NCBI GenBank assembly: GCA_016839945.1 | Contig: JAEOTE010000007.1 | Coordinates: 96,001 to 160,000 of the forward strand | Length of the DNA: 64,000 bases | Reading direction: 5' to 3' | Origin: Candidatus Heimdallarchaeota archaeon | GTDB lineage: Archaea > Asgardarchaeota > Heimdallarchaeia > Heimdallarchaeales > Heimdallarchaeaceae | Shown here: positions 1-64,000 of the stretch, piece by piece | How positions within the stretch are numbered: position 1 is the first letter of the stretch | Layout of the letters: each line of letters starts with the position of its first letter | Position numbers and translations under genes: made by a program | The notes under the pieces: model-generated | Database searches by the model: none | The model's input: the letters and a program-made list of their open reading frames with translations, nothing else | Told to the model about the DNA's origin: nothing

Positions 1-852
1 TTGAGCGTCTATCAACACTATGATACCCAGCTCTGCTACTGGAATAATTACATATACAAGAACTGCCATGAGGAGTGTGGAATTTCCTCCTGAACCACCC
101 AACATTGACATCATAGCTAAAATAACTATGAAGAATATTGGAGCAACTACACCAATAACCATAAACAATTCTGCCATTACTCCTAGTGAGTCAATAAAAT
201 TCTTTTCACTTTGAACCTTATCAGTCATCAAAGTTTCAGTTGAAACTTCAAGATAACGTTGTAATTCTCCTCCAGAAGTAAACGTTCCAACAATTCCTTC
301 AAGGAAACTTGAATACTTTGGAGAGGGAGATCTTAATGATGCTTCACCTAAAGCATGAACAATATCATAACCAAAAACAGAGATATCTCTAGAGATCTTT
401 TTGGCATCTTTAACAATCGCTACTCCTATTGTTTCTTGAGTTAGAGCCCTAAATATCCTATCTGGTGTTACGCCTGCAGATGCCATAGCTGTCATATAAC
501 TAGCAGCTGTTGGAAGGGCTGCTTCAAGTTTTCTTTTTCTTTCTCCAACTAAGTAACTTGGATATATCCAAGTATATACTATCATGCCTATTAAAACTAA
601 CACTGGAAGAAGTATTACTAAGATTATAGAAAGTTGTTCTTTAACTACTATTTTAATCGCGATTAGGAAAACTAAAGATACTAAAGAAAGTATAGTTGCC
701 CAGAAAATTCTTACGCTTAAATACATTCGAACACTTTGATCAATTCCAGCTTTTCTCAAAGTTAGTTTAAGTCCTTCAAATTCTGCTAGATGAGGTTCTA
801 TTATTCTTCCGATATAAGAATAAGCTATTGATTCAATTATTCTTGAACTCAT
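1..852 (-). CDS. Type II secretion system F-family (TadC/FlaJ-like) archaeal pilus assembly membrane protein, 3' end runs off the window
   Basis: Not in the ORF track. Manual translation from ATG at 852 gives MSSRIIESIAY...LRKAGI...YPSYLVGERKRKLEAALPTAASYMTAMASAGVTPDRIF...VFGYDIVHALGEASLRSPSPKYSSFLEGIVGTFTSGGEL, typical T2SSF motifs with flanking TM helices. The frame is open to position 1. Confidence 0.85.
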   Translation of the reverse strand, partial: MSSRIIESIAYSYIGRIIEPHLAEFEGLKLTLRKAGIDQSVRMYLSVRIFWATILSLVSLVFLIAIKIVVKEQLSIILVILLPVLVLIGMIVYTWIYPSYLVGERKRKLEAALPTAASYMTAMASAGVTPDRIFRALTQETIGVAIVKDAKKISRDISVFGYDIVHALGEASLRSPSPKYSSFLEGIVGTFTSGGELQRYLEVSTETLMTDKVQSEKNFIDSLGVMAELFMVIGVVAPIFFIVILAMMSMLGGSGGNSTLLMAVLVYVIIPVAELGIIVLIDAQ

Positions 853-1110
853 TATTTTATCCTCTGTTTTTGAATATGTAAATATATCTACAAAAGTATA
901 TTGTAGAATGACTATTTAACATTTGCTCGTAGTTAATAAAAGGTTGTATGAATTAAGAAAGTTATTCTAGATGCAAGAAGTTTTTTTCCAATTTCTTTAA
1001 TTATCCTATTCGCAAAAGAGAGCCTTAGGATTGAAAAAACAAAAGAATTGTTATTTTTTTGTTGAATCTATCGCCAAGTATAAAAATGATTATTAGTTAA
1101 TTCCTTTTGT

Positions 1111-1815
1111 ATGTCTTTGTATATTATACAATCAACAGGAGAAATGACTGAATGCGAAAATAAAGAGATTGCACTTTTATCTGAAAATGTTTTGCTTGTT
1201 ATTTCTCATAATCAAAAGAAAATCTATACATGGATAGGTAGAGCATCATCACCTCACTCTAAATTTGCTTGTGCAAGAGAAACAGCAAGAATTAGGATGG
1301 AATTGGGGTATAAAATAGTTAATTTAGAAGAAGAAGCTACAAATGATGATTTCTTAAGTGCAATAGATGAAGCGTGTAATATTACAGGAGCTGCAAAGCC
1401 AAAGCCAAAACCAAAACCAAAAGCAGAACCAAAACCAAAACCAAAAGCAGAACCAAAACCAAAGGCAGAACCTAAAACAAAAGCTACTACTTCAAAAGCT
1501 AAAACAGCTGCAAAGCCAAAACCGGAAAAAACAGAAACTAAACGAAGATATGAATCTGCAGAAGTAAAAACAAAAATTGTAGATGTAGAACACGTGTTAA
1601 AGCAACTAGAAATTCTTCAACCAATGGAGAATAATATTAGAGATTATGTTATTATAGGTGAAACATTATTTATTGCACCCGAAAACCTTGAAAAACCTGA
1701 TTCAGAATCAAAAGTGAGTCTTCCAGATGGATCCTTTGTTGCAGATGATTATATCCCAAGAATATTTTTAGAAAATGGAAAAATCATTGCAATAGAATTA
1801 TGGAGAGAAAACTAG
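1111..1815 (+). CDS. Gelsolin-like domain protein with a Pro/Lys-rich linker and a C-terminal small domain (1DGelX-like)
   Basis: N-terminal VLLVISHNQKKIYTWIGRASS...KFACA...IVNLEEEATNDDF matches the gelsolin repeat pattern (IYxWxG, helix, xxEGxE..F). It is followed by a PKPKPKAE linker and a ~75-aa C-terminal domain. Confidence 0.7.
   Translation: MSLYIIQSTGEMTECENKEIALLSENVLLVISHNQKKIYTWIGRASSPHSKFACARETARIRMELGYKIVNLEEEATNDDFLSAIDEACNITGAAKPKPKPKPKAEPKPKPKAEPKPKAEPKTKATTSKAKTAAKPKPEKTETKRRYESAEVKTKIVDVEHVLKQLEILQPMENNIRDYVIIGETLFIAPENLEKPDSESKVSLPDGSFVADDYIPRIFLENGKIIAIELWREN
1395..1475 (+). repeat. Coding tandem repeat (ccaaaa/gcagaa units) encoding KPKPKPKPKAEPKPKPKAEPKPKAEPK
   Basis: Directly visible hexamer/longer-unit repeats. 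Confidence 0.9.
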
Positions 1816-2345
1816 TAACCTTGTTTCTCCATCACTTGTTTAGCAATTATAGAATAAATGTCATTTACCCCTTCTCCCAATTTTGCAGAAGATTCAAGAA
1901 TTGTATAACCTTTAGAACCCCAAACCTCATTTGTTTCTTCTATTGATACTACTCGTTCATCATCTAAATCGGTTTTATTTCCAACGATTATTATTGGGAT
2001 ATCTGGGCATTTTTCTTCAACTTCTTCTATCCATTTCTCAATATGATCATGAGACTCTTTTCGAGTAACATCAAATACAATTACTGCACCATGAGCTCCA
2101 GTATAATATCTCTTACGGAGACTGACTAGCTTTTCTTGTCCCACTGTATCAAATAGTACAAGTTTAAGAACAGTATCTTCATCAAATTGTATTTTTTTAC
2201 TGTGAAAATCTACTCCTAAAGTAGGAAGATATGATGAAGAAAAGCGATTTTGAGTATAACGAACAGCTAGACTTGTTTTACCTACTGAATAATCTCCTAC
2301 ATTTATTATTTTGATAATGTAAGTAACATCTGGAGTAAGTGACAT
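1812..2345 (-). CDS. Rab-like small GTPase (Ras superfamily)
   Basis: G1 GDYSVGKTS, G2 PTLG, G3 DTVGQE, G4 NKTD, G5 SAK. RabF-like LGVDF, YYTGA, VFDVT. No C-terminal Cys motif. Start set at the internal ATG 2345 (ORF track 2378). Confidence 0.93.
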   Translation of the reverse strand: MSLTPDVTYIIKIINVGDYSVGKTSLAVRYTQNRFSSSYLPTLGVDFHSKKIQFDEDTVLKLVLFDTVGQEKLVSLRKRYYTGAHGAVIVFDVTRKESHDHIEKWIEEVEEKCPDIPIIIVGNKTDLDDERVVSIEETNEVWGSKGYTILESSAKLGEGVNDIYSIIAKQVMEKQGY

Positions 2346-2486
2346 TAAGATAGAATAACTTGAATTGTATTTTAGCATTTTGATAATATCAATTCAAAAA
2401 AGAAGTCTGTTTATATATCAAATTAGAATAAAGATGGAGTGAGGTTAATATTTTTAAATATTCAAACTCAAAAATAGTTATACTAC

Positions 2487-3206
2487 ATGAACTCTCAGAA
2501 TATAATTAATTCAGATTTTACGATTATAATTCCTACTCTTAATGAAGAGAAATCGATAGGAATTCTTCTTTCAGAAATTGAGAAATGTGCACCTGAAACT
2601 AAAGTTATAGTGTCTGATGATGGTTCAACAGATCGTACATCAGAACTTGTTACTGCATTTGATGGGAATTTAGATGTTTTATTTCTGGATAGAAAGAAAG
2701 AACAAATACACGGGTTAACTATAAGTGTTTTAGACGCAATAAAAACTTGTAAAACTCCTTACTTTCTTGTTATGGATGGTGATCTTCAACACCCCCCAGA
2801 AGCAATTGTTAATTTTTATAGATCACTAGATGAAAACAACGATTTAGTTGCAGGTAATCGAATCAAAGTTGTAGGAAAATGGCCTATACATCGTAAATTA
2901 ATGTCGTATATTGCTGGATTAATGGGAAAGATGACTTTGGTTCTAAAGAAAAGAAGTTCAATTAAAGATATCATGACAGGTTTTTTTGGTTCAAAAAGAG
3001 AGTTGTGGGAACCAATAATTGATAAAGAAAAGGAAAAATTCACTCTTGAAGGGTACAAGGTTCTTTTTGATTTTCTGAAAATCTATCCTGAAAAGCTCAA
3101 AATTAGTTATGTTGATTATGTTTTTGGGACAAGAGATTTTGGAGAATCAAAAATAACTTCAAAAATAATATGGTTATACTTCAAATCTTTATTTAAGAAA
3201 AGTTGA
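2487..3206 (+). CDS. GT2 glycosyltransferase, dolichol/polyprenol-phosphate mannosyltransferase-like
   Basis: IIIPTLNEE, DDGSTDRT, VMDGDLQHPPE, DIMTGFF, R-x-x-GESK motifs. Confidence 0.88.
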   Translation: MNSQNIINSDFTIIIPTLNEEKSIGILLSEIEKCAPETKVIVSDDGSTDRTSELVTAFDGNLDVLFLDRKKEQIHGLTISVLDAIKTCKTPYFLVMDGDLQHPPEAIVNFYRSLDENNDLVAGNRIKVVGKWPIHRKLMSYIAGLMGKMTLVLKKRSSIKDIMTGFFGSKRELWEPIIDKEKEKFTLEGYKVLFDFLKIYPEKLKISYVDYVFGTRDFGESKITSKIIWLYFKSLFKKS

Positions 3207-3207
3207 A

Positions 3208-3900
3208 TTAAACTCCTCGTAAATATTGCTTGAAATCGTATACTGTTTCTAAGAATTCTTGCATCATTTCAGGATTCTTTATTCCTGAAATTTTTTCAAC
3301 TCCAGAATTTATATCTACAGCATTAGGAGAAAGAATCTTAACAATTTTACCAACATTTGCAGCTTGAAGACCTCCTCCCACTACAAGGGGCTTTGTAATA
3401 TTTTTCCTAATGTCTTCAACAACAGATATAATTTGTTTCTTTTTCTCTGAAGACTCCCAGCTAGATCCTAGTGGAAGATTGATATTGATTACATGAACAT
3501 ACTGATCTAGTATTTTTGCTGCTTCTATTGGATTAGAGTCAAGTATGTTGGATTCTAGTGTTTCCTTATTGAGAAACATAGAACCAATAACTGGTATATA
3601 AGCCATTGATTGTACCGCTATTAAGTTGTTAACATCACCAAAAAAATTTCCATTTATCTGTATCATCTGAGGTTTGCATGTATCCACAATTTCAAAGATC
3701 TCATCTATCTCTTCAGGCACTATTTCAGCAATTGTTATACAGTTTTCCACATTAGCAAAAATACGTCTTGCATCGAATTTACTAACAGTTCTAATCTCGT
3801 TGATGTCATCTATTATTGTACCTATTGCAAATTCTGAAGAGACATCAACTGACAATGCAGCATCAAAATCTGTTACTCCGGATATCTTCGCAATCCACAA
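3208..3900 (-). CDS. Phosphoribosylanthranilate isomerase (TrpF)-like TIM-barrel protein, divergent
   Basis: KISGVT start, IQING, LVVGGGL.AANV, AVDINSGVE..GIKN TrpF motifs. The catalytic Cys appears replaced by Ser. Confidence 0.75.
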   Translation of the reverse strand: MWIAKISGVTDFDAALSVDVSSEFAIGTIIDDINEIRTVSKFDARRIFANVENCITIAEIVPEEIDEIFEIVDTCKPQMIQINGNFFGDVNNLIAVQSMAYIPVIGSMFLNKETLESNILDSNPIEAAKILDQYVHVININLPLGSSWESSEKKKQIISVVEDIRKNITKPLVVGGGLQAANVGKIVKILSPNAVDINSGVEKISGIKNPEMMQEFLETVYDFKQYLRGV

Positions 3901-4059
3901 TTTTACGTCCTCAAGTTGTTATTATTAGTTGGATTTTAATACTTTCCGCCTAAATGAAATAACTGGATGATATCCCAAATTTATCTGTGACTTGTCATAT
4001 ATAATTTCCAGATATTACAAAAGACCTTATTATATTACTAACATATTATTCTGATTACA

Positions 4060-4386
4060 TTGACTACAAAAGACACTTTTCTCAATTACAAATTAGAGAA
4101 AGCTATTGCTAGAATAAAAACTCACAGTGGTTATAACAATTCTCCTGTTTTTCTAGAGGTCTGCAATTGTCCTTCAAAAGGGGGTTCTTTGTATTATGAT
4201 ACAAAAAAGCAGTCATATTTTGGTAAGGGAAGCTGCGATCGGGGATTATTATGTTCGCAAATTCAAATAGATAAGCACCAGATTCGAATCAGAAAAAAAC
4301 TTCCATTACAACAATTAACTGAAATTGCAGAGAAAGAAGAACTTAATCAAAAAATCTTACAACCTGAGCCTACTATTAGTCTTTAA
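4060..4386 (+). CDS. Hypothetical protein, Cys-containing
   Basis: 108-aa ORF from TTG filling an intergenic gap, same strand as gltX; four Cys. No family recognised. Confidence 0.45.
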   Translation: MTTKDTFLNYKLEKAIARIKTHSGYNNSPVFLEVCNCPSKGGSLYYDTKKQSYFGKGSCDRGLLCSQIQIDKHQIRIRKKLPLQQLTEIAEKEELNQKILQPEPTISL

Positions 4387-4493
4387 GCTTGAATCTAATT
4401 AGTAACTGTTGGAAGAAACCCTCTCTATATTTTATATTGGCTTTAGTTAATAACAAGCAAATATTTAAGCATGTAAAAACAAAAATTATGAAG

Positions 4494-6212
4494 ATGAGCG
4501 ACGTGGATGATATTCTCTTTAAAGAATCTCTGATTAATGCTTATAAATATGGAACAGCTGACAAAAATATTGTTCTAAAAAAAATTATGGCTAATTACCC
4601 AAATTTAAGGAGTAAGGTAAAAGAATTAGCACAAAAGTTAGAAAAAGTTGTAAAAGAAGTTAATTCTTTAACAACAGAAGAAGTAGACAGAATAGCTCAT
4701 CAGAAGTATGCAGAAGAAATAAAGGAAGAGAAGAAAGAGAGGGAAGTTTTACCTGATTTACCATTTGCTGAAGAGGGTAAAGTCAAAGTGCGTTATCCTC
4801 CTGAACCTTCAAAACATCCACATGTTGGACAGATGCTTTCATTTTGTATAAATGACATGTTAGCTGAAAAATATAAAGGAAAAAGAGTTTTAAGGTTTGA
4901 TGATACAAATCCTGAGAAAGTAAGAGCTGAATACTATGACAGCTTTCGTGAAGTAATTCATTGGATGAACTTGAAGATAGATGAAGAATCACTAGCCTCT
5001 GATTATATGGAAGTTTATTACGAAAAAGCATTGGATTTAATCAAAAATAATTATGCTTTTGTTTGTTTATGTTCGAGAGAAGAAGTCACAAAACTCAGAT
5101 CAGAAAAAAAACCTTGCTCTTGCAATTTAGAACATTCAGTAGAAAAAAACACTGAACTTTTTGAAAAAATGAATGCAGGAAATTTCTCAGCTGGAGAAGC
5201 AGTGGTTCGTTTAAAAGGTGACATGAAAGCTGAAAATGCGGCTTTAAGAGATCCAATCCTACTACGTATTTCGGAGCATGAACATGCTATACAAGGAGAT
5301 AAATACCATATTTGGCCTATGTATGATTTTGAATCACCAATAATGGAAAATATTACAGGTGTTACTCATATACTCAGAAGTATTGAATTTGGTAAAATGA
5401 GGGAAGAATTACAAAGCTTAGTATCCGAAAAACTTGGGATAACACCTCCACATTTCTTGGAATATAGTAGATTCAAAGTTATAGGAGCCCCTACTCAAGG
5501 TAGAATAATCAGAGAATTGGTAGAAGAGAAAATAGTAACAGGCTGGGATGATTATAGATTAGTAACATACCAAGCACTAAAAAGGAGAGGGATACAGCCA
5601 GAAGTATTTCCAAAAATAATCGAAAGGGTTGGTGTTACAAAGTCATCAACAAGTATAGATTGGTCACTAATTTTCTCAATCAATAGAAAAATAATAGAAC
5701 CAAAAGTAAAGCATCTATATTTTGTTGACAATCCTATAAAGATTGATATCATCAATCCAGAACTTAAGAAAATCAAAATTCCCCTTCATCCCTATAATAA
5801 GGAATTGGGAGAAAGAACAATAGAAATTAATGATGTATTGTATCTTAGTGGAACTGATCAAGATTTGATTAAAGAGAATTCCATAATTCGTATGAAGGAT
5901 CTATACAACATTAAAATAGTGAAAAAACAATCAGCTGATACATTTTCTGCTGAAATTCATAGTCAAGAAATACTAACTGATATTCCAAAAATACAATGGG
6001 TTTCTGATCCTATAGAAGTTGAAATAGAAAAGGCAGAAATGTTATATTTAAATAATCGAATAAACAAAGATAGCTTAAGAAAAGTTCAAGGTTACGGAGA
6101 AAAAAAACTGCAAGAATTACAAATTGGAGAAATAATCCAGTTTGAACGGTTTGGATATACAAAAATTAATAATATAGCAGAAAAAGTACAAATGAACTAT
6201 ATTCATGGTTGA
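4494..6212 (+). CDS. gltX: Glutamate--tRNA ligase (archaeal type)
   Basis: RYPPEPSKHPHVGQ (HIGH region), LRFDDTNP, zinc-site CLC/CSC, RDPILLR, WPMYDF, GVTHILR, GWDDYRL, RRGIQPE, QFERFGY. Start probably ATG 4488 or 4494 rather than TTG 4389. Confidence 0.95.
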   Translation: MSDVDDILFKESLINAYKYGTADKNIVLKKIMANYPNLRSKVKELAQKLEKVVKEVNSLTTEEVDRIAHQKYAEEIKEEKKEREVLPDLPFAEEGKVKVRYPPEPSKHPHVGQMLSFCINDMLAEKYKGKRVLRFDDTNPEKVRAEYYDSFREVIHWMNLKIDEESLASDYMEVYYEKALDLIKNNYAFVCLCSREEVTKLRSEKKPCSCNLEHSVEKNTELFEKMNAGNFSAGEAVVRLKGDMKAENAALRDPILLRISEHEHAIQGDKYHIWPMYDFESPIMENITGVTHILRSIEFGKMREELQSLVSEKLGITPPHFLEYSRFKVIGAPTQGRIIRELVEEKIVTGWDDYRLVTYQALKRRGIQPEVFPKIIERVGVTKSSTSIDWSLIFSINRKIIEPKVKHLYFVDNPIKIDIINPELKKIKIPLHPYNKELGERTIEINDVLYLSGTDQDLIKENSIIRMKDLYNIKIVKKQSADTFSAEIHSQEILTDIPKIQWVSDPIEVEIEKAEMLYLNNRINKDSLRKVQGYGEKKLQELQIGEIIQFERFGYTKINNIAEKVQMNYIHG

Positions 6213-7113
6213 TAACATGGTAGAAATTGGACTACTAATATTCCTAGTTTTCATCGCAATATCTTTGATAGTGGCAGCCAGAGCAGCGATAAGAAGCCAG
6301 AAAAAAGATAAAGCTGCAAAGAAACGTTATCGTCCATACCAACCTTATGGTCAAGAGAGAACGATAGATACTCCTACTCCATCAGCTCCTAGAACAGCTG
6401 TACAAACCACTAGTTCTCCTTCTGAATCTCGAGCAGCTTATGCTAGTGCAGATGAATTTTTCAGAGCTGGCATGTATGATAGAGCAAAAGAGGAATATCT
6501 AAAAACAGGGAGAGTTTTTGGCGCTGCAAAGTCTATAGCTGCAAAAGGGAGAGAATTTATTCCTGACTCTTTGGAAATCATTTCTAGATATGCTCCAGAA
6601 AGAGAAGAGGAAATGATAAGAAATCTTTCACGATATTTCTTCGATAGTGGAGAAACAGAAATATCTGCTATAATTTTGTATGATAGTAATTTAACTGATG
6701 AAGCTGATGCAGTTTTAGCAACAATTGGTAAAAGCATTGATGATATTTCCCCAACTGGTGTAGTTGAAGTTAGTGAAATAGAGACTGCAGTTATTTTGGA
6801 AGAAGAAAAAAGTTTGGAAGAATTAGAAGCCATCGCATCAGAAGCTAAAAAAGAAAAAGAAGAAGAAATAGTCATTAAGGAGAAAACTGAAGCCCCAAGG
6901 AAGATACAAACACAACCACTTAAAGTTGCTACCTCAGATTTAGAAGATAGATGCAGTGTATGTTTATCAGTTATAAAAGCTGGAGAAAGTTTTATAAGAT
7001 GTCCTCATTGTGAAATTCCATCTCACTATTCTCACATAGTCGAATGGATTAAGGTTAAACCACAGTGTCCAAATTGTAAGAAAAAACTTGTATCGAAAAT
7101 GTTTCAATCTTAG
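6205..7113 (+). CDS. Membrane-anchored RING-finger protein (putative E3 ubiquitin ligase-like)
   Basis: N-terminal TM helix, helical middle region, C-terminal CSVC-x11-CPHC-x4-H-x2-H..W..CPNC. Confidence 0.75.
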   Translation: MVDNMVEIGLLIFLVFIAISLIVAARAAIRSQKKDKAAKKRYRPYQPYGQERTIDTPTPSAPRTAVQTTSSPSESRAAYASADEFFRAGMYDRAKEEYLKTGRVFGAAKSIAAKGREFIPDSLEIISRYAPEREEEMIRNLSRYFFDSGETEISAIILYDSNLTDEADAVLATIGKSIDDISPTGVVEVSEIETAVILEEEKSLEELEAIASEAKKEKEEEIVIKEKTEAPRKIQTQPLKVATSDLEDRCSVCLSVIKAGESFIRCPHCEIPSHYSHIVEWIKVKPQCPNCKKKLVSKMFQS

Positions 7114-7149
7114 TGAAAGAGTTAAAAAGAATGTTTTAATCAAAAAATT

Positions 7150-7635
7150 ATGGTATTTCTCACTCCTTTTCCAAATGAAATTATCAAAGAATTCATACAT
7201 AGTTCTACACAAGAACAGATAGCTGGTTTCGATTTAACTGTAAAAGATATAATGAAAGTACATAATGGGGGATCTTTAGATTTTGATAACACTAATAGAA
7301 AGATTCCAGAACATGAAACATTGGAATCTGAAAATGATATATGGAAATTACAACCTGGAGGATATTTAGTAAAATACAATGAAATTGTTAATGTTCCATT
7401 AGATGCAATTGGAATAGTTTTACCTCGTTCCAGTCTTATGAGATGTGGTGGGACTCTTTGTTCTGCAGTTTGGGATCCAGGATATAATGGCAGAGGAGTA
7501 GGATTACTAATCATATTTACAGAGATGAAAATTCACAAAAATGCAAGAATTGCTCAAATAATTTTCATAAAAACACTCGAAAAAACTACAAAAAGTTATT
7601 CTGGTGAGTATCAAAACGAAAATATTGAAGAGTAA
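7150..7635 (+). CDS. Trimeric dUTPase / dCTP deaminase family protein
   Basis: AGFDLT, PRSSLMRCG, AVWDPGYNG, ARIAQIIF, YSGEYQ. Confidence 0.9.
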   Translation: MVFLTPFPNEIIKEFIHSSTQEQIAGFDLTVKDIMKVHNGGSLDFDNTNRKIPEHETLESENDIWKLQPGGYLVKYNEIVNVPLDAIGIVLPRSSLMRCGGTLCSAVWDPGYNGRGVGLLIIFTEMKIHKNARIAQIIFIKTLEKTTKSYSGEYQNENIEE

Positions 7636-7727
7636 CTCAAGATTAGGACAAATCTTATCAACTAAAAACGTGAGTTTCTTATATATTAAAATCTGATTAA
7701 TCTAATAGGAATAAAGAAAGTGAAATT

Positions 7728-8843
7728 ATGTCAAAAAAAGAAGAACCACCTAAAACAAAAAAAGAGAAAACTACTCCAACAAAGACAACAACTCCTAAAA
7801 AAGAAAAAGAAAAAGAACCTGAAGATTGGATAGCAGAAATTATTCCTAAAAAAACAAAACCAAGAGCATCCAAACCGAAACAAGAGGACATTGTTGATGT
7901 AGCTGTAAATCAAATACCAGGAATAGGTCCAGCTGTATCTGAAAAACTGCTGTCGGCAGGATATATTACTTTAGCAGCTGTTGCTCATGCATCACCTTAT
8001 GAGCTAGTTGAGCATTGTGAAATAGGAGAGCAAACCGCAAAGAGATTGATTACTGCAGCTAGAAGTCAAATTGGGATTGGATTCAAGAATGCTAAAGAAC
8101 TCTTAGTATCACGACAGAAACTTGAAAAAATATCAACAGGGAGTAAAGCATTAGATACACTACTTGCAGGAGGAATAGAAACAAGTTCTCTAACTGAAAT
8201 GTCAGGTGAGTTTAGAACTGGAAAGACACAAATCTGTTTTCAACTCTGTGTTATAACAGCTATGAGTAAAAAACTAGGTGGTTTAGAATCAGGTGTAATC
8301 TTCATAGATACTGAAGGGACATTTCGACCAGAAAGGATACTGCAAATATGTACTAGGTTTGGAGCTGATCCAGAAGAAGTACTAAATAGAATCAGTGTAG
8401 GAAGGGCATACAACTCAGATCACCAAATGGTACTAGTATTAGAAAGTCCAAGACTGATAAAGGATAACAACGTAAAACTGATGATAATCGACTCTCTTAC
8501 AAGTCATTTTAGAGCCGAGTACACTGGGAGAGGATCTCTTCTCGAAAGACAACAAAAACTCAACAAATATCTACACCAATTACTTAGACTTGCAGAGGTT
8601 TATGAAATTGCAATAGTAGCAACTAATCAAGTATTATCAAAACCAGATGTTCTCTACGGTGAAACTATTTTCCCAATTGGAGGTAACATAGTTGCTCATT
8701 CTTGCACCACAAGAGTATTTCTTAGGAAAGGAAAAGGAGATAAGAGAATAGCTAGAGTTATTGATAGTCCGCACATTCCTGAGATAGAAACAGTATTTTG
8801 CATAAGCAGTGAAGGCATTGTTGACATTGAAGAAAGTGACTAG
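7728..8843 (+). CDS. radA: DNA repair and recombination protein RadA
   Basis: N-terminal HhH domain (IPGIGPAVSEKL), Walker A GEFRTGKTQ, IDTEGTFRPER, IIDSLTSHFRAEY.GRG.L.ERQQKL, GGNIVAH. Has a Lys/Thr/Pro-rich N-terminal extension. Confidence 0.97.
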   Translation: MSKKEEPPKTKKEKTTPTKTTTPKKEKEKEPEDWIAEIIPKKTKPRASKPKQEDIVDVAVNQIPGIGPAVSEKLLSAGYITLAAVAHASPYELVEHCEIGEQTAKRLITAARSQIGIGFKNAKELLVSRQKLEKISTGSKALDTLLAGGIETSSLTEMSGEFRTGKTQICFQLCVITAMSKKLGGLESGVIFIDTEGTFRPERILQICTRFGADPEEVLNRISVGRAYNSDHQMVLVLESPRLIKDNNVKLMIIDSLTSHFRAEYTGRGSLLERQQKLNKYLHQLLRLAEVYEIAIVATNQVLSKPDVLYGETIFPIGGNIVAHSCTTRVFLRKGKGDKRIARVIDSPHIPEIETVFCISSEGIVDIEESD

Positions 8844-8900
8844 GAATTTAGCAAAATTTAAGTAGATTACAAATGATGTGATTGTTAGAAAAAGTAATTC

Positions 8901-9710
8901 TTGAAACACCAGTTGGTGAACAATTTGTCAGGAGAAAATGAAGGTATATCAGTCGGTGACGCAATAAAGATTACAGAATTAGAAAACAAAGTACAGACAT
9001 TGCAAACTAAAATCGATGAGCTTGAAAGTTTGAAGAATGAGTTTGAAGAGAAAAACAGCAACCTTAATCGAGAGTTAACTGAACATAAAAGCAGACTTGA
9101 TGCTTTAAGTGATGTTGAAAATCTTAAAACTACTCTAGAGAACGAAGCTTTAACTCTTAAAGAGGAAAATTCTCAATTAAAAGAAGCCAAAGAAAGCAAT
9201 GAAAATGAGATTCAACAACTCAAAAATGAAGTTATGAGAAAAGATACTGAAATGGCTAATGTTAAAAGAGATTTAGATACAAAGAGTGAAGAGCATCAAG
9301 ATAAACAAAATACAATCGATAAGCTCAGAGAAAATGTTACAGAAATAGAAAGTGCTAAAACTGAATTAGAAGCACAAACAGAACAACTAAGGGATGAAAA
9401 AGCTACACTTGAGAATAAATATAATGAACTTTTAGCAGATTCCTCAAGACTTGAGCAGATTAAGAACGATCTTAGACAAAAAGAAGAAGCTCTAAAAAGA
9501 TTCCAAATAATAGCTGAATCAGATCCTTCCTATAGTTGGCTTTCAACTCTAGAACAATACAAAGTAATAGAGTTAAAACGTTTAGCAATGTCAACTGGAT
9601 CATCAACACATGCGATTCTTAGATATGTCCAAATGCTTGAAGCAGCTGGACTTGTTGATATTGAAATGCATGGAAAGGATGACCCAAATCCAACAATAAA
9701 ACTCAAATAA
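8901..9710 (+). CDS. Long coiled-coil protein with C-terminal winged-helix-like domain
   Basis: ~190 aa of heptad repeats, then DPSYSWLSTL...LKRLAMSTG....ILRYVQMLEAAGLVDI (wHTH pattern). Confidence 0.7.
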   Translation: MKHQLVNNLSGENEGISVGDAIKITELENKVQTLQTKIDELESLKNEFEEKNSNLNRELTEHKSRLDALSDVENLKTTLENEALTLKEENSQLKEAKESNENEIQQLKNEVMRKDTEMANVKRDLDTKSEEHQDKQNTIDKLRENVTEIESAKTELEAQTEQLRDEKATLENKYNELLADSSRLEQIKNDLRQKEEALKRFQIIAESDPSYSWLSTLEQYKVIELKRLAMSTGSSTHAILRYVQMLEAAGLVDIEMHGKDDPNPTIKLK

Positions 9711-9824
9711 ATAAATTATTCAAATCTTTTTTTTCTATTTTTTATGAATACCATTAATAGTTTTATTTAATGTATTCTAGATAACTTTATTAGAATCAGT
9801 TGTGATAAATTTTTAGCGATTAGA

Positions 9825-9980
9825 ATGGTAAATGAAACTAAAATAAAAGTAAATGGTGAAGAAGTTCCTTTAAATCAATTTGTTATTAAAATCACATCTA
9901 AGCTGGTTTTAGCTATTGTTGAATCACTTAAAGGATTAGAAGAGGATATCAAAGAAGTTCAAATAAATGTAAAATACTAA
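9825..9980 (+). CDS. Small 51-aa protein resembling the stand-alone C-terminal domain of MobB-type proteins
   Basis: Below the ORF-track cutoff. MVNETKIKVNGEEVPLNQFVIKITSKLVLAIVESLKGLEEDIKEVQINVKY contains the VNGxxxPLNxFV...SLKG pattern. Confidence 0.7.
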   Translation: MVNETKIKVNGEEVPLNQFVIKITSKLVLAIVESLKGLEEDIKEVQINVKY

Positions 9981-10041
9981 GAGTATCTGATTCTTAACCT
10001 TGCTAATAAACTTTAAAACTAACTTGTTGATTTCTCTTCCT

Positions 10042-10989
10042 ATGAATTCCAATCAATTTTCAAGAAAGGAGATTATACTTTCATACATTACAATTCTAAG
10101 ATTGGTTAATGGTTTAGTTGCAGGTACAGCAGCAGCTTTTGGAATTGTATTGTCTCTACCTTTAGGAGTAAAAGTAGATTACCTTACATTAGCCTTAGTT
10201 GTTATAGGAACAATATTCGTATCTTCACAAGCTATGATATTTAATGATATTTCAGATAGAGAAGAAGATAAAATAAATTCTCCACACAGACCATTACCTT
10301 CAGGGAAAATTTCTGTAAAAACAGCCAAGATTTATGGAATTATTTTCGTGGTTCTTGCGTTACTTACAGCTGTAGCGATTGATATAATTAATCCAGAATT
10401 ATATGGATTAACTGTAATTACTGCAATACTCTTTGGTGGTTCATTAGATCTCTACAACATTAAATTGAAAAAGATGGGATTCTGGGGAAACCTTACTATT
10501 GGAATTAATGTAGTAGCTCTTTTTGCATATGGTTCAATTCATACTTTTCTTATTCATACAGGAATTGGTTTACCATGGATTCCAATTGTGGTTGGGGCTT
10601 GTGCTGGGTCCGGAAATGTTGGTAGGGAAGTAATAAAAGGACTTCCTGATATCGAAGGAGATAGAGAAGCAGGTGTAAGAACAATTGCTGTTAAGTATGG
10701 TCCTAAGGTTACAGCAATAATAGGATCACTTTTTCTTTGGGGTTTAATCTCGGGAGCACTAATCGCTGCAATCCTACCAATGTTTGTAGAAACAACACCC
10801 CCTCTTTACTTAGCAAGTCAGATAATAGTTTATCTAATCGCCATATTAGCAACATTTCTAGCTATAGCAATACTATTTAACCAGAAACCCAAGTGGGCTT
10901 ACACTACTAAGGAGATACTATTGTTTGTTTTCTTAGCTTTCTTACTTGTATTTATCATTGATAAGATTGTAAGACTAGCTCTAGGTTAG
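10042..10989 (+). CDS. UbiA-family prenyltransferase, probable digeranylgeranylglyceryl phosphate synthase
   Basis: NDISDREEDKINSPHRPLPSG, YN.KLK, REVIKGLPDIEGDREAGVRTIA; multiple TM helices. Confidence 0.88.
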   Translation: MNSNQFSRKEIILSYITILRLVNGLVAGTAAAFGIVLSLPLGVKVDYLTLALVVIGTIFVSSQAMIFNDISDREEDKINSPHRPLPSGKISVKTAKIYGIIFVVLALLTAVAIDIINPELYGLTVITAILFGGSLDLYNIKLKKMGFWGNLTIGINVVALFAYGSIHTFLIHTGIGLPWIPIVVGACAGSGNVGREVIKGLPDIEGDREAGVRTIAVKYGPKVTAIIGSLFLWGLISGALIAAILPMFVETTPPLYLASQIIVYLIAILATFLAIAILFNQKPKWAYTTKEILLFVFLAFLLVFIIDKIVRLALG

Positions 10990-10994
10990 CAAAC

Positions 10995-11261
10995 TTATCT
11001 CTTTCTTATAACTTGATATACTAAAGGATTAAATGCATCTGGACACGCATGAGTAGATACATCTTTATCTTCTAACCAAGGAAATTCAGCTCCATAAGCC
11101 ATTGCAAATACTTTTGGCAAAACTGAATATAGAGCATGTAAACACACTTTCCCTTTAATTTCATTAGTGTCAAAATTTAGAACAATTTCGTCACCAACTT
11201 TGTGGTCAGCAGCACAGTTTCCTTCTTGACTTATTACTTTCAGAATTATTTCAAATGCCAT
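10995..11261 (-). CDS. TIGR04076-family small Cys-containing protein
   Basis: GNCAADHKVGD, KVCLHAL, ACPDAFNP pattern. Confidence 0.8.
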   Translation of the reverse strand: MAFEIILKVISQEGNCAADHKVGDEIVLNFDTNEIKGKVCLHALYSVLPKVFAMAYGAEFPWLEDKDVSTHACPDAFNPLVYQVIRKR

Positions 11262-11312
11262 GAAATTGCTCAAACTTCTAAATTTAAATACTTTATTCTT
11301 TTATAATAGAAT

Positions 11313-12389
11313 ATGAATGGGAAGTATGTGTATGATATTATCATTGAAGGAAACAATCTTACAGCTACAACTCTTGCATACTTTCTATCACTTAACTACA
11401 AAAACAAATCAATTGCTTTAATACAAAGAGAAGATGTACCAAATCGTTCATTCTTTACACCTAATATAGTTGCACCAGTTTTTGAATTATCTGATGAATT
11501 TATGAGTAGTGTTTTCAAAAGTAGTAAAGAAAAGCTAATAGAAGTGCATTCTATTTCAGGACATTTTGAATACTCTCAACTTTCACTAATTCTATTATAC
11601 AAAGAATTGGAAACGCAAGAAATAAGAAAAAATCATGAAAAAAAACTAACAAATTCTGAAATAAAGTATAAGCATTTATCACAAGAAGAGATTTCATCCT
11701 ATTATCCTTTCATCTCATCAGGAGAAGAGATTAAAATTACAGAAATCTATGAATCTTTTACCTGTTCAGATGTAAATGATTTAATGGTTGTTTTTCAAAA
11801 ATTAGCAGAGGAAAATGGAGTAGAAATAATAGGAAATGCGAGTAAGTTAAATTTCTATGAGAAAGAAGGTATTTTTGAAACGGAAGATAATGAATTTACT
11901 CCAAATGAGTTTTCAATAGTTACATCACCAGGATTTAATAGAATAAAAAGCATTGTTGACCAACAAGTTCTAAGAGTCACAACACCAATTCTTGAGAATT
12001 TTCCTAGAGTAAATCTTGTAGATGTTAGCACTCATACTCAAATGTGGTTAGAAGAATCAGGCTATTTCCAAATCTTCAGAGTTTTTAATGAGGTAGAAGA
12101 AAAGCAATGTGTTAAACAAATAAAAGATAATTTTAAAAGATTGTTTCCGTTGCTTGGAGTTTTACAAACAATTGATTCAAACTTCATAAATCTAAAAACA
12201 AATACTTCCTTAGAAGATTCTGTAGGAACTTTTGATAAGTCAAAAACATATTATTTTCATATTCCTTCTCAAATGGAATTATCAATTATTCCAAGTATAG
12301 CAGAAAGGTTTTCGATTTTACAAAAGAAAAATGAAACTGAATTTTTATCTGATATCTCGTTAAGAAAGATTCTTAGCTCAGAAAAATAA
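11313..12389 (+). CDS. Degenerate FAD-dependent oxidoreductase (DAO/glycine oxidase fold)-like protein
   Basis: YDIIIEGNNLTATTLAYFLS, LSQEEISSYYPFI, AEENGVEII match the DAO family layout, but GxGxxG is lost. Confidence 0.6.
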   Translation: MNGKYVYDIIIEGNNLTATTLAYFLSLNYKNKSIALIQREDVPNRSFFTPNIVAPVFELSDEFMSSVFKSSKEKLIEVHSISGHFEYSQLSLILLYKELETQEIRKNHEKKLTNSEIKYKHLSQEEISSYYPFISSGEEIKITEIYESFTCSDVNDLMVVFQKLAEENGVEIIGNASKLNFYEKEGIFETEDNEFTPNEFSIVTSPGFNRIKSIVDQQVLRVTTPILENFPRVNLVDVSTHTQMWLEESGYFQIFRVFNEVEEKQCVKQIKDNFKRLFPLLGVLQTIDSNFINLKTNTSLEDSVGTFDKSKTYYFHIPSQMELSIIPSIAERFSILQKKNETEFLSDISLRKILSSEK

Positions 12390-12398
12390 GTCAAGTTA

Positions 12399-14756
12399 TT
12401 ATTTTGAGTACTCTACTAGGAATTCATCAAATTTCATTTGTTTATCATGAAAATACCTCCTTAAAACTCTTGTATGAATCTTAAGAAGTTGTTTTGATAA
12501 ACTTGAGATTTTCTTATCTTTTGCAGCTGTTTTTATCAATACCAAAATTATTTCAGCATTTAATCCTCGAGATTTATTCGCAAAGGTTTTTCTTCCTTCA
12601 GCATTTAGTTTTTTCATTTCTTTAATAATGAATTTAGTACTTTCCTGTCCAAGATTATTCAGAGCTTTTATTCCTAGTTTATGTTCTTCCTCAACCACTT
12701 TTTTAACAGCTTCAGGAACGATAGATGTTTCTCTAGCTAATGAAAGGAGAATTACAAGTCTATCTTTAGTTTTGGTAGTTTTTATTTTACCATAGTATTT
12801 TTTCAGAGGATTAGCAGCATTTTTACCCATGTTTTTAATAACTTGCTGAAGATTGTTAAACCACCTTTCATCAGCTGTTTTTAATTTAGGAAGTATTATG
12901 TCAAGGATTTTGCTATCCATTTGACCAAGAGCTTTTATTGTGGATTTTACTAAGTTTTGATTAGGAGCTGATAATTTATCTGAAAGTTTTTTCACAATTG
13001 GAGCACCAATTTGAACTGCAGCATATACAGCTGCTTCTCTTACCAATATTTTTGGTCTTCTCATATTATCAATAATAACATCAACGACTCCTGGATCCTT
13101 TAACTCACCTAAAGCTCTTGTTGATATTTCAGCAATTGAATCATCATTATCTTTTGCTGCTCTTATTAATGTCATTAGTGCTCGTTTGTGTTTTATTTTT
13201 CTAAGAGATTCAACCGCTTTTCGTCTTAGATTTATATTTGGATCAGATAAAATTGATGAAAGAATTGGTACGGATTTTGCACCAAATTGGTTAAGAAGTT
13301 CACATGCTTTTTCTCTTATTATAGGATCGATTTCTTTCAAAGATTTCTCTAATAGTTGAAAAAGCTCATCATTTATATCTCTGAATTTACCTTTATGAAT
13401 AGCGAATGAATGCCCTAAATCTTGTAGTTCTTTTTCTGGATAATAGATGTACAAAATTGTACCTAACTTAACAACTTGAGGTAAATTAACATCCAATAAT
13501 CCATCGAGAGCCAGTTCAATGTTCTCATTACCGAAATAATGTAAAACTTCTATTGCGTTTTTTCTAAGTTGTAAATCATCTTCAGTTAATTCCTCTATTA
13601 GAACGCGAATTGAAGGTGTTCCAAGTGTGAGTAAAGCTTGTGTAACTGCTTCGATGATTGATGGATTCTTTCCTGCTAATTGTGTAGTTAATAAACGAAT
13701 TGCCCCTTCATACCCATATTTCTGGCTCATTACTAAAGTTAGACAATGAGCGGCATTTTTTCTTACATTTTTCTTCCCTTTATGAAGAGCATCCATTAAA
13801 TAATCATAGCTTTCATCACCAATTCTTTTCATAGTTTCAATAATAAAAGGTACATTTTTGTCCTCTTCAAGAGCAGTTATTAAATGGGGGAGAACACTCT
13901 CTCCAATCAGTGCTAACGATTTAGCAGCATAATATCCTGCTGGGTCACCTTTTTTGAATTGTTTAACTAAAATGGTTGTAGCCTTGGGACTCCCTAAATT
14001 ACCAAGAGCTTCGATTATAGATAGTTGAGTATCTATTGTATCATCAAAGTTAGATAATCTGTCAATGAGAATGCTAGAGTTCTTTGGATCATCAACATGC
14101 ATAAGAGCTAGAGATGCATATTTAACATGCTCTTGCTTATCTGTTTTTGAAACTAAAGTTCTAAGTTCTTTCACTATTAAATGAGTTAATTCCGGATATT
14201 TGGTTAATGTGAGTAAGGTAAGCTCTGGAAAAGTAGGATTGAATTGATTCATTCTAAAAGCTAATATCTTTTTTATGCTCTTAGGATGCTCTGATATAAA
14301 GTTAAAATCTATGAAGGTTTCTTCATAGTTCGAAAAAGAAGAATAACAAGTTCTTGCAGAAAGTTCAGCTAGAGTTGAAGAAACGGGTGTTACTGAATAT
14401 GATGCTTTGATTGAATTGAATATATCTCCAGGTTTAAGCGATGTTATAATTTCACAAAGAATTTCAAAGCTCTCTTCTTTAACTAAGTAATCTGCTAGAA
14501 GAGAGATAAAATGATCAAGCTTTTCAATAATCACTTCTCGGATTTGAGGATCAGGTTTTTTTATGTATGCTTTTAGAATCTTCTCTGTAGGAACATAGGA
14601 GGTACTGAAAAGCAGTTTGAGTGCATTTCTTCTAATAATGACATCATTGTCTACTAAAAAATCAACCAAAATATCATAATCTTTTATATTTTCTAATTTT
14701 ATTTTTTCAATCTCATCTTCCTCATGGAGAAGAAGTTTCAATTGCTCCTTATTCAA
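12399..14756 (-). CDS. HEAT-repeat (PBS-lyase-like) alpha-solenoid protein
   Basis: Repeated units such as VRKNAAHCL, LRKNAIEVL, IREKACELL, LRRKAVESL, VREAAVYA. Confidence 0.88.
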   Translation of the reverse strand: MNKEQLKLLLHEEDEIEKIKLENIKDYDILVDFLVDNDVIIRRNALKLLFSTSYVPTEKILKAYIKKPDPQIREVIIEKLDHFISLLADYLVKEESFEILCEIITSLKPGDIFNSIKASYSVTPVSSTLAELSARTCYSSFSNYEETFIDFNFISEHPKSIKKILAFRMNQFNPTFPELTLLTLTKYPELTHLIVKELRTLVSKTDKQEHVKYASLALMHVDDPKNSSILIDRLSNFDDTIDTQLSIIEALGNLGSPKATTILVKQFKKGDPAGYYAAKSLALIGESVLPHLITALEEDKNVPFIIETMKRIGDESYDYLMDALHKGKKNVRKNAAHCLTLVMSQKYGYEGAIRLLTTQLAGKNPSIIEAVTQALLTLGTPSIRVLIEELTEDDLQLRKNAIEVLHYFGNENIELALDGLLDVNLPQVVKLGTILYIYYPEKELQDLGHSFAIHKGKFRDINDELFQLLEKSLKEIDPIIREKACELLNQFGAKSVPILSSILSDPNINLRRKAVESLRKIKHKRALMTLIRAAKDNDDSIAEISTRALGELKDPGVVDVIIDNMRRPKILVREAAVYAAVQIGAPIVKKLSDKLSAPNQNLVKSTIKALGQMDSKILDIILPKLKTADERWFNNLQQVIKNMGKNAANPLKKYYGKIKTTKTKDRLVILLSLARETSIVPEAVKKVVEEEHKLGIKALNNLGQESTKFIIKEMKKLNAEGRKTFANKSRGLNAEIILVLIKTAAKDKKISSLSKQLLKIHTRVLRRYFHDKQMKFDEFLVEYSK

Positions 14757-15352
14757 GGAGTCTTCCCCCTCATATCTTTCCGATATTGCAAGTAATTTAT
14801 AATCTCAGTTCCTAGTTCCTCAAAAGCATTTTGAACATTTTCCCCAGTTTTGGCAGAAGTTTCAAAATACTTTACTTTGAATCCTTTGGATCCGTAGCTA
14901 GAATTCAGTTCTTCTATGAATTTCATAACTCTCTCACTTACTGATTCCCTTCTACTTTTTGAAATAAGATCCATTTTATTCCCTAATATGAAGAAAGGTA
15001 CAATACCTCTTTCAGTTCCCTTTTCAAGTTCTTTAACCCATTTTTCTAATTTCTTTAGAGTTGTTATCTTGGTTGCATCAAACACCATTAGTGCACCTAA
15101 TGCTCCTCTATAATACATCATTCTTACTTTCTCAAAGATATCTTGACCGGCTATATCCCAGATTTGATACAAAATAGAGATGTTGTTTACCGTCTTTGGT
15201 AATGATGCAAAATCTGCTCCTATTGTTTCTAAATGATTAGTAATAAAACTCTCGCCAAGATAAGATCTTCTAAGACTTGTTTTTCCAACTGCTCCTTCTC
15301 CCGCAAGAATAACCTTCAAGTAAAGTTTCTGTCCATAACTCACATTATTCAC
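14753..15352 (-). CDS. Rab-like small GTPase (Ras superfamily)
   Basis: GEGAVGKTS, TIGADF, QIWDIAGQ, YYRGA, NKMD, ETSAKTG. Confidence 0.93.
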   Translation of the reverse strand: MNNVSYGQKLYLKVILAGEGAVGKTSLRRSYLGESFITNHLETIGADFASLPKTVNNISILYQIWDIAGQDIFEKVRMMYYRGALGALMVFDATKITTLKKLEKWVKELEKGTERGIVPFFILGNKMDLISKSRRESVSERVMKFIEELNSSYGSKGFKVKYFETSAKTGENVQNAFEELGTEIINYLQYRKDMRGKTP

Positions 15353-17124
15353 GTCTTTTTATTTGATGCAATATTTCCTTCTTCATTAATTCTACCTAGT
15401 TTCTTATTTAAGAATTTAAACATTGAGGAAAGAGGAGAAAAAAGAGTAAAAATTAGTACAAAAGAACCTAGTAAAATTGTTAGAAAATAGAGAAATCCAC
15501 CATTGAGTATCAAGCCTAGATTTGGAGTTATTATCATTCCAACAATGAAATTATTTGCTACATGTAGGAAAATTGCAGCGTGTAATCCATATTTATAGAA
15601 TGCATATCCAAAAACCAATCCTGCTACAGCTGCTTGAACTATTTTCCCTTCTAACCAATTACCTGGATGATAATGGACATAACCAAAACAAAATGATGAA
15701 AATATCAGAAAAACAAAATCAAAGAATTCAAATTTTTTCCATCTTCCAGTTAAATAAAGAAGAGGATTTTTTAATTCTCTTTCAGTTAGAAATTTTGTTA
15801 ATTTCGACTTCTGCTTATTCTCTTTTCTTCTTCTTAACATTATAAATTGGACGATTTTTATACAAACAAAATATAAGCCATTGAGTACAAACAAAGGTAG
15901 TCCAAATAAGATCCATCGGTAGGTAATTTCTTCATGAAAACCAGCCCAAAATGCTCTAGACATTTCAACATAAAGCTGATCAAGATCAATAGAAATTTGT
16001 GATATAATTGGAACCCCTAGATTCATTAGAATTGTTATTAAAAGAGTTGAAAGAGCAATATTCAAGCAGAGTAAGTTTATAACCGGAATTAAATCACTCT
16101 TTTTAGCAGTGGAAATAAGTTTTGAAAATCTACTCCTTTTTGATTCAGGAATTCTTTCAACAGGGATATATCCTTCATAATTAATTTTTTGATTAAGAAT
16201 ATTGAAAGCTATGTTATCAAGTGAATCTTCTTCCAAAAATTTATCTTCTTTTGATATCTTTTCCTTTTCTTTTTTATCTTTAGGAAGATAAATTAAAAGA
16301 AATAGAATTCCAAAAAGAGCTAAAGACATAAGCGATTGAGCAAGTTTCCAGTCAACTATTATTGATTTAGGTAATTCTATAAATTTGAAGAAATCCTGCC
16401 TAAAACCTGTAGAAGGATTATAACTATATTCAAAATTTGGGAAAGTAAAAATTAAAGTTTCAACTCTACTTGATGCAGGAATAGATGGATAGATAATAAA
16501 GACAAGTAGATTGGCTAGTAATAGAGATAAGCCAATGAATAACATCATATTATTCCACTTGTTTTTAATGGAATATTCAACTTGTCTTACAGCTGATTCT
16601 ATACCAAGTTCTGGTTTGTCTGGGATTAAAACCTCTTTATAAAAAAGGAGACCAAGGTGTTTCTCTATCCCGGAATACAGGAATATTCCAACAAGTATAC
16701 TAAATAGCGATAATTGAATTAATTCTAAGAGGGTGATAGAGATATTTGTCAACACAGATATTGTATTGAGAGAGGAGAAATAAATAACTAGAGAGTATGC
16801 ACCTACTCCAAGATAGAAGGGTAAAAAGAAAAGGAATACACTCTTCAACGGTTGATCTTTCCTATCGATATCATTCTTAACAAACCATCTTCTAAAGAGC
16901 CAACCATAAATTATAAATGTTATAATTGCAAGAAAATATAACAAAATTGTGTAATAGGATATTGATGGAAAGTATGCTTTTAGTACAACATTTAAAGTAG
17001 TTAAAACACTAACAATTGTTACTATAATTAAAGAATGAAATAAAAAATTCTGAAATCTCATTAGTACCAATTGTCCTTTTTTAAGTAACGTCTCAATTCT
17101 TATCAAGTTATAGGTATTTATCAA
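15349..17124 (-). CDS. CPBP-family (Rce1/type II CAAX protease-like) intramembrane protease with extended N-terminal multi-TM region
   Basis: AGFHEEITYRW (EExxxR), FGYVHY (FxxxH), AAIFLHVANN (HxxxN). Real start may be ATG 17061. Confidence 0.85.
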   Translation of the reverse strand: MINTYNLIRIETLLKKGQLVLMRFQNFLFHSLIIVTIVSVLTTLNVVLKAYFPSISYYTILLYFLAIITFIIYGWLFRRWFVKNDIDRKDQPLKSVFLFFLPFYLGVGAYSLVIYFSSLNTISVLTNISITLLELIQLSLFSILVGIFLYSGIEKHLGLLFYKEVLIPDKPELGIESAVRQVEYSIKNKWNNMMLFIGLSLLLANLLVFIIYPSIPASSRVETLIFTFPNFEYSYNPSTGFRQDFFKFIELPKSIIVDWKLAQSLMSLALFGILFLLIYLPKDKKEKEKISKEDKFLEEDSLDNIAFNILNQKINYEGYIPVERIPESKRSRFSKLISTAKKSDLIPVINLLCLNIALSTLLITILMNLGVPIISQISIDLDQLYVEMSRAFWAGFHEEITYRWILFGLPLFVLNGLYFVCIKIVQFIMLRRRKENKQKSKLTKFLTERELKNPLLYLTGRWKKFEFFDFVFLIFSSFCFGYVHYHPGNWLEGKIVQAAVAGLVFGYAFYKYGLHAAIFLHVANNFIVGMIITPNLGLILNGGFLYFLTILLGSFVLIFTLFSPLSSMFKFLNKKLGRINEEGNIASNKKT

Positions 17125-17227
17125 TTTTTATTTTTCTCCTCAAACGGAAAAACTTTTAAAAGTTCTTCATGCAATTTAACAATACTCAATTTACGTACAA
17201 TTGATAACTGGTTTACAGGTGAAAAAA

Positions 17228-17644
17228 ATGAGTAAAAAAGAAACAGATGAAAAAGTAGACGCAAAAGAAGAAGTCGAAGAAGAAGTCGAAGAAGAAGTCA
17301 AAGAAGAAGTCAAAGAAGAAAAAAAAGCGACTAAAAAGGCAGCTCCTAGGAAAAAAGAAGAAAGCCAAATAATCTATATCGGAAAGAAAAATACTATTAG
17401 CTATGTGCTTGTAGCAGTAACAATATTAAACAAGAGTGATACTTGCGCTATCCAGGCAAGAGGAAGACAAATTTCAAAAGCCGTAGATGTCGCAGAAATA
17501 ACTCGAAGAAAATTCCTACAAGATATGGTTGAAGTATCAAAGGTTGAAATAGGTTCCGAAGAGCTCATGAGTGATAGGGAAGGGGAAGAGCCAACTACTA
17601 AAACTGTGTCTACAGTAGAAATAGTCCTGAAGAAAAAGAAATAG
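17228..17644 (+). CDS. alba: DNA/RNA-binding protein Alba with acidic N-terminal extension
   Basis: IYIGKKNTISYVLVA, ARGRQISKAVDVAE, VEIGSEE, VSTVEIVL. Confidence 0.93.
   Translation: MSKKETDEKVDAKEEVEEEVEEEVKEEVKEEKKATKKAAPRKKEESQIIYIGKKNTISYVLVAVTILNKSDTCAIQARGRQISKAVDVAEITRRKFLQDMVEVSKVEIGSEELMSDREGEEPTTKTVSTVEIVLKKKK
17267..17320 (+). repeat. Coding 12-bp tandem repeat (gaagaagtcgaa/gaagaagtcaaa) encoding EEVE/EEVK
   Basis: Directly visible. Confidence 0.85.
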
Positions 17645-17713
17645 TTCTTTAACTTGAGTAAAAAAACTTTTTCTTTAATTTTTTACATTTTATACTTTAT
17701 AATGTATATTATA

Positions 17714-19123
17714 TTAGATGAAATCTCCAGTCTCAATTTTCTGAGGAAGATAGAAATTTGTTATATACTGTGGATCTCTAGCATTTAGTGCTTGTATTTC
17801 TGCTTTGTAACCACTTGAAATTAAGATTTGTAGTTGTTCTTTCCATCGGGGTTTTCTTTTAACAAATTCCTCTTCTAACATAAGTTTCGATCTATGAATA
17901 TCCTTGGCTGTCATTTTCAGTAAAGTACTTTGAGGAATATCAAAACCGCTTTCTTGGGACAAATCACTAGGGAGTAGACCTAACCATTTGATATTAGGTA
18001 CTGCAAGATGACTCGATTCAAAACTCAAAGCTTTACTTCCAACACTATAGACTCTCATGATTTCAAAACCATATGGATCAGCGTCCATAAGTGAGAATAT
18101 AGGAAGGTTCAGCTCATCATTAATCTTCTTTAGGAACTGCCTTGTTGCCACATCAGGTTGTCCTTTAGCTGTAATTAAAATACTTGGAACATAATCATAG
18201 AAGTGATCTTCAGCTAATCTATTGAAAACCGCGTCTTTTTCTATAACTAGAACCATTTCCGCATCTGTATCTAAGTCTTCTATATCATCAATATTAGGAG
18301 ATATTGCTTTTCCTGCACCAATAGCTCTACAATCAATAAAATCTCCCTTTTCTTTGAAACTAATTCTTCCAACAACAATACCTTTTGATGATGCGCTAAT
18401 ATTAAGTGAAGTACGAGTAACTTGAAGCATTGCACTTAAATCTTCTAATAGTGAATCTGAAACTGTTTGTTTTTCAAATGAATTTACATCCATGTAAAAA
18501 ACATCTCTTTTTGTGCTGTGAATATCCCTAGAAAGTAAATCATGAATTAATCTCATTATTATCGTCATTTGTTCAACTGAACTTACAGAAGCTAAGTTTC
18601 GAAATTGACGTTCTATCATTTGTCTTCCAATTAGAACCAATTCTTGTTCTTCATCAAAACCTACATTCGTTCCACTCCTTGAAGGGATGTAGAAGGAAGC
18701 TTCAGATGGGTTGGATATGGCTTGCTGAATGAAATCAAGAGAATATTCAACTAACAGATTATTAGTCTCTTCAGATGTTTTTGTTTCTACGTGAGTTACT
18801 CCATAAGGCATGAAAAATTCTGTTCTATCAACAAGATCTCTTCTTACATCTTGTACTTTCTGAAGAGAGATATTATTTTTGACGCTCACACGCATGGCAT
18901 CTTTCTGAAGAGGATATCTTGAAAGTTTTCTAGAAGGTTCTAATCTATGCCATTTCTTCCCACTTCGAAGGAAAAGAATGTAAGTTCCTCTTTTTATATT
19001 AAAAGCTTCTTTCGTCCAATTATACATTTCTCTAACTAATATTTCTTTATCAAAACTAACTTGTTTTTCTATTGCTGGTAAGATTGTTGAATTTCTAAAA
19101 ATAAAATGATAATCAGGAGACAT
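17714..19123 (-). CDS. top6A: DNA topoisomerase VI subunit A (Spo11 homolog) with N-terminal extension
   Basis: TKRDVFY (catalytic Tyr), VIEKDAVF (Toprim Glu), TAKGQPD.ATR, DADPYG (DxD), KAEIQAL. Confidence 0.95.
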   Translation of the reverse strand: MSPDYHFIFRNSTILPAIEKQVSFDKEILVREMYNWTKEAFNIKRGTYILFLRSGKKWHRLEPSRKLSRYPLQKDAMRVSVKNNISLQKVQDVRRDLVDRTEFFMPYGVTHVETKTSEETNNLLVEYSLDFIQQAISNPSEASFYIPSRSGTNVGFDEEQELVLIGRQMIERQFRNLASVSSVEQMTIIMRLIHDLLSRDIHSTKRDVFYMDVNSFEKQTVSDSLLEDLSAMLQVTRTSLNISASSKGIVVGRISFKEKGDFIDCRAIGAGKAISPNIDDIEDLDTDAEMVLVIEKDAVFNRLAEDHFYDYVPSILITAKGQPDVATRQFLKKINDELNLPIFSLMDADPYGFEIMRVYSVGSKALSFESSHLAVPNIKWLGLLPSDLSQESGFDIPQSTLLKMTAKDIHRSKLMLEEEFVKRKPRWKEQLQILISSGYKAEIQALNARDPQYITNFYLPQKIETGDFI

Positions 19124-19124
19124 T

Positions 19125-22100
19125 TTATTTTACCTCCTTATTTTTGTTTTGAGATGTTGATTTAGAAGTATTGCTCTTCGAGTTTTTTTGAGAAACATCA
19201 AGCAATGTTGTTTGTTTTCCTTTTGTTGCTTTAGGTATAGTTGCAGTTTGTTTAATTACTACTTTTGGCTTAGTTACTGTCTTAGATTTAGTTGCAGTTG
19301 ATGATTTTGAAGGTGTTTTTGCAGCTGTTTTAACAGGTTTCTTCTTCTTTGGCTTGAGTTTTGCCTTGGGTAATCTATTCTTAAGATTTTTTATTGAAAG
19401 ATAGCTAAGGTTTGTTTTCTCATCCATGTTTGTTGATGGATAGACAACAAACTCCTTGATGGTTTTGACTCCCAACACTGTTATTTGATTTCTCGCTTCT
19501 GACTCCACTTCAAGATTTCTTAATGGTTTTTCTAAGAACTCTTTTAGGTCTTTTACACCTTGTTCTTCAAGCAGAGGATTCTTTACTATACTAGGTTCTG
19601 GAAATACTAATTGTTGTATTGTTTTTATCCCAGCTTTGTTCAGCTGAGTTATTAATTCTTCACTCAGGAAAGGATGAGTTTTTCTTATTAAAACAACCTC
19701 TTTTTCTGCATCCTTTATGGAATCCTGTGTAAAGTTTGAGAAGTAAGTTCTCAATTGACTTACCTGAATCCCAGTTATTTTGGAAAGACTTTGTGCAGTT
19801 TGTGCAAAAATATCCCAAAGTGTATGAATATTGTTCTTATGAAGTTCAGCTACACTTTGTGGATTGTCACTAATTATATCACTTAGATAATAAAATGGTA
19901 AATCTAGATTTCGTTTTATCCTTGAAACCTGAATACTATTCAACTTTGAGGTTTTCACAATCAGTTCTTCGGAAACATTCAAATGTGCTATAGTTGTATA
20001 TCCCGATTTGATTAACAGTTTTCTAATATTAGCATCAAATAATCCTATTTTCTTGACACTGTAACTCTTACTCTTCAATGTTTCATTGACTAACTGGCTA
20101 TTCATCTTATCTTGAAGAGACTTTACAATTGCTTGCTCTTGTTCAGTTAGACTTACGCTTATCGCTTTTCTTATATCTGGAATTGAAACAAAATCAATAA
20201 CTTGGATTATACCTTCGTTATGGAATTTTTCCAAAAGTCTTGGTTGATTAATGAATATAAGCATTGGAGCTCTTAACTTCTCGATAATTTTCACAATTTC
20301 AGAAGAATAGTCTTTAGGATCTTTGCTTTCAATATATTCAAGTAAAATTCCTATAGTTCGAATATCTTCTTTGCGTAGGAATGATAGTATTTCTTTGTCC
20401 TTTATGAACGAACTAAGTCTCTTCTGTTCAGAAGACATCATCCTTTCCACTCTTGTAGAGGAAAGTTTAGGTAGAAGAGATGTACATGTTGTTTCATATT
20501 CTATTTCACTTAATGATTTACAGTAAATTAAGAAATCAAAAACAGTCTGAAGCTTCATCTTATTCATTAAGTCATAAATCTTCTTATTTTCTCTAACAGG
20601 TGGAAGAGAAAAAAGATCAGTTTCTACCATGTTCTTTAATGAATCTGAGGTCTTCCAAACACTGCTTGTTTTTGATTTAGCTTGTTTATTGAATACAAGC
20701 GCTTCTTCAACTGATAGGATAAAACCTTTCTTAAGGATGGAAATATTGCTTCCTGAAAGTAAATCTTTAGGTATGCTTGTTAGGCTTCCTTCCAACTCCT
20801 TCAAAGTAATTAATGAGATATTCCTTAGATTTCTTAGGAAAACTGGATCAGGGATTTGGCTCTTAATCTTATTATAATCCTCTAACAATAATTCGTCTAT
20901 ACTCCTATAGGGAAGTTTTGAGATGATATCAACTTTCAACCTGTTTGGTTGAAGTAGGATTATTGTTCTTTTTAGATGATATGAGAGTTCATTATACTTC
21001 TTGCTTATCTTAGAATGAAGCTTTGAAATTGTTTTATTATAGAGTTCTTTTTCATGTTTTTGCAATAACAAAAGGTATTCTATTGAGGAATCTGACATAT
21101 CAAGTTTTTGATCTTTTGATTCAAGATTTAATACTTGCATCAGAGTTATACCTTTATTGAAAATAGAATTAATGGCATTTTGAATATCTTCTCTTTGTTT
21201 TTTGGTTACACTTATCTTATTGAGATTCATTGATAAATATGCTAAATCTAGTAGATTGAGAGAATATTCAGTTTTTGATACTAAATCCTTAAGCACTAAC
21301 TTTTCAAATACTTTTATTTTATCAAGTAAATAATTAGGAATCTTATCTAATGATACTTCTTCATCAAAAAGATCGGAGTAATACTTGATACTTCTCTGAT
21401 TTAGAATCGCTATATCCTTTGCAGAGAATATCTTACTTTCTTTTATCACTGGATGGCTTCCAAAATTACTGCTTGTTAAAGAGTATCTTATTTTTTCAAC
21501 TTCTGCTTGTTTTAATAAGAGAATTGAAGCAAGTTCTTTGTTAGTTAATAGATAAAATTCTTCTAAATTCTTAACATAGTTCTGTATGTTTTTCCAACTC
21601 TTAATTGTAACATCAGGAAGGAGTAAAAGCTCAATGGGTAGTTTTAGAATTCTCTTTATTTTGTTTGCCAGAGATTTGGAAAATGTGAACGTTTCTTTGT
21701 TTAAAGCAAAAATCAAATCATCCATTGTTGAATAATGTTTCTGAATTTCTTTCTTTGTTTCAGAATCGAAAATTTTCACTCTGCTTAACTGTACTTTCTT
21801 CTTAACATCTGTTTCAATTTTCTTGTAAGTTAGTGAAGAGGTAATTTCTAGGATTTTATCTTTCAATTTAGCAGGGGACAATATCATCCAAGAAGAGATG
21901 GGTTTTATTATGAGATCTCCTATAGTGTAAATACTCTTATCTTCTAAAATCTGTAGATCTGCCTTTGTTAGAACAGCGAGTGAGGAAATGGGTTTGGAGA
22001 ATGTTTGTTCAATTTTGAGACCCAAATCCGATAGTGAATCCTCTTTTTGATATAGTGTTGTTATTAAATCCAATATACTCTTAATTTTTGTTGTTTTTGT

Positions 22101-25100
22101 TTTCTTTGTGAACAATTCTTTAACATCGCTTTCCTCTATGTATTGATCTTTGGATATATAATTAGCTATTATACCTTCTTTTGATGCTAAGTAGTCTCCT
22201 AAGAATCCAACAATATTTGCTTTTTCTGTAGCATCACTTGTTTTCATTAAATCTCGAAAAGTTACTATTCCAGAATCTAAATAGTTGCTTTTTATTTCAT
22301 TTAGATTCTTTTGATTGATTTTTGGATAATAAAGGACAGAAGTGTTATAGACTTCTTCTGCTTTATTTTGAATTTGTTTAATCTTTTTCTCTGAAACTAA
22401 CCAGTCGTAAATTGTGTTATTCATTAAATCCTCGAGATTGTAAATTCCTATAGATTTCAGATAATTTCTGTCTTGAGCTGATAGGAAGAAAATTTCTTTC
22501 AAGTTTTGTTCTGCAACGGAATCTATTCGTTGAACAATCGAATCTACTTTGAAATTCTTAATAGTATTTTGAATAGTTGTGACTTTTACTTTTGAAGTAG
22601 TTGCAATAACTTTAGGAGATAGATAGAAGATATCTGCAATAATATTAACACCTGCAGATTTCATTTTCTCTAAATCTTTAGGATCAAAATCTAGAAAGCG
22701 TAGATTCGCCAATAAATATGGAGTAATTTTCTTGAAAATGACTTCATCATCTTTGAATGTAGGTGATGTCAATATTGATTTGTATGAAGAATATCCTTTG
22801 TTTGATAAATCAACTTCTAATTCGGATAATGGTTCTTTAAATCCCTCTTCTTTTATACCTTTTATTAACGAGAGAGAGAGAATAATTTCATCTTGAATAT
22901 TCTTTGGTAATTTATTAAGGAATATCAAATGCTCAATGATGGTTGTGAACCCTTTTTCATAACAATAATCTAGTGACTCTTTTGTTATTGAGGATAAATA
23001 GCTGATATTATTGGATAATTGACTTCTGTAGTCATCAACTTCTTTTCCTTTTACTTTACTATTAGTTACGATATGACTAACAGGAACGAAGAAAAGATGC
23101 TCAACTGTTGTTATACCTATTTGAAGGAGAGAAGTTGCTGTCTTCTTTGGTAATCCCAACATTTCAATTGAGATACCAAACTTATCAATTTTCTTCAGGT
23201 TTTTAACAAGATAATCTGGTTCTTCTTTCTGTTTTGTAATAAGCTTACTAAAACTTGCTGGCCAATTCTTCTGAGGTATAGCTAACAAATCGTTATATGT
23301 TGTTATATTACTATTTAACAAGTCTTTAATTTCTGTATCTTTCAGCTTTAATGATTTTCCAATTAACGTTATTGGGGTTAATAAAATAGAGATGAGTTTT
23401 ACAAGATTTTTCTTTTCCTCAATAGGTATTGGTATTAAATCAAGATTAAGCTCTGATGCTTGAACTAGAGATACACAACCATACTCGGAAAGAATGGTTT
23501 TGGTTTCCTTTGTTATTTCAGAGAATAGGCTTAAATCAAGACCTATTAATTTTACATTTTCTTCTAATGATTTAATATCAATAGTTGTTTTAATGGTCCT
23601 TATTTTTTCTTCTGCAACATTGATTAGTTTGGCTAAGAGTGGAGCTGGAATGAGAAGGAATTGGTAAAGGTTTCGAATGCCATTGTGTTTTAGTTTTTCT
23701 ATTTGTTTGGAAGTTAGGTTACCTATATAGGATAATGGAATACTTTTTAGTGATAGAAGTAGAGGGCAAACTTCTGAGAGTAATTCTCTTTTTTCTACAA
23801 TCTTACTATCTAGTGATAAAAGCTCATCTAGATAGAGTATTTTTTCATCCTTTAATCTCTTAATAAGAGCTGAATCTGAAACAATCTTAATATCAGAGAG
23901 TTTGATCGCCCATTCTGGAGGGCTTATCTGTATAACTATACTATTAAGAACCTCTACTATTTTAGAATGCAGATCATGATTTTCCTCTTTCTCTGATAAA
24001 CATAATAATCCTGATACAATGTTGTTACAATCGCTTTGAGACAAAATATTCAATTGTGCAATGTTAAGCTCAACGTTAGAAATGAGCCATGAAATTGGCT
24101 TAAACATATTTGAAGTGATTATTCTGATTAATGATTTCTCGATATCTCCAAAATCAAAAACTGGGTGAGGTATGAAATCTACTAATAATAGAGCACTTGA
24201 TAATCCATATTTCATAAATTGTTCTTCTGCTTTATTTGGAAAGGAGAGAGCATGATCAATATAGTATGAAAATGTTTCTGACATTCTTGTACTCAAATTA
24301 AATTCTCTTTGGAATATTCTTATTTGCTTTGCTACAGCTTTTGGTATACCAATTATTGTGTTGACATTTGTTGAGAGAAGTTCAATAACATGTTTAATAC
24401 CATTATTCCATAGAACTCCTTTAGAAGAAATATCAAAACCTGGTAATGCAAGAACATTCAAACACAGAAAGCTAACTAATTGTTCAATAAATGCTATGCT
24501 TGAGATTTTTTCTATTCTTTCAGATTCTGATAGTTGTAGCAGTGCATCTGGGATAAAACCAAATATATCTTCTACAGCTTTTTTTGTTGGATCGAATTCA
24601 AGAGATTTAAGCAAGTTGATTATAGGTTCGTTAAGGGTTAATGTTCTACCTTTTGAAAGTGTGAAAGTGCCTTTCCTAGCTGAACTTATGGTTTTTGGAA
24701 TTGAACCATTCAAGGCTCGTTTCAAATCCTTATCTGAACAATTAAAGAGATCAATCAACCTCAGAATTCCTTCACTAGTTAAGTTTAGTTTCTCCTCTGA
24801 AGATAACTCTGAAATTCGGTAAATTGAGATGTGACACGCGTTTAGAAAATCTCTCATATAGTCCCCAGAGACACTCAATGTAGGATATGCTTGATAATTT
24901 GAACTATACAAATCTTGAACATGTATTTTTCCAGATTTAAGTAGAGAATTAATTTTTCCCTTTGATAAAACAAAGAAGTTTACTAACTCGACACCTTTTC
25001 GTTTAACTTCTTTCATCAAATTAGAAGGAGTGATTTTGTCCAAGTATGTTTGCACTTTTTTCTCTGACATGTTTAGTAAAAGAGAGATTGTAGAAACATC

Positions 25101-28100
25101 CTCTGTAATAAAGGAGAGGATATCACCTACACCTGAATATATAAGCTTCATTACATGATGATTATCTAAACCAATAAAAGCTACAGAAGAGCGATATAGT
25201 TGCACTTCTCTAAAGATATCTAATCGAACTAGAGCAGGACGAGATTCTCTTATTTCTTCCATTCTTGATATAAAGTCTTGTACGGAGTTGATACCTATAT
25301 CTAGTAGTTTTTCGAGATAATCTTCCTCAATTGAAGGACAAACAGTAAGAGGTATAGCAGAACTAATTCTTCTTTCTGATAACTCATCGAATGATATGAG
25401 ATCTAGTGCATGAAACTCTTTGTATATTGGATTTTGCGTAATTGTAAATAACTCATCTCTATTCAATAAAGCAAGATCTATAACGGAATTTATTTCATGA
25501 TACTCCAGACGTTTAATTTCATCATAAGATAGAAAGCCTATGAATCGGATTGAGCCAGATAAGAGTTCTTTTGCTTTCTTATATACGTCAACTTGAAGTA
25601 TTTCAGAGATACCTAACAAAGATGCTGAATAGAAGAGAGTTTCAATATCTGTAATCCCTAAATCTTTTAGCTCATCTAGTTTTTTCTCTGGTATTAGTTC
25701 TGATGGTCTTATTAAGTGAGATTGTGATAAACGGAAGGACACAATATCGGTGTAGGTTAGACCTTCTTTTATTTCTCTTATTTGTTTCTGGGAAAAACCA
25801 GAGATTTCTGAGAGTTGCTTTTCTGGAAGTGAGAAGAAATCAATCAATGTATTAATTGAAGATTTGCTCAACTTGAGAGTAAGTTCTCTTGGAAGCCCCA
25901 TGGAAGCTATTGGGATTGCTAATTCCATTATTAGTTTATTAAGAGAGTCAGTCTCCATTAAACTTGAGAAGAAAGGCGAGAGGGCAGAATGTTCCTCCAG
26001 ATTTATTTCAAATACATCACCAATTATGACGTTTTTGTATTCTTCTCTACGAGCTTTTCTGATCTTAGTGAAGAAGGGTGTGATTCTAAGAGGTAACTCT
26101 AAAATTGATCGAATTAATGTTAGATTATAATGATCTGTAAGGTATTGTTTGTCTTTACCAGTTAAGTCTTTTATAACTTTTGGATCAGTAATAACATCTG
26201 ATAACGTTTTATTTTCTACTTCTTGAATAACCCTGTTGAAATATGATGAATTATATACAGATGCAGGTAGTTTAGCGAAGTAATGGAAAGCTTGCATTAC
26301 TATTATTTTTGAAGAATATGTAGAAACAACTCTGTAAAGCACTGGGTCTTTAAGATCTATATCAGGAATGAAAAGTAATTGGTAAACATAATGGATATCA
26401 TTTTGTTCTAAAACCTCTAATGAAAATTCTGAAATCTCTGTAAAAATCTTCAAAGGTAAGGTGAGGTATTTCTTAACAGCTGATATCTTTATCCACAATT
26501 CTGGATTAGAGAAATAATACTGTTCTTCTATAGTATAGAATATTTCTTGAATTGTTTGGAATCTTTCAAAGTGGAATATTGAATCTTTACTCAATAATCT
26601 TTGTTCAAGTTTATCAAACAATTGAGTTTCAAAAGCAAAAATACCCTTTTGTTCATACATTGCTTGAATGCTTGAGGATGTCAGAGAAGTTATTATACTT
26701 TCAGCATCCTTTGGAGAGATTTTTATGAGTTTGCTTAGTTTTTGAGATGATGCAAGAATAAACTCAGATATTGTTTTTATTCCATTTTCTCTTAGAATTT
26801 CTGTTTGACTAAATGAGAGCGATGGTAAGAAATAAACAGGTAGTGAGAAGTAGCCAAATATATCTGAAAAGTCTAAAGCACTTTTTATTGTTTCAAATCT
26901 TTCATCTGGTATTCCTGTTTTTTCCATCAGAACTTCAGGAGAGGATAACATAAAACCAAGTAAAGTCCTTATTTTTGCTTTTTCTAATAGTTCTATGATT
27001 TCAGGATCTAGCATATCAGAAATATGATCCAAAGATAGATTCAAGATAGCTTTAAAGGATTCAATAACATCCCATGGTAAAATTTCCTCATTCCACTTAT
27101 CTTTTGAAGTTGAGAAGTATAAATCCTCAATTGTCATTATGTTATTTTCATCCAACACTCTGACAATTCTAGGTTCTAATATTCCTAATTCAGAAAGGTC
27201 AATTCCAGTATCACTTATTCTAACATTCCTTTGAAGAAGTATAGCTTCTTCATTATCTACTCCTAAGAAAGAAGCAATATCTTCAGATTTACTTACTAGT
27301 AAATCAATAATTTTAGTGATTCCATTATTTCTCAAAATGTTGAGTTGTTGGGTTGTCAAGGTTCTAGTTTGGACCTCTTCTATTTCTTGTGTTTCTTCGG
27401 ATTCTTCAACTTGAACAGTTTTCTTGATGATTTTCTCCCATGTTACTAGTGTTAAAGGAGACCTCAGTAGCTTTCTGAACTTATCAATGACATTCCAGTT
27501 AACTACTGCTGAAGAAAAAGTGAGAGGGTGGGCTAAGTAAAAAATCTTATCCACTGTATCATAGCCAGAAAGTATTAGTGATACAATTTCGTGTGAAGAA
27601 AATCTCTCTGATTCTTCGTATTCAAATGATATTAGAGAAGTATATTTATTTCCTGATTTTTCAAAGAAATGAGTACCTTTTTTCTCAATTGCGAAAACAT
27701 CTATTAATTGCTGGGTTTCTTGAGTAGACCTTACTAAAGTAGCTGCTAACTCATCAATAGTATATTCAAATAATTGATGAATAGCTGTTATCCCTCTGTT
27801 CCTTAATTTATCAAAATCTTCAAGAGTTAACTTACTTATTCTAGAAATTGGTAAACCTAGAGTTTGAACGAATTCATCATATTCACTAATTAGTAAGATT
27901 TCCTTACTAAATTGATCAGTTTCTGAAAATGTTCTATTCTTGATATTATTGTGAAGCTCAATAACAAGTTTTCTTTCTTTAGCAGTGTTTAACTCAGATT
28001 CAATAATTTCTGGAATAAGATCTAAAAATTGTCTTACTGTTACAATATTTCTTAATTTCAAACGAAGAAGAGCTTCTGTAAGCAGAGATAAATCCTTGAA

Positions 28101-31100
28101 TTTGTCTGGATATAGTTGAGTAAGTTCGATTATTTCCATATTCGCTAATTGATTTAAATGTCGAATATTTTCCCAAAAACCTGTATTCAATGTTGGTTTT
28201 TCAGTAGGGTAAACACTGTATAGATCTTGGATTGTTAGGTTATGTTTTTCTATGAATTGAACTAATCTTGGATATTGGTTACTAAGTAAACTCAAACTCT
28301 TTCCAAATTCTGTTCTATTCTTTTTTACTTCTTCTTCACTTATTGATTGTTTTAAATCCTTTACCCTTTCTTCTGATATGTTTAATACATCAGATAAATC
28401 AGAATTAGACCAGATTGAGAACCTGCCAATACAGTTTATTCCTATTTCTTGCAATAAATATGATTGCCTTCTTAATGAAGGAAATGCAAAAGATATAGGA
28501 GTTAATAAAAGATTTGCAGTTTCTAGATATGTTCTTTTTGCTTCTCCTGTTAGATTGTAAGCTTCAGGAGGATTGTAAAAAATTTCCTCAATAGATACTA
28601 TTCCTGCAGTTTTTAGTGTTTCTTGATGTTTTATCCATTTGAATATTGGAGTTCCAAGACTCTTTTTTATTCTCTCAACATCTTTTTTTCTCAAACCTAA
28701 CTTTCTTAATTGAGGTGATGGAAATGCTAAGAATGCAGTAGTTGTAAAAATTTGAAGATTAACTAATTGTTGCTCAATATCCTTTGGTATTACTTTAACG
28801 TGAGACAAATCTTTATCTTTCTTTGACTCTCGAATGTGAGATATTAATTTGTGTTTTGATTCCTTGAGTAGTAGATCACCTATCAATTTGTAATCTCTTT
28901 TCAAAATTGATGCTGTGGGTAAAGAGATTAGGTTAGTAAGAGTCTTTATACCTTTTTGAGATAGAACCTTTATGGCTTCTGTTTCCTCTTCCCTAAGTAT
29001 TTCATCAGAAATTAACTCAAATTTAGATAGTTCAATAGATTCTGAGGATTTGACTAGAGTATCTAGAAAGGTATTGTACAAATTCCTCTCTAGTTCCTTT
29101 ATTACAACAAGATCATCTAGTTTAGCATTAATTAAATCCTCAATTGTTTTTATTTTTCTTCTATGAAAAGCGTTCTTAGTATAAGCATCTGTCCAATCAG
29201 GTTTCATCTTAGTTACATTGGTCTTAGAAAATGTAGGAAACTTATCACATAGTTGAGAAAAAATATTTTGCAGGTAATTAACTAAAACAGCTGTTACTTC
29301 TGTTTGATAGTTTACTGAATATGGTAATTTTGTTTGGTAAAGAAATTCTTCAATGGTTGTATCTTGAGATATCAAACCTTTAGAATTATCTTTTAGATAC
29401 TCAAAAGTTGGAAATAGTGTATCTATTTTTATGTCATCAACTTTGGTGAGTGAAGCCAGAAGTTGTTTTCTTTTTTCTGATTTAGCTTTACTTGTTTTAT
29501 CCTTGGTTAGTAAGTACTGATGAAGGAGCTGTTCTTTTTTATTTTCGAAAAGTTTCTCTAGTAATCCAGTAACTGTTTGTAGTTTGTTAAAATCTGTAGC
29601 GAAATAATGGTAACTGTTTTGTATCCATCTTCGATATAAAGCCTCTTTTAATGTGATTATAGTTTTTTCATTTTGAGTAAATCTTCTTTCTATAGTTCTA
29701 CTTACAAAGAGTTTAGGATCAAAACTAGGGCTCATTCCCTCTCTATCAAGTTCAGATATCGTTCTAAGTTTGATATTGTAGATATCTTGTTTAGTAAGTT
29801 CTAACAGTTTTGCTATATTATCAGATGGTGTTATGAGAAAATCAGAAATAGATTCAATATTGTTTGTTCGAAGAACTGATTGAATTCTTGATGGACACCA
29901 TACATTAGCACCAAATAATCTTCTTCCCAAAGGCATGAAGAGCTTAACTTTTTTTGTTGCACCATGAGCCAAGGCCGCAGCAATTCTGTCAGTTTCTAAC
30001 CTAAAATCAGTATAATTAACTGCTTCATCTTCTAAAATTTTTGTTAGATTATCTATGATTATTGGTGCAGATCTTACAAAGCGTGATAATCTTGCATGCT
30101 CTCTTCTTCTTCTTTTAGCTCTGCTTAAAAATGTCTTTAGTCTTCTCCCCAACTGCATTAATGCTAATCGTATCTCTTCCTCAATCTCAGGAACAATGGA
30201 TATATATTCTTTACTTGTTTCTGGAAAAGGAATCTTAGTACTTACTACTGATACAGCTACAGCTAGAGGATCAGATTGCCTTGTTAACCCATATTCATTC
30301 CATCTTATTGAAGAAACAGTATGAGAAATAACATCGTTCCCTGCTCCAAATATGAGTGGGATACGATTTGCGTACCTATAAATTATTTTATTATCTTGAA
30401 CGGTAGCTCCCTTTACTTGCGAAGCTTCATTTACTCCCCCTCCATAACCTATTGCTACTTCTACAACAAAGGGATGACCAGAATAAGCTTTAGGAGCTCT
30501 TGTTACAGCTTCTACAAATTTAGGTTCCAGTTCTTTTTCTAAACCCCTCCTTAATCTATTCGATCCTAATGGTGATAAAGCAGTACCTTTTGGATCATCA
30601 AACTGAAATATTCTATCTCTTTTTCTTTTAACATCTTTCGCTTCTTGGTAAGCTTTTACAAAACCTTCATGAACTATTCTTCTGATTTCGTGAGAGGTAA
30701 TATCTTTTGGAGATTTGTTTGGATCAATCTCTAAAAGTTGGAAGAAACCTTCTGCTATTTCCTCATTTACTCCCATGAATTGTGTTGCTAGAAATTGCTT
30801 GAGTGTTTTGCTTTGACTTGCAGTTAATTCTGCCTTGAACTGAGTAATATCACACCCCCATGGATGAATTTTAACTGGTTGAGGAGGGGGAGGCATATCA
30901 TCTACAACACTAAGAAAGTCCAGATCTTCATATTCACCTTCTTTATCTGCAGGAACTTTGATTTTAAAACTGGAATAAGGGGTAATAATTGCTAATTGCT
31001 TAAAATATTCTTTTACGCTATTCTTAGCAAGCCTCCATGCTCCTGTAAAAGTGATTGATATTTCTGTTCCAGGTTCTTCAAGATAGTTTGGATCTCCTGG

Positions 31101-31637
31101 TAGGTACTCACGTTGTTCCATGATTACAGGTTCGTTCTTTTCAAGATTTATCATTAAATGAAGCTCATGGGTAATATCATCCATAAAGTATCTGCTTCGT
31201 ATTTTTGCAGGTAAGTCAACAGATGACATAGAGTATAGCAAACACATTTTTGCTCCTAAACCAAAACGACCTCGTGTTTGAATTACTCCGTATTTTGTTC
31301 CAGTCAATACTCTCCCAAAAAGTTCAGCAATCTGGTGTCCAGGAACTCCTATCCCATTATCTTTACAGGTTAGTTGTAGAAAATCTAGATGCTTTTCTAA
31401 TTTTCTGTATTGCGTAACATCAAGCAATTCATTTATTTCTCTGCTGGAAAGTTTTCTTAAGTCTAAATCAATAACAGGATTAATTCCTCTTTTTTCTGCT
31501 GCATCTAGTCCATTCTCAACTAACTCTCTGATACTTGTGAAAACAGCTCTCATTGAATTACCAAAACCAGCAATGGCTCTGTTTTCATTAAAGAAAGCAG
31601 CAGCTGACATTTTTTTTGTAACTGTATCTTCTGACAC
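19125..31637 (-). CDS. top6B: Giant DNA topoisomerase VI subunit B fused to a ~3500-aa array of HhH-like repeats
   Basis: First ~540 aa: FFNENRAIAGF, RELVENGLDA, KDNGIG, TRGRFGLGAK, PGTEI, H2TH, RYANRIPL, STKIPFPETSKEYI. Uninterrupted 12.5-kb ORF from GTG 31637. Confidence 0.92.
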   Translation of the reverse strand: MSEDTVTKKMSAAAFFNENRAIAGFGNSMRAVFTSIRELVENGLDAAEKRGINPVIDLDLRKLSSREINELLDVTQYRKLEKHLDFLQLTCKDNGIGVPGHQIAELFGRVLTGTKYGVIQTRGRFGLGAKMCLLYSMSSVDLPAKIRSRYFMDDITHELHLMINLEKNEPVIMEQREYLPGDPNYLEEPGTEISITFTGAWRLAKNSVKEYFKQLAIITPYSSFKIKVPADKEGEYEDLDFLSVVDDMPPPPQPVKIHPWGCDITQFKAELTASQSKTLKQFLATQFMGVNEEIAEGFFQLLEIDPNKSPKDITSHEIRRIVHEGFVKAYQEAKDVKRKRDRIFQFDDPKGTALSPLGSNRLRRGLEKELEPKFVEAVTRAPKAYSGHPFVVEVAIGYGGGVNEASQVKGATVQDNKIIYRYANRIPLIFGAGNDVISHTVSSIRWNEYGLTRQSDPLAVAVSVVSTKIPFPETSKEYISIVPEIEEEIRLALMQLGRRLKTFLSRAKRRRREHARLSRFVRSAPIIIDNLTKILEDEAVNYTDFRLETDRIAAALAHGATKKVKLFMPLGRRLFGANVWCPSRIQSVLRTNNIESISDFLITPSDNIAKLLELTKQDIYNIKLRTISELDREGMSPSFDPKLFVSRTIERRFTQNEKTIITLKEALYRRWIQNSYHYFATDFNKLQTVTGLLEKLFENKKEQLLHQYLLTKDKTSKAKSEKRKQLLASLTKVDDIKIDTLFPTFEYLKDNSKGLISQDTTIEEFLYQTKLPYSVNYQTEVTAVLVNYLQNIFSQLCDKFPTFSKTNVTKMKPDWTDAYTKNAFHRRKIKTIEDLINAKLDDLVVIKELERNLYNTFLDTLVKSSESIELSKFELISDEILREEETEAIKVLSQKGIKTLTNLISLPTASILKRDYKLIGDLLLKESKHKLISHIRESKKDKDLSHVKVIPKDIEQQLVNLQIFTTTAFLAFPSPQLRKLGLRKKDVERIKKSLGTPIFKWIKHQETLKTAGIVSIEEIFYNPPEAYNLTGEAKRTYLETANLLLTPISFAFPSLRRQSYLLQEIGINCIGRFSIWSNSDLSDVLNISEERVKDLKQSISEEEVKKNRTEFGKSLSLLSNQYPRLVQFIEKHNLTIQDLYSVYPTEKPTLNTGFWENIRHLNQLANMEIIELTQLYPDKFKDLSLLTEALLRLKLRNIVTVRQFLDLIPEIIESELNTAKERKLVIELHNNIKNRTFSETDQFSKEILLISEYDEFVQTLGLPISRISKLTLEDFDKLRNRGITAIHQLFEYTIDELAATLVRSTQETQQLIDVFAIEKKGTHFFEKSGNKYTSLISFEYEESERFSSHEIVSLILSGYDTVDKIFYLAHPLTFSSAVVNWNVIDKFRKLLRSPLTLVTWEKIIKKTVQVEESEETQEIEEVQTRTLTTQQLNILRNNGITKIIDLLVSKSEDIASFLGVDNEEAILLQRNVRISDTGIDLSELGILEPRIVRVLDENNIMTIEDLYFSTSKDKWNEEILPWDVIESFKAILNLSLDHISDMLDPEIIELLEKAKIRTLLGFMLSSPEVLMEKTGIPDERFETIKSALDFSDIFGYFSLPVYFLPSLSFSQTEILRENGIKTISEFILASSQKLSKLIKISPKDAESIITSLTSSSIQAMYEQKGIFAFETQLFDKLEQRLLSKDSIFHFERFQTIQEIFYTIEEQYYFSNPELWIKISAVKKYLTLPLKIFTEISEFSLEVLEQNDIHYVYQLLFIPDIDLKDPVLYRVVSTYSSKIIVMQAFHYFAKLPASVYNSSYFNRVIQEVENKTLSDVITDPKVIKDLTGKDKQYLTDHYNLTLIRSILELPLRITPFFTKIRKARREEYKNVIIGDVFEINLEEHSALSPFFSSLMETDSLNKLIMELAIPIASMGLPRELTLKLSKSSINTLIDFFSLPEKQLSEISGFSQKQIREIKEGLTYTDIVSFRLSQSHLIRPSELIPEKKLDELKDLGITDIETLFYSASLLGISEILQVDVYKKAKELLSGSIRFIGFLSYDEIKRLEYHEINSVIDLALLNRDELFTITQNPIYKEFHALDLISFDELSERRISSAIPLTVCPSIEEDYLEKLLDIGINSVQDFISRMEEIRESRPALVRLDIFREVQLYRSSVAFIGLDNHHVMKLIYSGVGDILSFITEDVSTISLLLNMSEKKVQTYLDKITPSNLMKEVKRKGVELVNFFVLSKGKINSLLKSGKIHVQDLYSSNYQAYPTLSVSGDYMRDFLNACHISIYRISELSSEEKLNLTSEGILRLIDLFNCSDKDLKRALNGSIPKTISSARKGTFTLSKGRTLTLNEPIINLLKSLEFDPTKKAVEDIFGFIPDALLQLSESERIEKISSIAFIEQLVSFLCLNVLALPGFDISSKGVLWNNGIKHVIELLSTNVNTIIGIPKAVAKQIRIFQREFNLSTRMSETFSYYIDHALSFPNKAEEQFMKYGLSSALLLVDFIPHPVFDFGDIEKSLIRIITSNMFKPISWLISNVELNIAQLNILSQSDCNNIVSGLLCLSEKEENHDLHSKIVEVLNSIVIQISPPEWAIKLSDIKIVSDSALIKRLKDEKILYLDELLSLDSKIVEKRELLSEVCPLLLSLKSIPLSYIGNLTSKQIEKLKHNGIRNLYQFLLIPAPLLAKLINVAEEKIRTIKTTIDIKSLEENVKLIGLDLSLFSEITKETKTILSEYGCVSLVQASELNLDLIPIPIEEKKNLVKLISILLTPITLIGKSLKLKDTEIKDLLNSNITTYNDLLAIPQKNWPASFSKLITKQKEEPDYLVKNLKKIDKFGISIEMLGLPKKTATSLLQIGITTVEHLFFVPVSHIVTNSKVKGKEVDDYRSQLSNNISYLSSITKESLDYCYEKGFTTIIEHLIFLNKLPKNIQDEIILSLSLIKGIKEEGFKEPLSELEVDLSNKGYSSYKSILTSPTFKDDEVIFKKITPYLLANLRFLDFDPKDLEKMKSAGVNIIADIFYLSPKVIATTSKVKVTTIQNTIKNFKVDSIVQRIDSVAEQNLKEIFFLSAQDRNYLKSIGIYNLEDLMNNTIYDWLVSEKKIKQIQNKAEEVYNTSVLYYPKINQKNLNEIKSNYLDSGIVTFRDLMKTSDATEKANIVGFLGDYLASKEGIIANYISKDQYIEESDVKELFTKKTKTTKIKSILDLITTLYQKEDSLSDLGLKIEQTFSKPISSLAVLTKADLQILEDKSIYTIGDLIIKPISSWMILSPAKLKDKILEITSSLTYKKIETDVKKKVQLSRVKIFDSETKKEIQKHYSTMDDLIFALNKETFTFSKSLANKIKRILKLPIELLLLPDVTIKSWKNIQNYVKNLEEFYLLTNKELASILLLKQAEVEKIRYSLTSSNFGSHPVIKESKIFSAKDIAILNQRSIKYYSDLFDEEVSLDKIPNYLLDKIKVFEKLVLKDLVSKTEYSLNLLDLAYLSMNLNKISVTKKQREDIQNAINSIFNKGITLMQVLNLESKDQKLDMSDSSIEYLLLLQKHEKELYNKTISKLHSKISKKYNELSYHLKRTIILLQPNRLKVDIISKLPYRSIDELLLEDYNKIKSQIPDPVFLRNLRNISLITLKELEGSLTSIPKDLLSGSNISILKKGFILSVEEALVFNKQAKSKTSSVWKTSDSLKNMVETDLFSLPPVRENKKIYDLMNKMKLQTVFDFLIYCKSLSEIEYETTCTSLLPKLSSTRVERMMSSEQKRLSSFIKDKEILSFLRKEDIRTIGILLEYIESKDPKDYSSEIVKIIEKLRAPMLIFINQPRLLEKFHNEGIIQVIDFVSIPDIRKAISVSLTEQEQAIVKSLQDKMNSQLVNETLKSKSYSVKKIGLFDANIRKLLIKSGYTTIAHLNVSEELIVKTSKLNSIQVSRIKRNLDLPFYYLSDIISDNPQSVAELHKNNIHTLWDIFAQTAQSLSKITGIQVSQLRTYFSNFTQDSIKDAEKEVVLIRKTHPFLSEELITQLNKAGIKTIQQLVFPEPSIVKNPLLEEQGVKDLKEFLEKPLRNLEVESEARNQITVLGVKTIKEFVVYPSTNMDEKTNLSYLSIKNLKNRLPKAKLKPKKKKPVKTAAKTPSKSSTATKSKTVTKPKVVIKQTATIPKATKGKQTTLLDVSQKNSKSNTSKSTSQNKNKEVK
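19380..29920 (-). repeat. Protein-level array of roughly 50 degenerate L-x-x-x-G-I-x-T-I-x-x-L (RadA-NTD/alpha-CTD-like HhH) modules within top6B
   Basis: Examples: VLSQKGIKTLTNLI, TLKTAGIVSIEEIF, KLRNRGITAIHQLF, ILRNNGITKIIDLL, ILRENGIKTISEFI, ELKDLGITDIETLF, KLKHNGIRNLYQFL, QLNKAGIKTIQQLV. Spacing ~55-80 aa; count by eye. Confidence 0.8.
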
Positions 31638-31801
31638 GATTGCTACACCTTACATTAAACCTTAAATTAGTTTCTACTATTTTATGATATATGTTATTTA
31701 TAACTAGTATGTTTATATTAAACGTATTAGTATTTAAAGATAAATTTTACCGGCAAAAACTCTGAAAAGGAGGAAAGAGGTAAAAAGAAAAATAGAAAAA
31801 G

Positions 31802-34800
31802 TTATTTCTTTTTCAATTTAAATTCTGGAGAAGTTCTATGAAGTACAACTGAAGTTATAGCAAAACCTATTGTAACAAAGAATAATGCACCAAAAGCTCC
31901 TATAGTTCTTGAAGTATCAACTTTATCTATTTCATCCAAGAATTGACCTTTTATGTCATCATAATATACTTCAGTAGCTATAGTTCTGTCATACTGCCAG
32001 AATAGACTACTCATGTCACCAGCAAAACCTGGATTTCCTTGATGCCATGTAGGATATTGATGAACTTTATCAACATGCATTGGATTACTGCCATATTTTG
32101 ATGGATTTAGGAGTGAGAACATTTCTACGTGTTGTTCAGCTCTAGAGTTATAGTCTAATCTGTCCTTTCTATCAACAACAGTTCCAGTTTCTCCTTCTAC
32201 TAGCATTTCAAGCTTGTGTTGAGGATCAGTAGTTCTTCCAGGTAAGGAGTTTGTTAAATGCACATCAGAAGGTTTCAAACCCATATTATGCATTTGATCC
32301 CAAATACCTGTGTAGATAAAGGTTGTATTAATAAAATTAGCTGCGGTCATCCAATAGGTTTGTTCATTGTATGTTTCTTTTACTGGAAAATCAGATTGAC
32401 AGAAGTAATAAAACACTACTTCATCATAGTACAAAGCGTAATCGTTTGCTAGATAAACAAAAGGTCTAAAGAAAGATTCAAACCATTGATTTCGTTCTCC
32501 TCCTTCTATTTGAGGATAACCTATGAATGAATCATATGTTGAATTGTAAACTGCTTCTTCTTGTAAATAAGGCCAATATTCAAATTGAACTTTCGAATGG
32601 GCATACCAACATTCTAAGTATGTATGAAGCTCATCTTTATTTTCGAGAGTGAATGTTTCTGATACTGGTTCTATTTGGTAGTGGATTAAACCTTCAGAAT
32701 AATCTGCTAGGTAAAGTTCATTTCCATCTGCATAAACTCCATAAGCTTTTCCTAGGTGATCAGATCCATTAAGTCGATAAAGCTCCGATGGAGAGCTTTT
32801 TGATGACACATTAACTACTGTGAGCCCATCTTCTCCTTGTGTTAGGAAAACTTTGGTTGAATCAATGTAGAGATTATTGTAATATGATTCACTTGGATCG
32901 AAACCATACTTCCCTTCTAGTGTAAGGTCAGCTCCAATACTGAATATAAGTAATCCTTCTACTTCATCAAGTACATAGAGATATGAACCTTCAACCTTTA
33001 AATCAAGGATATTATTAAGTTCAGTGAAGTTTGCTGAATCATAATGCTGATACAGTTCATCAGGTTCGAAAGTCAGGCTGTCTAATCGGACGATATCTAT
33101 TCCATCAGTCCCCAAACCAACATAAGCATTTGTTCCACTTACAGCAATAGATAATGCATCTCCTGAAGTTTCATTAAATGTAGAAAATGTGTTACTTAGC
33201 GTACCATCATCTGAAATCCCTACAGATGTAATACCATACTCCCCATTGGCAATATAAAGATAATAAGTAGGACTAGTGGTGCCAAATAAACCATAATCAA
33301 TATCGTGCATATCAGCTCTTCCATAGTTAGTCCATTGTTCCAATTCTTCGATGAATACAGGTTCAGTTGCATTCAGGACTTCTAAACCTCGTTCTCCTTC
33401 AGTTGCATAAATAATAGAGTCAATAACTGTAAGTGAAGTTACTTCTCCTGAATAGTCTCCATATTGTCCTACTGCTAAGAAAAGTGGATGAGTTGTATTT
33501 ACAATTTTAATATCATTTTTACCTTCAATTACATATGCCATTCCGTCTTTAACAAAAACATCCATTGATTTTGATCTCTCAAAAGAAGGAATATTGCCAA
33601 TTGCCAAGATTTTACCTACATCTTGAATATTATTTACTCCAGTTCTATGAGCATAATAAAGATCGTTGTTCCAATCGACATCTGTTGATTCAAGAGTTTG
33701 ATTAACAATCAGTGGAAACTTTTTATTTCCTAGAAGGACATCTTCAACACCAGTTAACCATTCTAGTGTTGTTCTTCTACAAACGTATGAGATTTGATTT
33801 TCAAATAACCAGTTGAGTGAAGGTTTTCCTAAGAGGAAATTCATATATTCAGCAAATGATTTTGCATGAGTTTTTTCAATTTCAGTGTCAATACCATATA
33901 TATCTGTTAATAATTGCTCTACATCAACTATTAAATCATCAACAGCTGTATAATCCAACCCTCTAACTAGATCTAAGAAGAATTTAGCAGATCCTTTATC
34001 ACCAGTTAAAATTGAATAATCTTTACCATTATATGTAGCATTGTATAAGATCCTGTAACTTGTTGCTCTGTCAAAATCTAAATCTGGAAAAGCAGGACGA
34101 ACACTAATCCAATTGTGTGGTATGTAAGTTCCTATATCTATTAAATTTTCTTCGTTTGCAAAGGTTTGGTTTAATACAATAGAAGCTAAATCTTGATCGC
34201 TATAACCAAAACTATCTTTAAAACCAAGTAGTTCTTGTTGCAGAAGATAAGAAGCAACATAAGCTTGGAAACCGTATTCGGTTCCATTTCCAAGATGTTC
34301 TAGATAATAAGGCCACATATAATTGAAATTTAAAACATATTCGTTTCCAGTTAATTCTGATGAATCTTGGTTTAAGATATATTGTTTTCTTTTAGTAAAA
34401 ACAACATAATCATCTTGTCCCTCTACTGAACTAAATTCTTTAACGGTTTTGTTAATAATAACATCGAATGTTAAATCTCCTTGAACCGTTATGTATCCTA
34501 TACGAGCATTATAGTCTACAAATGCTTCCCTATCACTCACATTATAAAAAGTAAAAGTAGCTGTATTATAATATCTTGATTCATTGTTTTGAACTCCCAT
34601 ATACATCCAATCTGAAAAATCGTCGGATCCTGTATAGGGTACAATATCATCTTCACTAATTATTCCATAAGCAAAAATTCTTTCAGTAATCTCTGCCATG
34701 CTGATTTTTGATCTTAAAGGTAGTAAGATACCCATTGCTATTGAAGATCCTAATGTTACAATAATAATCATTGCTCCTAATGCGGTTCTTAATCTAGCTT

Positions 34801-34804
34801 GCAT
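31802..34804 (-). CDS. Two-TM CD36/LIMP-2-like protein with inserted LVIVD beta-propeller
   Basis: N- and C-terminal TM helices. CD36-like blocks FTFYNVSD, RRTTLEWLTGVEDVLL, HRTGVNNIQDVGKI, HKLEMLVEGETG...RLDYN, LFW. LVIVD-like repeats (AYVIEG..IKIVN, LYIANGEYGI, VFLTQGEDGLTVVNVS, LYLADYSEGL). Confidence 0.7.
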   Translation of the reverse strand: MQARLRTALGAMIIIVTLGSSIAMGILLPLRSKISMAEITERIFAYGIISEDDIVPYTGSDDFSDWMYMGVQNNESRYYNTATFTFYNVSDREAFVDYNARIGYITVQGDLTFDVIINKTVKEFSSVEGQDDYVVFTKRKQYILNQDSSELTGNEYVLNFNYMWPYYLEHLGNGTEYGFQAYVASYLLQQELLGFKDSFGYSDQDLASIVLNQTFANEENLIDIGTYIPHNWISVRPAFPDLDFDRATSYRILYNATYNGKDYSILTGDKGSAKFFLDLVRGLDYTAVDDLIVDVEQLLTDIYGIDTEIEKTHAKSFAEYMNFLLGKPSLNWLFENQISYVCRRTTLEWLTGVEDVLLGNKKFPLIVNQTLESTDVDWNNDLYYAHRTGVNNIQDVGKILAIGNIPSFERSKSMDVFVKDGMAYVIEGKNDIKIVNTTHPLFLAVGQYGDYSGEVTSLTVIDSIIYATEGERGLEVLNATEPVFIEELEQWTNYGRADMHDIDYGLFGTTSPTYYLYIANGEYGITSVGISDDGTLSNTFSTFNETSGDALSIAVSGTNAYVGLGTDGIDIVRLDSLTFEPDELYQHYDSANFTELNNILDLKVEGSYLYVLDEVEGLLIFSIGADLTLEGKYGFDPSESYYNNLYIDSTKVFLTQGEDGLTVVNVSSKSSPSELYRLNGSDHLGKAYGVYADGNELYLADYSEGLIHYQIEPVSETFTLENKDELHTYLECWYAHSKVQFEYWPYLQEEAVYNSTYDSFIGYPQIEGGERNQWFESFFRPFVYLANDYALYYDEVVFYYFCQSDFPVKETYNEQTYWMTAANFINTTFIYTGIWDQMHNMGLKPSDVHLTNSLPGRTTDPQHKLEMLVEGETGTVVDRKDRLDYNSRAEQHVEMFSLLNPSKYGSNPMHVDKVHQYPTWHQGNPGFAGDMSSLFWQYDRTIATEVYYDDIKGQFLDEIDKVDTSRTIGAFGALFFVTIGFAITSVVLHRTSPEFKLKKK

Positions 34805-34936
34805 ACTTTATCACGATATCGTCTAATTTATTGTTTCGTCTCACAAGATATATTTAAAGGTAATGACTAGAGCATTACTTCTGAGACTGAATTGAAAGAA
34901 GGAAGATTTGTGCTATTATATATTTTGTGCAATGTA

Positions 34937-36193
34937 TTAATTTTCGCTATTTTCTGCTCTTACTTTAATAAGATAGTTAGGTTTTTCCCATATAACATCC
35001 AAATCTGAAAGGTCTATGGTTCCCATACTCTCCTCATTTTCACCATAAATTTCTACAAAAATCTTCGAAAACAAATCATATTTACCCAAGATTTGATTTG
35101 GTAACATGTTACTTGTGAAAATTCCTCTAATAAGCGCACCATTTGTTCTCTTAGGAAGGATTGAGAACATTACATCAAGGTTCGAGTAATTTCTTCTAAT
35201 CTTCTGATATTCCTTTGTAATTAATCCTTGGTTACCTGGCTGGATTACTAGGAAACCTCTAGTGGATTGATCCTCTGTTATGAAGTTCCAAGCAAGTTTA
35301 TTATTTTCTATTAACTTCGATAATACAGGATTATTGTCATAAACATCGACTGAATATATTAAGCAAGGTCCTTTTGTTTCGTTGAAGATTCTTAGAAAAT
35401 TACTTAAATCTATATGGTAGAACTCTGAGGGTGTTTGTGATGCAATAAGAAGATCTGAAATAATATGAGCCTCTCTATCATATAGTTTAGATTTCAAGAT
35501 ATCTAAATCTACATTCGTATTGGCTTTTATTAAGCTATTTTCATCATACAAAATAAAGGGTACATCAATATCTGTTGATTCTTTCATTAACCTATGAATG
35601 GTTGTAAGAACATTGAATTCTTGGATTATCTCTATCTCATGTGGTGGAATATGAAAAGACAAGATAGGCTGAAGGTTTTTTTCTTTTAGGTATTCAACTA
35701 TTTTAGTTATTAACCCAATAGTAAAAGCATCGTTTTCTACAAATATGAAAATAAGAGAGGTATCTTTAAATTGTTTGTTTAATTCTTGTGTTACTTTTTC
35801 TTTATTCTCCTCAAACCATGCAATTCCTCTTGAAAAAGTATTTTCCAACAATTTCAATGTAGGAGTCTCAAGAAAAGGAATGTTAGCACCTAAATCTTGT
35901 GATAGGTTTGAACGAGAAATCAAAAGTGAGGACGGAAACTTATCTTTAATTTGATTATTCATCGCTTTAAGAATCTCAAACCCATAATTTTCAGTAAATA
36001 TTAAACCAGAGGAGATTTTATTAATCTCAGCTTCTACAAAAAGTGTGTCTGATGATTCGCTTCCAGATAATTGTTTATCTGTCGTTTTGCTTTGTTTTAT
36101 TATTGATTCAAAATTAAAACTATAAAGTGCATTATATTTTTCAGGAGGATCTCCCTCTATTTTTTTTCCTTTTTTTCTGAATAGCGCTTTCAT
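34937..36193 (-). CDS. Degenerate tubulin/FtsZ-superfamily paralog lacking the GGGTG loop
   Basis: Colinear similarity to 39142..40281: VPFILYDENSL vs CPVILFDNEKL; HIDLSNF vs NANLKDF; RGFLVI vs LGYLTI; IRGIFT vs IRGILT. Confidence 0.6.
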   Translation of the reverse strand: MKALFRKKGKKIEGDPPEKYNALYSFNFESIIKQSKTTDKQLSGSESSDTLFVEAEINKISSGLIFTENYGFEILKAMNNQIKDKFPSSLLISRSNLSQDLGANIPFLETPTLKLLENTFSRGIAWFEENKEKVTQELNKQFKDTSLIFIFVENDAFTIGLITKIVEYLKEKNLQPILSFHIPPHEIEIIQEFNVLTTIHRLMKESTDIDVPFILYDENSLIKANTNVDLDILKSKLYDREAHIISDLLIASQTPSEFYHIDLSNFLRIFNETKGPCLIYSVDVYDNNPVLSKLIENNKLAWNFITEDQSTRGFLVIQPGNQGLITKEYQKIRRNYSNLDVMFSILPKRTNGALIRGIFTSNMLPNQILGKYDLFSKIFVEIYGENEESMGTIDLSDLDVIWEKPNYLIKVRAENSEN

Positions 36194-36280
36194 TTTACAT
36201 CACTTTTTCAAATACAGATATTTCACCTTTCTTTTAAGACTTTTTCATTGATGATTTGGATAAATTGTTTATTCATTAAA

Positions 36281-37705
36281 TTAATGTTTCCCAGCTAATG
36301 TTTCTTGAACATTGAGAATTTGTATAGTGTTAGTTTTACCAGCTAAACCAACTATGGAACCTGCAACAAGAACAACATTATCTTCAGGATTAATTAATTC
36401 TTCAGATTGAAGTTTGTGAATAGAGCTATATACAAGTTGTTCATATTCAGTTTCATAATGATGCAAGATAGGCTTAACTCCCCATAATAACCTTGTAGAT
36501 CTCAAAGTTGTTTGAGCTGGAGTTACTACATATATTGGAATTGGAATTCTATTTCTTGAAACCATTCTTGCTGAATAACCTGTTTGAGTTAGTGCGATTA
36601 TTGCTTTGGCAGACATTCTCTTTCCTAAATTCACAGCAGCTTGGCCTGTTTCAAAACCAATTGGATTCTCTTCACTTATCAAATCTGGAACTGTACAATT
36701 GAAGTTCTTTTCTGCTTCATTAATAATATCTTTCATTACTCTTACTACTTGAAGAGGGTATTTTCCTGTTGCCGTTTCTGAAGACAGCATGAGAGCATCA
36801 GCTCCATCAAAGACAGCATGTGCAACATCACTAGCTTCTGCTCTTGTTGGTATTGATTCTTTGGTCATAGATTCAAGCATCTGAGTAGCAACTATTACAG
36901 GTTTGGCATAAGACATTCCTAGATTAATCAGATTTTTCTGAACAACAGGAACTTTAGCAGGACCAACCTCAATAGCTAAATCACCTCGAGCCACCATTAA
37001 TCCATTACTATATTTTAAGATCTCTTTGATATTTGTCAATGCATCTTGATGTTCAATTTTTGCAATAAGTGGAATTGGTTTCTTTAATGATGTTTCAACA
37101 ATTTCATTCACTTTCTTCAAGTCATCAATACATCGTACAAAAGAAACAAAAAGGAAATCAGTTTCCAAACTGCATGCTTTTTCTATATCTAAGAGATCTT
37201 TTTCAGTTGGTACATGAATAGATAAATCAGCATCGGGAACGTTAATTCCCTTATGAGAAGAAATTTCCCCACCATCAATAACAACACAATCGATTAGATT
37301 ATTTTCTATTGATTGGACTTTTAGTTTTATAAAACCATCATTTATGAAGATGAATGAACCTTTCTTAACCTCTTCTGGAAGTGATGGATAATTAACTGGA
37401 AGAAGTGTTTTTGTACCAACAATTTTATCTGAAGTTAGTTGAATTCTATCATTTTCAACAAGGTCAAATTTTTCTTCTAATTTACCAAGACGGATTTTGG
37501 GACCACTTATATCAATAGCTATAGCTAAAGAATCACTTAGTTCTCTTAATTTGTTAAAAACTGTTTCATGAGTATTATGGTCACCATGCGAGAAATTTAA
37601 TCTTGCAATATCCATCCCCTCAGAAATCAATTGCTGAAGTGTATCTTCTGAACTAGAAGAAGGCCCTATTGTGCAAACTATTTTTGTTAATCTCAAATCT
37701 ATCAA
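36281..37705 (-). CDS. pyk: Pyruvate kinase
   Basis: TKIVCTIGP, ARLNFSHG, GPKIR, IAKIE, MVARGDL, ATQMLESM, PTRAE, DGADALMLS.ETA.GKYP. Confidence 0.97.
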   Translation of the reverse strand: MIDLRLTKIVCTIGPSSSSEDTLQQLISEGMDIARLNFSHGDHNTHETVFNKLRELSDSLAIAIDISGPKIRLGKLEEKFDLVENDRIQLTSDKIVGTKTLLPVNYPSLPEEVKKGSFIFINDGFIKLKVQSIENNLIDCVVIDGGEISSHKGINVPDADLSIHVPTEKDLLDIEKACSLETDFLFVSFVRCIDDLKKVNEIVETSLKKPIPLIAKIEHQDALTNIKEILKYSNGLMVARGDLAIEVGPAKVPVVQKNLINLGMSYAKPVIVATQMLESMTKESIPTRAEASDVAHAVFDGADALMLSSETATGKYPLQVVRVMKDIINEAEKNFNCTVPDLISEENPIGFETGQAAVNLGKRMSAKAIIALTQTGYSARMVSRNRIPIPIYVVTPAQTTLRSTRLLWGVKPILHHYETEYEQLVYSSIHKLQSEELINPEDNVVLVAGSIVGLAGKTNTIQILNVQETLAGKH

Positions 37706-37788
37706 AATAAAGTTCTCAATTAGTAATAAAATTCTTCCGCAAAAAGATAGAAAGCATTAAAAATAAGCGAGTGCTATATTTTTTTGTT

Positions 37789-39141
37789 ATGGACTCCAAT
37801 TCTTCAAAACCTGTTTCTGTTAAAGCAAATTATGTTGTTCCAGATGACGTTGAACTCCCCAATTTTGATTTCGAGAACCTTATAATAGAGCACTATAAGA
37901 AATATCCTAGAACAGCTGCTCTAGTGGAGAATCCCACATATGTTAAAGCTATAATGCAACCTTTTAGAAAGTTTTACTTGGTCCCTTTAGCTTTATTTAA
38001 ACTAAAACTAAACACAATTCTTTCCTTGAGATGGAAAGAATATCTCAAGTTATGGATATATGTTGTAATAATGTTTATACCAACATTACTTTTTACAATC
38101 ATACCTTTAGAAAAAGCTTTTGAAGGTTTTTCAACAAGTAGATGGATTGCTGATATACTTTTTAATGTAGGAATACCTATACTTATTGCTATTCTACTCT
38201 CATTGTTTTATTTGAAATACACACATGATGGATTTTTGGGATTAACTTTGGCAAAAAGAATTGAATGGCTAGAGAAACCTGTAAGGGAATATTATACAAA
38301 ATATTATGATCGAAAACTTCCTAAGAACCCATTTATTATTTTAGCATCTCTTGCTACAGGAATTGGAATACAAATTCCATTGATACAGTTTTCAAATGCA
38401 AATGGGTATAATGCAGCTGCGGCTTTTGGAATCATTGCTTGTATCTTTAACCCTGTACTATTCTATATTTTCTTCGTAGCCTCTTATTATATGATTATCA
38501 ACACAAGATTGTATTCAAAAGTTCTCAAACCTATTAAGGATAGAATTAAAACATATATGAAAGAATATGGAACTCTATTGAACAGAGAAAATTATGACAT
38601 TATTTGGTCTTTGGGAGACAAATGGAGTAAAGGTCGTTCAATTCGTCAACTAGAAAACATTCCAACAGCAGGTATTCTATCTACTTTGATAATAATAATA
38701 GCTATGGGGATGGGTAATGCAAATGAACTAATTTATGCCTTAGCTGGTGAAATGCCTTTAGTTAATTTTGAATTTCTTTTCATCCATGTGGGGCAACCTG
38801 TAACAGTACTAGTAGTAACGATTTCAGCGCTTGTAGCTGCATTAATGGTATTAGTCGTTTTGTTACCTCTAATTATATTTCATTCTAGAATGAAGAAATT
38901 CAAAATCAAAGCTTTAATGGAACTTGATAATTATATTTTCGCAAATGTTGTTGAGTTTGAAATAAGGTATGCTGAAGTGGCTAAGCAAGAAAATGTAACA
39001 ATGTTTCAGCTTCGTGAATACATAGCTTCAATGCGAACGTTTCCTATTTCAACTTCAAAGTTGTTTAGAACAATAATGGCGGTAATTATCTGGATCTTGA
39101 ATATGTTGAAGATTATCAGATCAGTAGGAGGAGGATTATAG
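37789..39141 (+). CDS. Multi-pass membrane protein of unknown function
   Basis: About 7 hydrophobic segments; its stop codon directly abuts the ATG of the tubulin-like gene. Confidence 0.75.
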   Translation: MDSNSSKPVSVKANYVVPDDVELPNFDFENLIIEHYKKYPRTAALVENPTYVKAIMQPFRKFYLVPLALFKLKLNTILSLRWKEYLKLWIYVVIMFIPTLLFTIIPLEKAFEGFSTSRWIADILFNVGIPILIAILLSLFYLKYTHDGFLGLTLAKRIEWLEKPVREYYTKYYDRKLPKNPFIILASLATGIGIQIPLIQFSNANGYNAAAAFGIIACIFNPVLFYIFFVASYYMIINTRLYSKVLKPIKDRIKTYMKEYGTLLNRENYDIIWSLGDKWSKGRSIRQLENIPTAGILSTLIIIIAMGMGNANELIYALAGEMPLVNFEFLFIHVGQPVTVLVVTISALVAALMVLVVLLPLIIFHSRMKKFKIKALMELDNYIFANVVEFEIRYAEVAKQENVTMFQLREYIASMRTFPISTSKLFRTIMAVIIWILNMLKIIRSVGGGL

Positions 39142-40281
39142 ATGTCTTGGTTAAAACGCAAACTTTTCAAGAAGAAGATTTCTGTAGCTATTATTGGAGT
39201 AGGTAATGCTGGATGTAGAATAGGAGAACAAATTATTCATCACCTTAGGGAGAGCAAAATCACAGTAAAATCATTAGCTATAAATCATGAAGATAATTTT
39301 CATCCAAAAATCAATAATTATTCAGATGAATTCTGGTTTGGATCAAAGAAGAATCTATCATCAAACTATGAGTTAGAAGATGCAATGAGTGATTTGAAGA
39401 AAAAGGAAATAGATTTACGAGACAAACTTGAGAAAGTTGTTTTTTACAAACGAGATGATAGAAGAAGTGATGATGATTTAGCTTTGCATCTTATTGTAGG
39501 AAGTGGAGGAGGTACTGGTAGTGCAGGATCTATGATTGCTAGTAATCTAATTACTGATATAGTAGGTGATCCCCCCACTGTAATCTTTGTAGTTCCTGAA
39601 AAAGATGAACCATCACTAGTTCAATATAACGCTGCAAAAGCTCTCTTCCACTTAGGATTCGACTTAAAAGGTCCTTATTGCCCAGTAATTCTCTTTGATA
39701 ATGAAAAACTATTGAATTTTTATTCAGATGAACAGATTGAGCAAGCTCTTGAAAAGAGTAATGAAATACTAGCAGAGACTTTAACAACTACAATTCTTGC
39801 TGCTTTACAAGAAAGCACTCATGAAGAGTATAATGCTAATCTCAAAGATTTCTTTAGCTCCTTCACAAGAGAAGCTAGAGGATTAGGAGTGATTGTTTCT
39901 CTTGACAAAGAATTTGAAACTTTAGAAATAGCTCAAAATATCAGATTTTCTGATCTTTTCTTCGGTGAATTAGATGAAAATTCAAGCTTGACAGCTGATG
40001 TAACAAGGGCAAAACTTGGATATTTAACAATTTCAACACCAACAACTTATCAATCAACGTTCGAAACAAGAAAAATAGTAAAGAAATTTGAAAGAGGAGA
40101 TATTAAAGCAGCTCTCAACTCGATAGATGAACCATTTCTTACAATTAGAGGAATCTTAACAGGTATTCATCCGGATTATGTTGATCGGTTCTGGGAAATA
40201 CTGGAAAAGGGAAGAGATAGCAGAAAAAATATTCTAGAAATTGAATCAAAAATAAGAGAATCCTATATAAGTTTAACATAG
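39142..40281 (+). CDS. Tubulin/FtsZ-superfamily GTPase (divergent, CetZ/FtsZ-like)
   Basis: T1 IIGVGNAGCRI, T4 GSGGGTGSAG, VVPEKDE...YNA, ILFDNEKL, T7-like NANLKD. Confidence 0.88.
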   Translation: MSWLKRKLFKKKISVAIIGVGNAGCRIGEQIIHHLRESKITVKSLAINHEDNFHPKINNYSDEFWFGSKKNLSSNYELEDAMSDLKKKEIDLRDKLEKVVFYKRDDRRSDDDLALHLIVGSGGGTGSAGSMIASNLITDIVGDPPTVIFVVPEKDEPSLVQYNAAKALFHLGFDLKGPYCPVILFDNEKLLNFYSDEQIEQALEKSNEILAETLTTTILAALQESTHEEYNANLKDFFSSFTREARGLGVIVSLDKEFETLEIAQNIRFSDLFFGELDENSSLTADVTRAKLGYLTISTPTTYQSTFETRKIVKKFERGDIKAALNSIDEPFLTIRGILTGIHPDYVDRFWEILEKGRDSRKNILEIESKIRESYISLT

Positions 40282-40332
40282 ACGAAAAGGAAATCTCTTA
40301 TAAACCACTTTGATGATAGAAAATTGAACATA

Positions 40333-41307
40333 ATGAGTGATAAGAGTATTTGCCCTAGTTGTAATAGGGAAATTAAACCTACATCAAAATTTTGTAAATT
40401 CTGTGGAGTAACACTGAAATCTTGCCCTTCATGTAATGAGTTTAATAAGGTGGAAGATGCTTTTTGTGGGTCATGTGGAGAAGATATTAGCAAATTGATT
40501 ATACCCATACCTCATAGAAAGGAAAGTGAAGATTCAGCTTATGCGCCAATAATTGAAGAAATAGAAGAAGGTGAAAAAAGACCAAAATTAGTAGTTTGGC
40601 CACCACAATATGCAGAGGCTAGACCACAAATACAACCAAAACCTACTCCTGAATTATTTGAAGAGGGAACCCAATATGAACCTACAAAAGTTCAATATCA
40701 GTATAGTAAAGTTAAACCAATTGGATTTTTAGGAGGACCATTACCAACTTCGAATGTTCTAAGTGTAACACTTGAAGCTTTTGGACTAGCGTTAGCTCTT
40801 GTGGCAGCTGGAATTGTGATTGTAAGCATTGGTTTTGCATTCTTCGAGTATCTAGTGTTTCCAGTAATAACTGGAATTTTGGGAGGAGCTCTACTCTTAT
40901 CCGCACCATTTTTTGGAATCTATTATGTGAGTTCTAACTGGCTTTACAAAGCTTTTCAAATCAAGAGACCTGTAAAAATAAGAACAGTAATCCTGAATTA
41001 TACATTAGGAACATTGTTATTTGCCATATTTGGTATGATGTTAGCACCAATCTTTATACAAGGAGGAGCACTAGCTATTACTTTTTCAGTAGTAGGTGGA
41101 ATAGTATATCTTATGGGATTAATAGTAATTCCATTAAAAGCATATCTTGCTGATTTGGTTTATGTTAAAGCTGCAATGAAGCATAGAGATAAAGAAGAGG
41201 AAGATAAAGCACAAGAAGAAAAAGACGTTGAAGAAATAGAGAAAAAAGAAGAGAAGGGAAAAAAGGAAGTTAAAACTTCTAAGAAGAAAAAGGAGAAGAA
41301 AAAGTAG
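40333..41307 (+). CDS. Double zinc-ribbon (DZR) membrane protein
   Basis: CPSC..FCKFCG...CPSC...FCGSCG, Pro-rich linker, 4 TM helices, charged tail. Confidence 0.8.
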   Translation: MSDKSICPSCNREIKPTSKFCKFCGVTLKSCPSCNEFNKVEDAFCGSCGEDISKLIIPIPHRKESEDSAYAPIIEEIEEGEKRPKLVVWPPQYAEARPQIQPKPTPELFEEGTQYEPTKVQYQYSKVKPIGFLGGPLPTSNVLSVTLEAFGLALALVAAGIVIVSIGFAFFEYLVFPVITGILGGALLLSAPFFGIYYVSSNWLYKAFQIKRPVKIRTVILNYTLGTLLFAIFGMMLAPIFIQGGALAITFSVVGGIVYLMGLIVIPLKAYLADLVYVKAAMKHRDKEEEDKAQEEKDVEEIEKKEEKGKKEVKTSKKKKEKKK

Positions 41308-41374
41308 AATATCATAATAGTCATATTCATCGAAAAAAATAAATAGGTTTTACCTTTGAATGGAGTGAGTAAAA

Positions 41375-41944
41375 ATGAGTGAAAACACTTCTGATGCAAT
41401 TTATAAAATAATTAAAGAAAGAAGAAGTATTAGATCCTTTAAGGATCAAGAAATTCCTGAAAGTAACATCAAAAAAATCTTAGAAGCGGGTTGGATGGCT
41501 CCTAGTGCAGGAAATAGACAACCTGTGGAATTAATTATTGTGAAAGATAAAGCAACAAAACAAAAATTATCAGCACAAAGATTTGTAGATGAATCTCCTT
41601 TACTAATTGCTGTAGTTGTTAATCTGGAACGAACAAAGTCTAGATATGGTGAAAGAGGACAAAGGATGTATATTTATCATGATTCAGGAGCTGCAATTCA
41701 GAACATGTTACTTATGAGTAAATCATTAGGTTTAGGATCATGTTGGATAGGAGCTTTTAATGACGAAAGAGTATCAAGGTTTCTTGAATTACCTGAACAT
41801 GTTTTACCTATGGCCTTGATTACTATTGGTTATCCAAACGAAGATCCAGATCTTCCTAGAAAGATACCTTTAGACAAAATAACACATGAAGAAAAATATG
41901 AGGAGCAAAAAATCAAAGATTATCTAATGTCTCTTGTTGATTAG
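41375..41944 (+). CDS. Nitroreductase family protein
   Basis: RRSIRSF, APSAGNRQP, AAIQNMLL...LGLGSCWIG, ITIGYP. Confidence 0.93.
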   Translation: MSENTSDAIYKIIKERRSIRSFKDQEIPESNIKKILEAGWMAPSAGNRQPVELIIVKDKATKQKLSAQRFVDESPLLIAVVVNLERTKSRYGERGQRMYIYHDSGAAIQNMLLMSKSLGLGSCWIGAFNDERVSRFLELPEHVLPMALITIGYPNEDPDLPRKIPLDKITHEEKYEEQKIKDYLMSLVD

Positions 41945-41956
41945 CTTTGAGTTTTT

Positions 41957-42541
41957 TTACCCTATTTTTTGCAAAAGTTTTACTTTCTGAGCGGAATCAT
42001 CAGTTTCCACAATTCCATTATTGCGTAAATCATGCAAAGCTCTGATGATAGCTGCAGGGGTAAAACCTGTTGTTTTAACTAGTTCATCTCGTGTCCATTC
42101 TTCTTTATCAGCAACACCTTGAAGGAGAAGGAGAATTTTAGTATGAGGATTTGCAGCAAAAACTTTCTCAAATAGAATTGTATAAATTGCTAATAACTCT
42201 TGGAGATCTATTTCTTGTGCTCTTTCTTGAGTCATTTCTTCATACATTTTTCTAAGACCTGACATCTGCTCTTCAACGCTTTGTAGCTGTGCTTTATATT
42301 CTGCTGCTTCTTTTTGTAACCCTGTTACTTTACCGTCTTTTGAATTGTATTCATCTTGAAGTTGTGTAAACTTATTATCGATTTCCTTTAGTCTATTTTT
42401 TAAATCAGCATTTTCTTTTACTATGTCGTCAGAGAAATTTGATAGTTTTGAGAGAACTGAAGGTAATTTTTCAAACTTATCTTTGATTTGTGAATAAAGC
42501 TCAATGAATTCTTCTAGAGGAGTTTTACCAGTTGCTTCCAT
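41957..42541 (-). CDS. Coiled-coil protein with C-terminal winged-helix-like domain
   Basis: Heptad region, then NPHTKILLLL...TRDELVKTTG.....IIRALHDLRNNGIVE. Confidence 0.7.
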   Translation of the reverse strand: MEATGKTPLEEFIELYSQIKDKFEKLPSVLSKLSNFSDDIVKENADLKNRLKEIDNKFTQLQDEYNSKDGKVTGLQKEAAEYKAQLQSVEEQMSGLRKMYEEMTQERAQEIDLQELLAIYTILFEKVFAANPHTKILLLLQGVADKEEWTRDELVKTTGFTPAAIIRALHDLRNNGIVETDDSAQKVKLLQKIG

Positions 42542-42642
42542 AATGGTTACTTATTTCATAAAACACTATTTTAACTTTATGTCCGTTTAATGGATTCTCA
42601 CATGCGAAAATTTATTATAGAATCTTTTTTAGCAGTTGAGAT

Positions 42643-43347
42643 ATGGATACAATTATTCTTTGTGGGGGTCTAGGCACACGAATCAGAACTATAACAAAAG
42701 ATAGTCTACCTAAAGCTATGATTCAATTATCAGGTAAAACGATTTTAGAATGGGAACTCAATTGGCTGAGAAAGAATAATATTCAGCATGCAATTTTAGC
42801 TGTTAGGCACCTTGCTGCATATATAGAAGAGCAATTTGGTAGAGTATATGAAACTGAATATGGTGAGATAGAGATTAGTTATAGTATAGAAAGGGAGAAA
42901 TTGGGATCAGGAGGAGCAGTTCTTTTAGCTAATCAATTTGTCTCAAGCAAAAATGCAATCATAATGAATGGAGATATAATTACAAATTTTGATCTTTCTG
43001 AGATGATAACGATGCACATTACTAGTGAAATTGAAGGAACTATTGCAGTTGTAAAAATGCGAAGTCCTTATGGCATCGTTGAAATAGAAGATAAGAAAAA
43101 AATATCGGAATTTAGAGAAAAGCCTATTCTTGATCATTGGATTCATGCAGGGGTGGATGTTTTTGCCAAAGATGTTCTTGAATCATTCCCAGAGAAAGGT
43201 CAAATGGAAGAGACTATTTTTGTAGAAATGGCTGAAAAGAAGGAACTTATTGCTTATAGAGTAAACCCAGAATATTATTGGAGAAGTATAGATAATCCAA
43301 AAGATCTGCAAGAAGCAGAGAAAGAGTGGAAAGGATTAGATGGATAA
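42643..43347 (+). CDS. Sugar-phosphate nucleotidyltransferase (NTP_transferase family)
   Basis: ILCGGLGTRI, LPKAM, EKLGSGGA, MNGDI, FREKP, WRSID. Confidence 0.9.
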   Translation: MDTIILCGGLGTRIRTITKDSLPKAMIQLSGKTILEWELNWLRKNNIQHAILAVRHLAAYIEEQFGRVYETEYGEIEISYSIEREKLGSGGAVLLANQFVSSKNAIIMNGDIITNFDLSEMITMHITSEIEGTIAVVKMRSPYGIVEIEDKKKISEFREKPILDHWIHAGVDVFAKDVLESFPEKGQMEETIFVEMAEKKELIAYRVNPEYYWRSIDNPKDLQEAEKEWKGLDG

Positions 43348-44169
43348 TAACGGACTATTTTGAGATGGATCCCAATCAAACCTTTTTTGATAAAAAGAGT
43401 TCTTAAATCCTAAATTTTGATAGAGTTTTTCAGCTCCACTTCCCCTTTGAACCTGCAAACAGAAATTTGCTGAAGGATTATCATCTATTACTGATTTCAT
43501 ATAGTTGGACATCATAATCTTAGCATACCCTCTTCTACGATAGCGGTGTCTAGTACCAACACCATAAAAACCGTGAAATGGGAGATTTTTATGTGTACAA
43601 AAGCATCCAACATCTTTTCCATCAACATATCCTATGTAGAATTCTACTTGGTTTTCAATTTGAGTTGTAACCATTTGCGAAATATATTTTCGAAGATGTT
43701 TTGGATAACTAAAAGAATCAAAAAAAACATCAACCCATTTACTCAATTTCTTGGAAGAGAGTAATTCTAATTCCAACAGATTATTAGGGATTAGGAATGA
43801 ATTCTCATCACTTTTCCAAGTCATCAGAGAGATGTCTTGATAAAACGCTATGAATTTTTTCTGACGAAGTATCTTCGAATTAGTCTGAAATAAATCATCA
43901 ACATAGTGCTTAATTATAAAATATTCCTTACCATCAGAAAAGAATGAAAAAGAGAAATTAAGGAATTCTGAGAAGTTCTTTTCTCCATATAATGTAGGAG
44001 TTACATAACTGTAAGTTTCAATTGATTTATTCTTGATAAAATAGCCTAATTCATTTTTTACACTTTCAGAGTCTGGCATGAAGTAATAGAACTCATATTC
44101 ATTTAAATCAAGAAACATCCTATCTTCATTTAAGTTTTCATTATTTTTCATTCTTCTAATCTTTATCAT
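43336..44169 (-). CDS. GNAT-family acetyltransferase
   Basis: VGTRHRYRRRGYA acetyl-CoA motif; AEKLYQNLGF. Confidence 0.8.
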   Translation of the reverse strand: MIKIRRMKNNENLNEDRMFLDLNEYEFYYFMPDSESVKNELGYFIKNKSIETYSYVTPTLYGEKNFSEFLNFSFSFFSDGKEYFIIKHYVDDLFQTNSKILRQKKFIAFYQDISLMTWKSDENSFLIPNNLLELELLSSKKLSKWVDVFFDSFSYPKHLRKYISQMVTTQIENQVEFYIGYVDGKDVGCFCTHKNLPFHGFYGVGTRHRYRRRGYAKIMMSNYMKSVIDDNPSANFCLQVQRGSGAEKLYQNLGFKNSFYQKRFDWDPSQNSPLLSI

Positions 44170-44269
44170 TTTCTGGAAAAATAAATGTATCCTTTCATTT
44201 CAAATTAGAAGTTTTTTTCATTTAGCAAAAAACATTTAAAGCAACAAATTCTTTGCAGTTTGAAATCGT

Positions 44270-44569
44270 ATGAGTTCTAAATGGAAAGAAGAAACCAGAA
44301 AGGATTTCATTAAAAACACTGTTCGTGGTGTCATAGGAGTTTTAATTCTAGTTATTCTATTGGTTATTAAATTAACTTGGGAAGGAATATATAATTGGTT
44401 TTATACAAAAGTAGCTCCAGGTGCAAACACATCAGGGGGAATGTGGCAAGATCCACTCTTATTATTTAGTCTATTACTACTTATTCCTGTTTTAGCCTGT
44501 GGAGTGGCTTTAACTATAAGTGGAGGATGGAAGGCATATAGATTAGCTGTTCCACCAAAAGAAGAATAA
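44270..44569 (+). CDS. Small two-TM membrane protein
   Basis: Two hydrophobic helices, ATG start in an intergenic gap. Confidence 0.7.
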   Translation: MSSKWKEETRKDFIKNTVRGVIGVLILVILLVIKLTWEGIYNWFYTKVAPGANTSGGMWQDPLLLFSLLLLIPVLACGVALTISGGWKAYRLAVPPKEE

Positions 44570-44636
44570 ACTTACTTTAGGTTTTAAATCTATTTCATAC
44601 AGAAAAGTAATTATTTTTGATTTTTTAGCATCAAGT

Positions 44637-45086
44637 ATGGAAAGAATAGATAAGAATCTGGAGTATAATGAATTCTGCTTTGGTTGCGGAGAAGACAACC
44701 CAATAGGTGCAAAACTTGATTTTTTCAAAATTTCTGATGATAGTGTAAAATCTAATTTTCTTGTTCCAGATACTTGGTGTGGTTGGGGAAAAATTATTCA
44801 CGGTGGTTTACAGACCGTCTTACTAGACGAAGTATCTGCATGGGTTATTGTAGCATTACTTAAAGAACAAGGATTAACAATTAAGGCTCAAATAGAGTTT
44901 TTCAAACCTTTATATGTGGAAGAAGAAGTGGAAATTCTAGGTAAGGTTGAAAAAGTAGATGAGCGAGACATAACAATAACTAGTGTATTAAAAAACAAAA
45001 CTGGAGAAACATGTACTAAAGGGACATTTGTTTATAGAAAAGTTGAGATGGATAAAATCAAAAAAGTTGCTAAGATCCCGCTTTAG
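44637..45086 (+). CDS. PaaI-family (hotdog) thioesterase
   Basis: CFGCGEDNPIG, IHGGLQTVLLDE, FFKP. Confidence 0.9.
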   Translation: MERIDKNLEYNEFCFGCGEDNPIGAKLDFFKISDDSVKSNFLVPDTWCGWGKIIHGGLQTVLLDEVSAWVIVALLKEQGLTIKAQIEFFKPLYVEEEVEILGKVEKVDERDITITSVLKNKTGETCTKGTFVYRKVEMDKIKKVAKIPL

Positions 45087-45295
45087 CAACTATCATGAAA
45101 TATAGCTACAGTTGGACAGGATGTTACACATGCGCAACATTCTATACAATCATCTACGTTATCTGCATAGGATTTACCATCCTTAATAACAAATACATCT
45201 GAAGGACAAACATCCACACAATCAGCAGCTCCTGTGCATTTATCAAAATCGATTTTTATTACCCAATCATCTGAAACAAATTCTTTAACTGACAT
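45083..45295 (-). CDS. Dicluster ferredoxin
   Basis: CTGAADCVDVCP and CIECCACVTSCP. Confidence 0.92.
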   Translation of the reverse strand: MSVKEFVSDDWVIKIDFDKCTGAADCVDVCPSDVFVIKDGKSYADNVDDCIECCACVTSCPTVAIFHDSC

Positions 45296-45355
45296 AATTA
45301 TCAGAATGTGTTCTGTTTCCTTGCTTTTATATTTTCCTCCATGTCGTATAGATTT

Positions 45356-45775
45356 CTAGCAAAGACCGCAAGGAACTAGTGTAGGTACTGTTGCTGCAAG
45401 AATGGTGAAAATTATCTGTAGAATAGAAATTACAAGTAAACTGTAAAGCAAAATCTTAGAAATAGGTAAAGTGAATTCTTCATTTCCTTTCTTAATAAAA
45501 TATGTATGTATTGAAAAAGCGAATATACCTCCTAGTGATAAAACAAAGGAGAATATTGCACCAATTACACTTGCTAGATAGAATTCTATCATTCCATATA
45601 AGATCAAAGCAAGCATTGGAATGTGGATAATAACAAAGAGAGTAATTCCTCCTTTCATTTTGAATAATTCCCACTCTTTCCAATATGCTGATTCAATCTC
45701 ATGACAGATTAATAATATTGCATTAACGAAATATAACCAAAAAGCAATTATCAGGGCAATTTCTGAAAAAACCAT
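45356..45775 (-). CDS. Membrane protein with HE-x-x-S-A-Y-W-x-E-W motif (DUF6713-like)
   Basis: LICHEIESAYWKEWELF, HIP, H.YF; 4 TM helices. Confidence 0.7.
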   Translation of the reverse strand: MVFSEIALIIAFWLYFVNAILLICHEIESAYWKEWELFKMKGGITLFVIIHIPMLALILYGMIEFYLASVIGAIFSFVLSLGGIFAFSIHTYFIKKGNEEFTLPISKILLYSLLVISILQIIFTILAATVPTLVPCGLC

Positions 45776-45857
45776 AATATAAGATAACTTTACTAAAAAA
45801 TAAGTTTTACTTAAAAATGCGCAAAGTATTTGATATCATACATAATATGTTATATTT

Positions 45858-46610
45858 ATGAGATTTGAAGATAAAAAAGTAATAATAACTGGGGCTAGTT
45901 CAGGAATAGGAAGAGCAACAGCAATCAAATTTAGGAAAGAAGGTGCAGAAGTTCTCCTAGTTGCAAGATCAGAAGATGTATTGAAGGATTTAGCATCAGA
46001 GTTAAATTCTATGTCTCTAGCAATGGATCTTACAGCAAACAAAGCCGCGGAATTGATTATTGGTGAAGCAACTCTCCTTTGGGGTAAAATTGATGTTTTA
46101 GTTAATGCTGCAGGAATTATTAAATCTGGAACAATTCTTGATACAACCATTGAAGATTTTGACTATATGATGAATTTAAATCTCCGTTCAATTTTCCATT
46201 TAATGCAAACTGCTATCCCTTTTCTTAAAGAAACAAAGGGGAATATTGTGAATATATCTAGTGTAACTGGAATCAGAGCTTTTCCAAACATATTAGCTTA
46301 CTGTGTTAGTAAAGCCGCTTTAGATCATCTTACAAGATGTTCAGCATTAGAACTAGCTCAGTTTGGAGTCAGAGTTAATGCAGTAAATCCTGGAGTTGTA
46401 ATAACTAATTTGCACAAAGCAAGTGGAATGTCTGTAGAAGATTATGCGAAATTTTTAGTACATAGTGAAACAACCCACCCACTTGGAAGAGCAGGGACAG
46501 CTGAAGAAATAGCAGATTTGATTCTGTTTTTAGCATCAAATAAGGCTAGTTGGATTACTGGAGAAACAGTTAGTATAGATGGAGGAAGATTCCTTACTTG
46601 TTTACGTTAG
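45858..46610 (+). CDS. Short-chain dehydrogenase/reductase
   Basis: TGASSGIG, NAAG, YCVSK (YxxxK), RVNAVNPG, IDGG. Confidence 0.95.
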   Translation: MRFEDKKVIITGASSGIGRATAIKFRKEGAEVLLVARSEDVLKDLASELNSMSLAMDLTANKAAELIIGEATLLWGKIDVLVNAAGIIKSGTILDTTIEDFDYMMNLNLRSIFHLMQTAIPFLKETKGNIVNISSVTGIRAFPNILAYCVSKAALDHLTRCSALELAQFGVRVNAVNPGVVITNLHKASGMSVEDYAKFLVHSETTHPLGRAGTAEEIADLILFLASNKASWITGETVSIDGGRFLTCLR

Positions 46611-48058
46611 CTTAAACTAAACTTTACTCCTAAGCCTTTTTGTATTACATCAGAATGAAATGAATTGAATTCATCAGGCTTTTCAGTATGTATAGGCATA
46701 ACATATTTAGGATTAATTTTCTGAATCATTTCCTTAATATCATAACCAGAAGCATGTCCTGAACAATGAACTTGTTCATAAGGATGCATTCCAAAGAACA
46801 TCAACCAGTTTATAGCTTTTTTAAGGTCTAACTCCATTTCTTCATCGACAGGTTCAGTTACAGATCGAATGAAAATGGATCCTTCTTGAGGATTAATGTC
46901 AAACAAATTTTTTAATTCAAAGAAATCACATCTATATACGAAATCCTTAGGATTTTTACTTATATCATCAGCTGTGACACTATTTGTTCTATCAATAAGC
47001 TTATTTTCCCAATACAGGTAATCTCTCATTTGTATCTCTACAGGATAATTAATATCGTTTAGAATACCCCATCTCTTTTTAGGTATAAAGATACTAATTT
47101 CATCAATAGTTGGCATATTTTTTACACCATTCTCCTCAAGAACTCCTAATGTGTAAGCTTGTTTTAGATTAACAACTAAGGATCTATCAGCATGTTTAGC
47201 TGCTTCAATAAATGAACGCATACGATCCATATCTCGAACAGGAAAATTGACTGTTATTAATCCAGGAACATTTTCCACTAATGAAAATAGTTTTTGTTGA
47301 AGATCCATTTCACCGAAAGAAGTTGGTTCTTCAATATTAGTTCCTTCACTAATGATTAGAACAGGATCAAAGGATTTAGCTTTTTCTACAAAAAAGTCAC
47401 TTTCAGTACCTCTACGTCCATGAAAACGGATATCCCCTGTATAAACAATAGCTCCTTCACTGGTTTCAATAATAAAAGAATTAGCTCCAGGTACAGAATG
47501 ATCAACAGGATAAGTATGAATAGTAAAATCATCAATTTTTGTCGTTGTTTCAAGGATATTAAATTCCCTTTTTATCCTAGAATCTTTATCTTTAACTAGT
47601 TTCGAAGAATCTCTTTTACTAGGTCTGAGTTTGAAAGCTTCTTTGATAAAAGTATATTCATGAAAACCAAAAGCAGTTTCCTCAAGTGCTTGAAGAATAG
47701 CTTTACAGCCTATAGAACAGAAAACAGGAATATCAGGTCTGATGAATGATAGAAAACCTGCATGATCTAAATGAGGATGCGAAAGAACAATTCCATCAAA
47801 TTTAGGTTCTTTTGAACTTTCTCGCAAACGTCTTTCATAGTCTGGCCGATATAAACCATCTAAATCAGGTAACAAACCTAATTTTAGAAAATCACTAATA
47901 TAATTCCATTTTCGTGGTTGAAGATAGGGTGTAAAAAAATCTCCCCATCGTCCAAAACTTAAACCAAAATCAAAGAAGATTCTGGTATCTCCATCTTCTA
48001 TTAGAATCTTATTTCCACCAATTTCTCCTACTGCACCATGAAGTGTTATTTGTGTCAT
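46607..48058 (-). CDS. Metallo-beta-lactamase / beta-CASP RNase J-like hydrolase
   Basis: GEIGGNKI, FDFG, SHPHLDH, VDHS, YTGD.RFHG, EGT, HCSGHA, PIHTE. Start set at ATG 48058 (MTQITLHG). Confidence 0.85.
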   Translation of the reverse strand: MTQITLHGAVGEIGGNKILIEDGDTRIFFDFGLSFGRWGDFFTPYLQPRKWNYISDFLKLGLLPDLDGLYRPDYERRLRESSKEPKFDGIVLSHPHLDHAGFLSFIRPDIPVFCSIGCKAILQALEETAFGFHEYTFIKEAFKLRPSKRDSSKLVKDKDSRIKREFNILETTTKIDDFTIHTYPVDHSVPGANSFIIETSEGAIVYTGDIRFHGRRGTESDFFVEKAKSFDPVLIISEGTNIEEPTSFGEMDLQQKLFSLVENVPGLITVNFPVRDMDRMRSFIEAAKHADRSLVVNLKQAYTLGVLEENGVKNMPTIDEISIFIPKKRWGILNDINYPVEIQMRDYLYWENKLIDRTNSVTADDISKNPKDFVYRCDFFELKNLFDINPQEGSIFIRSVTEPVDEEMELDLKKAINWLMFFGMHPYEQVHCSGHASGYDIKEMIQKINPKYVMPIHTEKPDEFNSFHSDVIQKGLGVKFSLS

Positions 48059-48149
48059 CAGTAATATATAAATTAAGTAAATATAAAAAATATAGCTAGA
48101 AGAAGGATTCCAAAAAGTTCTAATATAATCCATACTTAAAAGGACTAGA

Positions 48150-48398
48150 ATGAAAGGAAGAAAAAAATCTATTGAAGATTTTTGGAAAAGAAATAGAAAA
48201 CATATTGTTATGGCATTCATAATCCTTCTAGGTATTATGCTCAGTCTTTCAATTTTTGGTATTATTTTTACAATTACAAGAAGGCATGAACTCTCTGATA
48301 TTGATGTTATAGCAAATTTGGTGATTTATACAGGGAATGCAATTGTAATGAGTATTCTTCTCTTTGCAACCTTCAGATTTAGAATTCGTGGAATATAA
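48150..48398 (+). CDS. Small two-TM membrane protein
   Basis: Basic N-terminus and two hydrophobic helices. Confidence 0.6.
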   Translation: MKGRKKSIEDFWKRNRKHIVMAFIILLGIMLSLSIFGIIFTITRRHELSDIDVIANLVIYTGNAIVMSILLFATFRFRIRGI

Positions 48399-48457
48399 AA
48401 TTATCTAGATTTTTGGAAATTCTCAAAATTTTAATAGACTAAAACAAGTGTTTTCAT

Positions 48458-48745
48458 ATGAGAATGCTAAAATGTCCAAATTGTAATACTTTGCTTGATA
48501 TATATGTTGGAGCACTTCGACCTATGGAAGCAGTAGCTGCAGAAATGTTACAGAAAGGTGTAATACTTCATTGTCCTAGTTGTCATTCACGTAATTTTGA
48601 TATTTCAGAGATAGCATGTCCTCAATGCAATGAAAATAAACTTCAATCTTCTATGTTAGAACAAACTGTTACTGCACAAATTCCTCAAAAATTAGAAGGA
48701 AGAATCCACTGCACTAACTGTGAGTTTAAGATACATGTTTGGTAA
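48458..48745 (+). CDS. Small multi-CxxC zinc-ribbon protein
   Basis: CPNC, CPSC, CPQC, CTNC. Confidence 0.7.
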   Translation: MRMLKCPNCNTLLDIYVGALRPMEAVAAEMLQKGVILHCPSCHSRNFDISEIACPQCNENKLQSSMLEQTVTAQIPQKLEGRIHCTNCEFKIHVW

Positions 48746-48790
48746 AAAAAATCAATCCTGAAAAAGGATTGAAATCTGAATTTTTTACTG

Positions 48791-49774
48791 CTATCTTTTT
48801 TCAACAATGATTTCTACAACATCAGTATCATTAAGTTCATGATCTAAGCCAACTTGTTGTCCTTCAAATTCAGCGGAAGGTCCCCAAACTCGGGCATATT
48901 TGAATCTTTCAACAAAACTACTATGAATTTTCCTTGTAACATCTAATACAGTTGAACCTTCTGCTAGAACAAAAGGTTGTTCAAGATCAGCTTTTTGTCC
49001 AGGTTTCTTTGTGTAAACCCGAACCATCTCAAGTTGTTCAACAAGTGCTTTTTTAAGATTTTCCAGTGAGTCTACATGCATAATCGATATAGGGATTATT
49101 GGAAAAGGGCTAATTTCCTGAACTATCTTGAAATTCTCTTCAGTCCCAGGTAAATCTCCTTTAGTAGCGATAATCACAAACTTATATTGAGACTCACCAT
49201 CTACAAGTAATTTGGAATCTTCAAGTTGCTTGATAAGAAAATCATACTGCCTTTGAATATCCATAGATAAATCTATGACTAGCATTATAGCATCACTAGT
49301 TCTGGCTACTCGAACAATTTGTCGATTGATATTCCAATCTTCTCTCCAGTCAAGAAATCCAGGGACATCAACTATCTGTATTCTCAAATCTTCATACTCA
49401 AGTGTGCCAGCATGAGCAATGCGAGTTGTGTGGAGATATGCACCTACTTTGACATCTGTATTTGTTATAGCATTCATCAGAGTACTTTTACCAACATTAG
49501 ATAAACCAAAAAGTGCGATTCGACCATCTCCAGAGGAGGGAATGTGAAATGGATCATATATCCTGCCTTTTTGTTTAGGTTTCTCTTTAATTTCAGCAAT
49601 CATTCCTTCTAGTTCTCGAAGTTGAAGTTTGAATACACCCATCTTGTCTAATTTCTTATTGTAAATATCTTCGATAATGTCCTCTAATTCAGCAATGAGA
49701 GCTTCTCCTTCAAGATTCCTTATCCTTCTGGCTATATTGAATCTATACCACTTTATTTTGGTGTAATTACTCAT
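48791..49774 (-). CDS. OBG-family DRG-like GTPase with C-terminal TGS domain
   Basis: GLSNVGKSTL, YLHTT, IQIVDVPG, TKGD, RVYTKKPG, YARVWGPSA.F.GQ.VGLDHEL.D.DVV. Confidence 0.9.
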   Translation of the reverse strand: MSNYTKIKWYRFNIARRIRNLEGEALIAELEDIIEDIYNKKLDKMGVFKLQLRELEGMIAEIKEKPKQKGRIYDPFHIPSSGDGRIALFGLSNVGKSTLMNAITNTDVKVGAYLHTTRIAHAGTLEYEDLRIQIVDVPGFLDWREDWNINRQIVRVARTSDAIMLVIDLSMDIQRQYDFLIKQLEDSKLLVDGESQYKFVIIATKGDLPGTEENFKIVQEISPFPIIPISIMHVDSLENLKKALVEQLEMVRVYTKKPGQKADLEQPFVLAEGSTVLDVTRKIHSSFVERFKYARVWGPSAEFEGQQVGLDHELNDTDVVEIIVEKR

Positions 49775-49919
49775 TATACCACCTCATATTTTCTTTTTTT
49801 ATTACTTCAATTTTACGCAAATCAGCGATTCATTTTTTGATTACGATATATTTTCGAAAACTAGCAGCAAGTTTGTTAAAATGAATTTAATAGAAAGAAA
49901 TTAAGACTTTCTCGAAAAA

Positions 49920-50035
49920 TCATCAATAACAATGTAGACTACTCGCTACTAATCTTAGTACAAACATGATTAGAGCGCGAGATCCCCTCGCATGAAGTCA
50001 TACACAAAGTACAGGGATTGACATTGTTATCAGGA
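49920..50035 (-). ncRNA. Candidate structured RNA / cis-element (three-way junction)
   Basis: Perfect 10-bp closing stem ataacaatgt (49926-35) / acattgttat (50021-30) enclosing two inner hairpins. Family not recognised; strand inferred from G-U compatibility. Confidence 0.35.
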
Positions 50036-50160
50036 TAGGATAAATTAATACAATTAAAAAACTTTTGACATGAAATAGTGTTTGAAAAATTATTTAAAAT
50101 TTAAAAATGCTAAAATGTATTTTAAGGATTTAGATATAGAAATTGAAGAAAAAGAGAGAA

Positions 50161-50394
50161 TTATTGATCTACACAGATCATTGTCATTGTAGAACGAACT
50201 TTCTCCAACACTCTGAGGTTTTCAGTAACGATTTTCTTCAAAGAATCAGTATCTTCAGCTTCAATTTTGGCTATCAAATCGTAAACACCATAAACGATGT
50301 GAACCTCTACTACATTGGGCATGGTTTTAAGTTGTTCCATAACGCTGCTTTCCTCTCCAATCTCACAATTTATTAAAATGTAAGCTGATGCCAC
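50161..50394 (-). CDS. Lrp/AsnC ligand-binding (RAM) domain stand-alone protein
   Basis: AYILINC..G.E..V...L, VYGVYDLIAKI, VRSTMT. Confidence 0.92.
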   Translation of the reverse strand: MASAYILINCEIGEESSVMEQLKTMPNVVEVHIVYGVYDLIAKIEAEDTDSLKKIVTENLRVLEKVRSTMTMICVDQ

Positions 50395-50501
50395 TTTTAT
50401 TTCACCGGGCTGAAAATGATTAAAGGTTTATAAAAAGATTCCGCATTTTGTTTAGTTTAAAGAGATTTGTTATCATACAGAAGAAATAAGGTGTGTATAG
50501 A

Positions 50502-51218
50502 CTATTTTTCTACAAGTTCCTTTAGTTTTTTAGCTGATTTGATATTATGTTCTAAATCACTAGGATTAGGAACCATTCCATCCCAACCAGATTTTTCTAC
50601 AAACGTTTCGAAATGTTCATACAATTCTTCAGCAGTAAATTTTGCTATCTTTGTTGGAGTGTCAAAACCAGCAGAATGGTATAATTTAGCCAATTTTGAT
50701 TTTACATATCCAATTCTAGTGATATCTGAAAGTTCTACCAATTCTAAAATACCTTTTTCTGGAATATCTAATTGTTTTGCTAGCTCTTTTCTTTGTTTTA
50801 TTGTTTTTCCTACTTCAAGCATTTGTTCTACATTTTTAATACCAATACTTGCTAGTTTTCTAACATATTCCAGGTTTACTTGATAGAAATTTTTGAGAGG
50901 AAAAATCCTTCTGGATTTCTTAGTTCTTACTTCTCTAAGTTTTGCGGTATGACTCAATAGTTCTCTGTTTTCAATAAATTTGAAATAATTCATTAAAACA
51001 TATAAAGATCCTTTCGCTGAAGTTTTCAGGACTTTTTCAATTTTCTCTACATATAAATCGATATCAGTTTTGTTTATATCAACTAGTCCCTTTTCCATTT
51101 CTTCCTTCAGGAAATTTGCGAATTTATTAACAGCTGCAACATTCCTGTCAATAACTTCATCCTTTTTTCCTTTCCTCTTAAGAAATTTCCTAAACTCCGC
51201 TTCATTCAATAAAAGCAC
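50502..51218 (-). CDS. DUF4332-like HhH-domain protein with N-terminal SAM-like helical domain
   Basis: KLASIGIKNVEQML, LSDITRIGYVKSKLAKLYHSAGFDT, MVP; N-terminal F..FL.....I.....I..Y pattern. Confidence 0.7.
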   Translation of the reverse strand: MLLLNEAEFRKFLKRKGKKDEVIDRNVAAVNKFANFLKEEMEKGLVDINKTDIDLYVEKIEKVLKTSAKGSLYVLMNYFKFIENRELLSHTAKLREVRTKKSRRIFPLKNFYQVNLEYVRKLASIGIKNVEQMLEVGKTIKQRKELAKQLDIPEKGILELVELSDITRIGYVKSKLAKLYHSAGFDTPTKIAKFTAEELYEHFETFVEKSGWDGMVPNPSDLEHNIKSAKKLKELVEK

Positions 51219-51230
51219 CCTATTCTTTAT

Positions 51231-52130
51231 TTACTGCTTTTTCTTCAAAAATCTATGCCATCGAGTTATTTCATTTTCCAACCAATTACCTTCAGGTCTG
51301 CAACTGAAGGACCAATTTGTAGAGCCAATATCAAAATACTTAGGTAAATCTTCATCTTTCAATATTTTACTAATCGATATTTTTTGTTTGATTTTTGTTT
51401 TCAAAAAGCTGATTAAAGAATCATAATATAATCTGACAGATTGTATATAGTCTTTCTTAACTGGATTACCATGACCAGGGATGAACAGATCAATATCCAT
51501 ATTTTCCCAAGTTTTGTACATTTCTGGAGTATCATAGGAAGTTCGTGTTAGTTGTGGATATGTTACAAGTAGATTATCCCCAGTGCACATTATTTTTTCT
51601 CCGGGAATAAGAACAATAGCTGATTCAGCTGTATGATTACCTATAACTTTGAATATAATTTTACGTTCTTCTTCTCCAATTTCTAATTCATCTTTTACGG
51701 TGATATTGGGGATAAACAAATCTGCGTTTTCTATATCTTCTGCTATCTCAGAATCTTCTTCCCTATAGTCTTTTGCTCTTTCCTTTCTTTCCTTTGTGCT
51801 TAAATAACCCGAATAGCTTCTTTTTAGACCTGTTATTCCCCTCTTAGCAATCACAACATCCACATCTTTGAAAACTTTCATAGCTAGAATATGATCCCAA
51901 TGGATGTGTGTTAGCAATAGATAACTAGTTTTTCTTTGAAAATGCTCTTCCATTTGTTTTCGGAATTCCATAATAGCTTTACTATATACTCCGCAATCAA
52001 CAAAAATGAGCTGATCTGGTAAAGCGATACAAGTAATAGTAACTGTTTGAGGAGCGTCATTTACTATGCTTCTTTTTTTGTCTAAGAAATTAGCAATGAA
52101 GATGTTGTCAGTTATTTTCTGAACTTGCAT
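51231..52130 (-). CDS. MBL-fold metallo-hydrolase (cyclase-like)
   Basis: VDCG, THIHWDH, NHT, TGD, IPGHG. Confidence 0.88.
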   Translation of the reverse strand: MQVQKITDNIFIANFLDKKRSIVNDAPQTVTITCIALPDQLIFVDCGVYSKAIMEFRKQMEEHFQRKTSYLLLTHIHWDHILAMKVFKDVDVVIAKRGITGLKRSYSGYLSTKERKERAKDYREEDSEIAEDIENADLFIPNITVKDELEIGEEERKIIFKVIGNHTAESAIVLIPGEKIMCTGDNLLVTYPQLTRTSYDTPEMYKTWENMDIDLFIPGHGNPVKKDYIQSVRLYYDSLISFLKTKIKQKISISKILKDEDLPKYFDIGSTNWSFSCRPEGNWLENEITRWHRFLKKKQ

Positions 52131-52220
52131 AGTAGATACAAGTAATAAGAACTAATAAGCATTAGGTCTAGAAGTTCAAAACTACGAAACAAAAATAAAG
52201 GGTTAATTCGAAAAGAAGAT

Positions 52221-53399
52221 ATGGTAGAATTCTCTCTTAATCATGTTAATCAATTCATTCTTAGAAAACAGCATTTTACCAATGAAACGAAAACAGACGA
52301 TATATTAGCTATAGCTAAGGACATTGGTGGATTACATAGCACCAGTCAAACTTCACCTTACCTATCTTTGTACAGCCGGACTAATAATTTTACAAAAAAC
52401 CAATTAGATGAAGAAGCATACAAAAAGAAGAATCTGGGAAAGGTTCGATGCGTAAGAAAAACTATATTCATACTACACAAAGATGTTTTGCCATGGGTAA
52501 TTAATGCAACAAAAAAACAGCATGCTAAACGTCATATAGACTATCTAGCAAATCTTGGAGTAAAAGAGGAGAAATATCAGAAGATAGTTGATGATATGCT
52601 AAACGTTCTCAAAGGAAGAAATCTATCGGTTTCTGAAATAAAGGAAGAGCTCAATAGTCAAGAAAATATCTCTGCTATGGTGAACCTTGCGTGTGATAAA
52701 TTTCAGATTATTAGAAACAAACCCATCAAAAGTTGGAGAGATAGAAGACACACTTACTCATCTTTTGAAGAGTATTTTCCAAATATGAATCTAAAACAAT
52801 ATAGTGAAGAGGAAAGCAGAAAATTACTTGTTAAGTACTATCTAGAAAGTTTTGGTCCTGTAACAGAAAACGATATTGTTTGGTGGACTGGTTTTAATAA
52901 AACTGAAACAAGAAAAGCTTTAGCAGAATTAGAAGGAAGTATTACTGAAATCTCTATATCAAATGATGATAAAGTGTATATTATACTTCAATCCAATCTA
53001 GAGAAATTACAAAAAATGAGTGTAACAGATGAACTAACCCTAAGCATTCTACCTGATTTAGATCCTTATACTATGGGATACAAAGATAGAGACAGATACA
53101 TCGATGAAAATTATTATGATTATATTTATGATCGTTCTGGAAATGCAACGACAACAATATTAGCAGATGGTAAAGTTATAGGAGTTTGGGATTTCGTAGG
53201 AACAAAAATACCAATGATTAAGTTTCACTTTTTTGAACAACAAAAGAAAGAAACCTATGAGAAAATAAAATCACAATTAAAAAAAGTTGGATCTTTTATT
53301 TTCGATACAGAAGTTCCTCTAAAGGAGTGTAAGGAAATGGATCCATTGAAAACTAGAACTCCAGGTGAAGTACAAACTCCTCTTAAACACTGTAAATAG
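52221..53399 (+). CDS. AlkZ/YcaQ-like (HTH_42) winged-helix DNA glycosylase family protein
   Basis: GGLHST...PYLSLYSR, RCVRKTIF, YLESFGPVT..D..WWTG, LPDLDPY.MGYKDR, ILADGKVIGVW. Confidence 0.85.
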   Translation: MVEFSLNHVNQFILRKQHFTNETKTDDILAIAKDIGGLHSTSQTSPYLSLYSRTNNFTKNQLDEEAYKKKNLGKVRCVRKTIFILHKDVLPWVINATKKQHAKRHIDYLANLGVKEEKYQKIVDDMLNVLKGRNLSVSEIKEELNSQENISAMVNLACDKFQIIRNKPIKSWRDRRHTYSSFEEYFPNMNLKQYSEEESRKLLVKYYLESFGPVTENDIVWWTGFNKTETRKALAELEGSITEISISNDDKVYIILQSNLEKLQKMSVTDELTLSILPDLDPYTMGYKDRDRYIDENYYDYIYDRSGNATTTILADGKVIGVWDFVGTKIPMIKFHFFEQQKKETYEKIKSQLKKVGSFIFDTEVPLKECKEMDPLKTRTPGEVQTPLKHCK

Positions 53400-53489
53400 A
53401 TCCAGAATATTGAGAACTCTTCCAAAAAAATAAATATGTTAAACTCCCTTATAGTTATTGAAGTCTTTCAGCACAATGGTGAAGGGGTT

Positions 53490-54428
53490 ATGAAAAAAAA
53501 GACAATATATTTTGGATTTACAATAGTTGTTTTTATTTTGTTAACAAACACAGTCTCTAGAGCTGGTTCGCTACAATATGTAGGCGTAAAAGTTGGGGAC
53601 ACGTTCAAATACAAGATCACGGATGGACATATTTTAACAAAATTTAATGATACTGTTTATCTAAATGACAGTGATTTAAACATTCAGGGAAAGAAAGTGG
53701 ACATTCGAATTACAGCAATAGGTGAGATTCTATTAGAATCATTCTTTGGGTACCCAATGGAAGAAATAATAGTAAATGTAACAGAAACAATTGATGGAGA
53801 AGAATATGAAGGTTATACACTCTTAGATGAATGGTATCAGATGTTCTCAGTAATTTTCTTATCTTATATTGGAATTACTCTTTCTTTTGATCCTGAATAC
53901 TATGAATTTCATCCTCCAGATTCCAGTACAACAGATGTTGAGGAGTTCTTGATGTTACCCATTTTCGCTACAACTAATTCAAGTTTTTATCAAGAATTGG
54001 TAGATCAAGGAGGAATCTCAACTGCACCTCTTCAACCTCAAGGGGGAGCTCCATCAAAAATGGTTTTAGAAGGAATTCAAATAACATTTGACGGAGAAAG
54101 CAAATTTACGTTAAACGCAACAATGGAAGACTCGACATCAGGAACAATAAACGTAGATGTTGAGTGGAACACAAGTGCAATACTAGAATTTTATGTGTTC
54201 ATAGATACTCAGAATGGAGTGGTAAAGGAATTTTATCTTAATTTCGAAAATGATATCATAATTGGACCTAATACTACAATTAATGAGATTACATATGGGT
54301 TTAAAGAAGAAAAAACTTCAGGGAATGGAAATACTTTTACCCTAGATTACTCCTTAATGTTATCAATTTATGTTAGTGCAAGTCTCTTAGTAGTTTTTGT
54401 AATTGTAAAGAGAAAAAGAAATAAGTAA
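53490..54428 (+). CDS. Secreted/cell-surface protein with signal peptide and C-terminal TM anchor
   Basis: MKKKTIYFGFTIVVFILL signal; YVGVKVGDTFKYKI; acidic beta-rich body; TM plus KRKRNK tail. Confidence 0.75.
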   Translation: MKKKTIYFGFTIVVFILLTNTVSRAGSLQYVGVKVGDTFKYKITDGHILTKFNDTVYLNDSDLNIQGKKVDIRITAIGEILLESFFGYPMEEIIVNVTETIDGEEYEGYTLLDEWYQMFSVIFLSYIGITLSFDPEYYEFHPPDSSTTDVEEFLMLPIFATTNSSFYQELVDQGGISTAPLQPQGGAPSKMVLEGIQITFDGESKFTLNATMEDSTSGTINVDVEWNTSAILEFYVFIDTQNGVVKEFYLNFENDIIIGPNTTINEITYGFKEEKTSGNGNTFTLDYSLMLSIYVSASLLVVFVIVKRKRNK

Positions 54429-54444
54429 TTTTTCTCTTCTTTAT

Positions 54445-55197
54445 CTATTTTTTCGCAATAATCATAAAGCGTGAATCTCTAACTTCTATGAATCCTTTAA
54501 CCATGATTATCTCATGGAGTTCGAAAAGCTTTTCCTTATATTTCTCGATGGAAAAATCTGGAATTGCCCAAGGTATGATTTTACAATAATAAGCAATAGC
54601 ACCTACATCAAAAAATCGAACAATTGGAAAGGCTTCATACTTCTCTAATACAGTGAACCCAAATTCTTCTAACTCTTGAGATGCAAACTCCAAATGCCAA
54701 TCATTTTCCTCAAAATGAGCTCCTAAAAGATCTGCAAGATCCTTGTCATTCTCTCCACCAACTTGCTTATTCACAAATTCTCCATCTTTCTTTAGAATTC
54801 GAAAAACTTCCTTTGGATCATAAGATTCATGCTGATTTATTATTAACTCAAATTCTTCATCTTTGAATGGTAAATTGCTCTCATCTTCTATTTGAAAAAC
54901 TTTAACTCCTAAAGGCTCGAGTCTTTGCTTAGCTACAGGAACGTTAGGCAAATATGCTTCTGTAGCACAAGTATGCTTTGGAAAAGGTTGAAAGTTTGTT
55001 GCTAGAAATTCTCCTCCTCCGGTACCCATGTCAAGGAGAGATTTAACTCTTCTAATCCTTGGTAAAATCTTGCTAGGATAGCTCCAAGGCAAAGGGGACG
55101 ATACCATTCTATCTCTGATATGAGAAAAATCCCAGCCCGTAAATGGGTGTTCATATTCATGAATCATGAATTCCATTAATTCATCTTTTGAAAACAT
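54445..55197 (-). CDS. Class I SAM-dependent methyltransferase
   Basis: GWDFS, LLDMGTGGGE, LPF.DEEFELI, EVFRILK..G.F, FFDVGA. Confidence 0.9.
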   Translation of the reverse strand: MFSKDELMEFMIHEYEHPFTGWDFSHIRDRMVSSPLPWSYPSKILPRIRRVKSLLDMGTGGGEFLATNFQPFPKHTCATEAYLPNVPVAKQRLEPLGVKVFQIEDESNLPFKDEEFELIINQHESYDPKEVFRILKKDGEFVNKQVGGENDKDLADLLGAHFEENDWHLEFASQELEEFGFTVLEKYEAFPIVRFFDVGAIAYYCKIIPWAIPDFSIEKYKEKLFELHEIIMVKGFIEVRDSRFMIIAKK

Positions 55198-55277
55198 TAA
55201 AGCAACCTAATGATATGTAAAAATAACCATTATTTATTTTTTTCATTATCCTTTCTTTTGGGTAAATTTATTAAGAT

Positions 55278-56474
55278 ATGACTTTTACTCTATTCTGCAA
55301 GCGAGATGTAAAGATGAGTGGATTAAAGTCTTATATCATGAAAAACAAACAAATGTTTACTTTTCTTGTAGCTGTTCTACTTTGTGCAGCAATTCTCATA
55401 CCAATTATAGTCAAACAGACCTCAAAAGACAAGACAATTATTATAAGATCTAATAGAGATTTTAGGAAGTATAATTTACCAGGTTCTGGTACATCAATTG
55501 ATCCATATATCATTGAAAATAACACAATTAAGACCTCAAATGATTATGCCATTCTTATTGCAGATGTAACAGAATACTTCATTGTAAGAAACAATAATCT
55601 ACAAGCAGCAACCGCAAGTATTTCCATTTCTTTGGTTGCATCTAATAGAACTCAACTTATTAATAACACTTGTACAAATAGCAACATAGGGATTTATATC
55701 TCAAATTCTCCTGGATGCTACATTTTTGGAAATAATTGTAGTAACAATTTTATTGATGGAATTCAAGTAGAGTCTTCTGGATATGAAGATACCTCAAGTT
55801 ACTGTACTATAGCAAACAATACTTGTATAAATAATGTTGAAAATTCCATTGTTATTTGGGAAACACCATATACTTTACTAGAGAACAATACATGTATAAT
55901 GCCAAATAAAAATGTGATACAAATATATCACAAATGTGGAATAGTTCTTTTTAAATCAGGTAATGCTATTGTTCGCAATAATGTAATTATAAACACCGGA
56001 ATTCAATTCGGTAATCATCCTGTTTATCTGATAACTTCTATAATTGAAGATAACTTAATTAATGGAAAGGAATTTGGTCTTTTTTATAATACAAAGAATT
56101 TAACTATAGATTCATCTAATTATGGACAACTGTACTTCTTTAATTGTTCAGACATTGAAATCAGAGATCAGAATATTATAGACAACTATACTCCTCTAGA
56201 ATTAGAAAATTGTACAAACATACAAATAGTAAATAGCTCTTTCAATTATAATTACAAGTATGGTATTGTTCTTAGAGGATGTCACGATATTCTGATTGAA
56301 AATACAGAGAGCAGCTATAATTACATGGGTGCATATGTATGGTATTCTACAAATGTTACAATTGATTCCTGTATCTTTACTAATAATTATCTAGGGTGCT
56401 TTGTCGATCAATCTACCTATACATTGACAGATAACATCTTTAGTGACAACGAAGAAGATTTTATAGAAGTTTAA
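55278..56474 (+). CDS. Extracellular right-handed parallel beta-helix (NosD/CASH-like) protein
   Basis: N-terminal TM, PGSGTSIDPYIIEN, repeated I.NNTC.N..GI units. Confidence 0.85.
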   Translation: MTFTLFCKRDVKMSGLKSYIMKNKQMFTFLVAVLLCAAILIPIIVKQTSKDKTIIIRSNRDFRKYNLPGSGTSIDPYIIENNTIKTSNDYAILIADVTEYFIVRNNNLQAATASISISLVASNRTQLINNTCTNSNIGIYISNSPGCYIFGNNCSNNFIDGIQVESSGYEDTSSYCTIANNTCINNVENSIVIWETPYTLLENNTCIMPNKNVIQIYHKCGIVLFKSGNAIVRNNVIINTGIQFGNHPVYLITSIIEDNLINGKEFGLFYNTKNLTIDSSNYGQLYFFNCSDIEIRDQNIIDNYTPLELENCTNIQIVNSSFNYNYKYGIVLRGCHDILIENTESSYNYMGAYVWYSTNVTIDSCIFTNNYLGCFVDQSTYTLTDNIFSDNEEDFIEV

Positions 56475-56503
56475 TAACTAAATTTCTCTCTTAAAACTAG
56501 AAA

Positions 56504-57043
56504 CTATTTATTCATTCTTTCATAGAATTTTTGTATCATTTTAGCGGTTTTGTGTGGGGACTTAACATCTTCTGTGGTTTCATTAAAGCAGTAGAGTTTA
56601 ATGATTATTCTATCACCGTATGAAGTAGTTATTTCACATCTAATTGAACCTAATTCTTTAGCATAAAGTCCTTTAATTTTAAACTTAGAGATCTGTTCCC
56701 ATGCAATACTTTTTTCTGTATTATCTTTAGCTACAATTTTCAAACCTTTATTAGTAAATATGTATGTATTTTTATCTCTTGAAATTCTTTTACGATCATA
56801 ACCAAAGATAGTAAGACCTACTAAGAGAAAGAAACCTTCTACCATCATTAAAATAATGGAGCCTATACCAAAATAGAATACAATAGTAAGAATAATAGTT
56901 GTTGTGGAAGGAAAACAAAGAATTATTGGCCATTTTGTTACTTTGCCTAATGTTTGTGGTTCTAATTTGATAACATCCAGTTTATCTTCTGTAACTTTAG
57001 AGAATGTTGAAAAATTATCATTAGTAGCTTCGTTACCAGTCAT
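56504..57043 (-). CDS. Two-TM protein with C-terminal PH-like beta domain
   Basis: TM hairpin, then YIFTNKGL...SIAWEQISKF pattern. Confidence 0.6.
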   Translation of the reverse strand: MTGNEATNDNFSTFSKVTEDKLDVIKLEPQTLGKVTKWPIILCFPSTTTIILTIVFYFGIGSIILMMVEGFFLLVGLTIFGYDRKRISRDKNTYIFTNKGLKIVAKDNTEKSIAWEQISKFKIKGLYAKELGSIRCEITTSYGDRIIIKLYCFNETTEDVKSPHKTAKMIQKFYERMNK

Positions 57044-57112
57044 TATTTATTGCAGATATTATTCAACATTTAAATCTAATGCAAAAGATGAGAGTTGGAA
57101 ATTAAGAATTAT

Positions 57113-57556
57113 CTAAGAACATTCTGGTTGAAATTTTTTATTAATAACATCATACAATGCAGGGACAATTTTAACAAGCATATCCTTAGTTAAATTACCT
57201 TTGGATTCGAATTTTTTCAATATTTTTTGTATCATCTTATAGTAGGGAATAGGGTTTGTATCTTTTGGAATCAATAATCCCAGAGATGCATAGGTTTTAT
57301 CTCTGAAAGTATTTTTTTCAAAATTGGGAATTAAACGTGTTACACAAACTGCCTGGAGATTGCCAATATGAGTGACTAACATATCTCCATCTTCACAAGC
57401 CATAGGCATGCTCTTTAAACAGATATCTCGATTGACTGTTTCACCTATTTTTACTTCAGGGTAAAAGTGCAATAGTTCGTTACCTATGTCTGTCATTCCA
57501 GTTAGAAAAACAGCTCTAGTCTGAAAATCCTTTGAATCGCTTGACTTTGGCTTCAA
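57113..57556 (-). CDS. Small uDENN/longin-like domain protein
   Basis: AVFLTGMTDIGNELLHFYP, ICLKSMP, R....ASLGLL; beta-beta-alpha-beta-beta-beta-alpha-alpha-like layout. Confidence 0.45.
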   Translation of the reverse strand: MKPKSSDSKDFQTRAVFLTGMTDIGNELLHFYPEVKIGETVNRDICLKSMPMACEDGDMLVTHIGNLQAVCVTRLIPNFEKNTFRDKTYASLGLLIPKDTNPIPYYKMIQKILKKFESKGNLTKDMLVKIVPALYDVINKKFQPECS

Positions 57557-57692
57557 TTTCGAACCCCCAAGTTCTATAACATTTTTGTTGATGAGCTTTA
57601 ATAAAGGTTACTCACATAGCTTTTCTAAAAAAACTGAATTACTATTATAAAAAATGATGAGATAAAGAAAAAAAAGAGTTCAGGAATTACTC

Positions 57693-58265
57693 TTATTCTT
57701 CACTAATTTCTCTCCTGTCTGCTTCTTTTTTAATAACGATAACTTCTGCTAGAAAAGCTAAGAAAAAGATTAACGTAACAATAGCTGGAACAAAACAAAG
57801 CAAACCTATATAGAACAGATTTAAAACAAGCCAGAGCCAAAAACCTCCAAACATCAAACTTACTGTTACAACAAAAAGGAGAGCTGTTAAGATAATTATT
57901 CTTCTATTGGATACATCAATTTGTGTATCAGTAAGACCTTTAATCTGTTCTTCAATTTTCCTTTCACCTGTTTTTTCCCTAATTAAAAGTACTACTTTTC
58001 TGAAATAAGGAACTATGAAATAAAGTAACACAAACAGTGCAGAAAGTGTTAGTATTGTAAAAGGAATACCTAATGCTAGAAAGACGCTATCACTGTTCTT
58101 CACAGTGTAATAATAACCCATGATTGAAGTAATAACAAAAATCAGAAAATGAATTATCCATACAAATACAAGGAGTGTAAGTCGATTTCTTCTTTCAATT
58201 AGAATGAATGGAGAATAATCTTCCAACCACCAGAATCTCTTTGTCATTTTTGAAATATTAATCAC
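57693..58265 (-). CDS. Four-TM membrane protein (duplicated TM hairpin)
   Basis: Two hairpins each preceded by RR; VPYFR motif. Confidence 0.65.
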   Translation of the reverse strand: MINISKMTKRFWWLEDYSPFILIERRNRLTLLVFVWIIHFLIFVITSIMGYYYTVKNSDSVFLALGIPFTILTLSALFVLLYFIVPYFRKVVLLIREKTGERKIEEQIKGLTDTQIDVSNRRIIILTALLFVVTVSLMFGGFWLWLVLNLFYIGLLCFVPAIVTLIFFLAFLAEVIVIKKEADRREISEE

Positions 58266-58342
58266 CTTTTCCTAAACATAACCTTATCGTTTTTTAACAT
58301 TTATATTTTTTGGGGAGAGGATTTACGTATTGTTTTGTTTGT

Positions 58343-58921
58343 TTAATTTGGAGATTTCCTCTTCTTACTTTCTCTTTGTGCTGCAAGAAAATATGGAAGA
58401 CCATAATATCCGATAACGAAAGGTAAGAAGGAACTTAGAGCAGAACTAATTACTGCAATATTTAATGACAGAACACTCATAGTGATAGTATTGTTCCACC
58501 AAGCCCATATTGCTGCAGCCAATAATAAATCGTAGAAGATACTCGCTAATAGCAGTAGTAGTCTGCTTCTTTTTAGTTCGGACAATAGAAGATCATCAGT
58601 GAACTCTTTTAATCTATCATATCTAGTAAATATCGTGTCTGAATCTGTTCTTCTTCTATATCTTTCCTTAGAAAGAAGTCTAAAGTAAGGTAAAAAGAGA
58701 AACATAAAGAGAAATGAAAAAATTTCGAAGGCTAGAGCACAAACTCCTGGGAGAATAATATAGCCATCACCTACAAAATAGGCCATAAAAGCGAAGATAG
58801 TGACAAAGAATAAAGCTATAAGACCTATACCTATCATAGAATAGGAAACACTAAGGACAGAGAATCGAGTTTTTAACTCTTCATCAGTTAAATTTCTTAT
58901 CTTTTCATATCTAACTGCCAT
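58343..58921 (-). CDS. Four-TM membrane protein (duplicated TM hairpin), probable paralog of the neighbour
   Basis: LTDEELKTR / FTDDLLLSELKR and LPYF twice. Confidence 0.7.
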   Translation of the reverse strand: MAVRYEKIRNLTDEELKTRFSVLSVSYSMIGIGLIALFFVTIFAFMAYFVGDGYIILPGVCALAFEIFSFLFMFLFLPYFRLLSKERYRRRTDSDTIFTRYDRLKEFTDDLLLSELKRSRLLLLLASIFYDLLLAAAIWAWWNNTITMSVLSLNIAVISSALSSFLPFVIGYYGLPYFLAAQRESKKRKSPN

Positions 58922-59052
58922 TAAAGTACACCTTGCACTTAAATAAATATTAGAGTGTTCAGATATTTATTATTTCTGTATTATTTCGCAATAAAATATG
59001 AACCCTTTTAGAAATGAATTCTTGGAAAATTATAATAAAAAAAATTAATCAT

Positions 59053-62000
59053 TCATTTTGCTTCTTCGATTGCAGCTAGAATGATTTGAGCTGTTCTTTG
59101 ACGGATAGCATATATTTGTTCCTTAATTTCAGCCAAAGATTTTTGTGATTTTAGTTTAGAAATAAGCTCATCAATTTCATTATAAATAAACTCGCTGTAA
59201 CTTAAAAGATAATTACCAAAATCAGCTTGAGTAAGCATAATAATTGATAAATTTTCATACCCTCCTCTTGCAGTTTCTTTCTCAATTTGAATAGCATGAA
59301 CAAAACCAATAAGGCCTTCATTAGGAAGATTCATAGCACTAATTTTCCTTCCTTGATGAACATCCTCAAAACCTAAGGCAGAATAAGATTGATCACATAT
59401 TTTAAGTAAGAAATTCTCTGTTCCTACATTGAACATCCCTCCATAATCGTACTCAAAAGAATGATCACTAATCAAAGGAATTGGACCTTTTTTCTGTTCA
59501 AAGATACTTAAAACTACTCCAGGACAAATTTCATTTAATCTCCTTATAAGGTCCTGTGATTCCACTTTTTCAAGATATTTTTCAAATGGTTTTCTCTTTG
59601 TAGCTTTATAGACTATAAACGATACTAAAGCAAGAAGAAGAATACTTGCACCAATCATAGAATAGAGTAAAACAGGGGATAATCCAGCTTTTATTGTTTT
59701 AACAATTTCTTCATATTCAAAATGTACATCCCCCAATATTTCTGAACCTTCGAAAGTTGCAGAAATTGCTATCTGTTCGATTTCTTCAGATAAAAGAAAG
59801 TCAACTGATGCTATTCCATCTGAACTTGTTATATCAGATTTAGTAACAAATTCATCGTATCCTTCTATAAGTGCATTCACAGTTCCTCTATCAGATTTAT
59901 AGAAGATAAAAATGATAAAGGAAACTTCAAAACCAGCAACAGGGGTACCATTGAGAAATGTTAGATTTCCAGTAATAACAACTGAGCTACCAACAACTAT
60001 TTCTAAATTGGAAACAGAGATAGATAATTCTAAAGGAATTGGATTAATAGTTATTTCATAGCTTTGACTCTTATTTGTACGACCAAAATAGAAGGCAGAT
60101 TCAGCTTCAATAAGTAGAGTGAAATTCCCTTTGTAATCAACAAGAGTTGAAGGAAAACAAAACTGATAAATGAAATCACTTAGCTTTTGGAAATACATCA
60201 ATGTTCCATTTGCGATTATTTTTGTTACTTCAAGTTCATTCATTAATTCATCTAACAAATTTATAGTAATAGTGATATTTTCTCCATAAATACATGAATT
60301 TTCACTAGCTTCTAGTACAGTTAGACTTCCTTCTTTCTTAATTGTAAATGAAAGAACAAGCTCAATCTCATTTGGTGAAGTTCCTTCGCCTGTATTGTCT
60401 CTTAGAATGATTGTTAGATTGTATAATCCAACTAAAGCTGGAACTTGAATTAGCCAAGGATCGTTCAAAATCTGTCCTGTATCATTATTCCAATAATAAA
60501 TAAATAATGATAAATCAAGGGTAGTTGTATTATCATACCAGAGTTCTGATCCAGCTTCAAGATAGTTAAAAGTTGAAGCATCAACATATTCTCCTAAATC
60601 ATCATCGAAAACGTAAAGAGTTGATTCAGGAGGAGTAAAATCAACCTCAAAATTAAAGAGATAGGTATTATTGTTTCCAACTACATCTTCAGCAAAGATT
60701 GCTAAGATTGCAATCTCACCTGTTGAATAAAGTGGCATAAGGTTTACTTCAAAATCACCACTACTATCAATAATAACCTCAAGTGGGAATCCAGGGAGAG
60801 CATCCCAATAAAATTGAATAAATTCTATAGTTTGTTTTGAAACATCAGCAGCATTGAAAAGAAGGCTTGTATCATCGTTAATTGAAGAGTATTCAAATGG
60901 GAAGGTGAGTGTGATTTCTGGTGCTTGGCTATCGATTGTTAGCTCATAAATTATAATTTCTTCATTACCTAATGAATCACTTGCGTTTATGATAAGTACA
61001 CCATACCCATCACTATAATCTAAAATTATTGTATCAGTAAATATCAAATACCCAGATCCAGCCCAAGAGTATGTTGACATAACACTAGAATCATCATCTG
61101 TTATAGAAAATTGAATAGTAGAATTGTACGAAACAAATATAGAACCACTAGGTAGAGTTACTAATCCTTCGAAGCTGATAATTGTTATAACTGGAGCATT
61201 TGAATCAACTAAGAAATAGATAAACTGGATTGCACTATTTCCTGCTATATCAAATACATAAAGTGTGAAATTGTGATATCCATCTAACAAAGAAGATAGA
61301 ACAATTTCAAATGGGGAAACAAGAGTAATATTATCCTGTCCATCAATAGAAACTAAAACATATAAGTTCTCAACTAAAGTAGCATTATCAGAGAGAATAA
61401 GATTAAGCACATCTGAATTCTTAAAACGCCCACCATCATAATCCAGAATTGAAGAGTCTATTACAGGATTTTCTTGATCTATTCTAAACTCAAAGACAAA
61501 AATATATTCTTGATGATCTATAGAACCAACAATAATAGTAAGGTAGTGAATTCTGCTAGAATCAGTTGGAAGAGCATTTATACCATCCAATGTAAGAATT
61601 TGTCCTCCAACAAGATATGGATTGCCATTTTGAAAAGAGTCTTCATTCCATTTGAAAAGTAGAGTACCATTTGTGCCACTTATTGTCACTTCAACTTCAT
61701 TCCCCCCTTGATACCATGATTCATTCAGCATATCTCTCAACTCTACAAGAAGAGTACCGCTACTAACATTGAATCTATAAAATTGGGAAGAGAAGTTATT
61801 AAACACATCTTCAGCTGTAACTGTAAGATTATGATATCCTTCAGTTTCAGGTAAGTATGTTCGGTAGATGGTTTCTTCGCTAGGAGACCAAGGTAAGAAG
61901 ATATTATCATCCCATTTATAATAAACATCTAAACTTTGAGAAAAATCTGTGATATTTACTTCTATCAGCTTTCCAGCTGCTTGAACAGTATCATTTAGAA

Positions 62001-63411
62001 CATTATCAAGAGAGATAATTGGAGAATTAGAATCAATACCAAAATAATAGAAATAATATTCTGTAATAAAGGTGTCATTCATGCAAATAGAGAGCTCATG
62101 ATAACCTTCATCAAAGGGAACAGACAAATTATTACCAGGTAGTGCAAGTAAGTCAATTATTGTTCCATTGTTATCCCATTCTGCCGTAAGATTATTTGCT
62201 CCAAATACTGTGAAATCAAGAAATGAGGTTGATTCTATAATTGTATCATTAGAAGGATTATTTAGTATAAGATAGCTTTCTGTTGGATCATAACCTATGT
62301 CATATACTTCAATTGCAGTATTATTATAATCATCATTCGCTCTTACTTCGAGATAATGCCAACCTTCTGTTGTAGGTAAGGTTGTATTACATGTATCAGT
62401 AAATGGTGTGTAACTATCTAAATCCCATCTATAAGAGCTACTTGTTGCTCCAGAGACAGTTATTTGGATATCTCTTTCTTCATAATAATAAGAGGAATTT
62501 GTTATGCCTATAACTTCAATCTCAGGGTAAGTAGCACTCTTATGATAAATCTGCATTCCTAAAATTCTATCATATGCGCTAAAACTATAACTATTAGAAT
62601 ACACACCATCGATAATATCCCAAGAATATTGTCCGCCTGATTTGTGGCTAGAAGTTAATCCTACTTCTGCCCAAGCACTTAAATCTGAAACTTTCCCTTC
62701 AAACGTAAGTTTTAATCTATTTCCAGAAGGTATTATGTATGTATCATTGAGTGTTAGTTCAAAGACTTTCTTATTTGCCATTGACATCCCATGAGGAAGA
62801 ATTTCTTCATGCGATGCGATTTCTGTAATATTACCAATAGTTGGGTTGAATATAGATACCCTCACTCTAATAGTAAAATCAACAGTATCATAATAATAAG
62901 TAGATATATGAGAAAGGACATGTATCTTTCCTTTTATATTTGTAGATTCAGAGAAAACAGGTGAAAACATACTAGAGTTAATGTAAGGGGAAGTTTCTTC
63001 AGTAAGAGGATAATAGGTGTCAACTTGATCTGGCCAAGTTTGAGGTTCTGTTTCATCCATAAGGAAAGTAGTAGTGAGTGTTGAAGGAGCATTATTTCTC
63101 ATAGTTTCATATTTTTCGAGAACATAGACAGATCCATCGTTGTCTAAATCCACAAATTCGTTATGAGTAAAAAAACCATTGAGAATATAATCTCCTTCAA
63201 TAAATGTACTTGATAGTACACCTGGAGGTTTACCTTTATATCCAGTTTTAATTGAATCCACATTACTGATAGGATTTGATGATACAATCTGGTCATCTTG
63301 AACTATTGATATTTCATCTAGTTCAGGAAAAGATAGTTCATAGTAAACTAATGAGTTAAAAAAAGAAAAAATGATAATAAAAGCAATAATTGTGTTTAAA
63401 TTCCTCTGCAT
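59053..63411 (-). CDS. Large surface receptor-like protein: signal peptide, Ig-like repeats, single TM, cytoplasmic uDENN/longin-like domain
   Basis: Repeats of Y.WD...LP..EG.H.L.V.A.D..NN and D...P.I; TM LLYSMIGASILLLALVSFIVY; cytoplasmic VVLSIFEQKKGPIP...ARGGYENLSIIML. Start probably ATG 63411. Confidence 0.75.
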   Translation of the reverse strand: MQRNLNTIIAFIIIFSFFNSLVYYELSFPELDEISIVQDDQIVSSNPISNVDSIKTGYKGKPPGVLSSTFIEGDYILNGFFTHNEFVDLDNDGSVYVLEKYETMRNNAPSTLTTTFLMDETEPQTWPDQVDTYYPLTEETSPYINSSMFSPVFSESTNIKGKIHVLSHISTYYYDTVDFTIRVRVSIFNPTIGNITEIASHEEILPHGMSMANKKVFELTLNDTYIIPSGNRLKLTFEGKVSDLSAWAEVGLTSSHKSGGQYSWDIIDGVYSNSYSFSAYDRILGMQIYHKSATYPEIEVIGITNSSYYYEERDIQITVSGATSSSYRWDLDSYTPFTDTCNTTLPTTEGWHYLEVRANDDYNNTAIEVYDIGYDPTESYLILNNPSNDTIIESTSFLDFTVFGANNLTAEWDNNGTIIDLLALPGNNLSVPFDEGYHELSICMNDTFITEYYFYYFGIDSNSPIISLDNVLNDTVQAAGKLIEVNITDFSQSLDVYYKWDDNIFLPWSPSEETIYRTYLPETEGYHNLTVTAEDVFNNFSSQFYRFNVSSGTLLVELRDMLNESWYQGGNEVEVTISGTNGTLLFKWNEDSFQNGNPYLVGGQILTLDGINALPTDSSRIHYLTIIVGSIDHQEYIFVFEFRIDQENPVIDSSILDYDGGRFKNSDVLNLILSDNATLVENLYVLVSIDGQDNITLVSPFEIVLSSLLDGYHNFTLYVFDIAGNSAIQFIYFLVDSNAPVITIISFEGLVTLPSGSIFVSYNSTIQFSITDDDSSVMSTYSWAGSGYLIFTDTIILDYSDGYGVLIINASDSLGNEEIIIYELTIDSQAPEITLTFPFEYSSINDDTSLLFNAADVSKQTIEFIQFYWDALPGFPLEVIIDSSGDFEVNLMPLYSTGEIAILAIFAEDVVGNNNTYLFNFEVDFTPPESTLYVFDDDLGEYVDASTFNYLEAGSELWYDNTTTLDLSLFIYYWNNDTGQILNDPWLIQVPALVGLYNLTIILRDNTGEGTSPNEIELVLSFTIKKEGSLTVLEASENSCIYGENITITINLLDELMNELEVTKIIANGTLMYFQKLSDFIYQFCFPSTLVDYKGNFTLLIEAESAFYFGRTNKSQSYEITINPIPLELSISVSNLEIVVGSSVVITGNLTFLNGTPVAGFEVSFIIFIFYKSDRGTVNALIEGYDEFVTKSDITSSDGIASVDFLLSEEIEQIAISATFEGSEILGDVHFEYEEIVKTIKAGLSPVLLYSMIGASILLLALVSFIVYKATKRKPFEKYLEKVESQDLIRRLNEICPGVVLSIFEQKKGPIPLISDHSFEYDYGGMFNVGTENFLLKICDQSYSALGFEDVHQGRKISAMNLPNEGLIGFVHAIQIEKETARGGYENLSIIMLTQADFGNYLLSYSEFIYNEIDELISKLKSQKSLAEIKEQIYAIRQRTAQIILAAIEEAK

Positions 63412-63546
63412 TCTTGAACGCCTAAATTGTGGCTTTATCCCCAGTTCCTTTGTCATAAAGAAAAGGTAATACAATTTTAACTATAGACTCATAGATAATT
63501 TAAGTAATATTATAATTGCAACTAGAAAAATAGAATACAATAAATA

Positions 63547-64000
63547 TCAAACTAGCTTTCTTCGATATGAACGAGACCATTGTTGTTTAAATTTCTCAAC
63601 ATCATCTACACTTACAAAAAGATCATAACTTATGAGAAAATCCTTATCATTACTCTCAAGTTTTGCTTTAGTTAGAGCTCGAGCCTTTGAATTCTCTTTA
63701 ATAACTTGCATATCTTTTTTAGATTTTAATTCTGCTTTTGCTGGATTTTTATTTGATACCATAAATACAGAATCTTCATTGAAAACAACTTCTACACCAT
63801 CTTCAGGTATTCCCCCCACTTCTCCTTTACTGAATTCGAGTGTTGTTAAGTCTTCTAATTGATTATAAATTAAGCGTGATTTAGTAGGCTTTGGTTTACT
63901 TGTATATCTGTCCATCGGCATTTCTATATCACCAAAGATAGGTGCAGCTTTAGGGTCACTTTCTGGTACAACGGGCAATATCAAACATGATTCGTGTTCT
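63547..64000 (-). CDS. Hypothetical protein, 5' part outside the window
   Basis: The frame stays open upstream of TTG 63984 to the window edge (EHESCLILPVVPE...). Confidence 0.6.
   Translation of the reverse strand, partial: EHESCLILPVVPESDPKAAPIFGDIEMPMDRYTSKPKPTKSRLIYNQLEDLTTLEFSKGEVGGIPEDGVEVVFNEDSVFMVSNKNPAKAELKSKKDMQVIKENSKARALTKAKLESNDKDFLISYDLFVSVDDVEKFKQQWSRSYRRKLV

Follow-up and report, generated by a model that had tools for sequence, protein, structure and literature searches.

Small GTPases encoded beside, or acting with, a partner are known from several systems. MglA–MglB is a bacterial small-GTPase gene module, eukaryotes pair Ran with importin-beta and Arf1 with the adaptin trunks of AP-1 and COPI, and the armadillo protein SmgGDS pairs with GTPases bearing polybasic tails. 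In Asgard archaea, a putative operon joining a LAMTOR1-like Roadblock protein, a Rab-like GTPase and a DENN protein has been reported (10.1101/2020.10.19.343400), and Tran et al. describe GTPase–partner operons as uncommon (PMC10933270). On the membrane side, the type II CaaX prenyl endopeptidase Rce1 (MmRce1, PDB 4cad), whose motif roles are summarized in PMC13692083, acts on prenylated Ras/Rab proteins, and noncatalytic CPBP membrane scaffolds are documented in Gram-positive bacteria, namely Abx1 and CflP with the kinase CovS, and SpdC (PMC13692083), the last solved with SagB (PDB 6u0o).

In the window, the stretch of 64,000 nucleotides of Candidatus Heimdallarchaeota DNA analyzed here, three adjacent genes encode a CPBP-fold membrane protein (gene 1), a Rab-like GTPase (gene 2) and a HEAT solenoid (gene 3), and we found no description of such a CPBP–GTPase–HEAT operon in the published literature. 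As in the Roadblock/DENN operon and MglA–MglB, a Ras-superfamily GTPase adjoins its presumed regulator or partner, but the partners there are Roadblock, longin or DENN proteins rather than a HEAT solenoid and a CPBP membrane protein, and the distribution of this operon is much narrower than that of the known prokaryotic small-GTPase modules. The joining of a small GTPase with a long alpha-solenoid recalls the eukaryotic pairs, and the basic C-terminal tail of the Heimdallarchaeaceae GTPase recalls the polybasic clients of SmgGDS, although the HEAT protein resembles the eukaryotic solenoid families in generic fold only. Gene 1 shares the EExxxR, FxxxH and HxxxN motifs with Rce1 and also lies next to a Ras-superfamily GTPase gene; in contrast to the Rce1 system, this GTPase carries neither a CaaX box nor a C-terminal cysteine, the association is limited to one archaeal family, and the catalytic residues are gone in some species. 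SpdC, Abx1 and CflP belong to the same fold family as gene 1, keep the Glu–Arg pair of motif 1 with catalytic residues dispensable or lost, as is likewise seen here, and bind and tune another protein at the membrane, a mode of action that we propose for gene 1. They act, however, with a cell-wall hydrolase or a sensor kinase instead of a small GTPase and a solenoid, they lack the four additional N-terminal helices and the two large basic insertions of gene 1, and most of the orthologs examined here retain all motifs. Taken together, the triplet is a real conserved operon in which the GTPase–HEAT pair is the older core and the CPBP protein a family-confined addition.

The three open reading frames (15349–17124, 14753–15352 and 12399–14756, all on the minus strand) form a tight co-directional unit, bounded on one side by a divergent Alba gene and on the other by a convergent oxidoreductase-like gene ending 9 bp from the triplet, which bears out the coupled operon with two 4-nt overlaps proposed in the preliminary description. 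The gene 2 stop overlaps the gene 3 start in TTGA (14753..14756, minus strand), and this TTG start is supported because ortholog starts agree, the homologous position beginning 16 of 16 aligned orthologs, and because a GGGGG (14765–14769, minus strand) lies 8 nt upstream. The gene 1 stop overlaps the first possible gene 2 start in GTGA (15349..15352, minus strand). A second GTG (15343) is matched by a start codon in several orthologs and is replaced by ATG in others; the true CPBP/GTPase junction may thus be a 5-nt gap, and it is tight under either start.

The longest frame of gene 1 opens with a TTG at 17124, but the orthologs align (A2) from the ATG at 17061, and the protein is therefore about 570 rather than 591 aa long (15349..17061, minus strand; residues count from this ATG). 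Its AlphaFold model (pLDDT 76.8) has 12 long helices. PF02517 matched the C-terminal half scanned alone (37.7 bits, cut-off 22.4, E 2.5e-9) and not the whole protein, and the gene is the weakest of the genome's four CPBP genes; 'Rce1-like' is simply the Pfam name for the large prokaryotic CPBP/Abi family. An 8-helix CPBP fold occupies residues ~159–552 (15406..16587, minus strand): archaeal CPBP clusters of the ESM Atlas align with the protein at TM 0.64–0.73 by target over 276–304 residues, from residue 159 or 176 on only, and S. aureus SpdC is the sole specific solved-fold match (6u0o_A; Z 7.0, rmsd 5.0, 161 residues, model range 207–511). The three CPBP motifs claimed earlier are all present on the minus strand, as EEITYR (residues 377–382, 15916..15933; E-E...R invariant in 25/25 orthologs), FGYVH (residues 459–463, 15673..15687) and HVANN (residues 500–504, 15550..15564). 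The extra multi-TM N-terminal half claimed with them was right as to extra helices and too large in extent, since about four helices (residues 1–141, 16639..17061, minus strand) precede the fold. This extension contains a conserved YGW..RRWF (16882–16908, minus strand), and no relatives of it were found outside Heimdallarchaeaceae either by a word-based search with residues 22–300, which returned 10 proteins, close relatives only, or by an ESM Atlas feature search, which gave no matches. Two charged loops interrupt the fold. Loop 1 (residues 263–321, 16099..16275, minus strand; 14 K+R, 11 D+E by hydropathy and charge count) is probably cytoplasmic, falls below pLDDT 50 at residues 263–273 and 294–305 and differs in length among the orthologs (A2). 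Loop 2 lies between motifs 1 and 2 (residues 411–443, 15733..15831, minus strand; 12 K+R) and is an insert relative to the CPBP family, as the Pfam match covers 137 residues for 82 profile positions; it terminates in the conserved NPLLYLTGRWKK (15733–15768), in which A2 shows no variation at N432, L437, G439 and W441, and is a candidate cytoplasmic docking site.

Gene 2 (14753..15352, minus strand; 199 aa from the GTG at 15352, 196 aa from that at 15343) was correctly called Rab-like, with a Pfam Ras match of 1.9e-38 and Ypt51/Rab5, Rab7, Rab11 and a Thorarchaeota Rab as best solved relatives. All nucleotide-binding motifs are intact and invariant across 19 sequences, namely G1 GEGAVGKT (15278–15301), switch I TIGADF (15209–15226), G3 WDIAGQ (15143–15160), G4 GNKMD (14969–14983) and G5 TSAK (14849–14860), all on the minus strand, and dN/dS is 0.05–0.07. 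The ending without CAAX or CC was likewise borne out, the protein closing with the cysteine-free basic tail RKDMRGKTP (14756..14782, minus strand). The R-K/R-x-x-R pattern of this tail occurs in all Heimdallarchaeaceae orthologs. In other lineages the HEAT-linked GTPases are without it, and those of CPBP-less lineages instead start with M(xx)GFFRKKK and continue into a long, basic extension of low complexity, both of which the Heimdallarchaeaceae GTPases lack. This exchange of an N-terminal for a C-terminal basic element would fit a changed route of the GTPase switch to the membrane, an argument weakened by the GTPase of genome G025, which has neither element.

Gene 3 (12399..14756, minus strand) encodes a 785-aa all-helical HEAT solenoid of ~25 repeats (HEAT_2 1.8e-36 and PBS-lyase-type HEAT by Pfam; model pLDDT 90.0) with a dN/dS of 0.10–0.17. 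Conservation peaks at residues ~326–420 (A1, A4), where 13587–13781 contains KGKKNVRKNAA...YGYEG and LGTPSIRVLIEEL. The sequence profile resembles prokaryotic PBS-lyase/alphaRep-type HEAT repeats; the window's protein had no Adaptin_N match, and one distant relative (P0088) exceeded the Pfam cut-off for that domain (42.1 vs 37 bits). Karyopherins, CAND1, SF3B1 and mTOR match it only generically in fold (TM ~0.2), so that the karyopherin/adaptin likeness suggested at first comes down to the HEAT solenoid fold as such.

The order CPBP–GTPase–HEAT was kept in 25/25 loci examined across five genera of Heimdallarchaeaceae (20 same-genus loci and four other genera). The GTPase/HEAT junction across 24 related loci is -4, 0 or +1, with a single exception of +24 and the -4 overlap at 15 of 23 measured junctions. 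Values for the CPBP/GTPase junction lie between -4 and +39, setting aside one of -14 from a locus whose CPBP gene is truncated by the start of the contig. Identity to orthologs is 31–50% for the CPBP protein, 67–74% for the GTPase and 55–63% for the HEAT protein. The wider neighborhood is also kept in the family (RadA..UbiA, a small ORF and the oxidoreductase-like gene, with Alba and Top6 upstream); hence conserved triplet order alone is weak evidence, and the CPBP adjacency could partly reflect inherited gene order. The triplet nevertheless stays intact under three upstream arrangements, with Top6A–Alba at the edge in the window and g10, Top6A abutting the CPBP gene in g12 (Alba not detected), and Alba on the operon's strand in g11 (Top6A not detected within 5 kb).

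The pair reaches beyond this family. A phylum search of 400 genomes scored only two candidates per genome, and an exhaustive profile search recovered co-linear full-length HEAT relatives (P0020, P0088, P0105, P0131). The contexts of full-length relatives were read at seven loci outside Heimdallarchaeaceae (L071, L099, L100, L101, L122, L123, L124), comprising G025 and contigs labeled Hodarchaeales, 'Odin' and 'Thor' by their depositors, labels that are unverified. In 7/7 of these contexts a co-directional Ras-family GTPase gene immediately precedes the HEAT gene (gaps 17–91 nt), with flanks unrelated to the window's; upstream DNA is missing in four, and the three with readable upstream DNA (L071, L099, L101) had no CPBP gene there. 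Searching with P0001, we also did not find the CPBP partner in three further families of the order, represented by 16 genomes. In the window genome itself, only 1 of 24 Ras-like genes adjoins any of the 7 HEAT genes. A tree including 16 paralogs of that genome placed all HEAT-linked GTPases in one group together with two paralogs (SH-aLRT 94), and they may share a single origin. The G025 GTPase is no clear-cut ortholog, as its best match in the window genome is a different paralog (201 vs 176 bits); P0002 finds the HEAT-linked GTPase copy as its best match in G025. Co-folding of HEAT protein and GTPase scored 0.41 against 0.00 for the best of 3 controls. Among solved complexes 58 of 80 reach this mark, as do 2 of 110 mismatched pairs; just 7 of the 80 solved complexes, and both passing mismatches, did so at 0.60 or under. 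The runs agreed in at least 67% of contacts (partner pLDDT 74) and returned no interface; the structural check suggested for this pair gives weak support for physical contact.

The reading we tentatively favor is a two-gene module with a younger CPBP membrane anchor, proteolysis being secondary. The Rab-like GTPase would be the nucleotide-dependent switch of the older module and the ~800-aa solenoid its direct binding partner, as effector, scaffold or regulator, the two presumably inherited together in Heimdall-group Asgard archaea. In Heimdallarchaeaceae, the 12-helix protein would have been placed directly upstream and co-produced with the pair, acting mainly as membrane receptor or anchor for a cytoplasmic GTPase–HEAT complex that probably docks on the two inserted basic loops and the C-terminal tail of this membrane protein. 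We infer this docking, as well as the membrane face of the CPBP active site and the cellular process served. That the pair functions alone, with the CPBP gene an unrelated neighbor co-transcribed through conserved gene order in one family, is rather unlikely: the CPBP-less pairs of other lineages, the syntenic region, the looser CPBP/GTPase junction and the much faster divergence of the CPBP protein would all suit it, but the CPBP gene remains attached in all five genera despite the rearranged upstream DNA, intergenic space stays within about 40–50 nt, and the divergent 12-helix form, present in 23/24 other genomes of its genus and four other genera and in no other family searched, always adjoins the pair.

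The anchor reading also differs from the earlier proposal that the GTPase may regulate the protease, in which an active glutamic intramembrane CPBP protease cuts a membrane or exported substrate while GTPase–HEAT, on the cytoplasmic side, gates or positions the protease. This we consider improbable, even though the CPBP fold was recovered, the genes are translationally coupled, and every catalytic motif is retained in the window's protein and in 18/25 orthologs, such that proteolysis may matter in most species. In the other 7/25 (L023–L029), forming one subclade of seven species, the motif-2 His is replaced by Gln, the motif-3 His by Asn and the motif-3 Asn by Ser or Glu, yet these proteins are full-length, retain EExxxR and evolve under purifying selection (dN/dS 0.25–0.30, about 0.26, vs 0.12–0.24 in motif-bearing clades), and their GTPase and HEAT partners are conserved as well as elsewhere. 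Loss of catalytic residues under persisting selection speaks for a role as scaffold or anchor, with proteolysis dispensed with in this subclade; moreover, no candidate substrate gene lies within the operon, and non-catalytic action is common among CPBP proteins (PMC13692083).

A further reading is a proto-CaaX system, in which the protease would trim the GTPase C-terminus as an ancestral Rce1 on Ras/Rab proteins and foreshadow eukaryotic CaaX processing. It draws on family names (PF02517 'Rce1-like', Ras/Rab-like) and adjacency and nothing else. It is rejected as extremely improbable, and the old link claimed between Rce1-type proteases and Ras-family GTPases is not supported, because the GTPase tail is cysteine-free and unchanged in the seven species that lost the catalytic residues, 0/24 Ras-like proteins of the window genome end in CaaX, the PF00432 prenyltransferase was not found in that 88%-complete genome, the CPBP protein has no sequence match to solved structures, Rce1 included, and the CPBP partner was found in a single family of those searched, with the pair occurring without it elsewhere. 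These data agree with the earlier suggestion that the GTPase may not serve as a substrate of the protease.

With a GTPase–HEAT pair as the older core and a membrane anchor as its proposed younger addition, this operon is among the few in which an Asgard GTPase can be paired with partners from gene order, and it therefore offers a rare testable switch-and-partner pair.

The operon comprises three minus-strand genes encoding, in order, the CPBP-fold membrane protein P0001 (gene 1, ORF at 15349-17124), the Rab-like GTPase P0002 (gene 2, ORF at 14753-15352) and a HEAT solenoid (gene 3, ORF at 12399-14756), in a window of approximately 31% G+C that comes from a genus of Heimdallarchaeaceae. These coordinates agree with the preliminary description, as do the two overlaps, GTGA at 15352-15349 between genes 1 and 2 and TTGA at 14756-14753 between genes 2 and 3, both on the minus strand. 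Alignment with orthologs most likely sets the start of the membrane protein at 17061 (ATG), for a length of 570 aa, and that of the GTPase probably at its second GTG (15343), by which a 5-nt gap would replace the GTGA overlap. Support for TTG as the HEAT start codon comes from the homologous position at which all 16 aligned orthologs begin and from a GGGGG run located 8 nt upstream. Since the upstream border is a divergent Alba gene (17201-17644, +) and the downstream border a convergent FAD-oxidoreductase-like gene ending at 12389, 9 bp from the HEAT stop, the operon consists of exactly three genes. The Alba product carries about 50 additional N-terminal residues, its Pfam match covering residues 57-119 only. 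Downstream of the operon, a UbiA-family prenyltransferase gene (10000-10989, +), a conserved 92-aa ORF with no Pfam match (10995-11273, -) and the oxidoreductase-like gene (11313-12389, +), which is fast-evolving with 23-43% identity among relatives, keep their positions across Heimdallarchaeaceae. Two further ORFs of the window, of 1473 aa (59053-63474, -) and 418 aa (34937-36193, -), produced no Pfam match at E 1e-4.

The gene 2 product is a complete Ras-superfamily GTPase (Pfam Ras, 132 bits, 1.9e-38), in which the G motifs GEGAVGKT, TIGADF, WDIAGQ, GNKMD and TSAK, together with the catalytic Gln, were invariant across 19 sequences. Its closest solved relatives are Ypt51/Rab5 (5.5e-30), Rab7, Rab11 and the Thorarchaeota Rab 7ezb (1.7e-26), and by these sequence matches it is classed as Rab-like. 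The prenylation cysteines typical of true Rabs are absent from its C-terminus, which ends in a basic tail, RKDMRGKTP, with no Cys in the last 30 residues. The genome encodes 24 Ras-like genes. One of them, a second Ras-family GTPase gene within the window (1812-2378, -; Pfam Ras 3e-48), belongs to a different paralog group on the tree and is flanked by an ORF without a Pfam match and a family-2 glycosyltransferase gene, with no HEAT or CPBP neighbor seen. Within this genome, the paralog nearest to the HEAT-linked GTPases lies on another contig (C169, 298-987, +), adjoining ribosomal-protein-like genes rather than a HEAT gene; it bears a Lys/Glu-rich N-terminal extension of about 50 residues, ends in ...KFSCD, and may be a duplicate that retained this extension.

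The gene 3 product matched HEAT_2 (PF13646) with 124.7 bits over five stretches and also matched the PBS-lyase-type HEAT profile (HEAT_PBS, PF03130). Its model is all-helical, with about 50 helices forming about 25 repeats (pLDDT 90.0). The profile search matched alphaRep and PBS-lyase-type chains, which assigns the repeats to the prokaryotic PBS-lyase/alphaRep type, and retrieved no karyopherin-beta (importin-beta family) chain at E 1e-5. SF3B1, mTOR, CAND1, transportin and importin-beta appeared in Foldseek among many long solenoids, as generic matches with TM of about 0.2. Adaptin_N (PF01602) did not match the window's protein at E 0.01; among its relatives only P0088, a full-length HEAT protein from outside Heimdallarchaeaceae, passes this profile (42.1 vs 37 bits), with another such relative, P0131, at 29 bits.

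The full-length gene 1 product matched nothing in Pfam at E 0.01; its C-terminal half scanned alone matched PF02517 with 37.7 bits against a cut-off of 22.4 (residues 340-591 of the 591-aa ORF), and the genome scan gave 39 bits, below the scores of each of the three other, ordinary CPBP genes of this genome. All three CPBP motifs claimed in the preliminary description are present: EExxxR as EEITYR (residues 377-382 from the ATG at 17061, invariant in 25/25 orthologs), FxxxH as FGYVH and HxxxN/D as HVANN. The model (pLDDT 76.8) contains 12 long helices, and archaeal CPBP clusters of the ESM Atlas align to it over residues ~159-552 with TM 0.64-0.73 by target, from which the predicted architecture is an 8-helix CPBP fold preceded by four extra N-terminal helices. 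The extra multi-TM N-terminal portion noticed earlier therefore exists, as four helices preceding the fold rather than as half of the protein. The only specific match to a solved structure was S. aureus SpdC (Z 7.0, 161 residues), found in a wide VIA-align search whose list otherwise consisted mostly of generic helical hairpins over residues 8-141 (Z 6.8-7.8), so that SpdC alone was taken as meaningful. Foldseek with the whole model found none in the PDB at E 0.001, returning only transporters with TM of about 0.1; sequence searches of solved structures with the CPBP profile and with the C-terminal half gave no match, and an ESM Atlas feature search with residues 22-300 gave no usable one. Two strongly basic loops are inserted in the CPBP fold, at residues 263-321 and 411-443, the second terminating in a conserved NPLxYLTGRWKK. 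By the positive-inside rule both inserts would be cytoplasmic, placing the motifs near the outer leaflet. The opening of solved Rce1 is toward the cytosol.

Of the 24 other genomes in the genus, 23 yielded a full-length relative of P0001, as did none of 16 genomes from three other families of the order. The order CPBP, GTPase, HEAT was kept in 20/20 fetched loci of the same genus, with identities of 31-50%, 67-74% and 55-63%, respectively, and recurs in four further genera of Heimdallarchaeaceae. With one exception, the GTPase/HEAT junction was -4, 0 or +1 wherever both genes were whole, and the CPBP/GTPase junction ranged from -4 to +39 once a locus with its CPBP gene cut by the contig start was excluded. 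This family-wide order is weaker evidence than it looks, since conservation extends to the flanking genes as well. The upstream edge adds some independent weight, as the triplet remains joined there under three arrangements: Top6A then Alba in the window and in genus g10; Top6A abutting the CPBP gene, with no Alba match between them, in genus g12; and Alba on the operon strand, with no Top6A match nearby, in Heimdallarchaeum, the sister genus whose orthologous proteins carry the source names Candidatus Heimdallarchaeum endolithica and aukensis. Within the genus, G010 alone matched neither the CPBP protein nor the HEAT protein at full length; it is 86% complete, and this absence is probably an assembly gap. 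Conservation of the triplet across Asgard archaea, which the preliminary description looked to, extends to the five Heimdallarchaeaceae genera read and was seen in no other family searched; elsewhere, in the loci with upstream DNA, the GTPase-HEAT pair occurs in the absence of the CPBP partner.

When 83 genomes of the class were scanned with the HEAT profile, full-length matches were confined to Heimdallarchaeaceae (30/30) and G025, the sole genome of a second family, in which an 826-aa HEAT protein is preceded by a GTPase sharing 45% identity with P0002. The gene upstream of the G025 pair (L071, 1767-2723, +) is not CPBP: it encodes a 318-aa protein with a CxxC...CPVCG zinc-ribbon-like tail. 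The ortholog of this protein in the window's genome, C18_1301_2221 (268 bits), lies apart from the operon. A profile search of 400 genomes of the phylum, in which two candidates per genome were scored, gave no full-length HEAT match outside families f1 and f2, a weak negative. An exhaustive search of 1.8 billion representatives added three co-linear single-stretch relatives of about 770-840 aa, P0088, P0105 and P0131. P0088 has ten close relatives, one of them labelled Hodarchaeales, and the other relatives carry the depositors' unverified labels 'Odinarchaeota' and 'Thorarchaeota'. Six such HEAT genes were looked up, and each of the six is immediately preceded, at 17-47 nt and on its own strand, by a Ras/Arf/Roc-family gene. 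No CPBP gene stands upstream of the pair in L071, L099 or L101, the loci where upstream DNA exists. The surroundings of these pairs are unlike those in the window. The upstream flank contains RNase P and L15e genes in one outside locus and small unknown genes in another; the ribosomal protein L15e of L101 has no close genome, its best identity being 57-61%. Downstream, a radical-SAM gene converges on the HEAT gene in five of the six loci (L099, L101, L122, L123 and L124), which could reflect linkage or just local synteny; it matches PF19864 and PF04055 in four of them and PF04055 alone in L099, and a hexapeptide/GMPPB_C gene follows it in four of these five Hodarchaeales-type loci.

Since seven contexts outside Heimdallarchaeaceae repeat the pair, chance adjacency of the GTPase and HEAT genes is rejected. 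Within the window's genome, the operon's GTPase gene is the only one of the 24 Ras-like genes that adjoins any of the seven HEAT genes. In the tree, the HEAT-linked GTPases all group with two paralogs of that genome (SH-aLRT 94), with the Heimdallarchaeaceae copies on a long, fully supported stem; the orthology of the G025 GTPase is only half-reciprocal. On these gene orders and sequences, we conclude that the GTPase-HEAT pair constitutes a putative conserved functional unit, to which the CPBP gene would have been added in Heimdallarchaeaceae.

The contribution of the added membrane protein is informed by seven of its 25 orthologs (L023-L029), which form one subclade of the genus. In these, the motif-2 His is replaced by Gln, the motif-3 His by Asn and the motif-3 Asn by Ser or Glu, with EExxxR retained. 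The catalytic dyad consists of the motif-2 His and the first motif-1 Glu, and the oxyanion hole of the motif-3 His and Asn, whereas the second motif-1 Glu pairs with the motif-1 Arg in a structural salt bridge that noncatalytic members share with catalytic ones (PMC13692083). The motif-less genes are intact and evolve under purifying selection, with dN/dS of 0.25-0.30 at unsaturated dS (0.12-0.24 in motif-bearing clades), and their GTPase and HEAT partners, at about 0.06 and 0.16, are under the same constraint as elsewhere. Because these genes are intact and selected and their partners equally constrained, the substitution patterns indicate that at least part of what the CPBP protein does in the operon is independent of catalysis. 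Such a noncatalytic role agrees with those of the CPBP scaffolds Abx1, CflP and SpdC (PMC13692083), and supplies an archaeal example for the emerging view in which CPBP-fold proteins are often membrane scaffolds rather than proteases. The motif-bearing and motif-less orthologs offer a natural comparison.

The preliminary description had suggested a membrane signalling or trafficking module that linked the Rce1-like protease and GTPase families before prenylation-dependent processing arose. Its own remark that the GTPase ends in ...DMRGKTP without a CAAX or CC motif proved correct, and a CaaX C-terminus is likewise absent from all 24 of the genome's Ras-like ORFs. A protein prenyltransferase (PF00432) was not found in the genome, which is 88% complete. 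The neighboring UbiA gene provides no support for protein prenylation, since it belongs to a family of membrane prenyltransferases and not of protein prenyltransferases, and matches to ICMT (PF04140) were weak, numerous and judged uninformative. The 12-helix CPBP protein, moreover, was seen only in Heimdallarchaeaceae, the GTPase-HEAT pairs elsewhere having no CPBP gene in the three loci with upstream DNA. Ancestral Rce1-Ras processing is rejected on the Cys-free tail, the CaaX count, the PF00432 result and this one-family distribution, and the finding has no bearing on the origin of CaaX processing.

As to binding within the pair, the GTPase-HEAT complex proposed for modeling in the preliminary description was predicted with a separate alignment for each protein and scored 0.41, the best of three controls scoring 0.00; at least 67% of contacts agreed among runs, with a partner pLDDT of 74. 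Among solved complexes 58 of 80 attain the 0.41 mark, and among mismatched pairs 2 of 110; those scoring at 0.60 or under comprise only 7 of the same 80 solved complexes and both passing mismatches. The prediction, which came with no interface, lends weak support to binding and, together with the gene order, modestly raises its odds. In CPBP-less lineages the GTPases start with M(xx)GFFRKKK and a long, low-complexity basic extension, whereas those of Heimdallarchaeaceae have no such extension and exhibit the conserved basic C-terminal tail instead. The two elements may represent two ways to bring an unlipidated switch to the membrane, a reading that poorly fits the G025 GTPase, which has neither. 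In eukaryotes, Arf recruits the adaptin and COPI trunks. It is a long shot that the pair is the surviving prokaryotic form of this recruitment of a long HEAT solenoid by a membrane-bound small GTPase. On that reading the GTP-bound switch would draw the solenoid to the membrane, where something would be gathered or shaped, and attachment would be provided by the N-terminal GFFRKKK element in Hodarchaeales-type lineages or by a dedicated CPBP-fold receptor in Heimdallarchaeaceae. If true, the closest archaeal relatives of eukaryotes would offer a model of coat-adaptor recruitment that is minimal, ancestor-like and made of two parts.

Ras-superfamily GTPases number in the dozens in Asgard archaea. 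These seldom share operons with regulators and, because such operons are rare, almost none can be assigned to a partner (PMC10933270). The closest published case is a putative operon of Roadblock, a Rab-like GTPase and DENN (10.1101/2020.10.19.343400), and we found no publication describing the present operon or a GTPase-HEAT pair in Asgard archaea. The gene arrangement is real, conserved and undescribed, and elaborates a GTPase-plus-partner module in a lineage-specific way; the mechanism proposed here is plausible. Gene order across lineages with unrelated neighborhoods names a candidate partner, the solenoid of about 800 aa, and in Heimdallarchaeaceae it additionally names one membrane protein. 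What an Asgard small GTPase binds, and how it reaches the membrane without a lipid anchor, may thereby be brought to direct experiment with three defined proteins. The value of the finding lies not in evidence for eukaryote-like prenyl processing but in a testable entry point into Asgard GTPase biology.

Follow-up and report, generated by a model that had tools for sequence, protein, structure and literature searches.

A giant topoisomerase VI B subunit with a long array of helix-hairpin-helix-fold modules and a probable sliding-clamp docking motif in Heimdallarchaeia

Introduction

The locus described here raises the question of whether a topoisomerase VI B subunit (Top6B) of ~8 times the usual size, in which a canonical core is followed by a huge C-terminal extension, is a genuine protein, and what that extension might do. 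In archaea, decatenation is mainly the work of topoisomerase VI, from which the meiotic Spo11 machinery descends, and Top6B has hitherto been treated as a protein of 500-680 residues. The gene is found in a window of 64,000 nucleotides (positions 96,001 to 160,000 of contig JAEOTE010000007.1, assembly GCA_016839945.1), the whole stretch of DNA that was analysed, from a member of the Heimdallarchaeia, a class of archaea regarded as the closest to eukaryotes.

Known Top6B C-termini are either a short helix or an Ig-like CTD of ~100 residues (PMC9348778, PMC11302465), and the Asgard TopoVIB has been marked merely as 'CTD +' (PMC9665070). No description of a giant Top6B was found in the literature searched.

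Results and discussion

The top6B-top6A locus

The top6B gene is a single frame of 4170 codons plus stop on the reverse strand (19125-31637), with a GTG start and zero internal stops, in agreement with the uninterrupted 12.5-kb ORF of the initial annotation (Table 1). At 31% G+C, a chance origin of an open frame of this length is impossible. The ATG of top6A is located one base beyond the top6B stop, and the two genes would be co-transcribed, probably with translational coupling. The initial annotation had left open whether a second, normal-length top6B exists in this genome; none was found, PF09239 giving one match only in the 88% complete genome. The giant gene encodes the sole Top6B detected, and we take its product to be the working ATPase (B) subunit of the single topoisomerase VI in this organism.

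Table 1. Features of the top6B-top6A locus (positions in the window; aa, residues of Top6B unless a protein length is given)
Feature	Position	Strand	Residues	Remarks
top6B	19125..31637	(-)		4170 codons; stop at 19125-19127
GHKL ATPase domain	30948..31613	(-)	aa 9-230	2zbk_B alignment; motifs E38, N42, D93-N-G-I-G, G-loop 123-128; weak HATPase_c match
H2TH domain	30669..30869	(-)	aa ~257-323	aligned to the 2zbk_B H2TH stretch
Transducer domain	30096..30593	(-)	aa 349-514	PF09239; W-x-x-Y at 446, switch lysine K476
Basic helical linker after transducer	29898..30095	(-)	aa 515-580	
Arm	19353..29897	(-)	aa 581-4095	~45-55 degenerate (HhH)2 / alpha-CTD-like modules; almost all helical; net -5
Acidic arm block, best conserved	25038..28037	(-)	aa 1201-2200	net charge -47 here
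Long beta-hairpin insertion between modules	27360..27446	(-)	aa 1398-1426	DSSP of AF2 model
K/S/T/P-rich basic tail	19128..19352	(-)	aa 4096-4170	net +19, pI 10.8
PIP-like island Q-T-T-L-L-D-V-S	19191..19214	(-)	aa 4142-4149	
top6A	17714..19123	(-)	469 aa (protein)	TP6A_N (7.8e-21) and Toprim (1.1e-59)

The catalytic core

Residues 1-540 form a complete canonical core consisting of GHKL, H2TH and transducer domains, as had been proposed from the motifs, all of which are found in their expected places: RELVENGLDA at 37 (E38, N42), DNGIG at 93, GRFGLG at 123 and ETSKE at 473 (K476). Residues 9-534 can be aligned over their entire length with Top6B of S. shibatae (2zbk_B, 530 aa; E 1.4e-84), and the core also aligns with that of M. 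mazei (2q2e_B, 621 aa; E 2.7e-63). The catalytic glutamate E38, the Mg-binding asparagine N42 and the G1 and G2 loops are all aligned to 2zbk_B, K476 corresponds in this alignment to the switch lysine of S. shibatae, and a W-K-x-Y-type motif (W-N-E-Y) is present at 446. Furthermore, the Pfam family Topo-VIb_trans (PF09239) matches the transducer at 2e-54 (184 bits, cut-off 24).

The Heimdall protein thus has the same three domains, catalytic Glu and Asn, G-loops, switch lysine and Top6A partner as canonical archaeal Top6B, but differs in having minor insertions within GHKL and ahead of the transducer, and ~3,600 extra C-terminal residues that make up the arm and the tail. The 401-600 bin, which spans the linker, has a net charge of +10 to +18 in all orthologs.

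Repeat number and fold of the arm

The arm comprises ~3,500 residues, in which sequence profiles pick up 31-35 modules of ~55 residues each. Thirty copies score above the best of 20 shuffles with a self-built repeat profile, and hhalign on the family alignment gave 44 alternative alignments, ~32 of them with a probability >20%. Tallying profile matches and hairpin signatures gives ~50 modules (range 43-55), close to the roughly 50 repeats first proposed; the spacing of 55-80 aa proposed along with them holds for the clean stretch 1269-1660. From AF2 models of 581-1780 and 2881-4080, which together take in 2,400 residues of the arm, a total of ~45-55 modules is estimated. Iterating a family-wide profile drifted to a double unit of ~120 residues, and the counts obtained from it were discarded.

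Both AF2 models are confidently folded (pLDDT 85.8 each, pTM 0.58 and 0.50) into HhH/SAM-like modules, with ~62% helix, ~83 helices per 1,200 residues and disorder at residues 714-725 alone. The model of 581-1780 also contains beta insertions at ~1325-1345 as well as the long hairpin listed in Table 1, so that the arm is not purely HhH.

Pfam matches above the gathering score, which concern the best-preserved modules only, were obtained for RAD51D_N (95.2 bits, cut-off 27.3, 4 stretches), HHH_5 (43.3 bits, cut-off 27) and RNA_pol_A_CTD (39.2 bits, cut-off 23.8); the last two families had been singled out for comparison in the initial annotation. VIA-align revealed a five-helix module with two helix-hairpin-helix units, matching RAD51-paralog NTDs, the AF1548 C-domain and alpha-CTD at Z 6-8.3 and rmsd 1.7-2.9 over 56-64 residues. 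The highest values were found for the RAD51-paralog NTDs 9q25_D (Z 8.3, rmsd 2.2 over 60), 8gj9_B (Z 7.7) and 8faz_C (Z 7.5), followed by the alpha-CTDs 8w9z_A (Z 6.6) and 1z3e_B (Z 6.0), and SAM domains and alpha-CTD match arm modules at Z 5-7. A Z below 8 is only middling on its own, and the assignment agrees with the Pfam matches: the arm modules have the five-helix fold of RAD51-paralog NTDs, RNA polymerase alpha-CTD and SAM-like domains.

The best single-module matches in both sequence and structure are the RAD51-paralog/RadA NTD and the bacterial or plastid RNA polymerase alpha-CTD; the matching families also include HHH_XRCC3_RpoA (PF26169). These domains share with the arm modules the five-helix unit and the first hairpin, L-x-x-x-G-I-x-T-I-x-D-L. 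Whereas RAD51-paralog NTD and alpha-CTD domains occur singly in their proteins, the arm chains ~50 modules, most of which lack the glycine of the second hairpin. The resemblance to the RadA NTD noted earlier holds for the fold but not for the sequence, since the RadA of the window reaches 0.9 bits with the module profile, its NTD going undetected; the RadA NTD was rejected at the sequence level as source of the modules. In the rest of this genome the module profile had no other match.

Whole-model Foldseek searches against the PDB, which are uninformative for a multi-domain query of 1,200 residues, gave nothing at E <= 0.001. Their top rows (E 0.1-1) are alpha-solenoids (Pds5B, CRM1) and topoisomerase V.

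Charge of the arm and the question of DNA binding

The arm was at first viewed as ~50 DNA-binding or DNA-wrapping modules. An HhH-fold array in a genuine type IIB subunit is borne out by the analyses above, whereas the charge and the hairpins speak against a continuous DNA-binding surface. The arm has a pI of 6.9 (5.1-5.8 in other families), and the modules have a mean net charge of 0. Its best conserved part is the acidic block of 1,000 residues at 1201-2200, for which positional orthologs were found in giant Top6B only among 1.84 billion representatives, and conservation is higher where the charge is more negative (Spearman -0.60, p 1e-4). The charge landscape along the protein is kept in 12 of 13 orthologs (r 0.57-0.93), including conserved basic patches in the arm at ~801-1000 and ~3201-3400. 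No conserved basic column was found in the logo of 32 aligned modules. The hairpin-1 glycine is present in ~21 of these 32 and that of hairpin 2 in ~6, so that the G-h-G glycines for phosphate contact are not found throughout the arm; the many second hairpins reported initially are present as a fold, though mostly without their glycine. Because the arm is neutral to acidic, we do not take it as a DNA-binding array. HhH motifs contact DNA via backbone amides, and some modules of a neutral arm may therefore still bind DNA.

These observations bear on the comparison with topoisomerase V of Methanopyrus kandleri, which has 12 (HhH)2 domains and is, to our knowledge, the only topoisomerase described with a long tandem (HhH)2 array. 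By analogy, many modules of the Top6B arm could bind duplex DNA without sequence preference and wrap, bridge or slide along it, serving processivity or the capture of a second duplex. The modules fold like (HhH)2 DNA-binding domains, the conserved basic patches would provide contacts, topoisomerase V is among the weak Foldseek rows (8df9_B, E 0.3), and a shorter relative of 1,123 aa keeps canonical HHH_5 (94.7 bits), IMS_HHH and DUF4332 matches, from which it follows that the ancestral short arm was probably DNA-binding. However, the near-neutral arm with its acidic best-conserved block, the lack of a conserved basic logo position and the scarcity of the second-hairpin glycine argue against this explanation, and no significant sequence or whole-model match to topoisomerase V was obtained (Foldseek E 0.3-1.1). 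The two enzymes (8df9 and 5hm5 for topoisomerase V) are alike in the array itself, but topoisomerase V is type IC with an unrelated catalytic domain, whereas the catalytic part of the giant protein is Top6B and its modules number ~50. We regard a topoisomerase V-like arm as rather improbable.

The basic tail and PCNA

The initial annotation overlooked the basic tail, which carries an invariant PIP-like island and is predicted to dock on PCNA. The tails of 17 family members are low-complexity and otherwise only 25% identical, but the Q, T and L of the island are invariant, with the consensus [KR]-Q-x-T-L-x-[DE]-h. In the present protein Q4142 and L4145 are found, and positions 7-8 of the island are V-S (in orthologs, M/L/I followed by a small residue). 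The PIP box has been defined as QXXhXXaa, with two aromatics, and an archaeal consensus peptide is K-T-T-Q-S-T-L-D-S-F-F-K (PDB 1RXM; both PMC4929162). PIP-box clients dock in the hydrophobic pocket beneath the interdomain connector loop and pair with the C-terminal strand of PCNA. The Top6B tail and these clients have in common a Q-[ST]-T-L near the C-terminus after a basic run, and the model described below places the tail in the PIP groove; the aromatic pair of the clients is, however, replaced by [DE]-[VMLI], and the motif Q-x-x-[LIM]-x-x-[FY]-[FY] does not occur in the tail. Other giant Top6B clades end in canonical or near-canonical PIP variants (Q-K-S-L-N-A-F, Q-K-S-L-D-E-Y, V-D-K-F-F and L-D-S-Y-M). 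No PIP-like island was found by regex in the last 220 residues of 13 proteins from Kariarchaeaceae, hence clamp tethering cannot be the universal or original role of the arm.

A predicted complex of the tail with the organism's own PCNA reached an ipSAE of 0.79 (0.79, 0.83 and 0.79 in separate runs), compared to 0.02 for the best of 3 controls; of 80 solved complexes 58 attain this mark, as do 2 of 110 mismatched pairs. At least 52% of contacts recur between runs, with a partner pLDDT of at least 48, the partner's own fold being uncertain. In the model, tail residues 4134-4148 face PCNA residues 41, 44-48, 130, 204-208, 231-234 and 250-257, the residues of the classical PIP groove. Likeness to the many solved PIP-PCNA structures may lie behind the score. 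The model and the invariant island suggest that the tail probably carries a sliding-clamp docking motif. In Pyrococcus abyssi, Topo VI subunits co-purified with PCNA, RFC and NucS (PMC4929162); a description of topoisomerase VI as a PIP client was not found in the literature searched.

Proposed function

The gene with its intact core, the module fold, the conservation under purifying selection (see below) and the charge pattern are established, and on this basis we propose that the arm is a long spacer or scaffold by which topoisomerase VI is tethered both to DNA and to the sliding clamp, a reading drawn from sequence and structure prediction to which we give roughly even chances. The ~50 modules, ancient and diverged, would pack as one continuous folded chain ending in the disordered basic tail, and would act mainly as a length-constrained spacer or scaffold. 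DNA contact would most likely be confined to the post-transducer linker, the two basic patches of the arm and the K/S/T-rich tail. The tail island would be a degenerate PIP box docking on PCNA, so that each A2B2 enzyme could have two long arms anchored to sliding clamps, at or behind replication forks. Such anchoring would keep a weakly DNA-binding decatenase near the crossings and precatenanes made by replication. Should the link to the clamp prove true, a type IIB topoisomerase would for the first time be seen directly coupled to the replisome, and Asgard archaea would provide a tractable case of eukaryote-like size and regulation being added onto core DNA enzymes.

Distribution, selection and evolution

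The suggestion that Asgard genomes be searched for Top6B of >1000 aa proved fruitful, since such proteins are found across Heimdallarchaeia as single-frame orthologs. Their length is ~4,200 aa in Heimdallarchaeaceae (4,140-4,341 aa within the family), 3,500 in Kariarchaeaceae and 2,300 in Hodarchaeales. The arm has a dN/dS of 0.07-0.14, indicating purifying selection. Few indels interrupt it, and it stays colinear between orthologs as little as 38% identical, which together with the lengths found in the family speaks for a constraint on its length; between orders, its proximal part can be followed colinearly to residue 1600-1965.

These data are also relevant to a scaffold independent of PCNA, in which the SAM / alpha-CTD-like modules of the arm, the conserved acidic block in particular, would attract partners such as the basic chromatin proteins (histones, Alba), or link several enzymes in an assembly resembling a chromosome axis. 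SAM domains and alpha-CTD are classical protein-protein modules, and their structural matches to the arm, the rise of conservation with negative charge, the colinearity of the proximal arm across orders and the presence of an arm without PIP-like island in Kariarchaeaceae are all consistent with this explanation. Against it, the module profile matches nothing else in the genome, and a scaffold is compatible with the clamp tether rather than exclusive of it. As a separate explanation we find it unlikely.

An artefact or a decaying gene, that is a chimeric assembly or a nonfunctional fusion of Top6B to a repeat protein, is already refuted by the comparative data, in line with the initial annotation: uninterrupted frames of like length occur in >40 independent assemblies, including the closed genomes G045 (4185 aa), G046 (4305 aa) and G057 (2312 aa), public databases hold 78 giant forms, dN/dS is ~0.1, and no DNA-level repeats were found within the gene, leaving nothing there to mislead an assembler.

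The eightfold enlargement of Top6B is thus conserved and strongly selected in a class thought closest to eukaryotes, with an arm that grows clade by clade, and core-trimmed phylogenies and structural surveys of Top6B miss 85% of the giant protein. Returning to the clamp-tethered spacer, a bolder form of it, which we put forward tentatively and hold to be rather doubtful, would be a length-calibrated topoisomerase VI with two rigid arms of ~0.1 micrometre (estimated from the module count) tied to PCNA on newly replicated DNA, the acidic mid-arm docking chromatin proteins. This enzyme could be a prokaryotic forerunner of the scaffold-associated, replication-coupled type II topoisomerase function of eukaryotes, its arm having lengthened in steps (1.1, 2.3, 3.5 and 4.2 thousand residues) in the lineage nearest to them.

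Stand-alone or split arm proteins were considered as well, as P0086, P0096 and others match the acidic block without a Top6B core. No evidence for a split form of the giant Top6B was found among these candidates; the two core-less matches that were inspected proved to be fragments truncated by the contig, and top6A follows one of them.

Topoisomerase core

The giant protein is an intact topoisomerase VI B subunit. Its residues 9-534 can be aligned over their whole length with Top6B of S. shibatae (2zbk_B, E 1.4e-84) and M. mazei (2q2e_B, E 2.7e-63), and the Pfam family Topo-VIb_trans matches at 2e-54. The ATPase residues are present (catalytic Glu38 and Asn42, D93-N-G-I-G and the glycine loop at 123), as are the H2TH stretch, the W-x-x-Y at 446 and the switch lysine K476. 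It is the sole Top6B in the genome, an assembly of 3.0 Mb in 186 contigs that is 88% complete. GyrA, a type IA topoisomerase and one PCNA are encoded there as well; a type IB topoisomerase was not found in this assembly.

Structure and charge of the arm

The core is followed by an HhH-fold arm (residues 581-4095) that is folded, under purifying selection and strongly conserved in length. Past residue 580, Pfam matches were obtained to RAD51D_N (four stretches, 95 bits), HHH_5 and RNA_pol_A_CTD. A self-built profile found 30 copies of a unit of ~55 residues that outscored all 20 shuffles, and hhalign of the family alignment gave 44 alternative alignments, ~32 of them with a probability >20%. 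The module consensus reads L..e.le.L..nGI.TI.dLf..p...L.k.l.l..k.i..ik..L. Combining profile matches and hairpin signatures, we estimate a total of ~50 modules (range 43-55). The profile matched nothing else in this genome, and its nearest PDB sequence match was the alpha-CTD (E 0.002-0.06).

AlphaFold2 models built with ortholog alignments covered residues 581-1780 (model A; pLDDT 85.8, pTM 0.58) and 2881-4080 (pLDDT 85.8, pTM 0.50). Both are confident throughout, even where no repeat is detectable in the sequence, with disorder limited to 714-725, ~62% helix and ~83 helices per 1,200 residues. In a structure search other than Foldseek, single modules matched the N-terminal domains of RAD51 paralogs (Z 8.3, rmsd 2.2 over 60; 7.7; 7.5). 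They also matched the AF1548 C-domain, the alpha-CTD of RNA polymerase (Z 6.0-6.6) and, at Z 5-7, SAM domains. On their own these Z values are middling, but they are in line with the Pfam matches. Model A also contains a small beta unit (~1325-1345) and a long beta hairpin; in the otherwise helical arm, these insertions adjoin invariant tryptophans of the family alignment.

The initial annotation had proposed ~50 DNA-binding modules that wrap DNA. The module count and the fold hold, whereas DNA binding or wrapping by all modules is not accepted as the default, although a few may bind DNA. The arm is neutral (net charge -5, pI 6.9; modules average net 0), and of the 32 aligned modules only ~6 retain the second-hairpin glycine; the alignment of these 32 has no conserved basic column. 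Arms in other families have a pI of 5.1-7.3. The charge pattern is conserved among orthologs, with basic stretches at 401-600, 801-1000 and 3201-3400 and an acidic block at 1201-2200 (mean net about -41 over 1,000 residues) that is the best conserved part of the arm; conservation falls as net charge rises (Spearman -0.60, p 1e-4). It is these features that argue against a wrapping array, and a DNA-binding arm like that of Topo V seems unlikely to us. The strong scores of a 1,123-aa relative on canonical HhH families suggest that the ancestor was DNA-binding and that its descendants kept the fold as the array grew longer.

The C-terminal tail and PCNA

The giant Top6B ends in a basic tail (4096-4170; K/S/T/P-rich, net +19) with a conserved short motif. 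In 17 family tails, elsewhere only 25% identical and of variable length, the island [KR]-Q-x-T-L-[LMD]-[DE]-[VMLI] is fixed (here Q4142-S4149). It resembles the core of the archaeal PIP consensus peptide, Q-S-T-L-D-S-F-F (PMC4929162), but lacks the aromatic pair. End motifs of other giant Top6B clades, some of them canonical, include Q-K-S-L-N-A-F, Q-K-S-L-D-E-Y, V-D-K-F-F and T-L-E-E-F-M. A pattern search over the last 220 residues of 13 Kariarchaeaceae proteins gave no PIP-like motif. The extreme C-terminus in Hodarchaeales is L-G-[RQ]-L-D-[SA]-Y-M, and R-L-R-R-K-x-D-V-h-G-[RQ]-L-D-[SA]-Y-M is nearly invariant in P0037-P0066, Top6B proteins of ~2,315 aa from this order; this end looks PIP-like, with an aromatic residue but without the glutamine.

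A complex of the PCNA of the same genome with tail residues 4126-4170, both supplied as alignments, was predicted with an ipSAE of 0.79 (0.79, 0.83, 0.79) versus 0.02 for the best control; 58 of 80 solved complexes score that high, versus 2 of 110 mismatched pairs. Contact agreement was at least 52% and partner pLDDT at least 48. The modelled interface joins tail residues 4134-4148 to PCNA 41, 44-48, 130, 204-208, 231-234 and 250-257, the classical PIP groove. Since many PIP-PCNA complexes are already solved, the model indicates likeness, not binding.

We give roughly even chances to a reading in which the arm serves mainly as spacer or scaffold and the tail tethers the enzyme to PCNA and to DNA. 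This would keep a decatenase of weak DNA affinity near the crossings generated by replication. A protein scaffold independent of PCNA and centred on the acidic block is improbable, and would be compatible with a spacer arm and a PCNA anchor.

Distribution and evolution

The giant Top6B is real and ancient, and an artefact can be dismissed for practical purposes: whole-genome scans found single open frames of 4,140-4,305 aa in six genera of the family, including two closed genomes, and the gene has no direct or tandem DNA repeats. G+C is ~31% throughout. Sister families have Top6B of 3,473-3,587 and 4,244 aa, another order 2,312-2,346 aa (including one closed genome), and one family 1,108-1,155 aa plus a second copy of ~500 aa. 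In most of the phylum's remaining classes the protein spans 500-680 aa; two exceptions measure ~2,290 and 1,353 aa. The genus with two Top6B genes is represented by genome G072 (loci L033 and L034; same class, different family). The ~500-aa protein of this genus clusters with a short form of a different class; the 1,108-1,155-aa protein matches canonical HhH families and branches as sister to every longer form with an arm. In the core tree, of few taxa and midpoint-rooted, all arm-bearing forms are one clade (100/100), nested by rising length.

By BLAST across orders, the proximal arm is colinear to residue 1,600-1,965. Within the family, indels in the arm are very rare even where identity drops to 38%, and dN/dS is 0.07-0.14 in the arm, compared with 0.02-0.13 in the core and 0.29-0.57 in the tail. 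Residues 1201-2200 had 34 matches among 1.84 billion protein representatives, all giant Top6B or core-less fragments. The core-less proteins gave no evidence of stand-alone arms: both of those examined are cut short by contig ends, and top6A follows one of them.

Giant Top6B proteins are already in public databases as 'DNA topoisomerase VI subunit B' (~4,200 aa in Heimdallarchaeaceae, ~3,500 in Kariarchaeaceae, ~2,315 in Hodarchaeales). Full-text literature searches found no description of the giant form, the HhH arm or the PIP-like tail; Asgard TopoVIB is tabulated only as 'CTD +' (PMC9665070).

Gene neighbourhood

The ATG of top6A lies one base from the top6B stop, making a tight top6B-top6A pair, to which the Alba gene is convergent. 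Top6A has TP6A_N and Toprim domains, and the late onset of its 5Y-CAP domain implies that its N-terminus is considerably extended; for residues 1-181 the only match was a weak one to the ubiquitin-like FERM_f0, below the cut-off (E 0.006).

Features of the top6B region and its surroundings
Feature	Position in window	Strand	Remarks
top6B	19125..31637	-	single 4170-codon frame, GTG start; stop 19125-19127
Long beta hairpin of arm	27360-27446		P0001 (giant Top6B) aa 1398-1426; AlphaFold2 model A
Top6A	17714-19123	-	469 aa; 5Y-CAP domain begins only at residue 183
Alba protein	17201-17644	+	147 aa; Alba domain 57-119 after ~56-residue N-terminal extension
Three tightly packed genes	12399-17124	-	591-aa protein, small GTPase, HEAT-repeat protein
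1000-aa protein	31802-34804	-	directly upstream of top6B; weak LVIVD-repeat match only
RadA	7728-8843	+	~60-residue K/T/P/E-rich basic N-terminal extension ahead of HhH N-terminal domain

In the three-gene group, the 591-aa protein had no Pfam match, the GTPase is Ras/Rab-like (199 aa) and the HEAT-repeat protein has 785 aa. The N-terminal extension of RadA is similar in composition to the Top6B tail.

Follow-up and report, generated by a model that had tools for sequence, protein, structure and literature searches.

A highly diverged CD36-family membrane protein of Heimdallarchaeaceae with a beta-propeller nested in its barrel

Results

Gene locus and membrane topology

The gene described here occupies positions 31802..34804 on the minus strand of the window, i.e. 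of the entire 64-kb stretch of DNA which was analysed. It consists of a single open reading frame starting with ATG and codes for a 1000-residue hairpin membrane protein of the CD36 family with an inserted propeller, designated P0001. Only two segments of the protein, one at each end, exceed a Kyte-Doolittle hydropathy of 1.6 in 19-residue windows. These are an N-terminal transmembrane helix (approximately residues 8-30; 34715..34783, minus strand), preceded by a short cytoplasmic tail harbouring two Arg residues, and a C-terminal transmembrane helix (approximately residues 967-990; 31835..31906, minus strand), followed by a Lys-rich tail. Since both hydrophobic segments are terminal and the adjoining tails (about 7 and about 10 residues in length) are positively charged, we place both tails inside the cell, which results in a hairpin. 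In the structural model the terminal helices comprise residues 3-47 and 945-991, and hhalign comparisons with Asgard as well as protist CD36 proteins pair the first and the second transmembrane helix of the P0001 family with the first and the second one of CD36. The topology characteristic of the CD36 family, namely a transmembrane helix at each end, short tails and a large ectodomain, is satisfied by P0001. The sequence contains 15 NxS/T sequons and merely three cysteines, so that the disulfides of metazoan CD36 proteins are absent.

Sequence evidence for a CD36-type barrel

When searched against Pfam and NCBIfam, P0001 matches LVIVD as the sole family, and no match to Pfam CD36 (PF01130) is obtained even at E 10. 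Likewise, a PF01130 search of the genome harbouring P0001 remains without a match, and no CD36 entry is found for P0001 among the PDB sequences by means of phmmer or hmmsearch. With the E-value limit set to 1, 21 of the 34 relatives belonging to the P0001 family match PF01130; three of these reach 27.1-28.1 bits at a cut-off of 26.5. These matches are co-linear with the Pfam model, as residues from about 105 to 268 correspond to model positions 74-223 and residues from about 870 to 910 to positions 361-402. The original prediction would have been refuted by a closer grouping with DUF3068-like proteins. This is not borne out, as no match to PorA/DUF3068 (PF11271) at E up to 1 is seen for any of the 34 family members, compared with 21 matching CD36.

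Profile-profile alignment by hhalign reveals three barrel segments, each E-value given below referring to one single comparison. The N-terminal barrel strands (residues 50-163; 34316..34657, minus strand), which include the SDW and FxFYNVSD motifs and in relatives match Pfam CD36 positions 74-134, align with Asgard CD36 at E 6e-6 (probability 85%) and with protist CD36 at E 1e-6 (91%). The middle segment (residues 336-407; 33584..33799, minus strand) bears the motifs RTxxEWLxGxxDxLL and TGxxNIxxVGxI and aligns at E 1e-4 and E 6e-5, respectively. The C-terminal segment (residues 727-944; 31973..32626, minus strand), containing KPSDVHL and HxxxMxVEGETG...RxDRxxYN and in relatives matching Pfam CD36 positions 361-402, yields E 9e-7 to 2e-6 (probability 90-92%) with Asgard CD36 and E 5e-6 with protist CD36. 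Taken individually, the hhalign probabilities are modest (52-92%); the three segments are co-linear in the comparisons with both CD36 alignments.

The motifs themselves fall into corresponding columns of these alignments. FxFYNVSD pairs with WNLTNP of CD36, KPSDVHL with KPHFL, and HxxxMxVEGETGxVxxRxDRxxYN with HDTxxDVEPxTGxxMxAxxRLQxN; SDW, RTxxEWLxGxxDxLL and TGxxNIxxVGxI are likewise found in columns paired with CD36 motifs, and the order is kept throughout. The barrel motifs, including the equivalent of VEPxTG...RLQxN, are preserved across the 34 family sequences.

Fold evidence for a CD36-type barrel

Because the model of the full 1000-residue protein returned nothing except propellers, both from Foldseek against the PDB and from VIA-align, residues 36-407 were folded alone (pLDDT 85). 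In the Foldseek search of the PDB with this model the top 13 matches are, without exception, LIMP-2 or CD36 structures (E 0.02-0.35), with probabilities of 0.66-0.99 which drop to 0.05 at rank 14. VIA-align superimposes the model on LIMP-2 (4f7b_A) with Z 8.3 over 186 residues at 3.7 Å and on CD36 (5lgd_A) with Z 8.2 over 188 residues at 3.5 Å. Among 48,161 chains these are the only ones reaching Z >= 5, the next best attaining Z 4.3. The modelled part corresponds to residues 37-274 of LIMP-2 and residues 35-238 of CD36. In a shape search of the ESM Atlas the nearest match is an archaeal cluster, 82% of which is PF01130 (TM 0.55 over 275 residues), while a protein-atlas feature search with P0001 gave no usable match. 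The fold evidence covers the N-terminal half of the ectodomain; the C-terminal half is supported by sequence profiles only.

Profile and fold evidence together show that P0001 is a highly diverged but genuine relative of CD36, SR-BI and LIMP-2. This homology had been proposed from the sequence alone, together with the hairpin bearing a transmembrane segment at each end and a series of motif blocks in the order of the CD36 consensus. The hairpin is confirmed by hydropathy and the model helices, and all of the motif blocks by the hhalign columns against Asgard and protist CD36.

Enlarged apex and nested propeller

Between the N-terminal and middle barrel segments an enlarged helical apex is located (residues 164-335, 172 residues; 33800..34315, minus strand), which is helical in both models. 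The same anchors are separated by about 48 residues in protist CD36. In animal proteins of the CD36 family the apex is the site at which ligands dock. All Asgard CD36 proteins carry a large insert at this site (approximately Pfam position 135-155). In the P0001 family the apex is the best conserved part, with 37% of its columns at least 90% conserved, compared to 11% in the propeller, which is the most variable part of the protein. The inserted helical segment of about 200 residues which had been predicted is retained as an enlargement of the apex, with 172 residues in the model.

The second addition is a seven-bladed LVIVD beta-propeller (residues 408-726, 319 residues; 32627..33583, minus strand), which had been predicted at about 32640-33580. 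Pfam LVIVD (PF08309) scores 25.1 bits on P0001 at a cut-off of 20.2 and is matched by 33 of the 34 relatives, and VIA-align yields Z 27-29 against seven-bladed propellers of the WD40 type, the match covering residues 408-744. The propeller follows the TGxxNIxxVGxI strand and is inserted between positions 686 and 694 of the Asgard CD36 profile, the two flanks thus being seven positions apart. For the CD36 family, a barrel loop which accommodates a complete propeller is an unusual architecture. A search for shorter relatives lacking the propeller yielded nothing but fragments of the P0001 family.

Distribution, phylogeny and gene neighbourhood

The P0001 family is present as a single copy in 29 of 30 Heimdallarchaeaceae genomes, with full-length relatives sharing 38-86% identity, and in none of 52 genomes from other families of the class. 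Conversely, strong Pfam CD36 matches occur in four further families of this class, among them all three sister families within the order of P0001, while none was found in Heimdallarchaeaceae. The phyletic patterns of the P0001 family and of standard CD36 are therefore complementary. The Asgard CD36 proteins which bridge the two groups (607-1367 residues) match PF01130 at E 2e-51 to 2e-98, and E-values as low as 1e-118 are reached when protist CD36 is searched with the Asgard CD36 profile. The CD36 family is present in Thermoplasmatota as well.

A quick tree places protist CD36 as the sister group of the CD36 genes from the order to which P0001 belongs. A tree in which the P0001 family is constrained to group with the CD36 genes from this order is the best one found, its log-likelihood lying 7.7 above that of the free quick tree (p-AU 0.67). 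The P0001 family sits at the end of a very long branch of 2.8 substitutions per site. The locus of a standard Asgard CD36 gene (L020), flanked by genes for a DUF6884 protein, QueC and a radical SAM protein, shows no conserved synteny with that of P0001, and orthology consequently rests on phyletic pattern and tree rather than on gene order. The phyletic pattern points to an accelerated orthologue, and with the tree it makes it likely that the P0001 family is the fast-evolved local orthologue of standard Asgard CD36.

Directly upstream of the P0001 gene lies a conserved gene for a 418-residue tubulin/FtsZ-like protein (34937..36193, minus strand), whose link to P0001 is purely positional. It is classified as tubulin-like by language-model features (0.93) and matches a tubulin-family protein from the same window in BLASTP (E 5e-4). 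The two genes adjoin one another in the same orientation in the window and in two further loci (L048 and L049), the pair being inverted as a block in L048. The gene order involving Top6B, pyruvate kinase and the tubulin-like genes is kept down to 38% identity. No linked gene of lipid metabolism is present, the neighbours being genes for topoisomerase VI, pyruvate kinase and tubulin-like proteins. Over the whole window the G+C content amounts to 0.30-0.34, without a break at the P0001 gene.

Discussion

With the class B scavenger receptors of eukaryotes (CD36, SR-BI/SCARB1, LIMP-2/SCARB2, insect SNMPs and Dictyostelium Lmp; PF01130), P0001 has in common the hairpin with short tails, a co-linear order of motifs and an N-terminal ectodomain half on which LIMP-2 (4F7B) and CD36 (5LGD) can be superimposed. 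The apex is variable among these receptors (PMC10715195), as it is in the comparison with the P0001 family. In contrast to them, P0001 originates from an archaeon, shows sequence similarity below the detection limit of Pfam, possesses an apex of 172 residues instead of a three-helix bundle of about 50 residues, lacks the metazoan disulfides and contains a 319-residue propeller. Closer at hand are the unannotated CD36 proteins from sister families of the same phylum and order (for example L013, 917 residues; L017, 607 residues; L006, 775 residues). They share the hairpin domain and an apex enlarged at the same site, and hhalign links all three barrel segments to those of P0001. Unlike P0001, they reach 175-330 bits on PF01130 and lack a propeller; the 240-870 residues which they carry in addition are located entirely at the apex site.

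The actinobacterial DUF3068/PorA proteins (PgfA/MSMEG_0317 and LmcA; PF11271) are prokaryotic envelope proteins for which limited, structure-based homology to CD36 and a role in lipid trafficking have been reported (PMC9678360). Weak matches to this family over the C-terminal half are seen in several Asgard CD36 proteins, whereas no member of the P0001 family matches it at E up to 1; the host group and the envelope differ as well, and a propeller is missing. As for the propeller, the P0001 insert passes the LVIVD cut-off and adopts a seven-bladed fold like the LVIVD-repeat surface proteins (PF08309). The propeller of P0001 is neither free-standing nor fused to a terminus but nested in a loop of another domain.

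Homology, topology, domain layout, insertion points and phyletic pattern of P0001 are shown by the data presented here; its function is inferred. CD36 is a transporter of long-chain fatty acids, and lipid trafficking in mycobacteria involves DUF3068 proteins, whose homology to CD36 is limited (PMC9678360). On the analogy of CD36, SR-BI, LIMP-2 and the actinobacterial PgfA/LmcA, we favour, with a probability of roughly 0.6, the view that P0001 is the Heimdallarchaeaceae version of a CD36-type surface conduit for hydrophobic molecules, elaborated by apex and propeller, with tunnel, cargo and role of the propeller being inferred. The two membrane helices would hold a large extracellular barrel of the CD36 type at the cell surface, and the barrel would serve as a passage for lipids or other hydrophobic molecules from a partner docked at the far end to the outer leaflet of the cell membrane or the other way round, the direction being left unspecified. 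In this lineage the apex has been elaborated into a conserved helical bundle of 172 residues, and the propeller, placed in the loop between two barrel strands, is probably an additional binding module for a surface, a glycan or a protein partner. Points which weigh against this view are the missing Pfam and PDB sequence matches of P0001 to CD36, the weak Foldseek E-values of the half-domain, the restriction of the C-terminal half to profile evidence and the lack of linked genes for lipid metabolism. It is also conceivable that the strong sequence acceleration reflects an altered function. The lipid or particle capture put forward in the original prediction remains an inference.

The rival which deserves most attention is that the CD36 fold has been turned mainly into a receptor for adhesion or recognition, the lipid tunnel being lost or irrelevant and propeller and apex binding partner cells, particles, envelope components or viruses. 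This possibility is supported by the long branch, which suggests altered constraints, by the addition of a whole propeller of a binding type, by the pronounced variability of this propeller, as expected of a surface facing a partner, and by the number of sequons, which is typical of exposed archaeal surface proteins. However, the motifs defining the family barrel are still conserved in the 34 sequences, and conservation is greatest in the apex rather than in the propeller. Moreover, animal CD36 proteins combine the binding of ligands with lipid transfer, which speaks against a role in adhesion alone.

Two further explanations can be all but dismissed. A recent horizontal transfer from a eukaryote, or eukaryotic contamination, might be suspected given that CD36 is treated as a eukaryotic family in the literature searched (PMC10715195) and that the Asgard profile matches protist CD36 so strongly. 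For the P0001 family this is contradicted by its near-universal single-copy presence in Heimdallarchaeaceae, by the conserved gene order, by the uniform G+C content and by the divergence of P0001 from eukaryotic CD36, which greatly exceeds that of the other Asgard CD36 genes. Similarly, the resemblance might be ascribed to chance or convergence, P0001 then being an unrelated surface protein with two transmembrane helices and a propeller; the lack of any direct Pfam CD36 or PDB sequence match and the modest probabilities of the single profile matches may be cited in favour. Yet, three independent segments align in the same order with two different CD36 alignments, the exhaustive fold search singles out structures of the CD36 family only, and the phyletic pattern complements that of standard CD36.

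A 2023 survey followed the CD36 family back as far as the last eukaryotic common ancestor without mentioning prokaryotes (PMC10715195), and actinobacterial relatives are known (PMC9678360). In the literature searched we found no paper on archaeal CD36, the family being discussed there for eukaryotes only. The designation of P0001 as a candidate eukaryotic signature protein proved to be too narrow in view of these actinobacterial relatives and of the occurrence in Thermoplasmatota, the latter also implying that the family is not specific to Asgard archaea. It needs to be qualified, too, in that P0001 is the divergent form while clear CD36 genes exist in other Asgard lineages.

CD36, SR-BI and LIMP-2 occupy a central position in lipid uptake, in phagocytosis and in the biology of the lysosome. 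The clear Asgard CD36 genes, together with a remodelled orthologue which is nearly universal in Heimdallarchaeaceae, imply an archaeal history for this family. A bolder reading, which we consider unlikely, holds that CD36 is an old archaeal family of surface lipid conduits which reached eukaryotes by vertical descent from a Heimdall-like ancestor, the propeller form being a remodelled receptor coupling the binding of outside surfaces or particles to lipid exchange. If this were true, the P0001 form would represent a prokaryotic precedent for eukaryotic uptake and phagocytic receptors. Irrespective of this, the clear Asgard CD36 genes and the P0001 family, though the function of the latter is untested, provide a concrete candidate for lipid exchange or partner recognition at the surface of these archaea, processes which bear on models of eukaryogenesis.

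CD36 homology of the ectodomain

The 1000-residue CD36-like protein P0001 is very likely a homologue of CD36. In itself it matches neither Pfam CD36 (PF01130) nor, by sequence, any solved CD36 structure. Its approximately 40 full-length relatives (38-86% identity), the named ones labelled Heimdallarchaeaceae or Heimdallarchaeota save one labelled Thorarchaeota, are more informative. PF01130 is matched at E ≤1 by 21 of the 34 relatives tested, three of which exceed the cut-off of 26.5 with 27.1-28.1 bits, and the matches always occupy the same two regions in the same order (residues ~105-268 to model positions 74-223, residues ~870-910 to 361-402). PorA/DUF3068 (PF11271) is matched by none of these 34 relatives, so that the alternative considered in the original prediction, a grouping with DUF3068-like proteins, is not borne out.

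Decisive for the link to CD36 are the standard PF01130 proteins of Asgard archaea, which serve as a bridge. A search of 400 genomes of the phylum yielded matches above cut-off in 28 genomes, scoring up to 238 bits. The corresponding reading frames comprise 600-1370 amino acids and harbour a large insert at model position ~135-155 which cuts the domain in two; once translated, they match PF01130 with E-values of 2e-51 to 2e-98. Among species-representative genomes, all 28 loci found carry Asgard-lineage titles, yet the search patterns were type-specific, so this does not establish absence elsewhere. Profile-profile comparison of an alignment of the Heimdallarchaeaceae family of P0001 with one of standard CD36 proteins from sister lineages reveals three matches, all co-linear: columns 3-193 to 6-181 (E 6e-6 to 2e-5, probability 77-85%), 298-397 to 580-686 (E ~1e-4, 52-61%) and 751-1019 to 694-911 (E 9e-7 to 2e-6, 90-92%). 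A search of 1.84 billion representatives with the profile of the standard proteins retrieved 7096 proteins at E ≤0.001, the top matches including 500-residue proteins with the protist source names Cavostelium, Diphylleia, Leptophrys, Phalansterium and Stygamoeba. Compared with an alignment of protist CD36, the P0001 family again gives three co-linear matches (E 1e-6, 6e-5 and 5e-6). The motif pairs from which a CD36-like order had originally been proposed all held, every pair lying within columns aligned to both Asgard and protist CD36.

Since propellers dominated the fold searches with the full model, residues 36-407 were modelled alone (pLDDT 85). The top 13 Foldseek hits of this model in the PDB are all LIMP-2 or CD36, with E-values of only 0.02-0.35 and probabilities of 0.66-0.99, dropping to 0.05 at rank 14. 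In an exhaustive VIA-align search merely two of 48,161 chains reach Z ≥5: LIMP-2 (4f7b_A, Z 8.3, 186 residues at 3.7 Å, chain residues 37-274) and CD36 (5lgd_A, Z 8.2, 188 residues at 3.5 Å, chain residues 35-238); the next best chain has a Z of 4.3. The C-terminal half is assigned to CD36 by the profile matches, not by a separate fold model. A shape search of the ESM Atlas with the N-terminal half returned a single row, a cluster of 514 archaeal members (TM 0.55 over 275 residues). Its proteins, mostly from Thermoplasmatota and about 910 residues long, carry PF01130 in 82% of cases; hence, the CD36 family is not confined to Asgard archaea.

Architecture, enlarged apex and inserted propeller

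The gene (31802-34804, minus strand) is a single open reading frame with an ATG start, and the G+C content, uniform at 0.30-0.34 throughout the window, does not shift there. A hydropathy scan detects two membrane-type segments only, at about residues 8-30 and 967-990. As the N-terminal tail reads MQARLR and the C-terminal one is rich in Lys, both tails are predicted, from sequence alone, to be cytoplasmic, which would probably place about 930 residues outside the cell. The protein has 15 NxS/T sequons and just three cysteines. The full-length AlphaFold2 model, based on 34 relatives (mean pLDDT 84, pTM 0.77), predicts helices at both termini, strands at residues 78-160 and 341-403 on either side of a helical apex (164-335), then a long all-beta region (408-726), after which strands resume at 727-943. 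Compared with the standard CD36 domain the protein shows two additions, an enlarged apex and a propeller.

The apex comprises 172 residues, whereas in protist CD36 the corresponding anchors delimit about 48. The same site, described as evolutionarily labile in a survey of eukaryotic SR-B proteins (PMC10715195), holds inserts of 240-870 residues in all other Asgard CD36 proteins; in the standard genes of many Asgard genomes (loci L013-L017, L004-L012 and L020-L047; PF01130 E down to 1e-98) none of these inserts contains a Pfam domain. Within the P0001 family conservation peaks at the apex, where 37% of columns are ≥90% conserved and a near-invariant NFNYMWPYY..FGNGTEYGFQAY stands at the start.

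In the predicted model, residues 408-726 form a seven-bladed propeller. This region aligns to WD40-type propellers with Z 27-29 (VIA-align), and the protein matches Pfam LVIVD (PF08309) with 25.1 bits (cut-off 20.2). On the Asgard CD36 profile the insertion point is bracketed by positions 686 and 694, a gap of seven positions, which puts it C-terminal to the TGxxNIxxVGxI strand and N-terminal to a Trp conserved in the strand that follows. The propeller is the least conserved part of the family (11% of columns ≥90% conserved). It is likely restricted to this family, since a scan of eight other long CD36 proteins at E ≤0.001 detects no Pfam domain besides CD36 except for weak PorA matches overlying the CD36 part itself, and their extra sequence is located at the apex site.

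Distribution and evolution

Searching with the C-terminal part detects the family in 29 of 30 Heimdallarchaeaceae genomes, 28 of these with a single match, and in none of 52 genomes that belong to the six remaining families of its class. Four of those six carry standard CD36: all three sister families within the order, and one more from the rest of the class. So does one other large family in the phylum. Within Heimdallarchaeaceae PF01130 gives weak matches only, those checked being genes of the CD36-like family, and in the genome of P0001 none. Some of the Asgard genomes with standard CD36 contain two or more copies in tandem (e.g. contigs G264:C33 and G274:C4).

A quick maximum-likelihood tree was calculated from 328 shared columns, with rows including loci L013-L018 and proteins P0085-P0176. 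The branch leading to the P0001 family is very long (2.8 substitutions per site). Constraining this family to join the CD36 of its own order changes the log-likelihood by +7.7 relative to the free search (p-AU 0.67). We interpret it as the accelerated local orthologue of Asgard CD36. Protist CD36 sequences constitute one clade (SH-aLRT 95), sister to the CD36 of the order with a support of 91, which is not strong for a quick search, while a second Asgard clade stands apart (98). Given sparse sampling and the lack of a root, this sistership is a lead rather than a result.

Genomic neighbourhood

The gene is neighboured by a 418-residue tubulin-like gene, pyruvate kinase, giant Top6B, Top6A and a further tubulin-family cluster, an order kept in relatives of 38-47% identity. 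At a standard Asgard CD36 locus the neighbours are different. Directly upstream, in the window as in two distant relatives, lies the 418-residue gene (34937-36193, minus strand), whose product has no Pfam match but looks tubulin/FtsZ/TubZ-like by language-model features (0.93) and by BLASTP against the tubulin-family protein of the window (E 5e-4). In the distant relative L048 these two genes, still located between Top6B and pyruvate kinase, are inverted together in place, a hint that they form a unit. The topoisomerase VI B subunit (19125-31637, minus strand) comprises 4170 residues and is followed by Top6A (17714-19123, minus strand). A long run of HhH, RAD51D_N-like and RpoA-CTD-like repeats follows the transducer of this B subunit; giant forms also occur in L048 (4186 residues) and in a second distant relative, L049 (4341 residues). 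The cluster at 37771-41307 (plus strand), conserved alike in both, encodes a 456-residue protein without Pfam match, a tubulin-family GTPase (PF00091) and a DZR zinc-ribbon protein.

Putative function

Members of the CD36 family move fatty acids, cholesteryl esters and lipids through a tunnel in the ectodomain, and mycobacterial PgfA, distantly related to CD36, has a role in lipid trafficking (PMC9678360). By analogy with both, the CD36-like protein may conduct hydrophobic molecules at the cell surface, a reading to which we assign a probability of roughly 0.5; function, cargo and direction are inferred at most. These molecules would pass between a partner at the outer end of the protein and the membrane, with the conserved enlarged apex serving as docking site and the propeller as an added binding module. 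No lipid gene is linked to the CD36-like gene among its neighbours. The main rival explanation is that the protein keeps the fold and acts mainly as a receptor in adhesion or recognition.

The literature searched yielded no paper that deals with archaeal CD36, and a 2023 survey handles the family in eukaryotes only (PMC10715195). What is new here is a propeller-bearing form of an otherwise known family. With its function inferred, the CD36-like family bears on the archaeal history of a protein family which the literature searched treats only in eukaryotes.
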